A stretch of 64,000 bases of DNA from Lingula anatina (taxonomy: Eukaryota > Animalia > Brachiopoda): NCBI GenBank assembly GCA_051362555.1, contig CM120646.1:17174001-17238000 (forward strand), read 5' to 3'. Both the position numbers and the translations under genes were made by a program. Of this stretch, positions 1 to 64,000 are shown piece by piece. Position 1 is the stretch's first letter. Each line of letters begins with the position of its first letter. The notes under the pieces were generated by a model. The model was not told the DNA's origin. It ran no database searches and was given only the letters and a program-made list of their open reading frames with translations.

Positions 1-249
1 ATGTAAAAATCACACCATATTTCAAGCATCTCAGTTCCTACAAACTAAAACATCTATATAACATCTATGCTTTTATGTAGCCTCAGGGATGAATGAGAGA
101 TATTTCACCAAATCCTTGCATCTATTTTCCTTAGCTAAAGAGGCCAACAATTATTAAGTTGCCTAGATGTACTCGTATGGTGGTGAAAAATAAAATATGA
201 ATTTCAAAAATAAAAAACCAAAAGAAAAAATCAGCACAATTACTCATAC

Positions 250-262
250 CAGGCTCTAACAT
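250..262 (-). CDS. Candidate alternative first coding exon (MLEP+G, phase 1) of the large minus-strand gene
   Basis: Minus strand reads ATG TTA GAG CCT G|GTATGAG. Same phase as the large coding exon, and a small CpG cluster at 267-301 sits in otherwise CpG-poor DNA. Very short, so chance is possible. Confidence 0.25.
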
Positions 263-2414
263 TAAACGACTAATGCAGCCAGCATATCGCTGCGATCTCC
301 GTGATCCCTAATATTCCTCCTAGATATCAAAGCACATGTGGAACATATACACAGAAGCCATAGTTTACATTCCTGCCTGGATAACCAAATATAACTGTTC
401 TCATCCTTGCTCTATTAATCTCAATAGCCCATCATGCTAGGGGCATGTGCTACAAATAAACATACAATTCCTGTCATTCTTTTGTAAACCTACCCCTCAC
501 ATAAAAGAGAAACATGTAACAATATGCTATACATCACCCTGTTTTTTATATGTTTCAATTGTCTAAAAAAAAAACTTCCGCTTTAGCTTATCACTAATTC
601 TAGTTATCTTATCCTGTATCTTGTAAATCTCCACACAGTCATATACATAGATCACGTATATGGTATCAATCTCTTCCCATATATATATATATATACCAGC
701 CTGTCTGCTTACTACTACAAAGACCCCTCCATTCCAAGAAGACTGTTACTCTGAATCAATGGTTTATATGTACCACACTGTATAGAAGTCTTGCACAACT
801 ACAACTGCCAGCACCGGTTTGTATCTGCACTGCCCTTTTACGTCTATCTCTCAGCTGGTGAAAATACAGACAGTTTGTGCTATGTTCTACCCGGCAATCA
901 GTAATGAAAACACACACTTAGTGTTGTGTCTTATAGCAGGGAAGTGATCCAAGTGCTCCACCTGCATTCAACAACCTCTGATTTTTTCTTCCTGCTGATC
1001 TCTGCTCTCATGGCATTAGTAACAACAAGCACTGCTTTTGATCCTCCCATCAATGGACCAACACCATTTGCAACAGTCGTAATTATTGGTTGTTTTTGCC
1101 TTATGTGAGGACATAAGAAATGTAACCATTGGCTGATATCTCCCATGAGGTTTTTTTGCAGCATTTCTGCTTGCTGCTAGATAGGAACAGATGAAAGCAG
1201 ACAGTAATCATGTTCAAAAAGTCAACTATCTTAAGCACTGCTGACTAACACACATTGGGTTTTCGTCTATTTGAACCTCAGCAAGTACACCTTCCAGGTG
1301 CGGTACTTGTTCAAGCCAATGATTATAATCTCCTTCTTTCCCAATCAATCATGTATGAATGCTACAGTTTTACAACCTCATCAACATGATGTCTAACATA
1401 TTGTTTTTACCTGTTCAGCAATGGAGTCTCGATGCAAAATTTACTGATAAAATGACCTCAAAAACATGCCATACCTAGACGGAAGTGACCCAAAAAATCT
1501 GCCTTGATATGGTCCAGCTAAGTTCTAATAGAAGTGCCAAAACATACAGACATGCAGGTAAATCCAGGTAAAACGGCTGCTGACCTATACACAGACACTC
1601 CAGGCTGCCATATTTTCCAGCTGGTGATGGCCATCATATGCATCATTACTTTTAATACCACTCGTTACGTCTTGTAATCAAATTACTGGCACTTCAAGCT
1701 GAATGTGGCTTTGAAATTTAAACACATGCATATATATACCTTAAATCAGGTGCAGGCAAAACATAACCATGTGCTAAACATTTCACACTGGTAGGGAAAT
1801 AGACGCCACTGACCAAACTGCCATATCCATAACACCGTGAGCCATTTGATGGTCATTTGGCTGGCTGACCAGACTACCTGACCAACTTGAAGTCTAAATC
1901 ACTGAGTACTTGATTGATGTAGCTCTTCTGTCTAAATATACAATACTGTCTTTCAAACTATCTATCCAACTTTCTGTTTGTTTGCCTGCCTGTCTGAATG
2001 TCTATCAACCTTAAAAATTACTGAATGGCATACTACCTGCTAAGCCAGGTAACCAACAAATATCAGATTTTCAATTTTCACGATTAATCTCTACTGAGTT
2101 TTCTCTCATTACTGAACACAAGGATCAGAAAATGCCAACCCTATCCGTTTGCTTCTTCTTCACTCTCTTTCCACTTTGCCATGCCCATTTATCACAAATA
2201 TAGAAATCAATTTGGCTTTCCTTCTCGCTTATTTCCAACTGGAAGTAATAACAAGATTGAAGTAACCATGTAAATGCTGACCTCTCAATGATCCATTAAC
2301 TCTCTCTGCATCAAATCAACAAATTTCACAGAAAACTCCCATGTTTATATAATCAACACACACAAATCAGAGACTGAAGCACTGTAATCACATCTCAACT
2401 CCACTGGCGTATTC

Positions 2415-2505
2415 AGTGTTCTCCAAAAGTTAAAGATCACTCCTACTGCTTTAAATAATCAGTGTTCACCAAATGTTGAAGATCAGGCCCACGGGTTTAA
2501 ATAAA
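2415..2505. repeat. Degenerate ~46-bp tandem duplication
   Basis: tcagtgttctccaaaagttaaagatca...tttaaataa is followed by tcagtgttcaccaaatgttgaagatca...tttaaataa. Confidence 0.6.
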
Positions 2506-3014
2506 TGGTAAAAAATCTTGAAATGTGTTATTACGTGACTTCTCTTATGTCTTCTGTCCAAGACAACCCAGGGGGTTACACACTCAACCAGACAGTGTTA
2601 CCTAATGACTGAGGCATGCAGCATCAGGCAACAGCTGAGCCCTAAAGGAAACCACAGTAAGTAGAAATGATTCAGCTACCACAAGATCAGCAAACAACAT
2701 GGCTATTTGCTTTGAGCTTTGTCACTGCTGTAACACATGTAGTTTTGTATCTCTGGACTAAGGGTCACACCTGACTGCTGGCGACCTAAAGGTAAACTAA
2801 GACCTAACACCAGGACCAGTTTGTTTTCTTTTCTATGACAGATCATGACATTCCACCTAGTGCATCACATATGTCCCGTATTTACATCCATCCCTATAAG
2901 TATTCCTTTGACAACGGTTCAGACAAGACTGCTGTAGGCTGAAAACCAGTCTAACTTGTGACATCAGATGGTCTACCCTAATGGATCATACAGACGTAAA
3001 TCAAGCAAACTTGA

Positions 3015-3016
3015 AA

Positions 3017-3055
<39 letters not shown>
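3015..3055. repeat. (TAAA)n microsatellite
   Basis: Direct reading of the sequence. Confidence 0.95.
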
Positions 3056-4244
3056 CTCTAGCCAAGCATTAAAGGAGCAGCACAGATACCCGTGTCCCCA
3101 CGCTTGCAGCTTTACCATATAAAAATATAGCCTACACATGTATCTGCCAATTTGATCATATGAATAACTACTACAAAATATCCATCGGTCATGTCACCTT
3201 TCTGAACGCTTAATGGACACCACCATGTATGCACTGACCATTTTATCTTTTACATCACGCATGCATTTCAGAGAGAGTATCACTTGACTTCAGATCTACT
3301 AAGCCTTGGCGACAAAAAACTACACCTCTTTGATCAAGAATGTCAAAAACGAGTTCCGAGTTCCACTCAAATTAGGTCTAGCCGGTAAGCTACAGGCAAT
3401 ATTGCTTTTCCATCAGCTAGATATCAAATGTCATGTTCCTTATGAATATGGACATTAGGCCCACCCAAGCACCATGGGGCCAACATTTCCAATCCAACAC
3501 CCACTGCTGTGTATCTCTGTACAAGTGCAGGCAGTCCAGACAACAGATTGATTTATCCTTATTTACAGCAGCTCATAACATCATGTTCATTCTAACAGCA
3601 TTATCTGCACACTATCAAAGAACTTGCATTTCTCCCAAAAAGCAGATGAAAAAAGCACCAACATTCTGGATCAAACTTAACAACTTTACTGGTGTATTAA
3701 GGTGCATATGGTGAGATGCCAATCTACTCCCTATCCTGTCCCACTTGCTTTCTTGTGCTATGGATCTATGAAAAGTGACAAGCCAGACATAAGTGATACC
3801 ACATAAAAAATTTAATCATGTTTGTTGAGATAGTAAAGAGTTAAATGAGGTCGTCATAACTATGTACACTACAAATGCACCTTTACTCTCTCAATCCTAT
3901 CCTAACCACACTGAAAACACACGTGTATGTAAATATATATGTAAATCTAAGGGCTAAATTTAGTTAACCAGTATCCTGGCAAGATATAGGTTCATACCTC
4001 CATGAATCTGCATTAAATATCACCTACCAATAAATATTCCAGACAGATACACAGTGTGAGGTGCATCTTATGCTGACACTCAAGGTCCTACATCTCTCTT
4101 CCTGTACCTTTACTTAAATAAGACAGTGAACAATGTGTATACCTGGGACAGCGCAACTGCTCCTTAATGCAGTGTGCAAAAGACCACCACATAAACCACA
4201 GACATTAGTTGTATACAGAGAAACCAACCTTAGAATTTTACATT

Positions 4245-4730
4245 ATATATCTCAATATAATCTAGACAGCATGTTAGATTTCCATCCGTTCATTTCACCT
4301 CCTTTAGGGAATAGATATATAAAGAAATTACAAGTAAACAGCCTTCTAAGATCAGCAACACACCTACTAACTGCCAGTACTAAGAGGCAGACACAATCTA
4401 CATTAAGCAACCAACATTTTACCGGCAATATCTAGACATCAGCCTGACTATATCTTCACTCCATTCCACGCCCACCAGTAGGAACTGAGAGTTATTCTAT
4501 GAATCAAACAGCACAAATCAGTATTTACTCCAGAGTGTTGTAGGCCCATTCAGACTTCCATTCCTAGTAGTACCATGACATATTTTCCATGGAGCAACCT
4601 GCCCTGGCATTTTACACTCAATATCTCAATATCATCTATATAATCTAGACAGCAGTGTTCATCTTCATTCCATTACTAGTACACGTCCACTTAGTAACTG
4701 GGAGCAGTAACATGAATCAGACAGCATGTA
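4245..4730. repeat. Old degenerate local duplication
   Basis: atatctcaatat...aatctagacagca occurs at ~4247 and ~4621; atcttca(c/t)tccatt...atgaatca(a/g)acagca occurs at ~4452 and ~4661. Confidence 0.5.
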
Positions 4731-5455
4731 TTATGTGTATCCTTCAAAGCTCAGGGCACCAGGCTATAGCAGTTCTATCCAGACTGCCCCTACTTGTGGT
4801 GAGACACATTTAACACAACCAACCACAGCATTTCTGGTCCTGTTCACATCAGGATTAACTTAGACCCACAGAAGTCTTATTGGCATCTACAGATAACCGA
4901 TGACACAGAGACCCATCAAACCTTACACTATTGAACCCATGTTAATAACTCTGGTAATACTATGATGTCATTCAGTCAGTGTATTCCTGTTCTAATTTAA
5001 TCCTGCAGTGAACTCGGCCCCGCTCCTCCTGGGAATACAGACATCTAGTGTACTGGTGAAGTCCCAACCATTCTGTGTACACATATAGATCTATATTTGT
5101 AAGCATTCAACTGCGCTGGCTCACTCCTATCACTCACTGTATGCACGCACATTAATTTGATAAAACCTGGAACCTAGTCTCAATATTAACAGCAAATCCT
5201 TCTAATCCTTTGAGTCATTTAATTTATATGGTACGGTTGTTGTTGGCCCATTTCCACGCTAGCATGTAGCATGTATCAGCTGCCAGAGTTGACTTGATTG
5301 GTCTGAGTGGATGGATTGGTAATCAAAATACAGTTAAACTGAAGATGTGATGAATACTGTTATTCCACCTTCAAGTGCTTCCATATGGTCCCTGTATCAA
5401 TTTAATCATGGGTCAAATAAACATTGGGGTAAAAAAAGGAAATATATTTTGTAGA

Positions 5456-5456
5456 A

Positions 5457-5511
<55 letters not shown>

Positions 5512-5513
5512 AT
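5456..5513. repeat. (TAAA)n microsatellite
   Basis: Direct reading of the sequence. Confidence 0.95.
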
Positions 5514-8500
5514 AGTTCTACCCTCCCCCTTCCTAAAAAAAATTAAATTTTTTTTCTGCTAAGAGATAACTTTTACCTATATTGTACAACTTTGTATTCT
5601 TTTGACTTCCAGTTTTGATTCCTCCTGAAAATTGATTCATTCTGTGCAACCCCAGCTAAAACCTTGTCACTGTACGTGTTCCTCCAGGAGAGAGACAAGT
5701 AGAAGAACACACCCACTGGGGTCAGTACAACAGGAGGGGCAGGAGGGATGTTTAACTGTGAGAAAACACAGGTGCCTTGGTGAGGCCCATTAGTCTTTTA
5801 CCTACATTAAAATAATCTTCTTCCTGGAATTCAGTTTAACTGTTTTTTTTTTTTCAAGTTCTCATAAGCATTCTTGGATATGACCTGCAGCAGATAAGAG
5901 GCAGATGACTTCAAGCATATCAATAGCTCATGACAGAGGTGAAAAAAACCCAATAGTTATCTGCCCATTAATCAAACCCTGGAGGAGAAGCTGCTGCTGA
6001 TTTCTCAACACTTTAATGTGTTGACGCCTCAAATGATTCATGTCTGACAGGATGAGGTACAGGTGTACTCTGCTGGAGATATCAAAGTGTGTGTGTGTGT
6101 GTGTGCGTGTGCGTGTGTGTGTGTGAGAGAGAGAGAGAGTGGAAGGGGGGGAAAGAGAGATTTTCAAAGATAGCTTTTATAAATATACAGGCAAAACTCA
6201 TTTATAAATGAATCAATGAGAACCTCCTTGACAACCTAAAAACACTACCAGCCGTATGTTAGTTGTTGATATATAAACTGGTAGTAAATATGTGATTCAA
6301 TATTATCTAAGAGCCAGTTCATACAATTCTGGGCACATATTTTGATAGCTGCACGTCCATCTTATTTCACAAAAGTGAGACAAACAGTTTCCATAGCAAT
6401 TCTTGTTTGACAAACCAGAATAATCTGGCCTTCGGAAAAAAAAGTGAAGTGAACATTTTGTAAAGTAAGTTCACTCATGACAGAAGGAAGTGCCCAATTA
6501 ATGTTCAGCTCATCTATGCCAACCCACCCAATACTTTAAACTTGGCCTCAGATGAACTTAACCTGTCTACATCAATTTATATTCACTTAACTTGTCTGGG
6601 AGGATCTTTAACCAGTAAAGATTGCACCCCTATACTTGGTAATACATTCTTATGTCAGTAATGGGAAATGTCCTGAGGTTTCAAGCACTTTGATTGGACT
6701 TGGCTCTTCACTGGAGTTGATCATCCTTCACACACTTAAAATGCAATTTATTTCCATTTCTCCTTTTCTTTTTACCCATTTTTGGTTGAAAATAGTTGAC
6801 AGGCAAAAAACAAACCTCACATTAAAACTCATTACTAAGCCCAGCTGAATTTAACAGCTATGTACCTTAAATCTAAAAACTTACACCCTGACTATAGATA
6901 GCTTATGGTCTAACCTCCTACCTCCATCTGAGTTATGTGATTCTGCACAGTGTTTTTTAGTATCTACCTACACATACACTTAAATTACAAAACTGAAAAC
7001 TTAATCCATTGATAGCTCCACTTAGAGAAATCAGTTGATTAGAAGTGGTTAATACATCTACAAACAACCCACATTTACAGTGATAAGACTTGACTAATTG
7101 AAAAACTTAAAAACATGTGCACACACCTAGCGTTTGTTCACACAAAGACCAATTTAGACCAAAATTTGGCCCAAAATTGTGTCATCTGATAGCCTGAGAA
7201 TCAAATGTTTGTATTCGAAATGCATTTAGATTACCTTTCCCTGCATCAGGACATCAAATATTTAAGTTCTTAAAATGTGTCTATCAGATTTATTACTTAG
7301 ATACATTAACAACAGAATAACACCTAAAACTAAAAGGAATCAATATTGAGAAATGCACTAAAAACAGGCTTTGAGCTCATAAACCTAATGGGTCTGGTTC
7401 TAATGATTCAAGCCAGACCTTTCTCAGTCTAATGTCTTCACTGTCTGAATACATATCTATACTTAGGTCACCCAGTCCCTCTCTTAGAAATCTAAAAAAA
7501 AAAACTAAAATAAACTGCACTTGTTCAACCTAAAGGCTGCACATCAAATACCATATCCCTACTTGGTAATTTTAATCCCCAGCACTTAAACACCCTAGAA
7601 ATGTCTGTCTTGCTTCACTTGGCTTCCTCCACAAGACCTGCTGCCAACAACCCTATTTATTGACGTTCCAATATCCCAGACATATGCCTCAGAATTTCTC
7701 CTGGCAAAATGCTACAAAATCCATATCATCTTGCAAATCACAGTCATTGTGAAACTATTTTGCTGCATTCACACAGGGGCTAACTTAGGACTGGATATGG
7801 ACTAAATGAGGTCACTTAAGGTCCAGATGACAAAGGAAACAACATGGTATCTGACTTTTGCAAATTCCATTTTACTCAACCTGGCTGTCTTCTGATATCA
7901 ATTCTGGTATAAGTTAGCTCTAGTATGAGCACAACCTTTAGATCCACTCCTATAAGCTGGCAGTTTCCTGAATACCCAAAACTACTTTAAAACTACAAGG
8001 TTGATTAGGTTCAGAAATCATAAGTAATATTTCTTGTTCTTTTGGTGCATTTTTAACAGTCTAACCTTTATCTGTAAGACCACAATTGACACAAAACAGT
8101 CTTACTCTCATCATGACATTGCACAGTCTCTATGTGACAGTGTACCTAGTACCTTTACCAGGTATCCACCACCCTTTAAAGATCCCATCCTCAAACTGAA
8201 TTCATCATTTGTTCCTGTAAAATCTCAGCTATGTACCTCTACTGGCATCCACTACAGCCTTTTCCTGTCCTGTTTCCCCTGCCTGAATCAGTAACTACCC
8301 ATACAACTCCCTCTTGCTATGCATCAGCTGTGTTTACACTGAAGATGGAACATCCCATCTTTGCTACCAGCCTGTGCTACTATTTCCTAAAAAGCAAACT
8401 GATTAAGCTAAGCTTACCACAGGCACCCAAAGTTATTTTCCTGTCACCAAAATTCTACCTTCATCAGTTGACACCTAGGAAAGACAAAAAAAAAAGTCGC

Positions 8501-8780
8501 CCCATCTCCAACTGAAACAGGATATCCAGGAGCACCCATCCACCCATCATCTGTATGATATTAGAGTCTGTGGTGATAAAGAGAAGCCCCTGTGTTCTGC
8601 TCTGACAACTCATGTTTTTCTAGTTCTTCCCTGCTTTGTTTTATCACCACACAACAACAAGAGCTGCACCATGCCTCCACATGAACAGATAAACACACTG
8701 GCCAACAAGTCCCCTGACTCAATCCTCTGTGTCATATAGACCACCAAATGCCACAAGGCTGACTATGAGCAGAAACAGTC

Positions 8781-8949
8781 CAGGCCCGTAACTAGGGGGG
8801 GTTCGGGGGGTTCGAAAGAACCGCCCCTTTTGCTGGAAAAAGGTCCACTCTGGGTAAAATTTGATCTAGGTACATGAAGTTTTTATGGGAAAAGGTCCAC
8901 TTTTTCAAAAAAATGAACCCCCCTTTTGAAATTGCTGGCTACGGGCCTG
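8781..8949. mobile_element. 169-bp MITE with CAGGCCCGTA terminal inverted repeats and a 5-bp TSD (CAGTC)
   Basis: Left end CAGGCCCGTAAC, right end GCTACGGGCCTG. CAGTC flanks both sides (8776-8780 and 8950-8954). CpG-rich inside a CpG-poor intron. Confidence 0.85.
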
Positions 8950-8987
8950 CAGTCTAAATTTCATCACTAGTTTTCTGTTAAATTAAC

Positions 8988-8989
<2 letters not shown>

Positions 8990-9035
<46 letters not shown>
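8990..9035. repeat. (GA)n microsatellite
   Basis: Direct reading of the sequence. Confidence 0.95.
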
Positions 9036-9037
<2 letters not shown>

Positions 9038-9716
9038 ATGGCTGGATTTAGTGTGTGCACTTAAAAACCACTTGCTATCTTTAATAGCAGCTTATAGGTG
9101 TGGCTCTAAACATTGATGTATCCTGCAACCAATAAACCACCCAGCCTCCTACACACACATTATTCAACCAAATAATCTCATATTATAATACCTATCAATT
9201 TAAACTAATCTATACCCAGCCAGTAATCAATATCATCATCCTCAAATCTATCATAACAACTGATACTGTTATGTCAAAAAATCTGTCACCCATTTAAAGG
9301 TTATATCCATTTCCAGCAGTACCAGATATCCTCAGATGGAAAAAAATCCCATGATAAATATCCTCTTGCATTACATATCTATACAGTCCTAGTATATCTA
9401 TCACTCACGATCCATTAATTGAACAATGCTTTCCCCAAGTCAATGTCCTTTTATCATGGCCCACAACCTTCTTTATAACTCTCCCACTTCCAAGATGTCT
9501 AGCCGCCTCCTTCTCAATGATATAGTGCCTAATCACACGATCTGGTGTTTTTGTCTTATGAGCCTGATAGAAACTATCAATTCTAATGCTGCTTTGAATG
9601 CCAAGTGGACTGTATATAGGTCTGCACTGCCTCACATCCCACTAGTATGATAAATTAGAGAGATATCATATTTAGACATATTAAACATGGCTGAGAGGTG
9701 AGAGGATGGTACTCAC

Positions 9717-9798
9717 CCTGAGTGACATGGGTAAAAATATTTTTTTCATTTTCACGGAGTTTCTGACATCGCAATGACAAGTATTTCTGAAAGATCAT
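9717..9798 (-). CDS. Candidate alternative first coding exon (MIFQKYLSLRCQKLRENEKNIFTHVTQ+G, phase 1) of the large minus-strand gene
   Basis: 82 nt open from ATG to a strong AGG|GTGAGT donor. Phase 1 matches the donor at 20600, and CpGs are locally retained. Confidence 0.4.
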
Positions 9799-11965
9799 GT
9801 AATGACGGTTCTTGTGCCCTGTTTGTGTAATGACAACACGAGTTGGGACCCACTGTAAAAGCCCTATTTCTTTCCCTTCAATGAGCTGGAGAACAGATGT
9901 AACCCCATGTTATCAGGGTGTAGACAGTGACAAGTGAAGTCACAGCCATTGTTTTAATGCCCTGCATATTAAACAGCGAGACATCTCTAACCAGCATTCC
10001 ACCCTGCAGGCATAAAACAGTTAAAATGTCAGAAAACGATCTCAACAATCATAGCTGAAAAGAGATACAATTATCATTTTTTCAAACAGAAAAGCCTTAC
10101 AACTGATAGTAAAATAAGAAAAACAAAATCAGTAATCTTAATCACAGTTCATTTATGAGAGTAGAAAAAAAGGCTGCATGGTAAAATTAGGCCAATCACA
10201 ATTTCCTGGGCAATTTGGTCTGAGTCATCAGATCCATCACGCATCTCTTTTACATTCTATCACCATTTAATGTGGTTATGATGTGTGTCTCTGTTGTCTG
10301 CAGGAGACAGGTGAGAATTCAATATTGATATATAGTATTAGTAATTCTGTCTGGCACCACATGCTGACTACTGTTGTACACCTGAAGTACATATAAAGTC
10401 TAGTATCTACTGCTTTTTCTCCATGCAGATTATTCCTAGTTTTTGTTTTCACTTTGTTAATAAGACACACATGCACACACATGCACGCACACACACACAC
10501 ACACACACGCACGCACACACACACACACACAAAGCCATGCATATAAACCTCCCCATCTCCCAAAACAGGCACAAAACAATGTTTTTTTTTATACCCATAA
10601 TATATATAATTTCATTTCTAGGCTTCCATTCAAAAACAATATTTTACAAAATCATAAGGCCGCATGCTCTGCAAAAGAAAACTTTAAATCATCTGTAGCA
10701 AAAATCATTAAATCACTGGTTTGAACAATGACAAACAATTTTGTTCTGTATTAAGTCAAAACAAAGTCCATGCCATAGAATGCCTCCAGTGCGTCATATG
10801 TACACAGATGATCAACTGTTATACACTTGTGTGAACAACCTTTAGGCTAACGATTATTACATTTTCAAAACTGTCCACATTCTGACAGAAGTGACACTGT
10901 ATCTGCATCTACAGATCAATGAGTGATTAATCTTTCAAATATTGCTCAAGGCAAACGCTGCACTATGCAATAACAGTCTATTCCAATTGTGTAAGCATGA
11001 TCATGATGGTTTTCTTTCAGTATTACCTAAGGGATGATGGGCTAAGTCACATTGACACTAAAAAAAATGTGGAACATCCCAGAAACAATCCATATGGGCT
11101 TTTGTTTTGACCCAAACTTTTAAAAACTTCACTGAGTTCACTAGTGATATTTCCAAACATTAAATACCTTAAAAAGCATTCCTGTCATTTTTTAACATTT
11201 TTGTCCAAGCAGAAATATCACTGTTCATAGAACTAGTAAGGGTTGTTTTAGTTTTCATGAGTAAACCTGCCTTATAGCATGACACATTCAATAGAACATC
11301 AGCCCAGTTTCTAATCCCGGACTACTCTCCCACAACTCGTCTCCATTTTCCATCTCACCTATTTCTGTCAATGATCTGTCTATAGATGGTGTTTAATTGA
11401 TGCTCCAAGGCTGGGTGAGGGTTTTTTTTCTATTTAGTTCAATTACACAGGTTTTTAATAGAAATTACATTTAACACACACTCAGACTGTGATGCACTTC
11501 AGTGCTCACTTGACTGAACATGTGCTAATAAGTTTACAATGCTCCATTAATGTGACACCACATTTCTATAGATACAACAGCACTGTGTGCATGCCATGAT
11601 ATTGCTACAAAACCTGGAATACAGCGTCTCACACTGCTCATTGTTATCTGCCTCACTTACGTAAAGGAACACACGATCCGTCCTTTTACCAAAATGTCAT
11701 GGGACAATTCCTCTCAGATGAAGTCAAAGATGTCATCACACCAAACCAACAAAAATTTCTGAGAAAATCAATTAAGAGACGGAAACAAAGGTAGTGATTG
11801 TATCACCATTATTGTAAGCTCTTTATGTTTTCTCTTTGATGAATTATTACAGAATGTGTGTGAGGAGGTGTGTCCAGACAGGGAAATTAGACCTTGAGCA
11901 ATTTAAGTCTAAAATCAGTGATGAGACCATGTTAGATCCATAGAGGTCCAGACACAGGGTATACC

Positions 11966-12067
<102 letters not shown>

Positions 12068-15000
12068 GGGTAAAAGTAAGTACTAACTTTTAGGCAAGTT
12101 CTTTTTTTTTTTTTAGACTACTCTGACCTAAGTCCATAAGATTTATTTAGGTCAGTCAGTTCATGAGCTGTCCAAGACAAGTAAAGACATGACTGCAGAA
12201 AGTAAAGACATAACTATGTGCATAGAGAAATGGTGTGCCATTCATTGTGCTAGATGTGCCAAGATCACAGCAACACAATCCAGGCACAGCACAATATAGC
12301 ACTTCCAGTAATTCCTCAGCATATCTTCTTTTTTATTCTAGATACATGATCCCTGCTCCCTGAGGTTGTTTTTATAACATTTAGAAAAGTATGTTAGCAT
12401 AAAAAACACAAGTCAAAAGTTGCGATAAAGCAAATCCTGATTAATGCAGTTCACAAATGTTTTACACACACAGATCAAGTTTGGACCAGATATCAACCTT
12501 CAACTGAGAAAAAATGACTCGACCAGATATCCAGATAAGGTGGTTCTGTCTACATCCCAGGGCGGCTGGATAACAATGAACCACCTGAACTTAAAACTAC
12601 AGGAGCCAACGGTCACTTGGTAATGCCAAATGACACGCTGTAGTCTGGTTCAAATTTGTTCAAAGTGTGAACAAACTTTCTGTACTCAATGTCTGCCCTA
12701 CAGTGACCGCTGAGCCATAAGCCCAACAGACATGTATATCAAAAGTGAAAATGTTAGATTGACGCCATGTTGTACACTGTTATCGCCATTCAGATAAATA
12801 ATATACAAATCAAAACAAAAACGGACTTGTTCCATCAATGGATGCTGCTGGTTCATCTAATCACTTTCCCATGGAGGCAAAGTGCATGACCCTGTGGCTG
12901 ATAAAGATATTGTGGAATGATCATACTCATAGAACTCTTCAAAAAGAAACAGAATTTTATTCTCACATATTTTTTTTTAAGTTTCCAAAGTTTTCTGATT
13001 CCAATGATTTTTCTGATTTTTGAAAAAAAAGTTTGGAGTAAAATTTCAATTAACTTTTTCTGTCTATGATCCAATAATCTTACTTTAACTTCTCTTATCA
13101 TCTATTTTAAAGAAAATGACATATATCCAAGTAGCTTTAATGTCCAAATCCTACAGTAAACATATCAAGCCAACAATGCCATCCCCGGCACAAACTCAGT
13201 GAACCTCAATTCCTGACTTGCAAGGCTTTTGTCATCCCATTCATGAAAGACAGGGTTACCTAGGCTGTACAAACATTCCACTGCACAGAGTCTGGAGACC
13301 CACACTAAAATGGACACACAATCTAAGACCATTCTAAGACCAGGTTCAGGAAGTATACAGTCTGAATGCAAAGTTTGGTGTAGGTCATGCCAGAGCACCT
13401 GGTCGGTTGTCACCCAAATTATTATCCCCATTCTCTCATTGTCATCCCCAAATTTTGACTGCCATACTGAAAGGCCATACTATGAAAGATCAACCTATTA
13501 TCAATGAAAACATACCATAAAACAGTTTTAGTCGAGACCCTCTTATTCATGACCTGAGACTCCATGTAAAGACAGGGAAGAGTGGAGAATGGTTTTGTCT
13601 CCATGGCATAGACCCCAACCACTGACCCCAACAATGCATTGAATACAAATATATATACAGTACCTTCCCAGTTAACACAGAGAGGATGGTCTCACATAAA
13701 CCAGGAGCGTGACAATGACTGTCTTGGACAAGATTATCTCAACAGAAAATACCACAAATGCTTACCAAAGCTTTGCTGGGAGTTATATCTAAATGACAAC
13801 TTCTTCGATTCCTTTTTTTTTTTTTGGAATGTATTGCCTTATGCAGAGTTTTGAATTATTTTGCAAAACTTACTGCATTCCACGGAACAAATGTATAGTA
13901 GGTATAGAGTAAATTATCTGAAGCATCTTTTATATATGCTAATACTCCCCAGTTCTACCAAACTACCAGACTAATGTACTGCATGGTATGCACCAAGGGC
14001 TTCACTCATGACAAGACTGTTAATCATCTAACTTAAGTACGGCTGAAAATATTTTCGAAAATTAACAAAATGTTATTTCTTGATTATTCAACACAGCACA
14101 GTTATTTCTAGTTTTCTCATCTGAAAAAGGCTGTTTATTTTGTTTATTCAATCTCTCTCTCTCTCTCTTTTTTAATTTAGGGGTGCACCAAAAAAGAAAG
14201 TAGATACATAAAAAATAAAAAAAAACATGCTTATCCAAGTCAAAGAACATCCACAAATGCCTTTGGTGCAAACAGTCACATACAGAATGCTGTCTAGGCA
14301 TTAAATAAACTGAGAAATGGCGTCACTGAATAAGAACACAAACCTGAAAAGAGAACTAGCATAATAACAAAAGTCAGGATCTCCAGTAAATTAGACACAG
14401 ACTCTAAAGCCCTGACCACATCGTATTGAAGTCTGTCTTGTCGACCTAAGACCACCATAGCAAGTCAACAGTGAAATCAATTTGGTGCTTAGGAAGGACA
14501 CTATACATGAAGACAGGAAATCATTTTTTTTTTTTTTTTTTTTTTTTTTTGGGGGGGGGAGGCTGTCTGTCTGCCTGTCTGTATGTCCACAACCACCCAT
14601 AAATCTTTTACTCCTCTGCTTGTTTTATTTTACATCATTTAATATCTGTTTATCCTTCTTATATTTCACCAGTTTCACAATTCACAATTTTGGGATAGCA
14701 GAAAAAGAAACTTAGCAATGCTAATCAGATCCCATCAAATGTCATCAACAACTTTCAACTATATCCCCCTTACATTAACATCACACCACATCACATCACA
14801 TCACATCACATCACACACACACACACACACACACACACATCCTGGTTATCATTGAGTCTGAGCTTAATCAGAGTACAATACTACCCCAGAGCAGGAAATC
14901 AGTCTCATCAGACTATCTGTAGCTGATACTGGTAACTCTAGCAGTCCTTCACTTGAGAGCCATATTTGAAACCTCACACTTCATGCTCTAGAGGTTTAAA

Positions 15001-17994
15001 AGCCTTGCAAGTCAATATATTGTGGACATGGAGTATAAGTCACGTGGACTATCTATCCTTATATCTTGCCTTATTATATATCTGTTGAATATGACCAACA
15101 CCACAGGTATGCACCCCGGCTCTATACCTCTAGGTATAAATACCAACCTGTTAACTCACAGGACTATAGTCCTTCCACACTATATTCAAACAATATATTT
15201 ATTGTAACGTTGTAACATTAAATGAGCAAGGGTGTCGGTTTCTGTACTGTCAACAAGACTGTTCACAAGAAGACTCAAATGTTTGTAGAAGAGACAGATC
15301 CTTTGTTACAGGATACTGGATAGAACATCACATCAGTGCATATATGTAACTTGGTAAAGGGAGATGGGACTATACATGGATCATTGTGTCAACATTCCTG
15401 TCCTTTGACCATATATCATGCGGTCTTACAGAGGCCACCTGGTCAATATCAACTCTAAATATACTTCATATATACACATGTACTAAACTGACCATGAATC
15501 TGAATGCATTAAAAATGCATTTATCCTTTATTTTTCAAATAAAGCTATATGATTCTGCTTGCTCTTGGCTTGAAATATAAGACCTTAAAACTCCCCTTCC
15601 CAGGCGCATGCATGCGGATGTGCACGCGCACACACACACACACACATCAACGTGCATACAGACAATTAATATGTATAAATAAAACAGTCATTTCTAGTCC
15701 ACTTTCTACTGAAGCCCAGCATCAAGAACACAGTCATCCACCATATAACATTTTTTTTTTCTTATTCTACCTACCATTTTTTACAGCAGACATCTTTCTT
15801 CAGATTGCAACAATCAGGCTACAAAGAACTGAACCCAGTAAGTGCACTATAATAATCCAAGTCTCTAAGGCAGCTTGTATCTTCAGTAATATATTTTACA
15901 ATAATAATCCTTGTCTCAGCTGCCTTCTGGGTAGAAAGTCTACACACAGCTAATATAGGTAAATAGCATGTAGTCCACACCACTAGAGGCAAAGGGCAAT
16001 TGCATATTAGTCCTGCCGGGTCCCCTGAAGATGAATCTCTTTGTAGTTTGAAAAAAAAATCCCCCTCTGGCTGTTTCAAGCAATTTACAAATCCATCAAT
16101 CTCATTACACAGGTTTGCACATATCAGACTGTCTGTATGTATTATACAGGTTTGTATGTGCTCCACCGGTTTTGCAAAAGTCGAAGGATATATATAAATA
16201 AAATGTCACTTGTATCAGATAGAGATCTTGAGAATGATTAACTAGATCCTTGTCTGTCTTAGCCGAGTCCGCCCATTTGTTATATTGTGTTGCGGATTAT
16301 CTTTATTGTTAGAGCACGCAAGTATGTGGTGCTCATACCACGCCAATGATATTAGATTACAGTGTCCAGTCAAATTGTCAGAGATGTCAGTAGCCACATG
16401 ACTGCTCAGAGATAACACGATACAGTTGTATTATCTGTAATGTCCAAGTCAGTACATTAGCATATGGACATAAATCAATTCTTTTACCCAGCTCTTGAAT
16501 GTCATACCATCTAGAAGTATAGGCCAGCAGTGTCCAGTCAGCTGTCACCTTGTCAGGTGTCAGGCCTCTGTATCAATATTACTGTAGGATGTCCTTCTCC
16601 TTCTGTGATTTACTGGTAGCTGCTTCTTTCAATTCCCACTGCAGAAGATTCATATTAAAGTAATCATCTCCTGAAACACTCTCTCTCCCTATGTATATAA
16701 ATATACACGCAACTCCATCCATAAAGAAAACAAAGTCTATGTGTCAGAGGCATCAGCTTTCACTATTACTGTCAGTTTTTTCCTCCAGTTATCTTCTCTT
16801 ACTACAGACATGCAATAAGAAGACATGCACTGTGCCTGCACAAACTGCTTCCCAAATCTTGGAAAGAATTCCTCTCTTGTTCTTACTGGCAGTACAGGAA
16901 AGAAGAGTGCAAAACTGAGGAAAACATGAAGATGTGTGTGTGATAGATAGAAAGATAGGTAAACCTCCTGATGGACAGATGCTAAATAACTGGTATATTT
17001 GTCCAATCAGTATCACTGGTCAGTGATCAAGCACCTGTGGTCACAGTTTGGGGTCCAAATATCTCAGATAGTATATATTTGCCCTTAACTTCTCCCCCTT
17101 GAAAACTTGCAAGGTATTAAAGCCTACAAGTTTTTTTTTTTCTTTACAGATTTCCTCAACTGTTTCTTCAATTTTAGTTTTCAAGGAACTTTACTAAGAA
17201 TCGAGCAATACTTTCAGTTGCAAATTTGGTGTTCAACCTCTTTCATCTCACTTTGATAACCTTAAGGTATTAATACCAAGTTGGATATAGTCCAGATCTC
17301 CCAACTGATACAAAAAGAAATAAAAAAAAAAAAAACTGGCCACAACCAATTCAACTGGCCATAAGTAACAAACCCCAAACTGACACAAACGAGCACTGTT
17401 CCCACAACCTTTGCCAAGAAACTGAAGCAAATTTCTGACCACTTTGCCAACTAGTCCTCTTTGATGTATGTTTTTGCTTTATAAGTGGGCAAGCAAATCG
17501 GCAACTAACAGTTATTTCCACAAGCTTTAAAATTTCTTCTTTGGTTTACCTTCAAGTCGGAAAACCAGAGGCACTGGTTCTTCACTAAAATTTCAGTGTT
17601 CTGGAGTTTAGGTTGTAATATTGGTAACGTGCCATGCACTAAAGCAGTTTATGTTCAGTTCACCAATCCTCTTCCTATGATGCTCATATGACAATAAAAT
17701 GACCTATTCCATCCTATTCTCCAAAAGAAATCCTCATAAAGCATCCACGATATATTATGCCAGAAAACTGCAGCCAGTATATGTAGCAATATGCTCTTCT
17801 ATTCCAAAAACAGACACTGGTAACTTGAAGTCCCGACTGTACTGATCAGCATGGAGAACTCTTCATCGATGTATACTCAATTTCACAAATTCCTCTCAGC
17901 ACCTGGACTACTCAGCCAGTCCCTCCCTTAGCCTTGACCATCCCCAAATGTGAACACAAACTGACCACTATCCACATGTAAGTACCAGGATGCT

Positions 17995-18310
17995 GGCTAT
18001 CAGGTGGTCAATACTGCCCAGTGCCCGGTACAATAATGATAGTAGAGTATCATCTCCCTATATTGACTATGGTGGTCAATGTTGCCTTGTGCCCAGTACA
18101 AAAAAATGAGGATGGGGTATCATCTCCCTGTATTGACTATCAGGTGGTCATTACTGCCCAGCACAATGACAGTGAAGTATCATCTCAATGCAATAAATAT
18201 CAACTATCGAGAGGTCAATTTTGTCCAGTGTCCAGTAAAATAATGAGGATGGGGTATCATCTTCCTTTATTGACTATCAAGAGGTCAAGGCTTCTCTCTG
18301 TCCAGTAATG
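17995..18310. repeat. Degenerate minisatellite, ~70-bp unit, ~4.5 copies
   Basis: Recurring core gtatcatct..tattgactat(ca)..g(g/a)ggtca. Confidence 0.8.
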
Positions 18311-19789
18311 CCCTACCATTATCATCAATGCACAGCGTGCATTATTTTAATGACAGGCAGTTTAAAGTTGTCACAGGGCAACTCCAGTGCACAAGTATAC
18401 ATATATATGTATTAGATAATAACCATCAGCTCACCCAGAAACAAGGCAGAGCTGAGCCAAGCCACACTCTACAAAATGTCAAAGTAGATCCAATACATGA
18501 CCAAGATAATTGATACCCGCAATTGAATTCCCATCAATTTTCTCCACTTAGTTCTACAACTGTTGCAGCATTATTCAATTGAGATTCTATTTCTGAAGCT
18601 GTTGCGCAAGAGTTTTCTGTTGCATATGTGGAAGAACACGACAAAAAGGAAATGTCAGACTATTTTTGTAAGAAAGAAAGGAAAGTTACAAAAGAATCAG
18701 TCATGAGATTGACAATTTGACAAAGAGTGTGAAAATCAATGTTCCATAGTTCCTTCAAAACTGCTAAAATTGTTAGTCTTGTGTATGCACATTTAAATCT
18801 TACAGCCCAATTTACATTTACAAAATGTATTCCATGACTTTTTAATAATCTACTTTAAATATATACCCACACTGATTATTCTAAATATGTATAATTCTTA
18901 TATAAATCATGATGCCTGCAGCAAAAACATTAAAGATTTATAAACCAGAGCTTTTGTGATAAAAATAATTTTGCATTATTCAACAAACATAAGTAATATT
19001 TCATCACTTCATTACGACTTCCATTAGTCATTATATTTAGAGAACCAACACACTTTTCTATACGGTTCTTTTGAAAAACCTGCCACAACCCTGATTTTGC
19101 ATGATCAGTGTAATTCCAAACATCTGTGAAGTACTGATAATCTATGGAGAGAGTAAATTGAACTCGCATGATGCCAAATTTTTCCCATGTTTTACAAAAC
19201 TAATTCAATTTGACTACAGATAACACAGATACCTGAAATTTAATTATTAAATGTCCTTTAACTTTAGTGTGAGGAAAGTGATTTCAGTTTTCCTATTTGT
19301 CTGAGATGAAAATAAACAGAATGCTAGGGAAAGTTTGTGGATAGGAAAATGATGTAATAAAAAACATGCTATCACCTGAGATCGAGAAGAACTGCACTAT
19401 GGGAGAAGGGGGGGGGGGGCAAATCCACAACATGGGATCGGTGTTTTTGATGAGCTACGAAGATACAATGCTGAACACAAGAAGATAAAGTTCCAAACAG
19501 ATTATAAACCATAAGTCAGTTCATGTCAATATTATATATAACATAAACTGTAAAACAGGACAAGCAGATATTTGGTTCTAGTTGATAAATTTTCATACTG
19601 TATTTGCATTCGCATGATGGGACATAAAAAAGAGCTGTTACCACTGAAACAACATCACACACCTAAGGGAAACAAGCAATCTGTGACATTATCAAATTAC
19701 ATCTGACAAAACCATTCTCATTTTCCATAAACACATCTCATTAACATCTCATTGACACTTCAATCATACAGAAACAACAGAAACAAGAC

Positions 19790-20125
19790 AACATTGTAAT
19801 CATCAGCATCATCATCAACTTAACACAGTAACCATCAATAATGGCTCAACATTACAACATTCAACAACAAAAACATCAACATTGTAATTATCAACAACAA
19901 CTCAACATTGCAACCATCTGATCAACAACATCTCCACATTGTAACCTACAACAAAACTGCAATCATCAAAACCAACAACACCAACAATAACCCTATTTCT
20001 CACCATTCAATACACAGCATTGTATTTCATGATCACTGCCATCACCCATGCCACAAATCTTCATCATTGATATCATCACTAATACCATTATCATCATCAT
20101 CATTCCATCAGTTTTATCATCATTA
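19790..20125. repeat. CAA/CAT-rich low-complexity tract
   Basis: Degenerate (CAA)n/(CAT)n runs. Confidence 0.7.
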
Positions 20126-20599
20126 ATCCATTAACCACGCTATCATTCCATCAATCTAACCATAATTCAGAATACAATTATATAATCCAGAATACAATAT
20201 CTAGAATTGTTCGGACTGATTAAATTTGAAAGAAATGTCTGAAAGTTGTTCAGTAACAGTGATAATGGAAACAAATCAATCTAAGTAGCATCACTGAAAC
20301 AGTTGAGCAATACTGTCATTGTGATAAGGGAAAGGCTGGGGCATTAACAATTTCCACCAAATCCTTAATCTATTTAAAAACTTGGGTGAAACAAAAGGGA
20401 AAGTATTTCACTAAATTTAAAACACTATTGTTAACTTGGCAAGCCACTTACAGTCAACAGCAGTTAAAAATTTCTTACTATAGGGTTAAAATAAATCAAC
20501 AGTACAAAGGGCAATGGAGGTATGGACAGCAAAGGACAAAAAAGGTGGTTTACAAATAACTTCATATAATAATCCCATAAACTTTACAAGAGAACTTAC

Positions 20600-22472
20600 C
20601 ATTTTCCTCCTGTTCCTCGGACCTCTCCAGAGCCACTCTGTTCCCAAACCCTTCCAGCGAGCCCTGCTTCTTCACCTTGGGAGGTACTGGGGGCCGCCCT
20701 TGCAGTCGCCCCTGGGATGTGGTGTGACGGGTCACCACCTGTTCGAATACACCCACCTTCTTCAACACATGACCTCTCTGAAGTAACGCAGATGGGATCT
20801 CCTTTTCCTCCTCTCCTGATCTTACTATGGAGGGATCAGGCTGTCCCTCCTCATCGGCCCACGCTCTGGGCAGGGTCACCGATTTGGCCTCTGGTGGGGA
20901 GACGTACCGGGTAGTTTTCTTAGTGTTGAGTGGTGCCCCCTGGATGTTTTTAGCTGAGAGGACGTATCCTGGGATTCTCATTTGTCGCTTTGGTGGGTGG
21001 TGACCTGATGGAAGAACATGACTGGCTGAAACCGAGGGGGGTTTTGCTGAGATGGGAGGCTTGCTGGTGGAAGCAGGCAATGTGGAGGCACTGCGGGTTG
21101 AGTAATTGGCCTGGGATGGTTTATTATGAGTGCTGACTTCAAAGCTATCCACCTGACCTTCTATTATGCCATTATCTTGTTCAAATCCCCCAACCAAAGG
21201 ATGTTCGTGTTCATCAGGTCTTGCTGGTGTGGAGCTATAGCCATACATGTACCCCTTGGTCAAGTCATCGCCACCATGGCTGTCCAGTGTCTCATTTGAC
21301 ATAGACTCATAGGTAAACTCTAACTGTCCATGCTCTTGTCCCTCATACTGTGTGATGGGGGAGCTCTTCAGGCAAGGTGGTGATACACTTGAGTAGGATA
21401 ACTCCATACTCTTGGAGTAAGGCTTCGCCGACTGCAGCATCATCCCAGCTGGGAGACTACTGCCCCGTTTCTTCATGTCCTCCTCATACATATCCATACT
21501 GGCGATTCCAGATGACTCTGTGGGAGGCTCCGACTCCAACACCATGTGCTCGTGGTCCAGTTCTAATGGTTTCTCAGCAGGAACCTTCACGTCCATACTA
21601 GAGTCTAGTTTGCTGGACTGTCTTTTCTGTTTCACTGACGAGATTTCTTGGATAATTTGGTCTAAAGCGTCTTCATCAGCTTCCTGGAGTATTTGCTCCA
21701 TGGCCTGTAAATAGGTCAAGGATGTTTCGTGAACATACTCCTTTTCAATATTCACCTTAATTTGTCCCGCAGCTTTTTTACTGGACTTTCTGTCCACATT
21801 TGCTTTAAGTTTATGACTCCCACTACGTTGATCACTGGCGACCCCGCCATTCACGGCTTGGTGCTCAGCTGGGGTTCCATCTCCAGGAGGTGGCGCCACT
21901 TTCTCTGAGCTATCAGATTTTTGCATTATCAATGACCTTATTGACCTTCTTCGTGTCACGGGTTTGCGAGACTTTGTTGAGGTCGCCTCGCCCGAGATGT
22001 TTTTATTTTTAACATTCTTGTCACCTGTTTCATTACCGTCAGGTTGTGACTGCTGAGCAGGGCGTTGGTCCTGTGATAAATGACTGTCACCAGCACTGTC
22101 ACCCACAGCTGTGACAGGAGCACTACCACTCTCTAAGAGCTCTGGTGAGGAAGCATAATGTGCAGTCCCAACTAACTCTCCCTGGAACGAATCCTGCTCT
22201 GCTGTATTCATAACTGTGGTTTGTGAATTATCTGGAGAAATGAACCTTGCTTTCTGGGACTTGTCATCTACAGAATAAGGCACAGAATCCACGACTACCA
22301 CGCTGGCATTGCAATGAGAGCCCTCTGGTGAAATAAACCTGCCCTTGGGCGTGCTAGCATCTTCTCCATCTGGCACAAGGGAAGAGTCTGCTCTCTCAGG
22401 AGAGATGAAGCGCTTCTGGGAGTGGCCAATCTCACTAGCGGTAGTGGTCCCGTTGGTTGTGGTTATCTCCAT
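20600..22472 (-). CDS. First coding exon (~624 aa) of a large multi-exon gene; Ser/Pro/Glu-rich disordered N-terminus, product unidentified; the gene continues toward and probably past position 1
   Basis: 637-aa ORF. Acceptor tttacag| places the exon start at 22503, with an in-frame TGA upstream of the ATG at 22472. Donor AATG|GTAAGT at 20600 (phase 1). Contains PxxP motifs (RPPVPPK, KPPISAKP) but no recognisable globular domain. Confidence 0.85.
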
Positions 22473-23172
22473 CAAGTGCCACTCATGTTCTTGTAATGTT
22501 CACCTGTAAATATACATATACAATGAAATTAGTATTAAATTCTTCACCATGACAGCTGGAGAGTAATGGTCTGCAATACCACAACACTCCACAGGTGTGA
22601 AGTCATACCTCCTCCACTGGAGGAGACAGAGCTCTTTTTATTATTATTTTGAAAATATGAAAAGAATTAGATATCGAATTCAGCAAGCGCTAAAAAGGAG
22701 CAAAAAAGGGCATGCTTGATGGCAGCTTGACAAATACTTTATCTACAGTAATAATACTACTATAACAATGTCAACTGTAATAGTAAGGGGCAGTATGACA
22801 ATATGTTACAGTATTAGACAAAACCAAGTCTTAGTTCAAAACAATTATGCATGCTGTGACCGAAAGCAAACATTTGTAATTACCATTCGACTGCATTTAC
22901 CGGCAGTATGCACAATACCTCTAACTTGGCTTCAAATAGAGATGTGCATGACTTACATATTAACTGAACCACCAAGACAGGTTTCACCTTTTTATTACTA
23001 ATTTCTAATTTTGTTGGACTCATTTCCTCTGTAAATGAGTCAGAGGAACCAACTCTTACAGCACAAACAACACCTTAAGACAATAACTCTCTGTTTTCAT
23101 TAAGTTTAAGTTGATAATCAATTAACATCCCCACTGGCACTTAACTGCTATCCATTCCCACTTCTACGCAAA

Positions 23173-23217
<45 letters not shown>

Positions 23218-24890
23218 TATTTATTGTGCCTATACACTAACTTTGTGATGTCAGATTGCCAATGCCACTTAATTTCTGCTCTGCAGAGCATATGAACTGA
23301 TTCACTCACAAAATACCATCTGATCTAACTATTCCTTCATTTAGCACGTATTTATGACTAACTGTCCAGTTTCAATTCAGTCAAACTGAACCCTTTGATT
23401 ACAAGAGGTTGGTTAACACTCACATTTTTCCCCCTCGGTGTTGGACCATAACTAGGCCTCAGTTTAGGCATCACTTATTGTATTGTTAGATCAGATTTAG
23501 TATTCTCATTGCTCAAACTAGTTCAGAACTGTCAGACAACCCAATCCTTACTATTGCTTTAATCATCTGATATGCAGTGGGCCATCTCTGTCATGTCGGA
23601 CTTTTAACTCAGTTGTATGCTTTTATCAAACATTTATCTACAAGTATATATGTATGTAGTATGATACTATTAGATTGCAGTACAAAGCCAATCTATTTGG
23701 CAGTTAAACCTAGACATCCCTAATTGTCATTTGTGCATGGTTTAAAACATGATAAAATTATCAAGCACACAAGATACTATTCTTCTCGCAAATCTTAAAT
23801 GACAGTTAACATATATGCCACCCAGGAAGGATTTGAATATTATACTATTCAACAAAACATTAAAATTAAGATGACAAGAAATTGGACTTAATGAGACACG
23901 CCTTGATGGAATCTTGAGATATAATATGTGCTAACTCTGGATAAATGTAGCCAAATAAATATCTCAAAATTAATCAATTATAATATAATATATTTGGCAA
24001 AAAGCTGTTACTAGTATATATTTTGCATCTCCTAAACCAAATAAGTTTGTTAATTAGCACATGGCCAAATTTTTTTATGGTAGGATGAAGCCAGATATCA
24101 CTAAATGCAGGAAAGAGAGCAGACAATGCTAAATTAGGTTAATCCCTCCCCTGCTAAAAACGTTCTCCAATTAAATAATTTGATTAATTTTAAATAAAAT
24201 ATACCACACCTAAGTCTTTATCAATTCAAAGGAAGAAAATCTCACAAGAAGGAAAATATGATGTCCCAAACAAAGAGAAATGAAAAACAGACAACACAAA
24301 ACAACTGACTGAAAAGCATACAACATAAAATAAGACAAAGGCACAAAAACACCAATAAAAAAACACATGAAAATTTCCGCTCCTTTGACATCTAGAGGAT
24401 GCCTCCAATGTGTCATCCAACCATGTAACACAGCATCTGTTACTCCATGGAGCATATAACATCAACATACCGGGAGGCTATAATGTGTCACAACAGACAT
24501 AACAACTGGATTAACTGCATGTTTGGCTGCAAACATTTCTGTCTATGGTAGACTCATAACCCTTGGCGAAATAAAATGGCTTTGTTTTATTTATGGCTGC
24601 AGAGTTGTGCGGATGACAATTTCATCTGTAGCTAACAAGTATCAATATGCACGAGACTGAGGGCACCAGAGAAAATACAACCCTACGCTGGAAAACTTCC
24701 TTTTAAATTTTCTTAAATCCATTATATGTCTCCTCATGCAAATAAGTTATTTGGATGAAACAAGAAGGCAGGCCTATCTATTCAAACATGTGCATCTCTG
24801 GCAATCACATTCACCACTGTGCACACATTTGACCTTTTCCCAAACCACAACGTACATGCATGTGATGACACTGATTGCATAGAAACTTAC

Positions 24891-24946
24891 CTTTCATCCT
24901 ACTAGTAATCTCACAAATGCAGAATGAAACCAGTCTTTCACTTTTC
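24891..24946 (-). other. 56-nt 5'UTR exon of the minus-strand gene
   Basis: Acceptor tttttttttctgccag| and donor AAG|GTAAGT, both near-consensus. Confidence 0.6.
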
Positions 24947-26567
24947 CTGGCAGAAAAAAAAAAGTGCAACATATCCCACATGTCAACTTTTGACTGAGGT
25001 TTTATTGTAAAACCATCTTCCTTTAGTCTGGCCTACAGTCTGACTCACAGTACTATCATTTCCCTGTGTTAGCAACACAGGAACTGATAAAAAAACATGC
25101 TCCATCACTTCAAATGAGTAATTTTTTTTACAGAGCTGTTAATTAAAGACAAGTGGAAATGCTGAATAATAAAACAATTGCAAAAAAAAAAAAAAAAGCT
25201 TTATAAAATTTGTGGTTCAACCTATCCATTCAAAAACCATGCACATTCTTTTCACCACCAAAACATATTTTTATCTTTTAAATTATTCCTTCAAATAACC
25301 AATGAAAAAGAGGAAGAAAACAATCAATGCCACCTTTTTACTGATATTTTTAACCAAACTGATAGCCATGGAGGAGGTAAAGAGTACACAGAAGGGGAGG
25401 GGGGCACTGATATGACCTTTTAAGATAATATATTATCATAATTTAGAGGAAAAGAATAAAAAAATACAAAAAAATCTTTATGTTTAATCTATCCCTGTCT
25501 TCATGGAGTCTGTGAGAACAAAAAGAGTCAAGCACAAGAGTGCTTGGTAAACACAATGAAAAGAAAGCAGGGACTGGCTTTCTCACATCACATCTAAACA
25601 TCACTTCCAATTCCAATAGCTGACAAGCCCCTTCAGATCATTAAGTACAATTCCACAGAGAAGAGTGGTAACACAACCCCAGGTTCCAGACAATAGTACA
25701 TGTTTACCCTGCAAATAGCCAAGACCTATACAAATCAATGCCAACAGGGCTGAGGAAAGAGCACAGGCTTAACCTTAACCTTTCACTGTGACTTGGGTGT
25801 TCCAACAACACAACCCTAACACATCATCCAGTCATAGAACTCTTTTTTTCCTTATGAGGATTTAGGTGTCAAATATCAGTTGTTTAGAAAGGGGAAGTTT
25901 GTTGGAAAACAGGTATTAGTATTCATATTACACAGTGTGAGTAACAGCATTACAAAAACAGAGCAGAGACAGACAGTATAGAGGATTGTATTGGGTCCTT
26001 CATTCAACAGCGTGAAACTTTTATGTCTTGTTCAGAAGTAGATCAATGCAGTCTTAGAATAGCCTTATGTCATGTTTCTAGTTAACTTAGGCCAGCATCA
26101 TTTGGTACAATCAATCTCACCAAGATGTCCATTTATGATCAGCTCACCACAGGGTAACATCTAATCTTTCCCTTGTCCCGTCCACTACACTTAGATTGAA
26201 ATAACAATGTTATTCTATGGGATACCTATGGTAAAGTTGGTGTAATAACAAAGTCTTATGAGATAGTGAGTTTGTAGCACTGAACTGGAACTAACTTGAC
26301 TGAAAACATGACTATCCTGATCATCCAGACAGCTGAGCATGGGATTTGAGTTATTAAGCCATACTTGTGACCCAGTGACATTGGCTGGATCATCTCTAGT
26401 CTAAGTTAGTCCAGTTGTGAACACGGCTTCTTGCTTCCTAGACGGGAGTGGTTACAAATCACCTTTTTCTAAAAAGGCTTATGAAATAATTATAATATAA
26501 TCCTTATTGCATGTCAATACACATTGTGCATAAACTCTACTGTAAACAGGATTTTTTTTTTCACTTA

Positions 26568-26824
26568 GGCTTCGTTCACATGCAATGTCTATTTTCTAAA
26601 TTCTATTTTCTATTCGCGCTATCTTATGATCACGGTCTGTGCCCTGAATATCCCGCCGCGTAATTACTGGCAGCGCGAGCCAGTTACTTATAGTAACTTA
26701 TAGTAACTGGCTCGCGCTGCCAGTAATTACGCCGCGGGATATTCAGGGCACAGATAGTGATCATAAGACATACCGCAAATAGAAAATAGAATTTAGAAAA
26801 TAGACATTGCATGTGAATGAAGCC
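26568..26824. mobile_element. 257-bp palindromic (foldback) MITE, PIF/Harbinger type
   Basis: Ends GGCTTCGTTCACATGCAATG...CATTGCATGTGAATGAAGCC, and the whole element is an almost perfect inverted repeat. TTA TSD at 26565-67 and 26825-27 (TWA TSD is characteristic of Harbinger). Confidence 0.9.
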
Positions 26825-27132
26825 TTAAAGCAAGTTGCTGGGTGAAAATATTTCATTTGAAACCCAGTATGTTTATACAGATTGCAATATATTATATGTG
26901 CATTCCTACATATCAAGTATATCCTGGCAGTTTATCAACAGACTGCTGTCATGCTGAAACACCTAAGTCAACTAATTTGTTATATAACGCATGCTGACAT
27001 AGGAAACACATGATGGCGTTTAAAGGTATCTGCCCTTTTCAGGGCTACTAGACATCAGGGACATGGCACACGGCTGTCTATATTGCAAACTCCAGCATTC
27101 ACAATTTTGCTGATCAAGTGTATAATACTTGT

Positions 27133-27176
<44 letters not shown>

Positions 27177-30100
27177 GCACACAAGTCTTTATCTATCCAC
27201 AAGAGAAGGGAGAAATACTAGTAAGGAGAGGAGGGGAGCAAAGGCTATTATGACACCATATGTATGTAGCCTTATTAATCCTAAACAGATAAAGATCAAT
27301 ACTTACACTAGGGTTATAAATCTCAGGTGTCCAGCACCCTGCTATGCTCTTGGGACATTCCAGAGATGTCATGGGTCAGGGAATTATCAGGTGACAATCA
27401 AATGACACTCATAACCATTGATTAACACGGAAATAGTCTGCTGTTAGGGAATATCTTCTCAGTGATTATATAAAACTACATTTAAATACATTTTAGAATT
27501 TTTTATTTATTTTTTTTTTTGGGGGGGGGGGTTACCATTAAATTAATAGGCCCTCATGACAGATATTACTGATATTATTTTAACAGGAATTTAAAAAAAC
27601 AATGTCACTATAGCAGATATAGATAAGTGCGATTTTCTTACCTCATAAACGATAACAATTTTTTTCTCTTTGATACTGACCTAGATACAAGGGGCAGTAG
27701 TCTTTTAGCAGTAGTTATGTTCATAAAAGAATAGGGGATACCTAGTCAGTATATTGGTCAAAAGCTCTCTCTCCAGAGTAGAAATGTTCTAACCCTAACC
27801 AGTTGACTCATGCCCAGTTTTGGACTTGATCTCTTTTCATAAGCCCAAGCAGTAAAATGGCATCATTGACAAATTTGTTATTGTGGCAAAAAAGACTTAT
27901 GCACATGCCCCCTATTCCAGTAACATTAACAGACTCAGGCAATTACACTATGTATCTAGACAGTGGTGTCTCTACACAAAAACTGAAACAATTACTCATT
28001 CTTTGTAAAACTTTTTACTCTGCCACCTTGAACCCCATTCTATGTATCACCAATCCAAAGCCACTTTCAGACTATAAAAATACCCTTTTTTTAAGTTAAA
28101 AGAGAAAAAAGAATACCTCACTACCTTCTTGCTCTGCCCTCCTTCCTGTTCCCATGGACTTAAAGTGTCACATGGTCCCATTAACTAGTCCCGGGTCAGC
28201 GGACATGCATTTATCCAGCCTTGTTAATGACAAGGGGCATGTTATTAACAATTTTGTGAGTTGACGCGACCCAAATGAGAGACCAGAGATAGGCGAGGCA
28301 TAGGTTATTATACACAATCAGTCTGATAAAATACAATGATGACAATGATAAGATTCTATCCAACGAGTGAACTATGAACACGGAAATCTAATCTTGAAGG
28401 TCAATAGCACTAAAAAACTATCAAAAATCATAACTCAAAACTGTGAAGAATATGTATTAACGCACCAAGAAGACAACCTTATAGGTGTTGTACATAGGTA
28501 ACTTACAAGAGAGACAGCTTCATCCATCCTGCCATCTGCAGCAACAACTATGTCACTGACTTGTAATAAATATGTATGCCACAATGTGTCACCAACTGTA
28601 TGTCACCATCCAACATGTTACATTGGGATCAGCCCCTGGCAAAACACTATACCACCTATGGATAGAGAGAGTTCTATTCCAAAGGTACATTTACACTCGA
28701 GTCAAATTTGGATCCAACCTCATGCAGCCTTGGTGTGCATGGGGTTAAAAATCAATAAGATGTGACCAGTTTTCACGACATAAAATATTTGTCGTGCTGA
28801 GAAAAAAAGTTCTGTGATACCTGTGGTGAGGATGCCACTCAACTTCCTTAAGGACTTTTACATTTGACTTAGCAGCACCAAAGGCTGAAGTCAACCTCTT
28901 TTCAACTGATCTACACAAATACACACACACACAAACATACTAGTGCGACCCAGGGCAGAACTGACCTGAACCGGTCTTTGAGTGTAAACAGATCACCAGA
29001 TAAAGCCAATTGACAACATCCATATGGCGTGAAATGATGCCCCATGCAATCTCACTGTGCTGTGACAATGCCACCAAGACATTTGACAAAATCTTTAATA
29101 AGTCCATGCATTCCTTTTTTCCCAACGGTTACAACCCAGCTGAGATCTCTTGCAGTGTTTAGCATTTACAGTCAGTACAGTTGGGTCAACTTAACTTATC
29201 ACTGCATGATTATCGTTACAAGTATCATATCTAAAACAGTCCAGAAAAAGTGGGTACTTTCTACCAGAAAAGAAATTTGGCCAAAAACTGTTCTTAACTT
29301 CAAGACAAAAATCATTGTTCACTTTACCATGTCAGCCATTTCTTTCTTGTTATAAATAAAACAGGGGCAACATTACATTTCATTTCAACTACAACTAATT
29401 TACTTGGATTAATAAAGGGACAATATGATTTTGCCCTGTCTTACCAAATGTACTGCCATCTCTATATCAAGTTAGCCTGATCTCAAAAGGTAAAATGAAT
29501 GAGCAGTAGCCAAGATTAAATATTTTCTGAAGTTTTTAAAAAGCATGTCATAAAGTAGGGACCAACTTTTAACTCAAGCTATTTAATGGATAGGCCCTGG
29601 TTACTTAAATTCAAACAACAACAATTTTCATATGTAATCAAAAGTGTTTCCTGTCTTTACATATTCCCACTGTTTACTCAATGCTTTGTTTACATTTCTG
29701 GTTTCCTGTTGATGTCAAAGATCTTAAATTAGTGAAAATACAAGATTTTATTTATCAGCAAAATCCAAAAGTTTCTTCAGGAGTCGAAAACAAAATGAAA
29801 TTCTGTAAAATTTTTTTTGTAACATGTAGATAAGCACCATTGCTGGGTTCACTTCATTGCATAAAAATTTTATTTCATTCACTTATTACAAATTTACTTT
29901 TATCATTATCTTAATACTTTTTTTATTTTATTTTATCATCATTTTTTGCCAAAACTTTGCCACAAATATTTCCCACATACTAGTAAATGAACATTCTTTT
30001 TTTACCAGGCATTTCTTGCATCATTTTTCACTGTTCTCCTTTTTGGAAAAAAACTTTGTCAAAGTCACTTCACAAAGGTAAATATCTGTTTTAACCGCAC

Positions 30101-31300
30101 ATTACACACAGCCCCACTATCAAGTTCAATTTTGCCAAAGGACCTAGGTTATATCCCCAGCCATTGCTATTTCAATATTTACTGCGTACTAGTATCCACA
30201 TCTTTGGAGACTATCGTAATATACAGCAGTATGAGGGACAGTTATCAAAAAGAGACATCTAAATGGAAACAAGCTTATCAGTATGTACATTTGACAACAG
30301 GTGGTCACAGGTAGACGTTTTTCTACCCTCAAGAGTTATGCCACAGTACTCTGTATTATAGTACTACTATGGGTAAATAGCGTTAAATGCTATCTCTTTC
30401 CCACACACAAGATTGGTCGCCCCAGCCAATGATTCTTTCCTTAAATCCATATCTTAAACTACACATACTATCACTCACACACACACACACACAAAGTTGC
30501 AGCAATCTCACCTGTCAAATTCCTCTTCAATGAGGTAATAAGATCACAACCCTCTATCTCTGCCCTCAAACAACAGAGGAGACTCGATATAAGACCTCTA
30601 CCCCAATGCAGTCAACTTTCTTTTGGGTCATGTATTCGTGCTGCTGCCAGTGTCACAGCAGAGAGACACGGAGAGATTTCATCCAATCAGGAGACTGTCA
30701 AGGTGATCCACTGAGAAGTATCATGCAAGGAGAATGAGCGAAGCCATGCTGTCACTTTGCATAATGGCTTTAACCCAACTTTTTTAGGGGGGGGGGGGGA
30801 GACCATTATCTGTTCAAGGTTCAAAGCATTTCAAATAACTTTTGTTTTCTATTTTTTTTTTTTCAAGATTAAACATTTTTTGAACTTACAACAATGTACT
30901 ATCTGACACAATGTAAAAAGATTTTTCAAAACTTTTTTATCAACATTTTTTAGTATTGTCAAAAAAATACTGGGAGGGGGGGGGATATTATCAATTGATG
31001 TTTTTGTGCACTTATTGAATAATTACCATAATTTAATTTTGACAAGGTCAACAAGGTTTAACATGACATTACTTGATAATGAGGCACTGAGGGGAAGTCC
31101 ACTGAAAACATCTGTGTCATTAACATGTCAGCAGATGGGGTAACCATATGTTCCTCTCAAGGTGTGTTCAGACAAGTGGATAACCCAAGACCGAAAGAGG
31201 TCTGGTGAATAACAAGACCTTGATTTTGTGAAACCTGTATATTTAAAATCAACAGCAATGGTGGTAGGACCAGTGGCTAACATCGTTAGAATTAAGTCCT

Positions 31301-31302
<2 letters not shown>

Positions 31303-31353
<51 letters not shown>
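31303..31353. repeat. 51-nt poly-C (poly-G on the transcribed minus strand; G-quadruplex-capable)
   Basis: Direct reading; homopolymer length may be unreliable in the assembly. Confidence 0.9.
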
Positions 31354-33544
31354 TTACAAACAAACATATAACCACAGGGGTTCAAATCCTGTGCTAAACA
31401 ATAATGAACTTCAGCTATAAAAAAAGTACACTGCTGCTTTCTTACAAATTTCCTGTGTTCTCCTCTTGGAGAGGAGTTTTGGACAGTCACACTCAATCAC
31501 ATACCATTGACACATTGATATGGTTGGACTGGGTTTGGATTTATCTTCTTCATAAATGCACATTGAGAATATAATTACTGCCACTTAGGCTTGTCACTTC
31601 CAATAATAAATGTGTCTGTAAAGATGCTCCTGACTGCCCAATAATCAAGTCAATTAGCAACTGTCATATCATCTTTATATTACCCCTGCCATGCTATTAC
31701 TATCATTAGAAAATAACGTGACAAACCAAATGGATATGAATTAAATAAAACATCACAAGTACACATCCAATTACAGAAGTCCTAGTTTTATTAAGCTGTT
31801 TGTCATTATTGTTTTTTTTTTTTTAGCAATGGACGTGTATCATGTGATAAATTCCAGAAAACAAAAACTATTCCCTAGTTGATGTTGGTTAGATAAATGC
31901 CTTCCACAACAATATTACCTACTAGTACCAGCATTATTCATCTCATATGGCATGATTTCCTGCAGTCAAATTATTTAAATTATTCCGGGGCAAAATTTTT
32001 AACAATACTGACGGGAAATTGATAAACAATGAGATGAATATGTTTCATTTTTCAATTCAAATAGGAAATGGTCAGGAACTGGTTTAAATGTACTTAGTTG
32101 TAGTGAACCTTACTCTTTTGAGGATAATTAATGTAATGTAGTGAAAAAAATTTTTTACCTTTTCTTTCTCAATTTTAACCATTATCTTACAGTGCTTGAC
32201 TTTTATTTTCTATGCAATAGTATATCAGGTTCAAACTACATAAGAGTTTTTCAAATTTAACAGCCACTTGCTTAAAAAAATTTTCCATAAACATATACAT
32301 ATACATTTCCGGCAGGCTTTTTCAAGCATGGCTTCATGTTATAAATAAAACCCTATCAATGCAGAAAACAATTTTAACTGATACTTCATAGGTGAACAAT
32401 GGATTCTTTCCATTTTCTCATTTACAGGCTTCATGTGTTATGAATGTACTGGAACTTAAATGTTTTCTTTATGCCTGAGTTTTAGAGTTTTATTAAGAAG
32501 AGGCCCTAAAATAAATTTTCTGCTTGAATGAAATCCACATTTGTAAGGTCCTAAGCATGGAATGAATGTCCTAAATGTATCTTTACCTTCTCCATAAAAG
32601 TGTGGATAAATATTTATCCATATTCAATGTACACTAATAATTTTTCACTTTGAAAAAAAAAGTTTGCCCACCATTTCTAATACAAGTTGTTATGACAGTT
32701 TCAGAAACAGAAAGTACCACAAATAAAATGCCAGGCTATCCTAAATGCCAATTCCCTATCACTTATCATAACTGCATGGGTAGATTATAAATCAGAGACC
32801 AATGTGGACTTTTCATAATAAACCCTGAATATGCAAGTGCAGAAGATGAGCAGGTCAATATGGGGAAACTCCAACTGGGGACATAAATAAAAAACCAACA
32901 TTTCCAGATTTGATGATATATCTCTAATTAAAATATAAAATAGCAATAATCACAGTACAGGTTAAATAAATAAACTCAGTTTCTAGCTTGATAAGTGAAA
33001 GAATTCATAATATTAAGTAAAAGCTCAGACATTCTGGATATTTTAAAGTAATTTTTATGCAAACTATTTGGACAATTCTAGTACCCTCAGTTTGTGTAAT
33101 AATATTCACTATCTGATCTGATAGTTCTGTTTGCTGGCTGCGTAACTGGATGGAACACTGGCGCTAAGTGCAAAAAGTTTATCTATAAATTATAAACTCA
33201 ATATGAAATCAAAGATTATTTAACGTTGAACGTTTGTCTGTGCAGTGCACAACGACTATACGCCCGTTAGCGCTTACTTTTACTTAACTTAAACCAGACC
33301 AGACTTCCCTTGAAAGGCATATTATAGCCATTCGTTTTTTAGAGATGTTTAAATATGCGCGTTAAGTATTACATAATAAGTGAAACTAGCTAATTTGACA
33401 ATGCGATAGGTTAACTACTCGAGTCAAACTCAAAATGCTATCCAATATTAGGTAGTCCCAATGGAATGAATCGTGTGTTTTAAGACAAAAAAACAACAGT
33501 ATCTATACAGTCACAATACAAAATACATAGGCTACACCACTTAC

Positions 33545-33645
33545 CACTTTAATAAGCTTTCTTCTGTGCGAAATCGTTACACGTTGGCTTCTGTTTGACT
33601 GTCAACTGAACGCCTTTCGACTTGAACCGCCATGTTTACCCATGG
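33545..33645 (-). other. Probable non-coding exon 1 of the minus-strand gene
   Basis: Donor GTG|GTAAGT at 33545, at the CpG-poor/CpG-rich boundary and next to promoter motifs. The 5' end is approximate. Confidence 0.65.
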
Positions 33646-33675
33646 ATTGCACATGCGCAAGATTATCACTTCCGT
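33627..33675 (-). promoter_or_regulatory. Housekeeping-type core promoter: YY1, NRF1-like and ETS motifs
   Basis: CCGCCATGTT (33627-36, YY1 consensus CCGCCATNTT), TGCACATGCGCA (33648-59, NRF1-like) and ACTTCCG (33668-74, ETS), all within 50 bp. Confidence 0.7.
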
Positions 33676-34571
33676 CTGCTACCGAATGCTTTATTCACAC
33701 CGGTTTTATCGAGCACAACTAACACATCGCGGCACAGATATGGATTTGGATATCGAAACAAATAAACCCGAAATTTGCAATAGAAAACTTAAAAAATCCT
33801 TTGGATGCATTGTTTTAAATGCACGAGTCTGTGATGTTCACGTTGACATCTAAAGTAAAGCGGAATTCATTGAAAATTAAATCAAGTCTCTTTTTAACGC
33901 GAATATGTGTCGTTGGTTAACTTTGATCTCTGACCAACATGTAAATTCCCTTCTTGGTTCAGCAGAATCACATGGTAAAAAACACTCCCTTTTGTAATTA
34001 TCAAGATCAATTATTTGGTATTTGTTTCAAAGAGAGAAATAAGGAATGTAAAAATTGTTATAAAATATTGTTAAATTTTATATATAGGCCTATATACTGT
34101 ATAGGCCTACTGTATATATAGGCCCTATATAAGCAAGTGTGCCGTATAGGCCTATGAATCTTTATAAATACCTGTATATAACGCTCTTCATAATGCATAT
34201 ATACAGCTTTTTTTTTTTTTCTTTTGTACTTGCACATTCGCTTAAGGTTTTTCTTATTGAAAAACAAAATAAAATTTCCTAGAAAAACATTTTCCAACCC
34301 ACGGATCAATGCTCAACCCGTTCCACTTGGATTCTGCGTTTGATTCCATTTTCAATTTTTTTCTCTCCACCAGCTGGACTTTTATAAAATACCTAAACTT
34401 CCTTCCTCCTATTTCAGCATCACCATCATTTTTGATACTCATTACATGCCATTCAACCGCGAAGAAGGGATTTCCCGAATCATTTTCAACACAGAAGTTT
34501 CTAAATACTGTAGTTTCACTTTAAGTGTATGATAAGGAATTTATCATTGAAATATCGATATATAACCGCTT

Positions 34572-34677
34572 CAGGGGCGGATCCAGGATTAATTGAAGGG
34601 GGAGGGGGGTCCGCGGATGCGAGGCCTACCCCCCTGACCCCCCCCCCCCCCCCCCCCCGCCTCTAAATCCGCCACTG
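34572..34677. mobile_element. 106-bp MITE with CAG(G/T)GGCGGAT TIRs
   Basis: Left CAGGGGCGGATCCAG, right CTAAATCCGCCACTG; flanks cgctt/agctt form an imperfect 5-bp TSD. Confidence 0.75.
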
Positions 34678-35179
34678 AGCTTTTCACTAAATGTCTCCTG
34701 TTCGTTGTTATCATGACTACAAAGGATGTTATTTTTAAGCAATCCATAGTTTCCATAGGCGCAACGTAACATTTCGATACGTTGAGAGATTTTCCACAAA
34801 TTATTTTTTTTGCTGTACATGCTGCAGAAAACATGTCTCCATACTAAAGCAAAAGTGAAAGTAAGGCCACAACCTTCGCTTTAATTGTGGGATCGCGGAT
34901 GTGACATGCAAGTTTTAACGAAACAAGCAATAAAACGAAGAAAAAATAATAATTTCATTTTCCCGCTTCCTCTTCCTGATTCACATCCAATCTCTTCATG
35001 CCAAAACATCAACAAGGGAAAAAAAACTAGCCAGACCAGGAAAATAAAGACATCAAATGCCACATGTTTTTCCATATTTGCATTCGCTTTTGATACATAC
35101 ATGCAACACTTTTCCAGTTCGGAACTCATTCCTGCGTTGTGTAATCATACATCCAAACAGTCGTAATCTTTTATAGCTG

Positions 35180-35306
35180 CTGAGTAACACACTTCACTTG
35201 GCTGATTGGGAGCTGATACCATCTGACACGGACTTTCTGAAGGGAAGGGTTTTATACCTTCAAATATCTCGATAACGCAGTATTGATTCCTTCATTTAAA
35301 AAGAAG
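35180..35306 (+). other. Candidate non-coding first exon of the multi-pass membrane gene
   Basis: Strong donor AAG|GTAAGT (GT at 35307), reverse CCAAT at ~35205, and a matching acceptor at 37608. The 5' end is a guess. Confidence 0.4.
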
Positions 35307-35355
35307 GTAAGTGGCGGATTGTCAACATATTCATCAATTTAATATTTACTTCTGT

Positions 35356-35392
<37 letters not shown>

Positions 35393-35597
35393 GCCAGTAT
35401 CATATGTAATAACCTTTCGTTTGTATCAAATGTGTGTCACCTGTGTTGATAGATTCGAACGTCACCGTGCACCGGTGCCAAATAATTAAGAACTGGTTTT
35501 TGTATTGTAACTTAGTCGTTTATACAGACAGGTAGTGTGGATGGATTGTTACGACATTAAATCACCTACCCCCATTGATTATTTCCTGTCTATTACC

Positions 35598-35602
<5 letters not shown>

Positions 35603-35666
<64 letters not shown>

Positions 35667-35692
35667 ACATTCACACACGCACGTCTGATGCA

Positions 35693-35735
<43 letters not shown>
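35603..35735. repeat. Compound (CT)n(CA)n microsatellite
   Basis: Direct reading of the sequence. Confidence 0.95.
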
Positions 35736-37059
35736 TAGAAGGGACTTTTCCTTTTATTGAGCATCATCGACTTCAATCATGCGCATTACGCACGCCAAAT
35801 GCACCCGGGCGTACAGGTAGAGATAGCCTTCACTCTGACTACTGGGTCAGCTAGTAGTCTTTTATAAAGTTTTTGTATCATTAAATATTAAATATATAAT
35901 TATTAAATATTGTGCACTATTTTTGAGGCCCCTAATGTCAGAGGGTAGAAACAGTCGATTCCACACTAAAAATGTCCATATAATTTTATTTTCTACGTCG
36001 TAACATGTCTCGCATTTGTGTTTTGAAATACAAGTAATTGTTTTTGTGCACCTTTTGAAAAAATTGAACGAAGTTTCATCTTATTTGTCAATCATCAATG
36101 GCATACATATCTAAGACCACCTTATTTTATTGTCTCTTTGGAGGTATATGGCGATTTTACGATCTTCCTTTTAAATAATTTACCAACCAATCAAGGTGAC
36201 AGTCGGGCGTGTCTGAGACGTCACTTTTTCGGGAACACACGTGTACATATTTTGGCAGGATGATGATGTCTGATGATGACACATGTGTTTCAATTTGAAA
36301 AAGTTCCATAGCCGGTTTCACTTTCATATATGTGAACGCAGTAGCAGGTTATCTTAAGGACAAGGTCACTGTAGATGCAGTATTTAGGCCCTATGCTGAT
36401 ATTGCGTTGCATCATCCCTACAGCTTCTAAAGTTCAGCAGGTTTCACAAAAGCACACACTTGTTACGGTTGTCGTGACATTGACACACACATATATATAT
36501 TCTTTTTTTGCCTAAGATAAATCAGAGGATGTTTTTATTTTTACCAATTTTTGTTTTCTGATTTTAGTGATTTTTTTAATTAGTAAGATTTAGCAAATTT
36601 TACGTGTCTATGGTATGTACCTGCACTGGTACAAATATACTTACACAGTTTCCCTTTTACCTTATAACTAATATGCCAATAGCTTTTCAAAGATTTCCAA
36701 AGTTCTGTTAAGTGATTGCTTTGAACAGCGTCTTTGATACTCAAAAAGAAAACACGATTTTGCTATTTGCGTATTGATTTTATATTCATATTTTACAAGA
36801 CATTCTAGCTATTGAGAAAAGTCTGACACCGATGACGCAAAAATAGGGTAGGGTAAATCTCAACATAACAGGTGTTTTCTAAGCCGAAATTTGATGCTGA
36901 CCACAAATTTGACAATCTTTTATTTACAATTATTTAGGTCGGTAAAATGACAATTTTCAAAATGTCAGCCAAAATGGCCTATAGCTACATAGAGTTTCGT
37001 CAACAACAATTAATAATAATAATAATATAATAATAATCTATATTGGAGAATCGCAACAA

Positions 37060-37364
37060 TTTATTTAAATGAAATGAACATTCAAGTCGAGGAAACCTGG
37101 TCATTTTTGCACTGGTGCACTCTGTAGACGGTCTCACCTCCCTGGGGAGCATACAGCTCGGCTGCCATATTAGGCGCTCATAGCTAATATATCATTACTG
37201 CACTGCCTGACCAGGCCCCTGCTTCAACCCCTTAGTGCTGAGTGCCAAGCGGGGAGACAGCAGGTACCGTTTATAAAGGACTGGTATGTCCCCGGACGGG
37301 TTTTGATCCCACGTCCTCCCGCTCCGGAGGCGGACACTCTAACCACAAGGCCATCCGGTCGGTC
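37060..37364 (-). mobile_element. tRNA-derived SINE with Meta-like and Deu/Nin-like central domains
   Basis: Minus strand: A box TGGCCTTGTGG, B box GGATCAAAACC, then ATACCAGTCCTTTATAAACGGTACCTGCTG...GCTTGGCACTCAGCACTAAGG (MetaSINE-like) and GGCAGCCGAGCTGTATGCTCCCCAGGGAG (Deu/Nin-like). Domain names are from recall of consensus sequences. Confidence 0.8.
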
Positions 37365-37626
37365 TAATTAAAGGAACTATAGTGTGTCATATGTCTTTTC
37401 TTAAGTTTTAGGGGTCATAGAATCCATTTCTGATGTTAATACTGAGATTAGTACATTTTACAGTGAGTTCAGTTACCATGTAAGCTGACAATTAACTGTC
37501 AAGCTAGACTGGAGAGCCAGAATCTTCGATAATGGAGACAATGAACCACCTCAGTCATCTTGATCAATCAAAATGAGGACGTAATCATTGTGAATTATTT
37601 CCTTTTAGGTACCTTGAAGCAAACCC

Positions 37627-39891
37627 ATGGCCTTTGTACGTGCAAGTCTGGTGTTCCTTTCAATGCTGCACATGGCAGGTTTGGTATATTCCCATGATCC
37701 AAATGCAGGGAAAACGACACTGCATTGCCGAACGAACTGCAGCCTTCAACCTACCCAACATTCACTGCACAAGTTTCGGGACGTGTTTGAAAGCAACGGC
37801 GTCAAATTTGTGGATGTTTTCATGCAAGTCAAAGAGAACAACAGTGACTCAGAACCAAGGACAAAATCAAGCGTTTTTCAACTCTTTCAGTGGCATGTGA
37901 TAGATAAGAAGAGTGGTGTGGTTTATATGAAACTAGTGTATGACTTCGAGGTCCTCTCTTTGTGGACATTAAGTTCGGGGATATATGAACTATCGATAGA
38001 GTTACTACCAATTCAACCCGACTGCTGGGCGAATTTAGATCTAGAATGTCAGCTTTTCACGGTGTCTAAGGCTGTTCTGCAAGTGCTGAATGCACTGAAA
38101 GAAAAACTAGGGGACAATGGTTTGAGGTTATGCGGTGAGAATCACTTTCACCAAGGTGGGTTTTTCCAAGAAGATAGTTGTATCGATGTAGCCAATGTTA
38201 CAAAGTCGACGTCATTAACATTTCTTCCTGCGGAGAAATCTAATACCAGTTATATATTAACAGGAATATTTGACTTGGTAGTCGTTGGAATTTTTTTGGC
38301 TGTTTTACCCCTCCTTGTGTTAACCATTTTACCAAGGGGGGTTTCAACTTTTCTAAGCAAAGACGCTTTTCGGGAACTCAAAACATTTGAATACTGCAAC
38401 GGTTTCACCCCTCCTACAGAGAGACTGTTCATGATACTACAGAATTCTCGACTGTGCATACCTGTCCGAGTTCTTTTATTTGTGCTACTGCACTCTAGCT
38501 CGCTTTTCGCTTTCTTAACGAACATGGCCTTTTATTCAAATGTATGGGTGTCGCAGTGTTCTCATTTACGCTTCCTGAATTTTTTATACCTTACGAAGTT
38601 TTTACCCTCTTTGTTCACTGCTGTTCCTACGTGCATTCGTTTAGGGGTCCGTCCATGGGCAGATTTTGCTATTACGTCACTCGCTTTGGTAGCGTTTGTG
38701 TGGTCCTTTCTCTTTTTTATCTTAACGCCGATGTTGACTTATGAACGACTGGAAGGTAGTTTATTAACTAAAATGGATTTTAGATTTGCTGCTGACACTA
38801 CTTTTGGGATGCCAATGCCGAACTTATGTCTTGAAAAGTCCATGAGGATGTTCATGAATCCTTGCATGTTTGTAAAAATGCTGAAAGGAACTTTTGTGAA
38901 AAGGAAAATAATGGATCTTGTAATGATGCTTCTTATACTGCCATTATTCCCTTTCGGCTACATATTTTTTCTTGCTCTGTATGTGCAACAAAGCTTCTTT
39001 AACAAATGCCCCTACGTGTGTTGCCGCTGGTTTGGTCACGCTTACAAGGTTCTATCACTTGTGCCTTTCTATTATTTTGTTTTACTCTATATCGACGTTG
39101 CCTACCGCCTGGTTTGGACTTTAGCCATGGTGCTGTCTGGACTGGCACTTAACACGAATGGTGTTCTGCCGTACGTGGTATTGGCGTTATCGTTTCTGTA
39201 TTACATGATTTTGCCCTTCCACAACTTGCAAGATGAGTATAGAAAATTAAAATTGATAGTGTTTGAGGAATGCGAGCGAATGTTCAGTGAATGTGGGGAC
39301 TTAGGTCAAAATTGTGGGCCTTTGGCGGAGATGGGTCTCGAGGAACACATTCAAAACTCCAGGGCATCAGCTGAATCAGTTGCGCGCGACGACCAGGGTA
39401 CTACGACGCCATTGTTGCAAAGGGGAATCGACGCCACCCATGAATACAGTGACGTCTTAACTTACGGCACTGGTGAAATATCATCGAGATTTGATACTTG
39501 CGATGGACCGATTTACGTTTGCGACAATTATGGCAATAAGAAAATACACAAACAACTATGGTGCTTCATCTGTAGTCGAATCTTGCCTCCAAGACAGAAG
39601 CTGCTGAAGGCGTCTTTCACCGCTTTCTGTTTGATAATGTCGATACTGATATTTTCCCTTGGACTTGTGGCTTACAACGCATATGAAAGATTCACCACCA
39701 TTGGACATTCGTTTTCCACCTTTGCGACGGCCATTGTACCAAAGTTTCTTTACAACTTTTTGGCTTCTGAGAGCGCCAAGCAATCAAAGGAGCGACGCTG
39801 GAGAAGTATTGTTGTAATAACGATCAAAGAATATGCAAACATTGCTGCAGATAAGAACAATCGAACGCACGAACGTCGATCTTTGATATAG
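37627..39891 (+). CDS. Uncharacterised 754-aa multi-pass membrane protein (signal peptide, Cys-containing ectodomain, ~8-10 hydrophobic segments); CDS in a single exon
   Basis: Long uninterrupted ORF. Acceptor tttccttttag| at 37608 lies just upstream of the ATG; hydrophobic N-terminus MAFVRASLVFLSMLHMAGLVYS; AATAAA at 40080. Confidence 0.9.
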   Translation: MAFVRASLVFLSMLHMAGLVYSHDPNAGKTTLHCRTNCSLQPTQHSLHKFRDVFESNGVKFVDVFMQVKENNSDSEPRTKSSVFQLFQWHVIDKKSGVVYMKLVYDFEVLSLWTLSSGIYELSIELLPIQPDCWANLDLECQLFTVSKAVLQVLNALKEKLGDNGLRLCGENHFHQGGFFQEDSCIDVANVTKSTSLTFLPAEKSNTSYILTGIFDLVVVGIFLAVLPLLVLTILPRGVSTFLSKDAFRELKTFEYCNGFTPPTERLFMILQNSRLCIPVRVLLFVLLHSSSLFAFLTNMAFYSNVWVSQCSHLRFLNFLYLTKFLPSLFTAVPTCIRLGVRPWADFAITSLALVAFVWSFLFFILTPMLTYERLEGSLLTKMDFRFAADTTFGMPMPNLCLEKSMRMFMNPCMFVKMLKGTFVKRKIMDLVMMLLILPLFPFGYIFFLALYVQQSFFNKCPYVCCRWFGHAYKVLSLVPFYYFVLLYIDVAYRLVWTLAMVLSGLALNTNGVLPYVVLALSFLYYMILPFHNLQDEYRKLKLIVFEECERMFSECGDLGQNCGPLAEMGLEEHIQNSRASAESVARDDQGTTTPLLQRGIDATHEYSDVLTYGTGEISSRFDTCDGPIYVCDNYGNKKIHKQLWCFICSRILPPRQKLLKASFTAFCLIMSILIFSLGLVAYNAYERFTTIGHSFSTFATAIVPKFLYNFLASESAKQSKERRWRSIVVITIKEYANIAADKNNRTHERRSLI

Positions 39892-40278
39892 AACGAACGC
39901 AGAAACCTACTTCTTGAATTAACTGTTACCTGAACACATAAACAAACACGCGTTCTTACACATGCACAGTATATTCAAGATCCCAGATGCTCAAATCAAA
40001 TAGCCTATAAGGTGTCCCTCGATATCGTTGCAAACCATTTCCAAATCTGTTTATTTTGAAAAAATATATGTATATAAAAAATAAATATTGAAGACCGTTA
40101 AACTCACTAAATGTGTTAATTTTTCCTTAGTCCTCTTCAGTCCTCAAGCAGAAGAATTTCCTTCTGAATCAATGTGAAGAATTTCTTGGTGGTAATAAGG
40201 CAATAATTTGACCATGGCCTTTTTAAATGTACTGTGTCGTCCGCAGAGCAGTCCTCACTAGCGCTCTCATGTGCTCGT

Positions 40279-40411
40279 AACTCGAAAACATTGCGAATTG
40301 CGACTCAGCGATATCACCTTTTATTTCGAGGCTATTATATGGGGTGAGTAAATCCCGAGTTATGGAATAGAGACGCTTGCGCTCGGTCGCAATTCGCGAT
40401 GCTTTCGTGTT
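40279..40411. repeat. Imperfect inverted repeat, ~32-bp arms (probable MITE remnant)
   Basis: aactcgaaaacattgcgaattgcgactcagcg pairs with cgctcggtcgcaattcgcgatgctttcgtgtt. Confidence 0.65.
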
Positions 40412-40630
40412 GGAAAGGGGGGGGGGGGCTACTTGATTGACGACGGCTTCATATTGACCGTCTCATCAAAAACTATTTCTTAGTTTGTTTTTTCTTAAAT
40501 CAAGGCTTTACGTTTTTTATTATTGAATATTTTCCCAAATAATTCGGCCTTTATATGGCAGAGGCACCATACATTATTGTTTGTACACAATTACTTGTTC
40601 CTCGCTGACGGGATGTTTAGAAATGCCAGT

Positions 40631-40631
<1 letters not shown>

Positions 40632-40688
<57 letters not shown>
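40632..40688. repeat. 57-nt poly-A tract
   Basis: Direct reading; this explains the poly-K and poly-F ORFs. Confidence 0.9.
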
Positions 40689-40689
<1 letters not shown>

Positions 40690-42751
40690 GAAATTACCTG
40701 TAAAACTTACTTGTCGTCCAGACATTTTATGTTTGTTTGTTTTCAAATTTTGATTATTTCCAGTTAACCCTTCTACCATTTTACCCTGCAAATTAGGTGT
40801 ATGATAATTTTGCAAAAAGAAGTATTTAAGGGTCTAGGGAGGGGGTACATGTATCTTGGAGCGACATGATCGTATACTATGACACTACAAATACTTAAAC
40901 CTTCAGAGGGAATCCCCTTAAATACAAAAAAATAGAAATTGTTCATCCGATCGGATTTTTACAAGTATGCCACTGTAGACTGTAGATCTACAGGTACACA
41001 GGGGTATCAGCTGGCTAAAAAGACGAAATCATCTACTTTCATGTACGTCCTTGACGGTTACAAAGGTATCTTCAGCTGGAAAGAGGCTGGGCGTAGGAAG
41101 ATATTTGGGTCGTCGCGTGGGATGAGATAAGGTCGAGTTCGTAAAAAACACATTTGACGCTTTTTGTATAGTATGCATACCCATCTTTGGCACTTAGATT
41201 TAAATTGTAATGCAGTGTATTATGAATGAGCGCAGCTGTCGGACACAAAATTAATAATTTTGTTAATTTAAAATAAAATATTGCATAGGCCTACATGACA
41301 ACACGTAGCCAAACAGTTCGAACTGTTTTTTGAACCTAGTCAATAATCTTAGCTGATAAAAAAACGCCGATATAAAATGACCTTAACCTTGTCGGCTATT
41401 CATATAATGCACCCGCCCCCTCTTCATTTATTCCTACATTTCAACTCAAACGTATTTTTACGGGTTGGTTTTGATGTCATTCACCCCTCCCCAATTGCCA
41501 CAATACCAATCAAGCTAAAAACAAAACGAGAAGCAGCGATTGTTTAGTCTACCTTATTGAAGACAGTGGGCATAACACGAGAAAGCTTTGCATACTGGGA
41601 TGGAAAAAAGAGGTTTAATACATGTAACAGCTAGTTTGCTCTTATCTGATTTTTTGGGTTCACTTTGAAGCTTTGGGAAAGGTACCAGTAATCTGTTCAT
41701 AGGCCATTTGGACACTGATGCATGTAGATGGCAACGGCTTAAAATCATTGGAGGAACCATAAAGAAATTTATTCTCTAAAATGCAATTGTAAATGGAAAC
41801 AGTTCGGATGCAGCAACAGGAAAGTTTTTATGATGCAAGGAACTCTGTGATTATATAGTCACATATGTTTCACTTTATGTTAAGGCTTATTTGACAAGAA
41901 CAAAGACATATGCCCCATTCCCCTAGACACCAGCATTCAGCGAAGAGAGCTGCGGAGCCGGAACGTAGAACGAATCTTTCATTGTGAATGAACTCTTCAT
42001 GGCATCTAGTGGTATTTTGCATAAGGAATTTTAAAAAAATCTCGACTCGACTATATCCCGCGCTGATAACCTAACAAGACAGAATAATCTATCTGTATTC
42101 TCAAAATACCGGCTGAAGTTTCAGAGAGTCCACCAGACCAAATTGTAAGTCCATTTTTGGGTTTATAAAATGTCCTTTTTTGTTTCAGTAAGTAGACTAC
42201 CGAATTTGAGAGGAGCAGATATGATAAGCTACAAATCAAACCTCTCTTATCCATGTAAAAAGAGGAAGGGTCTCTGAGGTCCGAAGTTCGAAATATTGTG
42301 CCATTCTATCACAAACAGTGTTACCATAAGATTTGTTTTTCTATTTTAGCAACGGCACAGTTTGAGAGCCCCGAAATTTGGGTGTAAATACATTTTGTTA
42401 AATTACCTTTGATGAGTTTTAAAAATTCAACTGATGGATGGTAATGTCTGCTTTATAACTACTACATACAACCCCAAAATAACAAAAATTTTGTCCGAAA
42501 TTGAAAAAATTCCAATAAAAAATTCAATGCGATAAACATGCAACCTAATTTAGGTAACCTTGTGTGGTATCCTTTAAGCGTAATAATTTTTTCTGCATTT
42601 ATCAATGGATTATCTCTTACAATTGGCAGGTTAGAAAAAAAGCTGTTAAAGGTCCATAAATACAGTTAAAGAGATACTGAAAGAGATGCATGTACAAAAG
42701 CGACGTAAAATACTATATTCAACAGAACTTTCTTTTTTAAAGCGAGTGTTA

Positions 42752-43930
42752 GGGGAGACCGGGGCTGGTTTGACCCCGGGGTAAGGTAGCCCTTAGTCAA
42801 AAAGTAAAAATCCTGTATCCAACAATGTCAAGAAGGGCGTCGGTTGTAAAAAGTTTTACTTAAGCGGTGAGTCCTAAATGAAAGACATTGCATCGTCAAA
42901 TAGTTTAGATTAAAAGTACCTTTGTTCAATTAATTTGAAAATTTGTTTTCATAGGCTTGTGATTGAATAAAGTATGCAGATAGGCCATCAAAAGCTATTT
43001 GCTTCAAATTTGATAGAAATATCTTGTCGTTGTCCATTCTAGCGCCAAAATGGCTGCAAGCTTTTAAAATGAAAATGCGCACCTGGGACTACATGTAGTT
43101 GTACATGTACGACCTGGCTTGGGCAAGTTGGACCATCTTTTTGACCACAATCCTTTGCGCGCAACAGAGCCATAGATCATTATCAAGGATTTGGGACAGT
43201 CAAGGATTTGGGAAATGATTACCTGAAAATGCTAGTTACGTTTAAATCAAGAGTTTATTATTTTTCAAAAATCAGTTTTATATTATTATCAGTTTAAACA
43301 GATATATCCTTTGTTTGAAATTATCACACGAAGAATTCACACCGGGAGACCAAAACTACATATATGATTAGTGTGATGTGAAAACAAAGTCAAGGTTTTG
43401 TTAAATAAATACCAGTATACGGTTGAAATTGTTACTCACTCTTAAAACAATAGTTTATTATTTGTTATCAATCATTAAAAACCTGTTTTAATATCATAAT
43501 TAGTTAAATGAAAATTAAAAAAAAAAACAAGTTTGATTGATACATATTTGGGGTCTCATTATGTTTTTTTCAACATATACAAAATTAATGAAGGTAACAT
43601 ATTGAAACTTCTGTATATCGGCTTCATTTAAACTTATATTTTAACAAAAACTATAAAAATCAATTTAATAAAATTAAAATGTGTGAAAATGCATTTCATG
43701 GCGTTAACATATTTACTGTTATTAAGTATAGGGTGCCAACTTGGCCCCACCCCTGACGTCAGTTTACGTTTTAATAGTCAAATTGTAAGCCATCTGACAT
43801 TAACTTTGCAAAGTAATGACGCTGCATTATGTGAGTAGTCTTTGTTCTAAAACCAGTTTGTTGCTCTAACCCATTCTTGGCTCTAGAAGGCCCAAAATGT
43901 CTATCTGGGCCAACTAGCCCCGCCCACCCC
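42752..43930. mobile_element. 1.18-kb non-autonomous DNA transposon with TA TSD (Tc1/mariner-superfamily-like)
   Basis: TIRs GGGGAGACCGGGGCTGGTTTGACCC / GGGCCAACTAGCCCCGCCCACCCC with TA on both sides. The empty site gcgagtgtTActtt is present in copy B at 56527. Confidence 0.85.
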
Positions 43931-43940
43931 TACTTTACTT

Positions 43941-44095
43941 ACTTCCGTTTAACCCACGAAATTCTTTTTTAAAAATGATTGCCAGCGTAGCCTACATCTG
44001 TCTAGAAATGGCGGCCAAAGGAGTTTTCAAGCTTATCATTTGGATCTTCTCGTGAAAAATTGCTCTGTTTTTATTAATAATATATATGCAGAGAG
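43941..44095 (+). promoter_or_regulatory. Probable promoter and non-coding exon 1 of GT gene 1
   Basis: ETS motif ACTTCCG (43941), YY1 motif AAATGGCGGC (44006-15), donor GAG|GTAAGT (GT at 44096). Confidence 0.55.
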
Positions 44096-44822
44096 GTAAG
44101 TTTTATTGTTAGAAAAACCATATTTTAATCAATTTTGATTCACTTTCCTTTTCCTCGTGAATGTTAATTGGGTCAACTTACGAGAGAATACTGCTAATAA
44201 ATGGCCGCAGGTTTAGCAGTGTTGACACATGTGAATATGTCTAAAATATCCTCAACAATCAAAATAATAAGGCGCAAATAAAGTATTTTATGATATTTTT
44301 GTGTAGCTAGGGAAAGAGTTGTAAAAATAGAGAGCTTGAGGGTAGCAGAGCTTGGATTATCACGCCTTCCATGTCAAAATTTACAGAAATAAAGAAGGTG
44401 AATACTACAAAAAACCATATATTCTTTCCATCATGTTTAAATAGAGTTTTAGAGGCCCTCCACTTTCCACTTTCCACCCGTGGTACTTCTGTTCTCCCCC
44501 CCCCCCCCCCACCCCCCACACCTTTGGTGTTCACTACAGCTTTTCTTGCACCTTCGTCTGATACTAACGCCCAACGAATGCAATGCCCATATGAATCACT
44601 CAGCCATTGAAACATTGTGTCTATTACATGTACACTAGTGTGATGTTTTTGTTCTGAATTGTTTGAAGAGTGGAAGTTGGGAAGAGAGAATTGTCAGAGA
44701 CGGTCACCCAACTTGATTGGCCTATTAAAAAATATGTATATTTAAAACGGTTCTCCTTTTTTCACGCTGTTTCTTCTCTTTTATACAGAATTTTGTCTTT
44801 ATTTCTAATTTTACATTGCCAG

Positions 44823-44916
44823 ATGACGGCCGAAGTGTGTAGACGCTGGAAATGGACATTTGCCCTGCTGCTGCTATTAGGGGTTGCATCATTAGTTTTA
44901 ATGTATTATCATACAG
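44823..44916 (+). CDS. GT gene 1, coding exon 1: short cytoplasmic tail and type II TM anchor (MTAEVCRRWKWTFALLLLLGVASLVLMYYHT)
   Basis: Acceptor cattgccag|ATG and donor CAG|GTAAGT (phase 1) splice in frame to 46606. The exon is conserved in the paralogue. Confidence 0.88.
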
Positions 44917-45324
44917 GTAAGTGAATGGTGTGGGCATACCATAACATCTCTCCCCGTGCAGTAAGAACTGAATATGATATCGGTATATTACCAGATTATC
45001 ACGATGGACAATACAATACAATTACTGAGTACCTTGTAATTTAATATGCACTGTTAGTTACAGAGATTGCTGTCGGAAATACATGTGTGCCTTGAACTTC
45101 TCAATAATAGTATATATATTCGCAACTGGATATTTCAATGGGAAGCATGAATCAAAACAAATTACGACTGGTCTTTGCACGAATTCATTCACGAACTTAA
45201 GACATATGCACAGCAAACACTTCCGTTGTGATTTTAATCCGTGGAACCTCGATATGGAAGCAGTACGTGTGCAATCATACACCGAATTGAATTTGATTTT
45301 AATTAAAATATTAAAATATTGTTA

Positions 45325-45720
45325 AGGACACTGTTAGCCCATGCCAAAGCTTCCGATTTACTGCCTTGCATACATTCTTCTTGCTAACAAATAAATCTTC
45401 GGTGTTCATTAACTAAATAATTAACATTTACACACGTCATCTCACGGATGACGTCAAAATTTTAATTTTGGGGTATTAATTGAAAAATCAGCTTCTCAAA
45501 TTTCTCCTTTACCCGAACACCTACAAACATCGTTTCAACGCCAATTTAATGACACCATTTAGTACTTCAGAACCCTGCTAGCGGTTTTTCCTAAAAGCCT
45601 TAGTTCAGGTTCTATCGTTTACAAAGCAAAATAATGGGTCTGTTTAATAAAAATCTGTAATTAGGGGCTTCTTACTCCATAACAAGACAATAAAACCAAA
45701 ATGGCGTCACGGAATTAAAG
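45325..45720. mobile_element. Dispersed repeat fragment (TTAA-GG end, Kolobok-like?), inverted relative to 54270-54590
   Basis: 45330-45660 is the diverged reverse complement of ~54270-54590. Both loci have a ttaagga(c/t)actgt end (45322 and 53895). Confidence 0.55.
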
Positions 45721-46605
45721 GCCCATAGACTTGTCGTCAACTATGCCAATTTTCGAGTCTCTGTTTCGATGGCTAATGGTGACCAACAGCACGTTTTAGT
45801 TTTACATTAATTGCCAATCACAAGACTTGCTAACTGATTGTCCATACATTGAAGGTGCTCTCTTTGAATTTCAGACACATGTAACAGGTTTTATTGCACT
45901 GATTTTTTACAGCATATTACCTATCAAATTTAAAGGTCTGGACTTTCCACAACAAATATTGTCTTTATATATTCATGGTGCAATGATATTGTAAAGCGTA
46001 TCTTTATTTCACTAAAATGTTTATTTAAAAAAATTGACGACCCAAAATAAACATCAAAATCCTGAAATGCAAGACAGATATTCGTAAAGAGTATTGCATT
46101 GGAGGAGTTTCCTTTGATTGAAGCTCACGAGGTTAAGATGAGAGGTTCAGTTCCATCTTATAATAGAAATAACATGTATTACACACAAATGTCCAAGGTG
46201 ACGTTAATGAAATCGCGTTACAATGTTAAACCTATAGTTTTGATCATGGAAATATATACTGAATCTGGTGACGCACGACAAGCTTTTTGGAACTAAACTT
46301 GCTTGTTCGGTTTTGGACTTTTCTCTTTAATTAGGACAGCTATCATATCTATTTTAATGGCACACACATTGTAGAAGCTTCCATGATATACTAAATTAAA
46401 ATGCTTTTAAATTGCTTTAATTGATTAGTACGTAAAACTGATGATTGTATTTCGTTTAACTATAGTGAACGCGTTCTTCTTTATACCGAGACACCCATAC
46501 GTATATTATATGAACGATATTTATATGAATTAATATCAGTATTGGTACATATGCCATAAGAAATACATGTTACACCAATGCCTACAAAAATTAGTTTCAT
46601 TCCAG

Positions 46606-49433
46606 GTGGCCTACTGAATGTTTTAGCCCCCCTCAAGGCTGGAGAGCAAGTTACTGTTACATCGTATGTGTCGCCACCTATTGGCAACGCCAGCTTGGTG
46701 CCATCTTCAGCAAAAGAGAAAGTGAACGCAAGTCGCAATTTGGGGAATAAGACGCAACCCCTCAAGTCACCTAAGGGGGAAATCACACACCTCGAGAATC
46801 AAGGTACTCTTTTCCGTTTAACACGCATTTTGCCAACTGCCATGCCAACAGTTAATGAGTCAGTATCACCTGTATCAACATTCATGAAAGAGGATTCGTT
46901 AATAAAACGATATAAACAATTACTCCCCAATCAAAATACATCTTCAGACCTTCTCATGGTGTGGTCGCACTACACCGCAATCCCACAACCTTTAATGGAT
47001 AAAATAGACACGTTTTTCAAGTTGAATCCGGAAAGAAATGTAGTATTTGTGTGTGGCAGTAGTAAATGCATGGATCAAATAAACGACAAGTTACGTGAAC
47101 ACGCGAGAATACTGCGGTTACGCTTGCCTGCGCTAGCAAAGGGTAGTCCTCTAGATGATTTCGTTCCCAAATCCGCAATTCTCAAATTGGTCATGGGCCG
47201 TAGATTTCAAGTGCTCATGCATGAAGTAAGTGTTTTGCTCGCACTGTGGACATTTGGTGGGCTGTACATAGATATACAGTCAGTTATGACGTCAAAGGTA
47301 CCAGATGAATATTTCAAGGGTGAATGGATGGGTAATAAAAGTATATTTTCGATATCCAGATTTGAGCGACGCTCTCAGGTCATCAAAAATGCCATGGGTG
47401 TTATTCAGTGGGCTTACAGCAGTCACAATAGAAGTCAAATCCTAAAATGGGACACTGATTCAATTTTGTGGAGTTCAAAGGTTTTGAACTACTTAAAGAA
47501 AAGGACAATTGAAGTGGACCTTAGGAAACCTGTAATAAAGTCTTTGCGAGGTGGCCATTATGGGGTATTAACTCATGACAATCAAACAAAAGTTATCAAC
47601 AACGGGGATGAGATTCAGACATTAGCAGCGCTACAATTTCTTCCTTTTGTCGACCGATTTGTGGACCGTGACACGTGGGACATCACGTGCATAGACACAC
47701 ATAAGCAGACGGACAATGTTGACATATTTGTAAATGTTACGGAAAACACTAGAAAGAAAAAGCATGATAACGAGACAATAACGATATTTCTAAACGCACG
47801 GTATAACGCCGGTGACATTATATGGCCCCCAAAAAGTAATCTGAATCCTTTAATACTATCAGTGTATTTTGGACCAAATTCCTGGAAGAAGCTATTTACT
47901 GAACCAGGCAAAAATTACCTAAAAGAACATGGTCCTGTAGGAGCTCGCGATCAGAGTACATTCAAAGTTTTACGAGATAAGAATATTCCAGTGTATATGT
48001 CGGCCTGTTTGACACTTTTGATTCACAATGGCAATTCAGACTCAAAAAGAGAGGATGTACTTGTCGTTGACGTGGATCGGCGAGCTGTAGAATTAATTGT
48101 TCCTTATCACATACGAAAATCGGTAATTACTGCCACTCATAACTTGCCCAGTTCGATGAAATTTGACATAATAGCGCGCTATGAAGCAGCAAACCATTTA
48201 ATGGAACAATATTCACGCGCGAAACTGGTTTTGACGTCACGCATCCATTTTGCACTTCCATGCGTTGCCATGGAAATTCCAGTGGTTTTTGTAAAAACGG
48301 CGCTTTCACCTAAAGGAGAAAGGGATCGAACAGACGGTTTAACAGAACTTTTTCATACGGTTACCGTGGACAAAATGATGACGTCATACAAAGGGATGGA
48401 AAACTTCAATTGGGACAAACCAGAAATTAATCCAAATCGGGAAATAAGCATGCGGTTTCGCGACTCTATGTGGCAGGAGATACAAAAATTCCCAGCGTTG
48501 CGAGAAACGGCGATTACATTTGGGAGAGTACCTTTGAAAACAGGCAGTAGATTTAACCCTAATAAGCGCCCAGTGTTAACCTTCTTTCAGGTTTACACAA
48601 CGAATGAAGTGACACGGTGGAATCGACGTTCACTCGAGAGTATTTTTTACCACCATCCCAATGCAAAAGTGCGCATTTTAAGCAACGCACTGTCACAAGC
48701 AAAGGTTTCTGCCTTCAATAAAGCAGGCTTCCATGTACAGGTCAGAAACTATACTCTGAGAGGCTTACTAAAGCGAATACAAAATTTGGAGCCTCGAACT
48801 TTTACAAATCCCTCAGAGGTGTTTTTGAAAAGATTACCTGTTATTTCCAAGGGATCATTTTGGTTTAGCCACGAAACTGATTTGATTAGGATAATAATGC
48901 TGTATCTATATGGTGGCGTTTATATGGACACTGACGTTATTTTAGTAAAAAGTTTACAGAATTTGTATAATGTAACTGCATGGGAAAACAAAGACCATTC
49001 GGCGCTAAATGGAGCTGTTCTCAAGTTTGATAAGCGAAATCCTTTCCTCCGTGAGTGCATAAAAGAATTCTTAGATAACTATCAGCAGAATGTCTGGGGA
49101 GCGAATGGACCATTGCTCCTCACTCGCATGGCGAAAAAATATCCCACGTGGATATGTAATGTTAGCCGCGCCGAAGACGCACAAAAAGAAAAGTCCTGCA
49201 TAGTTAGATGCTTATATCGGCAATCATTTTACCCAATACAGTTTCGTGAATTAAAAACAAAGTGTTTCATTGAAAACGGCACGTTTGACATTCAGCGTGC
49301 GTTGCTTTCAGAAGCTTTTGCTGTGCATTTGTTTCATCAGTTTACAAAGAGTTATACAAAGACCACAAAGCCTGGAACGCTGTGTCGGTACCTACTTAAC
49401 AATTTTTGTATTTTCTGCAGTGATTTAGTTTAA
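46606..49433 (+). CDS. GT gene 1, coding exon 2 (spliced protein ~973 aa): stem + degenerate GT32 + polysaccharide pyruvyl transferase-like domain + GT32 alpha-1,4-glycosyltransferase (A4GALT/A4GNT-like)
   Basis: Acceptor tttcattccag|GT, phase 1. Motifs: LWTFGGLYIDIQ; NNGDEIQ, VGARDQST, LTSRIHFALPCVAMEIPVVF; RRSLESIFYHHP, SHETDLIRIIMLYLYGGVYMDTDV, NGAVLKF, WGANGPLLLTR, FYPI, AVHLF. Confidence 0.92.
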
Positions 49434-49847
49434 CTAGTTATATTGCATGTACCCGATAAAAGACCGAGGAGGAGCTGCGTAGCTGCCCATCGGTACTCCT
49501 TTAGCGATGGTAAAGGCCACGGAAGACTGGTCTAGTGACGCGGTATTCCAACACATGAAGCCTTCGGCAGATATGAAATGTGATGTAGTGTTGAAAGCGA
49601 TGTTGAGAGTTTGAACAAAAACGTAAATTCGACGTCCTTGTTTGAACTAGTGTTTATATTGTTATGACACGTAAATGCGCTGAAAAACAGTAACATGTGA
49701 CTGCTCCTAAAAGACAACCTCGTGGTCCACTGTAATGATATGCATATATGATATGAAGTGATATGCAGTTTATAGTACAAATAACGTCAGTTCTATACCC
49801 CCTCACCCACTCATACTCTGGGTTAAGGATTTTGAACAGCTGCGCTT

Positions 49848-49895
49848 AGTAATATTGCTACCTGTATCTTTTAAAATACAGGTAGCAATATTACT
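49848..49895. repeat. Hairpin with perfect 20-bp arms, 3' of GT gene 1
   Basis: agtaatattgctacctgtat-cttttaaa-atacaggtagcaatattact. Confidence 0.85.
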
Positions 49896-49998
49896 TATAA
49901 TAATAATAATAATAAACTTTTGGTTTTTTAAAAACAAAAATAAACTTTTGGTTTTTTAAAAACAATATTTCAAAAGTGTTGCAATTCATTCACATATG

Positions 49999-51654
49999 CA
50001 GACTTGACATTAATATGGAATATTTTTTCCAAATCTTTTTTCATCAGTTTTTTTTCCTATTTTACTGACTGATAAATAAAAATAAGGATTAAAATCGTGT
50101 TTATATAACTTTTAATTAACTTTTAATTGTGACATCAGTTCATTAATTGAATTCGCCAGAGAGGCAAACAGAAACATATTGCCTATTCTATGTCATACGA
50201 CAACCATTAAAAGTGATATTTTGGATCTCCATATTTTCCAAATTTATGTCTGTAAAAGAGTTACACGCTCCACAAAGGACCCTCATGTCAGTGTCTAGTC
50301 ACAGTAACGGTCGCTGTTACGCCTGACCTCTTCTGGCTGCTACCAGCGCTCTCAAGTGGCAAGGCATTCCTTGGGATAGGTTTTTAGAGGTCAATCTGGA
50401 ATAACATTTCAACCATCGGTCAAAATCTGTCCAATTTGGTCCAGTTTTGTTGTAGGACATGTAGGCCATGGATTTGGCGAGTAATGGCCTACCCACACAT
50501 TGTCTATATGGTTCAAATATGGCGATTTTGATGACCAAGGTGGCTGCCCATTCCCTTGGTTCTGTAAGTAATTTGCTATGAAAAGTGCTCTGTGTGAATC
50601 GGCAATCTCACTGTGCAACCTAAAATTGTTCCTAAGGTGCCCCCTATCAAATGATAGTCAAGTGGTTCCCAGATTATTCCTTTATTTGATCTGGTTCAGG
50701 TTTTTGTCATTGGCTACAATTGGTGTTTTGGCACCAATGTGATATCCACTCCAAATACTGATGCGGTTAATGGCCTTAGTCACTAAAGGCGCGGCACAGG
50801 CTTCGTCGTTGGCCTCTTCTGGGTGTCTCTAAACTCTGTTTTGACTAGTTGATCGGTACAGGTGAAATCTGACCTCAATAAAGAAAGCCACGAGATTTCA
50901 GTGTTCTACCCAGAAACGGTCAAGGTCCCCAATTCATTAGAGAGACATACAATGATGTTTTGCTGTTTACAGTGGGTTCCTCGGAGGTCGTATGGTATTC
51001 TAACTTGCTAAAATCAGTTTGGTTTTCCCTAAGGGCCCTGAAAAATGCGTTTTGGTGGCAATTTACCCTTCATTCTGAACGAACTGGGTGGTTTTTGTTT
51101 AGTTGCAACAACATATCCCGAAAGACAGTGGGTCCTGTACCCTGGTGGTAAGATTTTAATACATTGGGTGTGGCCTCTGTGTAGGTACATCAGTCTGGGC
51201 TTTACACTATAAAACTGTGCGGACCGTTTCGTTTGGCGCAATTATCTGTCTGGCAATGTCTCTCTTTTTCGCGCCATTCTGCCAAAGATTAACAAATTTG
51301 TAAAGCACTGCATAGCTAATTTTACACATTGCATATCCGACCACTTGCATGCAAAATTTCAAATTCCTTTATGTAGTAGTTGCCGAGATATGGTTACTTA
51401 TTTGACAGAACCATGCTTTGCCAAATCCAAGCTTTGACCTGCCCAAAGGAGCACTACCCAATTAAATCACTTGATATTACATAATGCAGCAGCGCAACAA
51501 ACCTGGTATTCAGTTAATTGGTAGCGACACACCTGGCTACACACTTCTCCATTCACATATCTTATATGAGATCGGAGTTTTTTGAAAAAAAGAACGCATT
51601 ATTACCAAGGCGTACCTTCGAAACTGAAATATTCCATATTAAATGTCAAGTCTG
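49999..51654 (-). mobile_element. Fossil Tc1-family transposon (~1.66 kb)
   Basis: TIRs CAGACTTGACATT(T)AATATGGAATATTT at both ends, with TA after the right end. Contains a decayed transposase. Confidence 0.88.
50317..51260 (-). pseudogene. Degraded Tc1 DD34E transposase
   Basis: Minus-strand fragments FFIEVRFHL..RV*RHPEE (cf. FSDESRF..RVWRRPGE), ISIWSG (cf. VMVWGG), PWSSKSPYLNHIDNVW (cf. WPSxSPDLNPIENVW) and GMPCHLRALVAARRG (cf. SMPRRxxAVIAAxGG), with stops and frameshifts. Confidence 0.85.
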
Positions 51655-51656
51655 TA

Positions 51657-51871
51657 TGTTGATGTACTTTGTTTAAGTACATGTACATGTAGTTGCCTTT
51701 ATTATAGTGTAACTTATAAATGTAGTTTTAATAAACTTCAAACTTTTTAAATAGTGCATGTATAAGACAATATCGGTCTTGAAAGTTTATTTTAAAAAAC
51801 TAAATTTATAAGTTACATTACTATAATAACGGTAACTACATGTACTTAAACAAAGTACATGTACATCAACA
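51657..51871. repeat. AT-rich foldback, ~85-90-bp arms
   Basis: tgttgatgtactttgtttaagtacatg...ataaacttcaa is inverted to ttgaaagtttat...catgtacttaaacaaagtacatgtacatcaaca. Confidence 0.85.
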
Positions 51872-54197
51872 CGTATGGAGGGGGCTGATATGAACTAACA
51901 ATTGTCACATTGACCACAATGATGATAATTATAATGGCAATAATTGTAAAGATATTTAGCTTCTGAAAGGACAATTTACAATTTGCGTGTAAAAAAACGA
52001 TTAAGAAAACAATTTGCCAGGTAGCAACGGCTAATGTATGCAGTGCCCTATGGCTTTTATTTCTCTGTACAGCTTCCTTTGAGACTTTTGAAAAGGAATT
52101 TACGGTAAATTTTTAAAGGAGATTTTATAACTGAGATATGAATCTTAGTAGCTTGGTGAAGCTATACTAAATCTCAGCATAAAACAAACTCATAGTAAAT
52201 AAGTTATCTATCTAGGAACGCCCCCGGTCGGCTTCTCAAACAAGACCTCGTATACATCATGTGCTTCAAAGTTAATGATAAGACCATGTTCAGGGACAGG
52301 CGTTGCGCGGGATGAAATGCATATGTACGGCCTCCGGGTTATTGATTGTAATTGCAGATATATACATGTACATCCAAACTGACCCTATTTTTGACAAGGA
52401 ATAAAGTTTCCATTTGATCTACAGCCTACCAACGAAGCTTCTGAGGCTCCGTAGTTACTCCGCTGTCGTGGACACAGCTAGACTCTGGCTCGTATTCTAG
52501 AATGTAATATTTTCGCTAGATTGAATTTGAAATGAACAAAAATGCGAACATGGCAAAAAATACATGCAAAAGAAACGCCCCGCCTCCCCCCCCCCCCCCC
52601 CCCAAATAAATAAGAACTTTTGCAAAAAACAATTCGATTTTCAATTCATATTTTTAAAGGATTTTGTCTCAGCATAGAGTCCCACTCAGAAAATTTGAAG
52701 TAAAACAAAAATTAATACTTCTTGGCACTTATTGGGCAAGCATCGTCAAAATACATGCAAAAAAGATTTTTAAAAACATCACAAATACAATAACTTTTGT
52801 CAAAGTAACTCGATCTTGCTAATTTACGAAATGGAACCTGCCATTAAATCAAACCAAATTGCAAGTTTGGAGTAAAACAAAAACACAGTTTGCAAATAAA
52901 CCTTTGCGATAAATTTTCTTTTTTAAAAAATCACTTTGTTTATGCTAATAACATTCCTTAGGCCTAATCGACAACACGTATCGAAATGCAGGTCAAACTG
53001 CGTTTTGAACCGAGTCATTTATCTTTGCTGATAAAAAACGCCAGCACTAAAAGACCTTACGTAACCTCGTCTGCCATTCAAATAACGCACCCACTCCCTC
53101 TTCATTTGTTAATTCAGTTCGCCTACAACTCGACTTTTTGGGTTGGTTCTGATGTCATTCGCCTTATAATACATATATAATACAAATCAAGCGAAAAACT
53201 AGAATTAGCAATTTTAGTATACATTATTGACACCAGGAAACTTTGCATACTGGGTTGGAAAAAACGAGGCACAGTACATGTAACAGCTAGTGAACTATTT
53301 TCTACTCCCATGGTTTCACTTTGAAATCTGCACGTACTGGTAGGCCATATGGACAATGATAAATGGCATCTGTTTATGATTATTGGAGGGACCAGATTTG
53401 CTCTCCCAAATGCAATTAGAAAGGGAACCATTGAAGATGCAGCAACATGAGAGGATTATTAAAATGGAAAGAGCTTTGTGATTAGTCACATATGTTCTAT
53501 TTTATGTTATGACATTTTTTTTGACAAAAACAAGGACATAAATATCAAATATTCGAATTGCTGTCGGTGACACAAATTTCATCCAAAGACATCAAAACCA
53601 CGATGACAAATAGAAAGGTGAGTATTGATCTAAAACTGCTGTAACACTAAAAATTAATTTTTTACAACTATTTTCTTTTTGGCAGATAAGTCAGTAACTT
53701 ACATTTGAATTGAAATACGCATGATATATTTTATATAAAAAATACATTTAATTTAATTTGTCTTTTTAAATTTAAAATGTTTAATTTAATTTAATTTATA
53801 TTTTTAAATGTAGGCCTAAACGTATTCCTAAATTGCTGGCTGTCTGATAAATAATATGGCGGGCAGACGTCGAGTCTACGGCATTTGAACATCTTTAAGG
53901 ATACTGTAACCTTTTATTGTCATCCAGATACCGAAATTAGTTTTTTGCTTGAATCTAAATATTTAATAATGCATCTATCTTTGTGCTAATGTAAAACATT
54001 GAAAAAAGCCGCGAAAATATAAAATATCACCATTTATATTTTTCCGTTGCAATGTATAAGCATAAGCAACTCAAAGCTTTAATCGTCAATTAAACCTCTT
54101 TCTATTTTGTAGTGAGATAGCAATCGGTATGTGGCGGTACGTCATCACTAAATAAGATTTTATCACGAAAATTGGCAGAGTTGACCAGGAGTGTTGA

Positions 54198-54232
<35 letters not shown>

Positions 54233-57200
54233 TTAAAAAGTTTTTGTTATGGAGTTATGGGCCACTAATTGCAGATTTTCATTAAACAAAGGCATCATTT
54301 TGCTTTATCAACGATAAAATCTGAACTAAGACTTAAGGTTTTGGAGTATTAAATGGTGTCATTACATTGGCGTTAAAACGGTGATAGAGGATGCTCAGGT
54401 AAAAGAGAAATATGAGAAACCGATTTCTCAGTTTTTACCGCAAAATCGTAATTATGACGTCACCCGTAAGATGATATATGTGTAAATGTTAATTAATGTA
54501 GTCACTGAGCACCTAGGATCCATTTATTACCCAAAAAAATGTATGTAAAGCAGTAAATAAGAAGTTTCGGGCGAAGGGTGACAATTAATGCCCGTAAGCT
54601 AACTTTCCGAGACTATTTGGATATCTTCAGATTTAATATTTTCATTTCGGTATGTCGACTCCTCCAGAAAGCCTCCTATTGTGCCCAACGTACTCGTATA
54701 ATCATCTGCTTTTCTTTTCCCTAATTGAAAACAAGAGCATGCATTAATCTGTTAATGTAACTGAATTCAGCAAGATTCCCCGCTGAGTTGGATCGGTTTA
54801 GGTAGAACGATATAGTTTCATTAGGAATGAGCTTTTCAGTCATCTATTTCACATGGTTTTTCATATAAAGGAAACTTTTAAAAATGTTATATCTAAATAT
54901 TAATTGTACGCCCAGATTTGGATTTATAAAATGCCATTTGTTTCAGTAAGTGTGTCACCATATTTTTGGGAGGTGCAGTTATGATAAGCTACAAAAGGAA
55001 CCTCCCTTATCTATGTGGCAAAAGGTCCGAAGTTCAAATTATGGGCCCATTCTATTTCACTATTCTATTTCAATATTATTGTAATGGCCAATTCGCTTGA
55101 TTGAATAATGATACATTGGGGAGCCCCGAAAGTTGGGTGTAAATTGATTTCGGTCAATTTATATCTTTGGTTAATATATCTTCATGAATTTTTGTTGTTG
55201 ATGTTTTAAAATTCAAGTGATGGATGGTAATATCTGGTTTATAACTACTACCTGTAAATCCACAATTACATTTTAAAATGTCCATATTTTTTTAGGGAAC
55301 CAATGCTCGATTCATATGTATTTTAACGTATATGTAAAAGACTTCTAACATAATTTACTGGCGTTATAGACATAAGTACTCAGGGTTTTAGTCCGACTCC
55401 ACGTTCTGTCGACGGATACAAGTCACCGTTACCGCTTCTCCTCCTAAACCACAGGGACCTGTGTCCCCATCTCTTGGAATTAGGTCACATAAATCTCAGC
55501 TTGTTCCCCATGGGTTTTGGTATCTGACGGCGCAATCGCCTAGGCGTGACGCTCATCGCAGCGCACCCTTTTTGAAGATTAAATGCTTTATAATTCCCAC
55601 ACCGAATGAGTTTTGGAAAAAAATATAACAGAAGTTTGACCGAAAATCATATGTTGAGATTTCAAATATGCCTTTGGATTTGACTTTTGATATTCATTTA
55701 GTGTCAAAACAAACGGGCCAAAAAAAATTATTGGTACCGATTTTCAGAAACTACAGAGACTTATGCTTTACATTATGGTGATGAACCACATCATGTGCAC
55801 TTGGGGTCTCTTTTCTTGGAATAACTCTGACCTTCAAAGACAAATGAAATGTTGAATCAAGGTCGTCTGGCTCTATTAAATATATTCCTGGAGAAAAACC
55901 TATATGATCACAGCGGCGACACCGCCGCCAGATATTGCACCACGAAGCTGCACCATTCGGCTGCATTGGGCGCATTCAGCAAAGCGGACTAACTAGTCCG
56001 CGGATCAAATATGGCCGATCCACTTAAATGCTTGTTGCGTAATCCCCTAGGGGAATCTATTCAGCGTCTATTAGGGAATTAATTTTTCATCAACACATCA
56101 CCATTTTTCATTATCACCAGAACTTTAATTTTAGAAAAGTTAACCGGTAGACTCCAGTCCTCGCACGCCATAAGCGTTAAAAAATTATATTTATGAAACT
56201 TCCGATGTCTTGCGTGATTTTTTTTACATTCTAGTTATGCCATGTTAGATACCAGTAAACCAATATATTTCACTCGCCACACTTGTCGCTTGGCTTTTTT
56301 CCCAAGTATTGTATATTTATTTTTTTCTGTCGGTAAACATTTAAGCGACTATCAATCAAAAAGCCAGACAGTTGTATTTACGTAACTTGGCACGTTATCA
56401 TTTATACGCAACAATCTATTCTGCATTAAGAAATGGCTTATCTGTTACTATTGAAAGGCCTTTTAAGGTTCTCTTAAAGAGATAGGAAAGCGACGTTTAA
56501 AAAAACCTTTCTTTTAACGCGAGTGTTACTTTTCGCACCTCCACCTATCCCACGAAATTCTTTGAAAAATAAAAATGATTACCTCGTAGCTCGCACAATC
56601 TGCGCCTACATGACAATAGGGGGTAACAGAAATTTTAAGAATATCAATTTATTAGTTGTTCTCGTGTAAAATTGTTTAGTCTCTATATTATCAATAATAT
56701 CTTTGCAACGAGCTACGTTTTAATCTTAGAGAATTTTATTTAAGCAGTTTTGATACACATCTTGAATATAATGTTAATTAGATCAGCAGACTTATTACTA
56801 ATTAGATCAGAGATAATGCTGTAAATAAAATGGCTGCAACCAGCAGATTTAGCAGTGTTGTCCCCAGTGATTTTGTCAAAAGCAACCCCCACAATCAAAA
56901 TTCTAAATGGCAAATAAATTATGTTATGATATTTTTGTGTAGCTAGGGAAAGATTTCCAAAATAAAAACTCACCCATTGCAGTCTCTTTTGAGGCCAAAG
57001 TCCAAGATGACCGACAATGGACAATGTGTTATATCAAAGGAGACCAGAGCAATAATTAAATAATTAATTAATTAATTAATTAATTAATCAATTAATTAAA
57101 TTTAACAAAAAATAGCGGAACAAAAATCGACTAAAAACCATTGGTTGAAGAAAGCTGCTGAGTTGTGACTGCTGGTGTCAAGAAGCGCTGAGAGTAGCTG

Positions 57201-57446
57201 TGGAAGGGCCGCTGAGAAGACCGCTGCTGTCAAGGGTCGGAGATTGCATGTGCTGTCGCTGCTGCCGTTCCTGGAGATATAATATGGAGATATTGTCCAG
57301 TTAATATACAACAAGTACCTGAGACAAAGGGAGTCAAAATCTCTCTTCAAAAGGAAAGTTCATTAGCAGAAAAAGGGGGAGCTGTCGCTGACGCGGAGTA
57401 ACTACATATCATGGCTTTCTTTTTCTTTTTTCTTTTGCTTTTATAG

Positions 57447-57549
57447 ATGACGGCCAAAGTGTGTAGACGCTGGAAGTGGACAACCGCACTGCTGCTGCTG
57501 CTATTCGGGGTTACATCATTAGTTTACACATTAATGTATCAGTATGCAG
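57447..57549 (+). CDS. GT gene 2, coding exon 1: type II TM anchor (MTAKVCRRWKWTTALLLLLFGVTSLVYTLMYQYA)
   Basis: Acceptor ttttgcttttatag|ATG and donor CAG|GTAAGC (phase 1), in frame with 58378. Confidence 0.88.
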
Positions 57550-58377
57550 GTAAGCGATTGGTGTGGGCATCGTGTGGATATCGTACTTTGATATATTAAC
57601 ATCTTATCCCGAAGAACGTTAACATTTTCAGTTTACCGTGAAGATATCAAGAATTGCTGTTGGAAATATGCATGTGCCTTGAACTTTCTCGAAAAAAATG
57701 TAGAAATATTCGCAACTGGAAATATTTACGGGGAAGCATGAATCAACACATTCTTTTATTAGAATATTCCATCATTTTTAGTGAGAGTTTTAAAGGTGAA
57801 GTAGCTTTTTGGATTTTGGACTTTTCTCTTCAACCGGGACAGCTATCCTTTTTATCTTAATGGTACACGCTGCATCAAATCATACAAAACAGTTCTATGA
57901 ATTTCCCTTAAATGCTTTATTGTTTTTATCTGTTACTACTGGGATAGGTAAAAATAATGATTGCATTTTATTCATCTATAGTTAACTCCTCCTTCACATC
58001 GTGACCCCATTTGCATCTGCATAATATTTATATCAGTTGATATTGGTTGGTGCACCTGTCCTAAGAGTCGAGTTGCCATGCCATAGGTCCTATAGTAGAA
58101 CCCTGTAATGAATTTCCCTGCAAACTTTCTATTACAGAAATGCGTTTCTTAGGACTAGAGAAGTAAAATTAGCTTGGTTGCTACTTTCGAGACATTGAAC
58201 ATTTTTCATATGGCCTTCAATTTGTGAGGGAAAATAGAAATACAGCCCGAAGTCAACAGGTATACTTGTAAGGTATACTGTAAAAAAAAGTTTACAGGAA
58301 AGAACATTGAAGTGATAGCGTCCTGACAACTCGACTGAGACATACTTGAGTGTCTACAAAAATTAGTTTCATTCTAG

Positions 58378-61300
58378 GTGGCCAACTGAATGTTCAGGCC
58401 CCCAACCGGGCTGGAGAGCAAGTTTCTGTTACAATCCCGCTGTCGCTATCTATTGGTAACGCCAGTTTGACCCCATATTCAGCAAAAGAGAAAGTGAGCG
58501 CAAGTCGCAATTTGGGGAATAAAACTGCCGGTGTACTAACCCCCATCCAAACTGGAGAACAAGTTACTGTTACACCGTCCGTGTCGCCACCTGTTGGCAA
58601 CGCCAGTTTGGTCCCATCTTCAGTAAAAGAGAAAGTGAACGCAAGTCGCAATTTGGGGAATAAGACTTCCAATGTTCCAACCCCCCTCCAAGCTGGAGAG
58701 CAAGTTACTGCTACATCGTCAGTGTCGCCACCTATTGGCAACGCCAGTTTGGTCCCATCTTCAGTAAAAGAGAAAGTGAACGCAAGTCGCAATTTGGGGA
58801 ATAAGACTTCCAATGTTCTAACCCCCCTCCAAGCTGGAGAGCAAGTTACTGCTACATCGTCAGTGTCGCCACCTATTGGCAACGCCAGTTTGGTCCCATC
58901 TTCAGTAAAAGAGAAAGTGAACGCAAGTCGCAATTTGGGGAATAAGATGCAACCCCTAAATTCAACTAAGGGGGAAATCACACATTTCGAAAATCAAGGT
59001 TCTCTTTTTGGTTTTACACGCCTTTTGCCAACCGTCATGCCAACAGTTAATGAATCAGTATCACCTGTATCAACATTCATGAAAGAGGACTCGTTAACAA
59101 CACCACATCAACATTTACTCCCCAATCAAAATATTATTAATACATCTTCAGACCTTCTCATGGTGTGGTCGCACTACATCGCAATCCCACAACCTTTAAT
59201 GGATAAAATAGACACGTTTTTCAAGTTGAATCCGGAAAGAAATGTAGTATTTGTGTGTGGCAGTAGTAAATGCAGGGATCAAATAGACGAAAAGTTACGT
59301 GAACACGCGAGAGTACTACGGTTACGGTTGCCTGCGTTGGCAAAGGGTACCCCTCTAGATAATTTTGTTTTTGAATCAGCAATTCTCAAATTGGTCATGG
59401 GGCGTAGATTTCAAGTGCTTGTGCATGAAGTAAGCGTTTTGCTCGCACTGTGGACATTTGGTGGACTGTACATAGATATGCAGTCAATAATGACGTCAAA
59501 GGTACCAGATGAATATTTCAAAGGTGAATGGGTGGGTAATGAAAGTATATTTTCGATATCCAGATTTGAGCGACGCTCTCAGGTCATCAAAAATGCCATG
59601 GGTGTTATTCAGTCGGCTTACAGCGGTCACAATACAAGCCAAATCTTTAAAATGGACATTGATTCAATTTTGTGGAGTTCTAAAGTTCTAAGCCAGTTAA
59701 AAAGTAGAAAAATTGAAGTGGGCCTTAGGGAAGCTGTATCAAACTTTTTGCGAGGTGACCATTATGGGGTATTAACCCATGACCATCGAGCAAAAGATAT
59801 CAGCGCCGAAGATGAGATTCAGACATTAGCAGCGCTACAATTTCTACCTTTTGTCGACCGATTTGTGGACCGTGACACATGGAACGTCACGTGCATAGAG
59901 ACACCTGCACAGACGGACAATGTTGGCATATTTGCCAATGTGACAGAAAACAGTAGAAACAGAAAGCGTGTTAACGAAACAATTACCATATTTCTAAACG
60001 CAAGGTATAACGCCGCTGACCTAATATGGCCTCCAAATGATAATCTTAATCCTTTAATGTTATCGATGTCTTTTGGACCAAGTTCCTGGAAGAAGTTATT
60101 TACTGAGCCAGGCAAATATTACCTGACAGAACATGGCCCTGTAGGAGCTCGTGATGAGAGCACATTGAGAGTTTTGCGAGAAAAGAATATTTCAGTGTAC
60201 ATGTCGGCCTGTTTGACACTTTTGTTGCAAAATAGTAATCCAACTGTGAAACAAGAGAACGTCCTTGTCGTTGACGTTGATCAAAGAGCCTTAGAATTAA
60301 TTGTTCCATACGACATACGAAAAACAGCGATTACTGTTACCTATAACCTGTCAAATTCGATAAAATTTGATAGATTAGCACGCTATGAAACGGCACACCG
60401 TTTAATGGAACAATATTCACGCGCAAAACTGGTGTTAACGTCACGCATCCATTTAGCACTTCCATGCGTTGCCATGGGTATTCCAGTGGTTTTTGTGGAA
60501 ACGGCGGCCTTATCTGAAGGAGGTGGGAATCGATCAGAAGGTTTAACAGAACTTTTTCATACAGTAACTGTGGACAAAATGATGCAATCATACAAAGGGT
60601 TGGCAAACTTTAATTGGAACAAACCAGAAATGAATCCAAATCGTATTTTAAATATGCGCTTCCGCGCAACCCTGTTGCAGGAGGTAAGAAAATTCCCAGC
60701 GTTGCGAGAAACGGCGATTACAATTGGGAGAATACCTTTGAATACCTTCGGTCAATCTAACCCCAATGAAAGCGCTGTGTTGACGTTCTTTCAGGTTTAC
60801 ACAACGGCTGAAGTGACGCCATGGAATCGACGTTCACTCGAGAGTATTTTTTTCCACCATCCCAATGCAAAAGTGCGCATTTTAAGCAATGCACTGTCAC
60901 AAGAAAAGGTTTCTGCTTTCAGTGAAGCAGGCTTCCATGTACAAGTCAGAAACTATACTCTGAGAGGCTTACTAAAGCAAATACAAAATTTGGAACCTCG
61001 CACATTTACAAATCGTTCAGAGGTGTTTTTGAAAAGATTGCCAGTTATTTCAAAGGGATCGTTTTGGTTTAGCCACGAAACTGATTTAATAAGGATAGCA
61101 TTGTTGTATTTATATGGTGGCGTTTATATGGACACTGACGTTATTTTAGTAAAAAGTTTACAGAATTTGTATAATGTAACTGCATGGGAAAACAGAGACC
61201 AGTCCACTCTAAATGGAGCTGTTCTCAAGTTTAATAAGCACAATCCTTTCCTCCGTGAGTGTATTAAAGAATTCTTAGATAACTATCAGCAGAATGTCTG

Positions 61301-61637
61301 GGGAGCGAATGGGCCATTGCTCCTCACTCGCATGGCGAAAAAATATCCCTCGTGGACGTGCAATGTTAGCCGCGTCGAAGACGTACAAAAAGACAAGTCT
61401 TGCGTCGTAAGACGCTTATATCGACAATCATTTTACCCGATGGAGTTTCATGAATTAAAAACGAAGTGTTTCATTAAAAACAGCACGCTTGACCTGCAGC
61501 ATTCGGTGCATTCGGAATCTTTTGCTGTGCATTTGTTTCATCAGATTTCAAAAAGTTATACGGAGACCACAAAGTATGGGACGCTGTGTCGGTACCTACT
61601 TAACAATTTTTGTATTTTCTGCGGAGATTTAGTTTAA
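58378..61637 (+). CDS. GT gene 2, coding exon 2 (spliced protein ~1120 aa): 4x repeated stem + degenerate GT32 + pyruvyl transferase-like domain + GT32 (DTD)
   Basis: Acceptor tttcattctag|GT; paralogue of 46606-49433 with the same motifs, except that NNGDE is replaced by SAEDE. Confidence 0.92.
58410..58946 (+). repeat. Coding tandem repeat: 141-bp (47-aa) unit, ~4 copies
   Basis: Units start at 58410, 58551, 58692 and 58833 (AGEQVTATSSVSPPIGNASLVPSSVKEKVNASRNLGNKTSNVLTPLQ). Gene 1 has a single copy at ~46638. Confidence 0.95.
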
Positions 61638-62587
61638 ATAGTTAGAATGCATGTATAAGACATTTAATGGAGGGTACTGATATAAACCGGTGGCACTATT
61701 TAATAATTGTCACACTGACCACAGTAATGATTATTATAATGGCAATAATTGTAAAGATTTCTTGCTTTTGAAAGCACAGTTTCGAATTTATGTGCAATAT
61801 TTACTACTTAAACGTCTTGCCAGACCAAACTGGGGGTACACTAAAAGTAAGACTGGACCAGTTGATCACTGTTCAAACATTGCGATACAAGGAAAAGTAT
61901 ATTTAAAATATACGAAAAAAATGAAGGTTTGTCCTTTTTTCTGCAATGTTTTTTTTAATGGAGAGCATTTGACGTCTAGGACCTTAATATGAATATAAAA
62001 AGAAAACGGGCGTCCTCATCTCAAACGGTAAAACCGTTTTGCTATTTTCCACGGTGAAAATGCTCTGGAGACACTTCATAACACCAAGTTATAAAAACAC
62101 ACCACGTGCTTGCTTCATAATAGAATACTTTTGCGAGGACAATTCTTTTGAACTGGCAACGCCAGTGAATGCAAAGCACTCTGGCTTTTATGTACAGCCT
62201 CCCCCGAGACTCTTAAAAAGGAATTAAAGGCATATTTTAAGAAGTATTTTAAAAGATTTTATAACTGAGATATGAATCAAATTGCTTTAACCGATTTTCT
62301 CATTTTCTTTAACTTATATGCTACCTTGTTACTATTATTGAGCATATTTGAATTTCAAAACTATAAATTATTATTATTATTGTTTATATACACCTCAGCT
62401 TTTTAGAATGTATACTGCAAAGAATTTAACAAAGGAAGTAAATAATATACTCAAGTTTATTGCATAATAATAAAGGTGTATAATCTTCACCTCCAGTTAT
62501 TTCTATGAATCATTTCAGTAATGTGTGTGAAATACATATGTTAAGTGCTGTATGACAGGAAAGTAATGGAAAAATTAATTCTAAACT

Positions 62588-62703
62588 CTGGAAAGACTGC
62601 CCGAAAAATTTATCCAACTGGTGTCATCTGACTCAAGGGGGTTAGTGCCCTTCTGCCCGCTGATGACACCAGTTAGACTGATCTTCGGGCTCAGTTGGTC
62701 CAG
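62588..62703. repeat. Imperfect hairpin (~115 nt), probably MITE-derived
   Basis: gcccgaa...aactggtgtcatc pairs with gatgacaccagtt...ttcgggc. Confidence 0.6.
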
Positions 62704-63291
62704 TCTGAACACAGGTTAACTAAAACCTAACTTAACATATTTCAAAGATACTTAAAACTATTCTACTTTTCATAAAAAAGTGCTGAATTCCAATAAATAT
62801 GTTAATATGACTAGCAGGGATACAACCGATATCAGTATGATAACCCAGTTTGCTAGGATAATTTAACAATATTTGAGGTGCAAACTGAGTGTCACTGTCA
62901 CCATGGGCATATTCAAAAGTAATATAATTTAAAATGAGTCAATCTGGAAGAGGATAATATCCCATGGAATAAGGTCTTCTCTCTGATTTAAGCTTATCCC
63001 TGAAAAAGTTGATACCACACCTGTAATCTGCTAAGCAGATATATTATGACAGAGGGCCATCCTTTGGGGGGGGGGATTAAAAAGAGATTATTAAATCCCT
63101 TCCAAAACAATTAGATAATCTTGTAAGACCATTAAATCCACTCATAATTTCAATTAGTTCACATTAAGAATGCACCCACATTTCCCATCACTTTCCCTCT
63201 TTGTTAAAATCAGTACATGATCAGTGCAAGCAATATATCCCCCAGTTAGCCTCATTATCATTATATCTGGACATCTAATAATGACTCATAA

Positions 63292-63515
63292 GGGTGCATT
63301 CCCAGAGATTTAGATCGATCAGAGATTTAGATTTAGATCGACCTATCTCCCTGGGGGTTCACGCTAAATTGCAGTCAGCCGAGCACGCACCATAGTTAAT
63401 TACCCCCTTACAGCTTTTAGTAGGCGGGACTGATGCTTAAGCTGGCTAAGCTGACAGTAATCTAGTGAGACTCCCCACAGGGATAGATCGATCTAAAATC
63501 TATGGGCATGGGGTC
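63292..63515. mobile_element. Old palindromic MITE, Harbinger-like
   Basis: Degenerate inverted arms (cccagagatttagatcgatc / gatcgatctaaaatctatggg) with TAA on both flanks. Confidence 0.6.
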
Positions 63516-63851
63516 TAAGACATCTTACCAGAAATCCTTCATGACTTAATCAGCACATTAACCAAGTTAACTTTTTTTACATTGTCTACTTTAATTTTAC
63601 ATGCATATGAATATATATGAAAGCACCTAATGTATTAAATTATCTCTTAACATTATGTCATTACATATAAGCTTTAATCACTATAATTTGGCACTATTAT
63701 AAACAGTCAAATGTCTATAGAGGCTATAAGAGGTAATGTATAAAATAAACTATATTTTGCCTTAGCAGCAACTATCTACATAAACATGATTGCGTTTAAG
63801 TACAATGACCTATAATGAACATTTTGGCCATGTTCTGATTGGTGTGTCCAA

Positions 63852-63905
63852 TCATATTTCTGGTCCATTAAAAATTGTCCTAAAAGGATGCTCTACCATC
63901 AGGGC
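63852..63905 (-). CDS. Possible last coding exon of a minus-strand gene entering from the right edge
   Basis: Acceptor tctctctctgtttcaag| at 63905, short frames ending in stops (ALMVEHPFRTIFNGPEI* or PDGRASF*), minus-strand AATAAA at 62456-61, and CpG depletion resuming after ~62.3 kb. Confidence 0.3.
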   Translation of the reverse strand, partial: ALMVEHPFRTIFNGPEI

Positions 63906-64000
63906 CTTGAAACAGAGAGAGAGACATCAGAAATAAAATACATATGACAAAGATACATTCTACATGAAATGAAAGATGAGATAAGAACAAAGACTATTGC

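What the first reader, a model, noticed from the sequence alone, without database searches (positions are those of the whole stretch)
44823..61637. Tandem genes for a three-module Golgi-type enzyme: GT32(degenerate)-pyruvyltransferase-GT32; candidate animal glycan pyruvylation system
Seen: both genes encode a type II anchor on a separate exon (missed by the ORF track), a stem, and three modules. The middle module (~47560-48400 and ~59760-60600) has N-x-G-D-E-I-Q, G-A-R-D-x-S-T and T-S-R-I-H...A-M-x-I-P-V-V. The last has the full GT32 motif set with DTD. Established: these middle motifs characterise the polysaccharide pyruvyl transferase family (PF04230; bacterial CsaB/WcaK/ExoV, fission-yeast Pvg1), which uses PEP to add pyruvate ketals. 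GT32 includes Gb3 synthase A4GALT and A4GNT. Pyruvylated glycans are reported in a few animals (sponge aggregation factor, Aplysia nerve glycosphingolipids), and I know of no characterised animal enzyme for them. Inference: a fused enzyme that adds an alpha-linked sugar and caps glycans or glycolipids with pyruvate, giving a sialic-acid-like negative charge. It predicts a Golgi PEP transporter elsewhere in the genome.
Basis: partly seen in the sequence, partly recalled or inferred. Interest (0 to 1): 0.88.

Follow-up and report, generated by a model that had tools for sequence, protein, structure and literature searches.

The report
Animal sugar-pyruvylating enzyme, tandem genes
Two neighbouring genes of a lamp shell (brachiopod) each join a domain shaped like the yeast and bacterial enzymes that add pyruvate to sugars with a sugar-transferring domain; they likely put pyruvate caps on cell-surface sugars inside the Golgi, a modification found in a few animals for which I found no described enzyme.

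Summary
Confirmed. Two tandem Lingula genes each predict a type II membrane protein with three modules: a decayed GT32, a PF04230 pyruvyltransferase domain and an intact GT32. The middle module passes Pfam's cut-off, and its confident model matches fission-yeast Pvg1p and Klebsiella WbbZ best. Both copies keep four core residues (D, R, R, H). Of 101 multi-module family proteins (the window's two included), 53 carry a fused TPT-family transporter, among them those of starfish, Hydractinia and Balamuthia. This supports the predicted PEP supply, though the Lingula genes lack that domain. Corrections: the family is not animal-specific (amoebae, a foraminiferan, a green alga; bacterial GT32-pyruvyltransferase fusions resemble modules 1-2). 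Most relatives keep only one of the two active sites; the Lingula pair is among 5 of 59 with both. Against: gene 2 has S-A-E-D for N-x-G-D, both genes have Arg at a conserved Trp, and RNA reads matched a third paralog, not these genes. No activity was tested. Ten literature searches showed no described animal enzyme. An earlier scan note reports a similar transporter fusion in a diatom.

The parts
44823..44916 (+). Gene 1 exon 1: short basic tail and predicted type II signal anchor
   Evidence: ATG at 44823, donor GTAAGT at 44917, 19-residue hydropathy 1.99; no read across the splice
46606..46940 (+). Gene 1 exon 2 start: stem with one copy of the 47-aa repeat unit
   Evidence: Phase-1 acceptor at 46605, homologous to that of gene 2; self-BLAST
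46941..47534 (+). Gene 1 module 1: shortened, decayed GT32 domain (D-I-Q at the DxD position)
   Evidence: HHalign against module 3, 95%, E 2e-8; Atlas; DxD kept in 6 of 93 family proteins
47547..48539 (+). Gene 1 module 2: PF04230 pyruvyltransferase domain; N-N-G-D (D at 47607), G-A-R-D-Q-S-T (47940), T-S-R-I-H (48234); Trp replaced by Arg in N-A-R-Y
   Evidence: Pfam; model pLDDT 92.6; best folds Pvg1p and WbbZ; conservation
48561..49433 (+). Gene 1 module 3: intact GT32 domain (D-L-I-R, D-T-D, G-P, H), to the stop
   Evidence: PF04488 and PF04572 above cut-off; GT-A fold; motif table
57447..57549 (+). Gene 2 exon 1: basic tail and predicted signal anchor
   Evidence: Donor GTAAGC at 57550, hydropathy 1.91; same junction as NCBI model P0004
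58378..59144 (+). Gene 2 stem with 3.8 copies of a 141-bp (47-aa) Ser/Thr/Pro-rich repeat bearing N-glycan sequons
   Evidence: TRF 58410-58947; acceptor 58377
59145..59747 (+). Gene 2 module 1: decayed GT32 (D-M-Q)
   Evidence: Own profile; 86% identical to gene 1
59751..60743 (+). Gene 2 module 2: PF04230 domain; S-A-E-D in place of N-x-G-D, N-A-R-Y, G-A-R-D-E-S-T, T-S-R-I-H
   Evidence: Pfam 55.7 bits; codons and conservation
60765..61637 (+). Gene 2 module 3: intact GT32 domain, to the stop
   Evidence: Pfam; motif table

Best explanation
These two tandem genes encode predicted type II Golgi membrane proteins whose middle domain has the Pfam signature and core residues of PEP-dependent ketal pyruvyltransferases and a predicted fold closest to them; it likely caps a terminal sugar (probably galactose) of glycoproteins or glycolipids with pyruvate, giving a negative charge, while the intact C-terminal GT32 domain likely adds an alpha-linked hexose or HexNAc from a UDP-sugar. 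Shown: architecture, Pfam matches, residue conservation, and the fused TPT-family transporter in relatives. Predicted: the folds and the splice. Inferred: Golgi location and luminal PEP supplied by a separate TPT/SLC35-type PEP/phosphate exchanger (fused in starfish, Hydractinia and Balamuthia relatives, absent from the Lingula genes). Also inferred: module 1 is a catalytically dead GT32 kept as a structural partner of module 2, inherited from a bacterial-type GT32-pyruvyltransferase fusion. Gene 1 is the better candidate for pyruvyl transfer; gene 2 may be weakened.
For: PF04230 above cut-off in both. Model of module 2, pLDDT 92.6: Foldseek best hit Pvg1p 5ax7, E 2.7e-4, then 6x1l; VIA Z 14.2 (rmsd 4.5, 247 aligned) and 13.3 (rmsd 4.3, 218 aligned), next 10.2. 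6x1l is the proven pyruvyltransferase WbbZ, and the family motifs are NxGD, RxxxS/T and H (PMC10629545); gene 1 has all three. T-S-R-I-H aligns with the Pvg1p stretch holding R337/H339 (numbering counted by me). A TPT domain is fused in 53 of 101 multi-module proteins; its best PDB match is the triose-phosphate/phosphate translocator 5y78, E 2e-14. The four phosphate-binding residues (bioRxiv 10.1101/169169) are all kept in 25 of 50 transporters. All 25 sit on proteins with intact D-R-R-H, and none of the 13 proteins with a broken site keeps all four. Yeast Pvg1p needs Golgi PEP transporters Pet1p/Pet2p. dN/dS between the two genes is 0.29-0.40 in all modules. In 5 of 6 bacterial loci scanned, the stand-alone relative lies beside sugar-polymer genes.
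Against: No activity, location or glycan was tested, and no pyruvylated glycan from a brachiopod or starfish turned up. Both window genes have Arg where 92 of 115 fused and 59 of 63 stand-alone proteins have Trp; the NCBI copy of gene 1 has Trp. Gene 2 has Glu for the motif Gly. No read of 95% or more identity could be assigned to either coding exon; the reads fit a third paralog. The transporter/enzyme co-decay rests on about 5 events and is not significant on independent pairs. The fused transporters mostly keep Phe263 (38 of 50), which in plant translocators disfavours PEP. Structural similarity to Pvg1p is moderate (TM about 0.4). The Lys361 equivalent is not aligned.
Confidence: 0.7

Rival explanations
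1. The family pyruvylates glycans, but in these two window copies module 2 is weakened or dead, and the proteins work mainly as GT32 alpha-glycosyltransferases, as in relatives that lost the pyruvyltransferase site.
For: Trp to Arg in both genes and Gly to Glu in gene 2. Eleven of 59 three-module proteins keep GT32 without the full D-R-R-H set (one of them is only truncated). No fused transporter. Module 2 is the most diverged between the genes (74% against 86%). No reads were assigned to these genes.
Against: D, R, R and H are all kept in both genes, and dN/dS in module 2 is 0.40. Another relative with E-D keeps all core residues and an intact transporter (P0025). The NCBI copies have Trp (gene 1) and Gly (gene 2), so these changes may be allelic.
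Confidence: 0.17
2. Module 2 uses PEP or another phosphorylated three-carbon donor for different chemistry, such as an enol-pyruvyl or lactyl ether, or acts on a non-sugar acceptor.
For: The subfamily is distant from every assayed enzyme (13-16% identity to Pvg1p). The fused transporter resembles a triose-phosphate carrier at Phe263. Unchecked earlier scan notes propose such chemistry for other PF04230 proteins.
Against: The fusion partners seen are glycosyltransferases (GT32; GT8 in 16 of 36 proteins scanned) and transporters; no reductase was seen. Bacterial relatives sit in polysaccharide loci. The pyruvate described on animal glycans is a 3,4- or 4,6-ketal.
Confidence: 0.1
3. The genes are not the animal's own but come from a contaminating or symbiotic protist or bacterium.
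For: The Lingula proteins group with a foraminiferan and Balamuthia rather than with other animals, and almost all coding sequence is in one exon.
Against: GT-AG introns; near-identical proteins in the NCBI Lingula anatina annotation on a 636-kb contig; four paralogs there; a close paralog read mostly on one strand in three polyA runs under the same species label; no break in GC content.
Confidence: 0.03

Closest known systems
Schizosaccharomyces pombe Pvg1p (PDB 5ax7) with Golgi PEP transporters Pet1p/Pet2p
   Same: Type II membrane protein, GT-B pyruvyltransferase fold (best match), Asp/Arg/Arg/His site, and a PEP carrier in the pathway.
   Different: Pvg1p is a single-domain 401-aa protein with separate galactosyltransferase and transporters. 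Here the domain is flanked by a dead and a live GT32, and in many relatives is fused to the transporter. Identity is 13-16%.
Klebsiella WbbZ (PDB 6x1l) working with the polymerase WbbY
   Same: Second-best fold (Z 13.3); motifs NxGD, RxxxS/T, H; caps a terminal galactose made by a partner glycosyltransferase.
   Different: Bacterial, a separate polypeptide, acts on O-antigen; no membrane anchor or GT32 fusion.
Uncharacterised bacterial GT32 (Caps_synth/Gly_transf_sug)-PF04230 fusions, about 560-610 aa
   Same: Best Atlas match to modules 1+2 (score 0.95; structure TM 0.52 over 328 residues): the same two families in one chain.
   Different: Their GT32 is recognised by Pfam, whereas module 1 is decayed. 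At about 560-610 aa they are too short to hold a third module. Their activity is also untested, as far as I found.
GT32 alpha-1,4-glycosyltransferases (A4GALT/Gb3 synthase, A4GNT; names recalled, families)
   Same: PF04488 + PF04572, DxD, GT-A fold, type II anchor.
   Different: Those are single-domain enzymes; here the domain follows a pyruvyltransferase. Donor and linkage were not tested, nor was orthology.
Plastid phosphate translocators (GsTPT2, PDB 5y78; PPT)
   Same: The domain fused in relatives matches 5y78 (E 2e-14) and often keeps K204, Y339, K362 and R363.
   Different: Absent from the two window genes; His185 is mostly Asn; Phe263 is kept, unlike PEP-preferring PPT; below the TIGR00817 cut-off.

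Membership tests
Ketal pyruvyltransferases (PF04230: Pvg1p, WbbZ, CsaB, WcfO) | Pfam score above the gathering cut-off | tested here: met
   51.2 and 55.7 bits against 25.3
Ketal pyruvyltransferases (PF04230: Pvg1p, WbbZ, CsaB, WcfO) | GT-B fold closest to solved pyruvyltransferases | tested here: met
   Gene 1 model only: 5ax7 Z 14.2, 6x1l Z 13.3, next 10.2; Foldseek in the same order
Ketal pyruvyltransferases (PF04230: Pvg1p, WbbZ, CsaB, WcfO) | N-x-G-D motif, gene 1 | tested here: met
   N-N-G-D, D at 47607 (motif from PMC10629545)
Ketal pyruvyltransferases (PF04230: Pvg1p, WbbZ, CsaB, WcfO) | N-x-G-D motif, gene 2 | tested here: not met
   S-A-E-D; only the Asp is kept
Ketal pyruvyltransferases (PF04230: Pvg1p, WbbZ, CsaB, WcfO) | PEP-binding R-x-x-x-S/T and R-x-H | tested here: met
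   R-D-Q-S-T / R-D-E-S-T and T-S-R-I-H in both; the latter aligned to Pvg1p
Ketal pyruvyltransferases (PF04230: Pvg1p, WbbZ, CsaB, WcfO) | Lys equivalent to Pvg1p K361 / CsaB K328 | tested here: inconclusive
   Not a Lys in the alignment; a conserved Arg lies a few residues on (95 of 115 fused, 62 of 63 stand-alone)
Ketal pyruvyltransferases (PF04230: Pvg1p, WbbZ, CsaB, WcfO) | PEP-dependent ketal formation on a sugar | not testable with these tools
   Needs an enzyme assay
GT32 alpha-glycosyltransferases, module 3 | PF04488 + PF04572, DxD, GT-A fold | tested here: met
GT32 alpha-glycosyltransferases, module 3 | Transfer from a UDP-sugar in alpha linkage | not testable with these tools
   Needs an assay
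GT32 alpha-glycosyltransferases, module 1 | Homology to GT32 | tested here: met
   HHalign 95%, E 2e-8; Atlas structure row names Caps_synth
GT32 alpha-glycosyltransferases, module 1 | DxD motif and full-length domain | tested here: not met
   D-I-Q / D-M-Q; about 200 against 290 aa; DxD in 6 of 93 family proteins
Pvg1p/Pet1p-type Golgi pyruvylation pathway | Type II anchor in frame with the catalytic exon | tested here: inconclusive
   Splice sites, phase and hydropathy fit, and NCBI model P0004 has the junction, but no read spans it
Pvg1p/Pet1p-type Golgi pyruvylation pathway | A PEP transporter in the same organism | not testable with these tools
   None in the window; no genome held; fused in 53 of 101 multi-module family proteins
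PEP-preferring PPT translocators (fused domain of relatives) | Asn in place of Phe262/263 | tested here: not met
   Phe in 38 of 50; Asn not among the six commonest residues printed
Plastid-type phosphate translocators (fused domain of relatives) | Phosphate-binding K204, Y339, K362, R363 | tested here: met
   All four in 25 of 50, including the Patiria, Asterias and Balamuthia proteins

The most novel reading that the evidence does not exclude
A widespread, undescribed eukaryotic family of Golgi machines (PEP importer + dead GT32 + pyruvyltransferase + GT32 or GT8) makes pyruvate a common non-sialic negative cap on glycans of marine invertebrates (brachiopods, echinoderms, hydrozoans, probably molluscs), and includes the enzymes behind the sea-hare and sponge pyruvylated glycans. 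Lingula holds a rare version with both active sites intact, gained separately from the starfish/hydrozoan version.
Probability: 0.5. Interest if true: 0.9.

Novelty: new variant of a known kind. Interest (0 to 1): 0.78.

Why it matters
Pyruvate ketals were described on a sponge adhesion proteoglycan and on sea-hare nerve glycolipids. The two reviews I read in passages name no animal enzyme, and one review's sequence survey kept only proteins of 250-600 aa, which would have excluded these fusions. This family gives concrete, expressible candidates, predicts the modification in phyla where I found no report of it, and in its four-domain form couples donor import to use in one polypeptide. A eukaryotic Golgi pyruvyltransferase would also be a glyco-engineering tool, as Pvg1p was (PMC4872226).

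Tried and rejected
No genome is held, so a free PEP transporter and further paralogs in Lingula could not be sought; six-frame scans of the window found no TPT domain and no third paralog. Sequence searches of the PDB missed Pvg1p with the single protein and a small profile and reached it only weakly with 98 rows (E 0.005). Fold searches of the whole model were filled by modules 2 and 3, so module 1 had no fold test of its own. No RNA holder was listed. Seven of nine listed runs were laid, four on each gene (6-26% of each run read): no splice joints. Independent-pair tests of co-decay had too few pairs. The first tree timed out. NCBIfam gave nothing for the window proteins. A Pfam scan of 56 of 76 minus-strand ORFs upstream gave nothing. 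No sponge or Aplysia member was named among the 30 proteins looked up (most carried no name), so their presence is neither shown nor excluded. Rejected: animal-specific family; obligatory in-cis 'add then cap' mechanism; module 1 as an active transferase. No complex was predicted because no binding is claimed. A search for SLC35E1 with PEP and Golgi gave one irrelevant paper.


Full report
1. Observation. The window holds two long plus-strand ORFs, 46560-49433 and 58350-61637, 87% identical in DNA over the luminal part. Each has an upstream exon encoding a basic tail and a hydrophobic segment, a GT donor and a homologous phase-1 acceptor; joined, they give 973 and 1120 aa with no stop. Pfam finds PF04230 in the middle and PF04488 + PF04572 at the end, all above cut-off. 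Profile comparison shows the first module to be a shortened GT32 homologue without DxD. The middle-module region of gene 1 is 98% identical to Lingula anatina LOC106160056, so the organism is a Lingula. The duplicated unit includes flanking DNA.

2. The middle module. AlphaFold2 gave confident models of gene 1's whole luminal part (pLDDT 92, pTM 0.92) and of module 2 (pLDDT 92.6). Both fold searches ranked Pvg1p first and 6x1l second; 6x1l is WbbZ, shown to be a PEP-dependent pyruvyltransferase (PMC10629545, passages). That paper's motifs (NxGD, RxxxS/T, H) are all in gene 1; gene 2 keeps D, R and H. T-S-R-I-H aligns with the Pvg1p stretch that, by my count from the chain length, holds R337 and H339, residues implicated in PEP binding (PMC4872226 and PMC10435577, passages). 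D106 and R217 were mapped through the motifs, not by direct alignment. The structural match is moderate (rmsd 4.5, 13% identity). Against full activity: both genes have Arg at a position that is Trp in 92 of 115 fused and 59 of 63 stand-alone proteins, and gene 2 has Glu for Gly. The NCBI copies have Trp in gene 1 and Gly in gene 2, but Arg in gene 2. dN/dS between the genes is 0.35, 0.40 and 0.29 for modules 1, 2 and 3.

3. The family. A profile search of 1.84 billion representatives found 4222 proteins at E up to 0.001; the best 150 were listed. Among the 160 proteins then held (the window's two included), my own profiles gave 42 TPT-m1-m2-m3, 19 m1-m2-m3, 10 TPT-m1-m2, 26 m1-m2, 3 m2-m3, 1 TPT-GT32-m2 and 59 with m2 alone (the TPT profile was built from five of them and a few hits are weak). 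Of 36 proteins scanned with Pfam, 16 carry GT8 and 2 a UAA transporter. Named members: Patiria and Rotaria, Asterias and Hydractinia, Bolivina, Balamuthia and Mastigamoeba, Ostreococcus. Most of the 30 proteins looked up had no name. The Atlas lists a 60-member eukaryotic cluster with PF04230 (97%) and TPT (93%), commonest in Mollusca, at score 0.79, a lead only. For modules 1+2 its best hit (0.95) is a bacterial GT32-PF04230 fusion. Stand-alone bacterial relatives lay beside sugar-polymer genes in 5 of 6 loci scanned, of 15 fetched. Eighteen viral-contig loci also encode relatives.

4. The transporter. The fused domain of Asterias matches the translocator 5y78 (E 2e-14). Using that structure's residues (bioRxiv 10.1101/169169, passages; numbering counted by me from the alignment), the four phosphate ligands are all present in 25 of 50 fused transporters. 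All 25 have an intact D-R-R-H enzyme site; 12 with an intact site have a changed set (6 of them only Tyr to Gln), and all 13 with a broken site have a broken set (13 near-duplicates and short hits were left out first). The raw table gives p 3e-5, but relatives are not independent: 5 changes on the tree, 1 well-supported pair, not significant. Phe263 is mostly kept, which in plant carriers disfavours PEP, while His185 is mostly Asn, so the pocket differs from both plant types. The Lingula genes have a single anchor instead, and the window holds no transporter.

5. Two active sites, usually one kept. Of 59 three-module proteins, 38 keep only the pyruvyltransferase residues, 11 only the GT32 residues, 5 both (including the two window genes) and 5 neither by a strict rule. 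Independent pairs point the same way but are too few (4 supported, p 0.125-0.25). So pyruvyl transfer does not seem to need the fused GT32 activity, and whether the two sites act in sequence in Lingula is open. Known animal and yeast ketals sit on beta-galactose (PMC6801904, passages), whereas GT32 enzymes make alpha linkages (recalled); the GT32 product may lie under or beside the capped sugar rather than be it.

6. Origin. On modules 1+2 the Lingula proteins group with Bolivina, Balamuthia and unnamed proteins (98/99), apart from the echinoderm-Hydractinia group (97/94). With the 11 named rows (Rotaria left out as a long branch), an all-animal clade is rejected (AU p 0.002; I named the group after seeing an earlier tree). 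Transfer between eukaryotes and old paralogy with losses both fit; no direction is claimed.

7. Expression. Seven runs under the same species label were laid, four on each gene. On gene 1, 38 reads were laid; the six amino-acid changes they show in the coding exon all match the third paralog P0005, and 6 of 13 letters differ from gene 2. On gene 2, 133 reads were laid, none at 95% or more; two loose ends read by eye as P0005 sequence. Reads on the coding exon lie almost all on one strand, the sense one for a usual stranded library. So a close paralog is transcribed at a low level; expression and splicing of the two window genes are not shown.

8. Literature. Searches for an animal pyruvyltransferase or this fusion listed none. 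The library holds only open PubMed Central papers and bioRxiv, I read passages rather than whole texts, and I opened no supplements (the alignment and enzyme list of PMC10629545 are there). PMC6994554, PMC6801904 and PMC8724618 (passages) mention pyruvate on sponge, sea-hare, algal or yeast glycans and name Pvg1p as the eukaryotic enzyme. An unchecked note of this scan reports a transporter-pyruvyltransferase-GT fusion in a diatom.

9. Verdict. Real and well supported by sequence and predicted structure: a pyruvyltransferase-family domain in a secretory-pathway architecture in an animal, part of a patchily spread eukaryotic family that often carries its own phosphate-exchanging transporter. 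The chemistry is of a known kind; the architecture and the animal setting are undescribed in what I could search. Confidence that it works as stated 0.7; interest 0.78.

Noticed in passing
window 37618-39891 (+): Single ORF of about 754 aa with a signal-like start and about 7 further hydrophobic segments; no Pfam match.
   Followed up: partly
window 20562-22499 (-): 645-aa low-complexity open frame, probably a large exon of a minus-strand gene (GC skew is negative over 1-36 kb); no significant Pfam match here or in 56 of 76 smaller minus-strand ORFs.
   Followed up: partly
window 58130-58290: Short element in the gene 2 intron, absent from gene 1; RNA reads lie on both strands with opposite-strand joints, suggesting a dispersed inverted-repeat (MITE-like) element.
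   Followed up: no
window 58410-58947: The stem repeat has about 4 copies here, about 7 in the NCBI model P0004 (counted by eye) and 1 in gene 1: stem length varies between copies or alleles.
   Followed up: no
P0003, P0004, P0005, P0182: The NCBI Lingula models look incomplete: P0003 lacks the anchor exon, P0004 and P0005 end early in module 3, P0182 ends early in module 2. Four RNA reads of the P0005-like paralog show no indel where that model leaves the frame.
   Followed up: partly
window 46941-47140 and 48941-49140 against gene 2: DNA identity between the genes is 95% in these stretches and 79% at 47941-48140: patchy gene conversion or uneven constraint.
   Followed up: no
window 41277-41910 / 52950-53540; 45344-45685 / 54244-54570; 51656-51866: Dispersed repeats (69% direct, 75% inverted) and a palindromic element.
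   Followed up: no
P0159; P0187 and L019: P0159 has transporter, Pfam-recognised GT32, then pyruvyltransferase, a possible form before module 1 decayed. P0187 has a GT8 domain inserted inside its pyruvyltransferase domain, with a 77% relative in a Pelagibacteraceae bin.
   Followed up: partly
L002-L006, L015: Six giant-virus bins (GVMAG) encode relatives of module 2.
   Followed up: no
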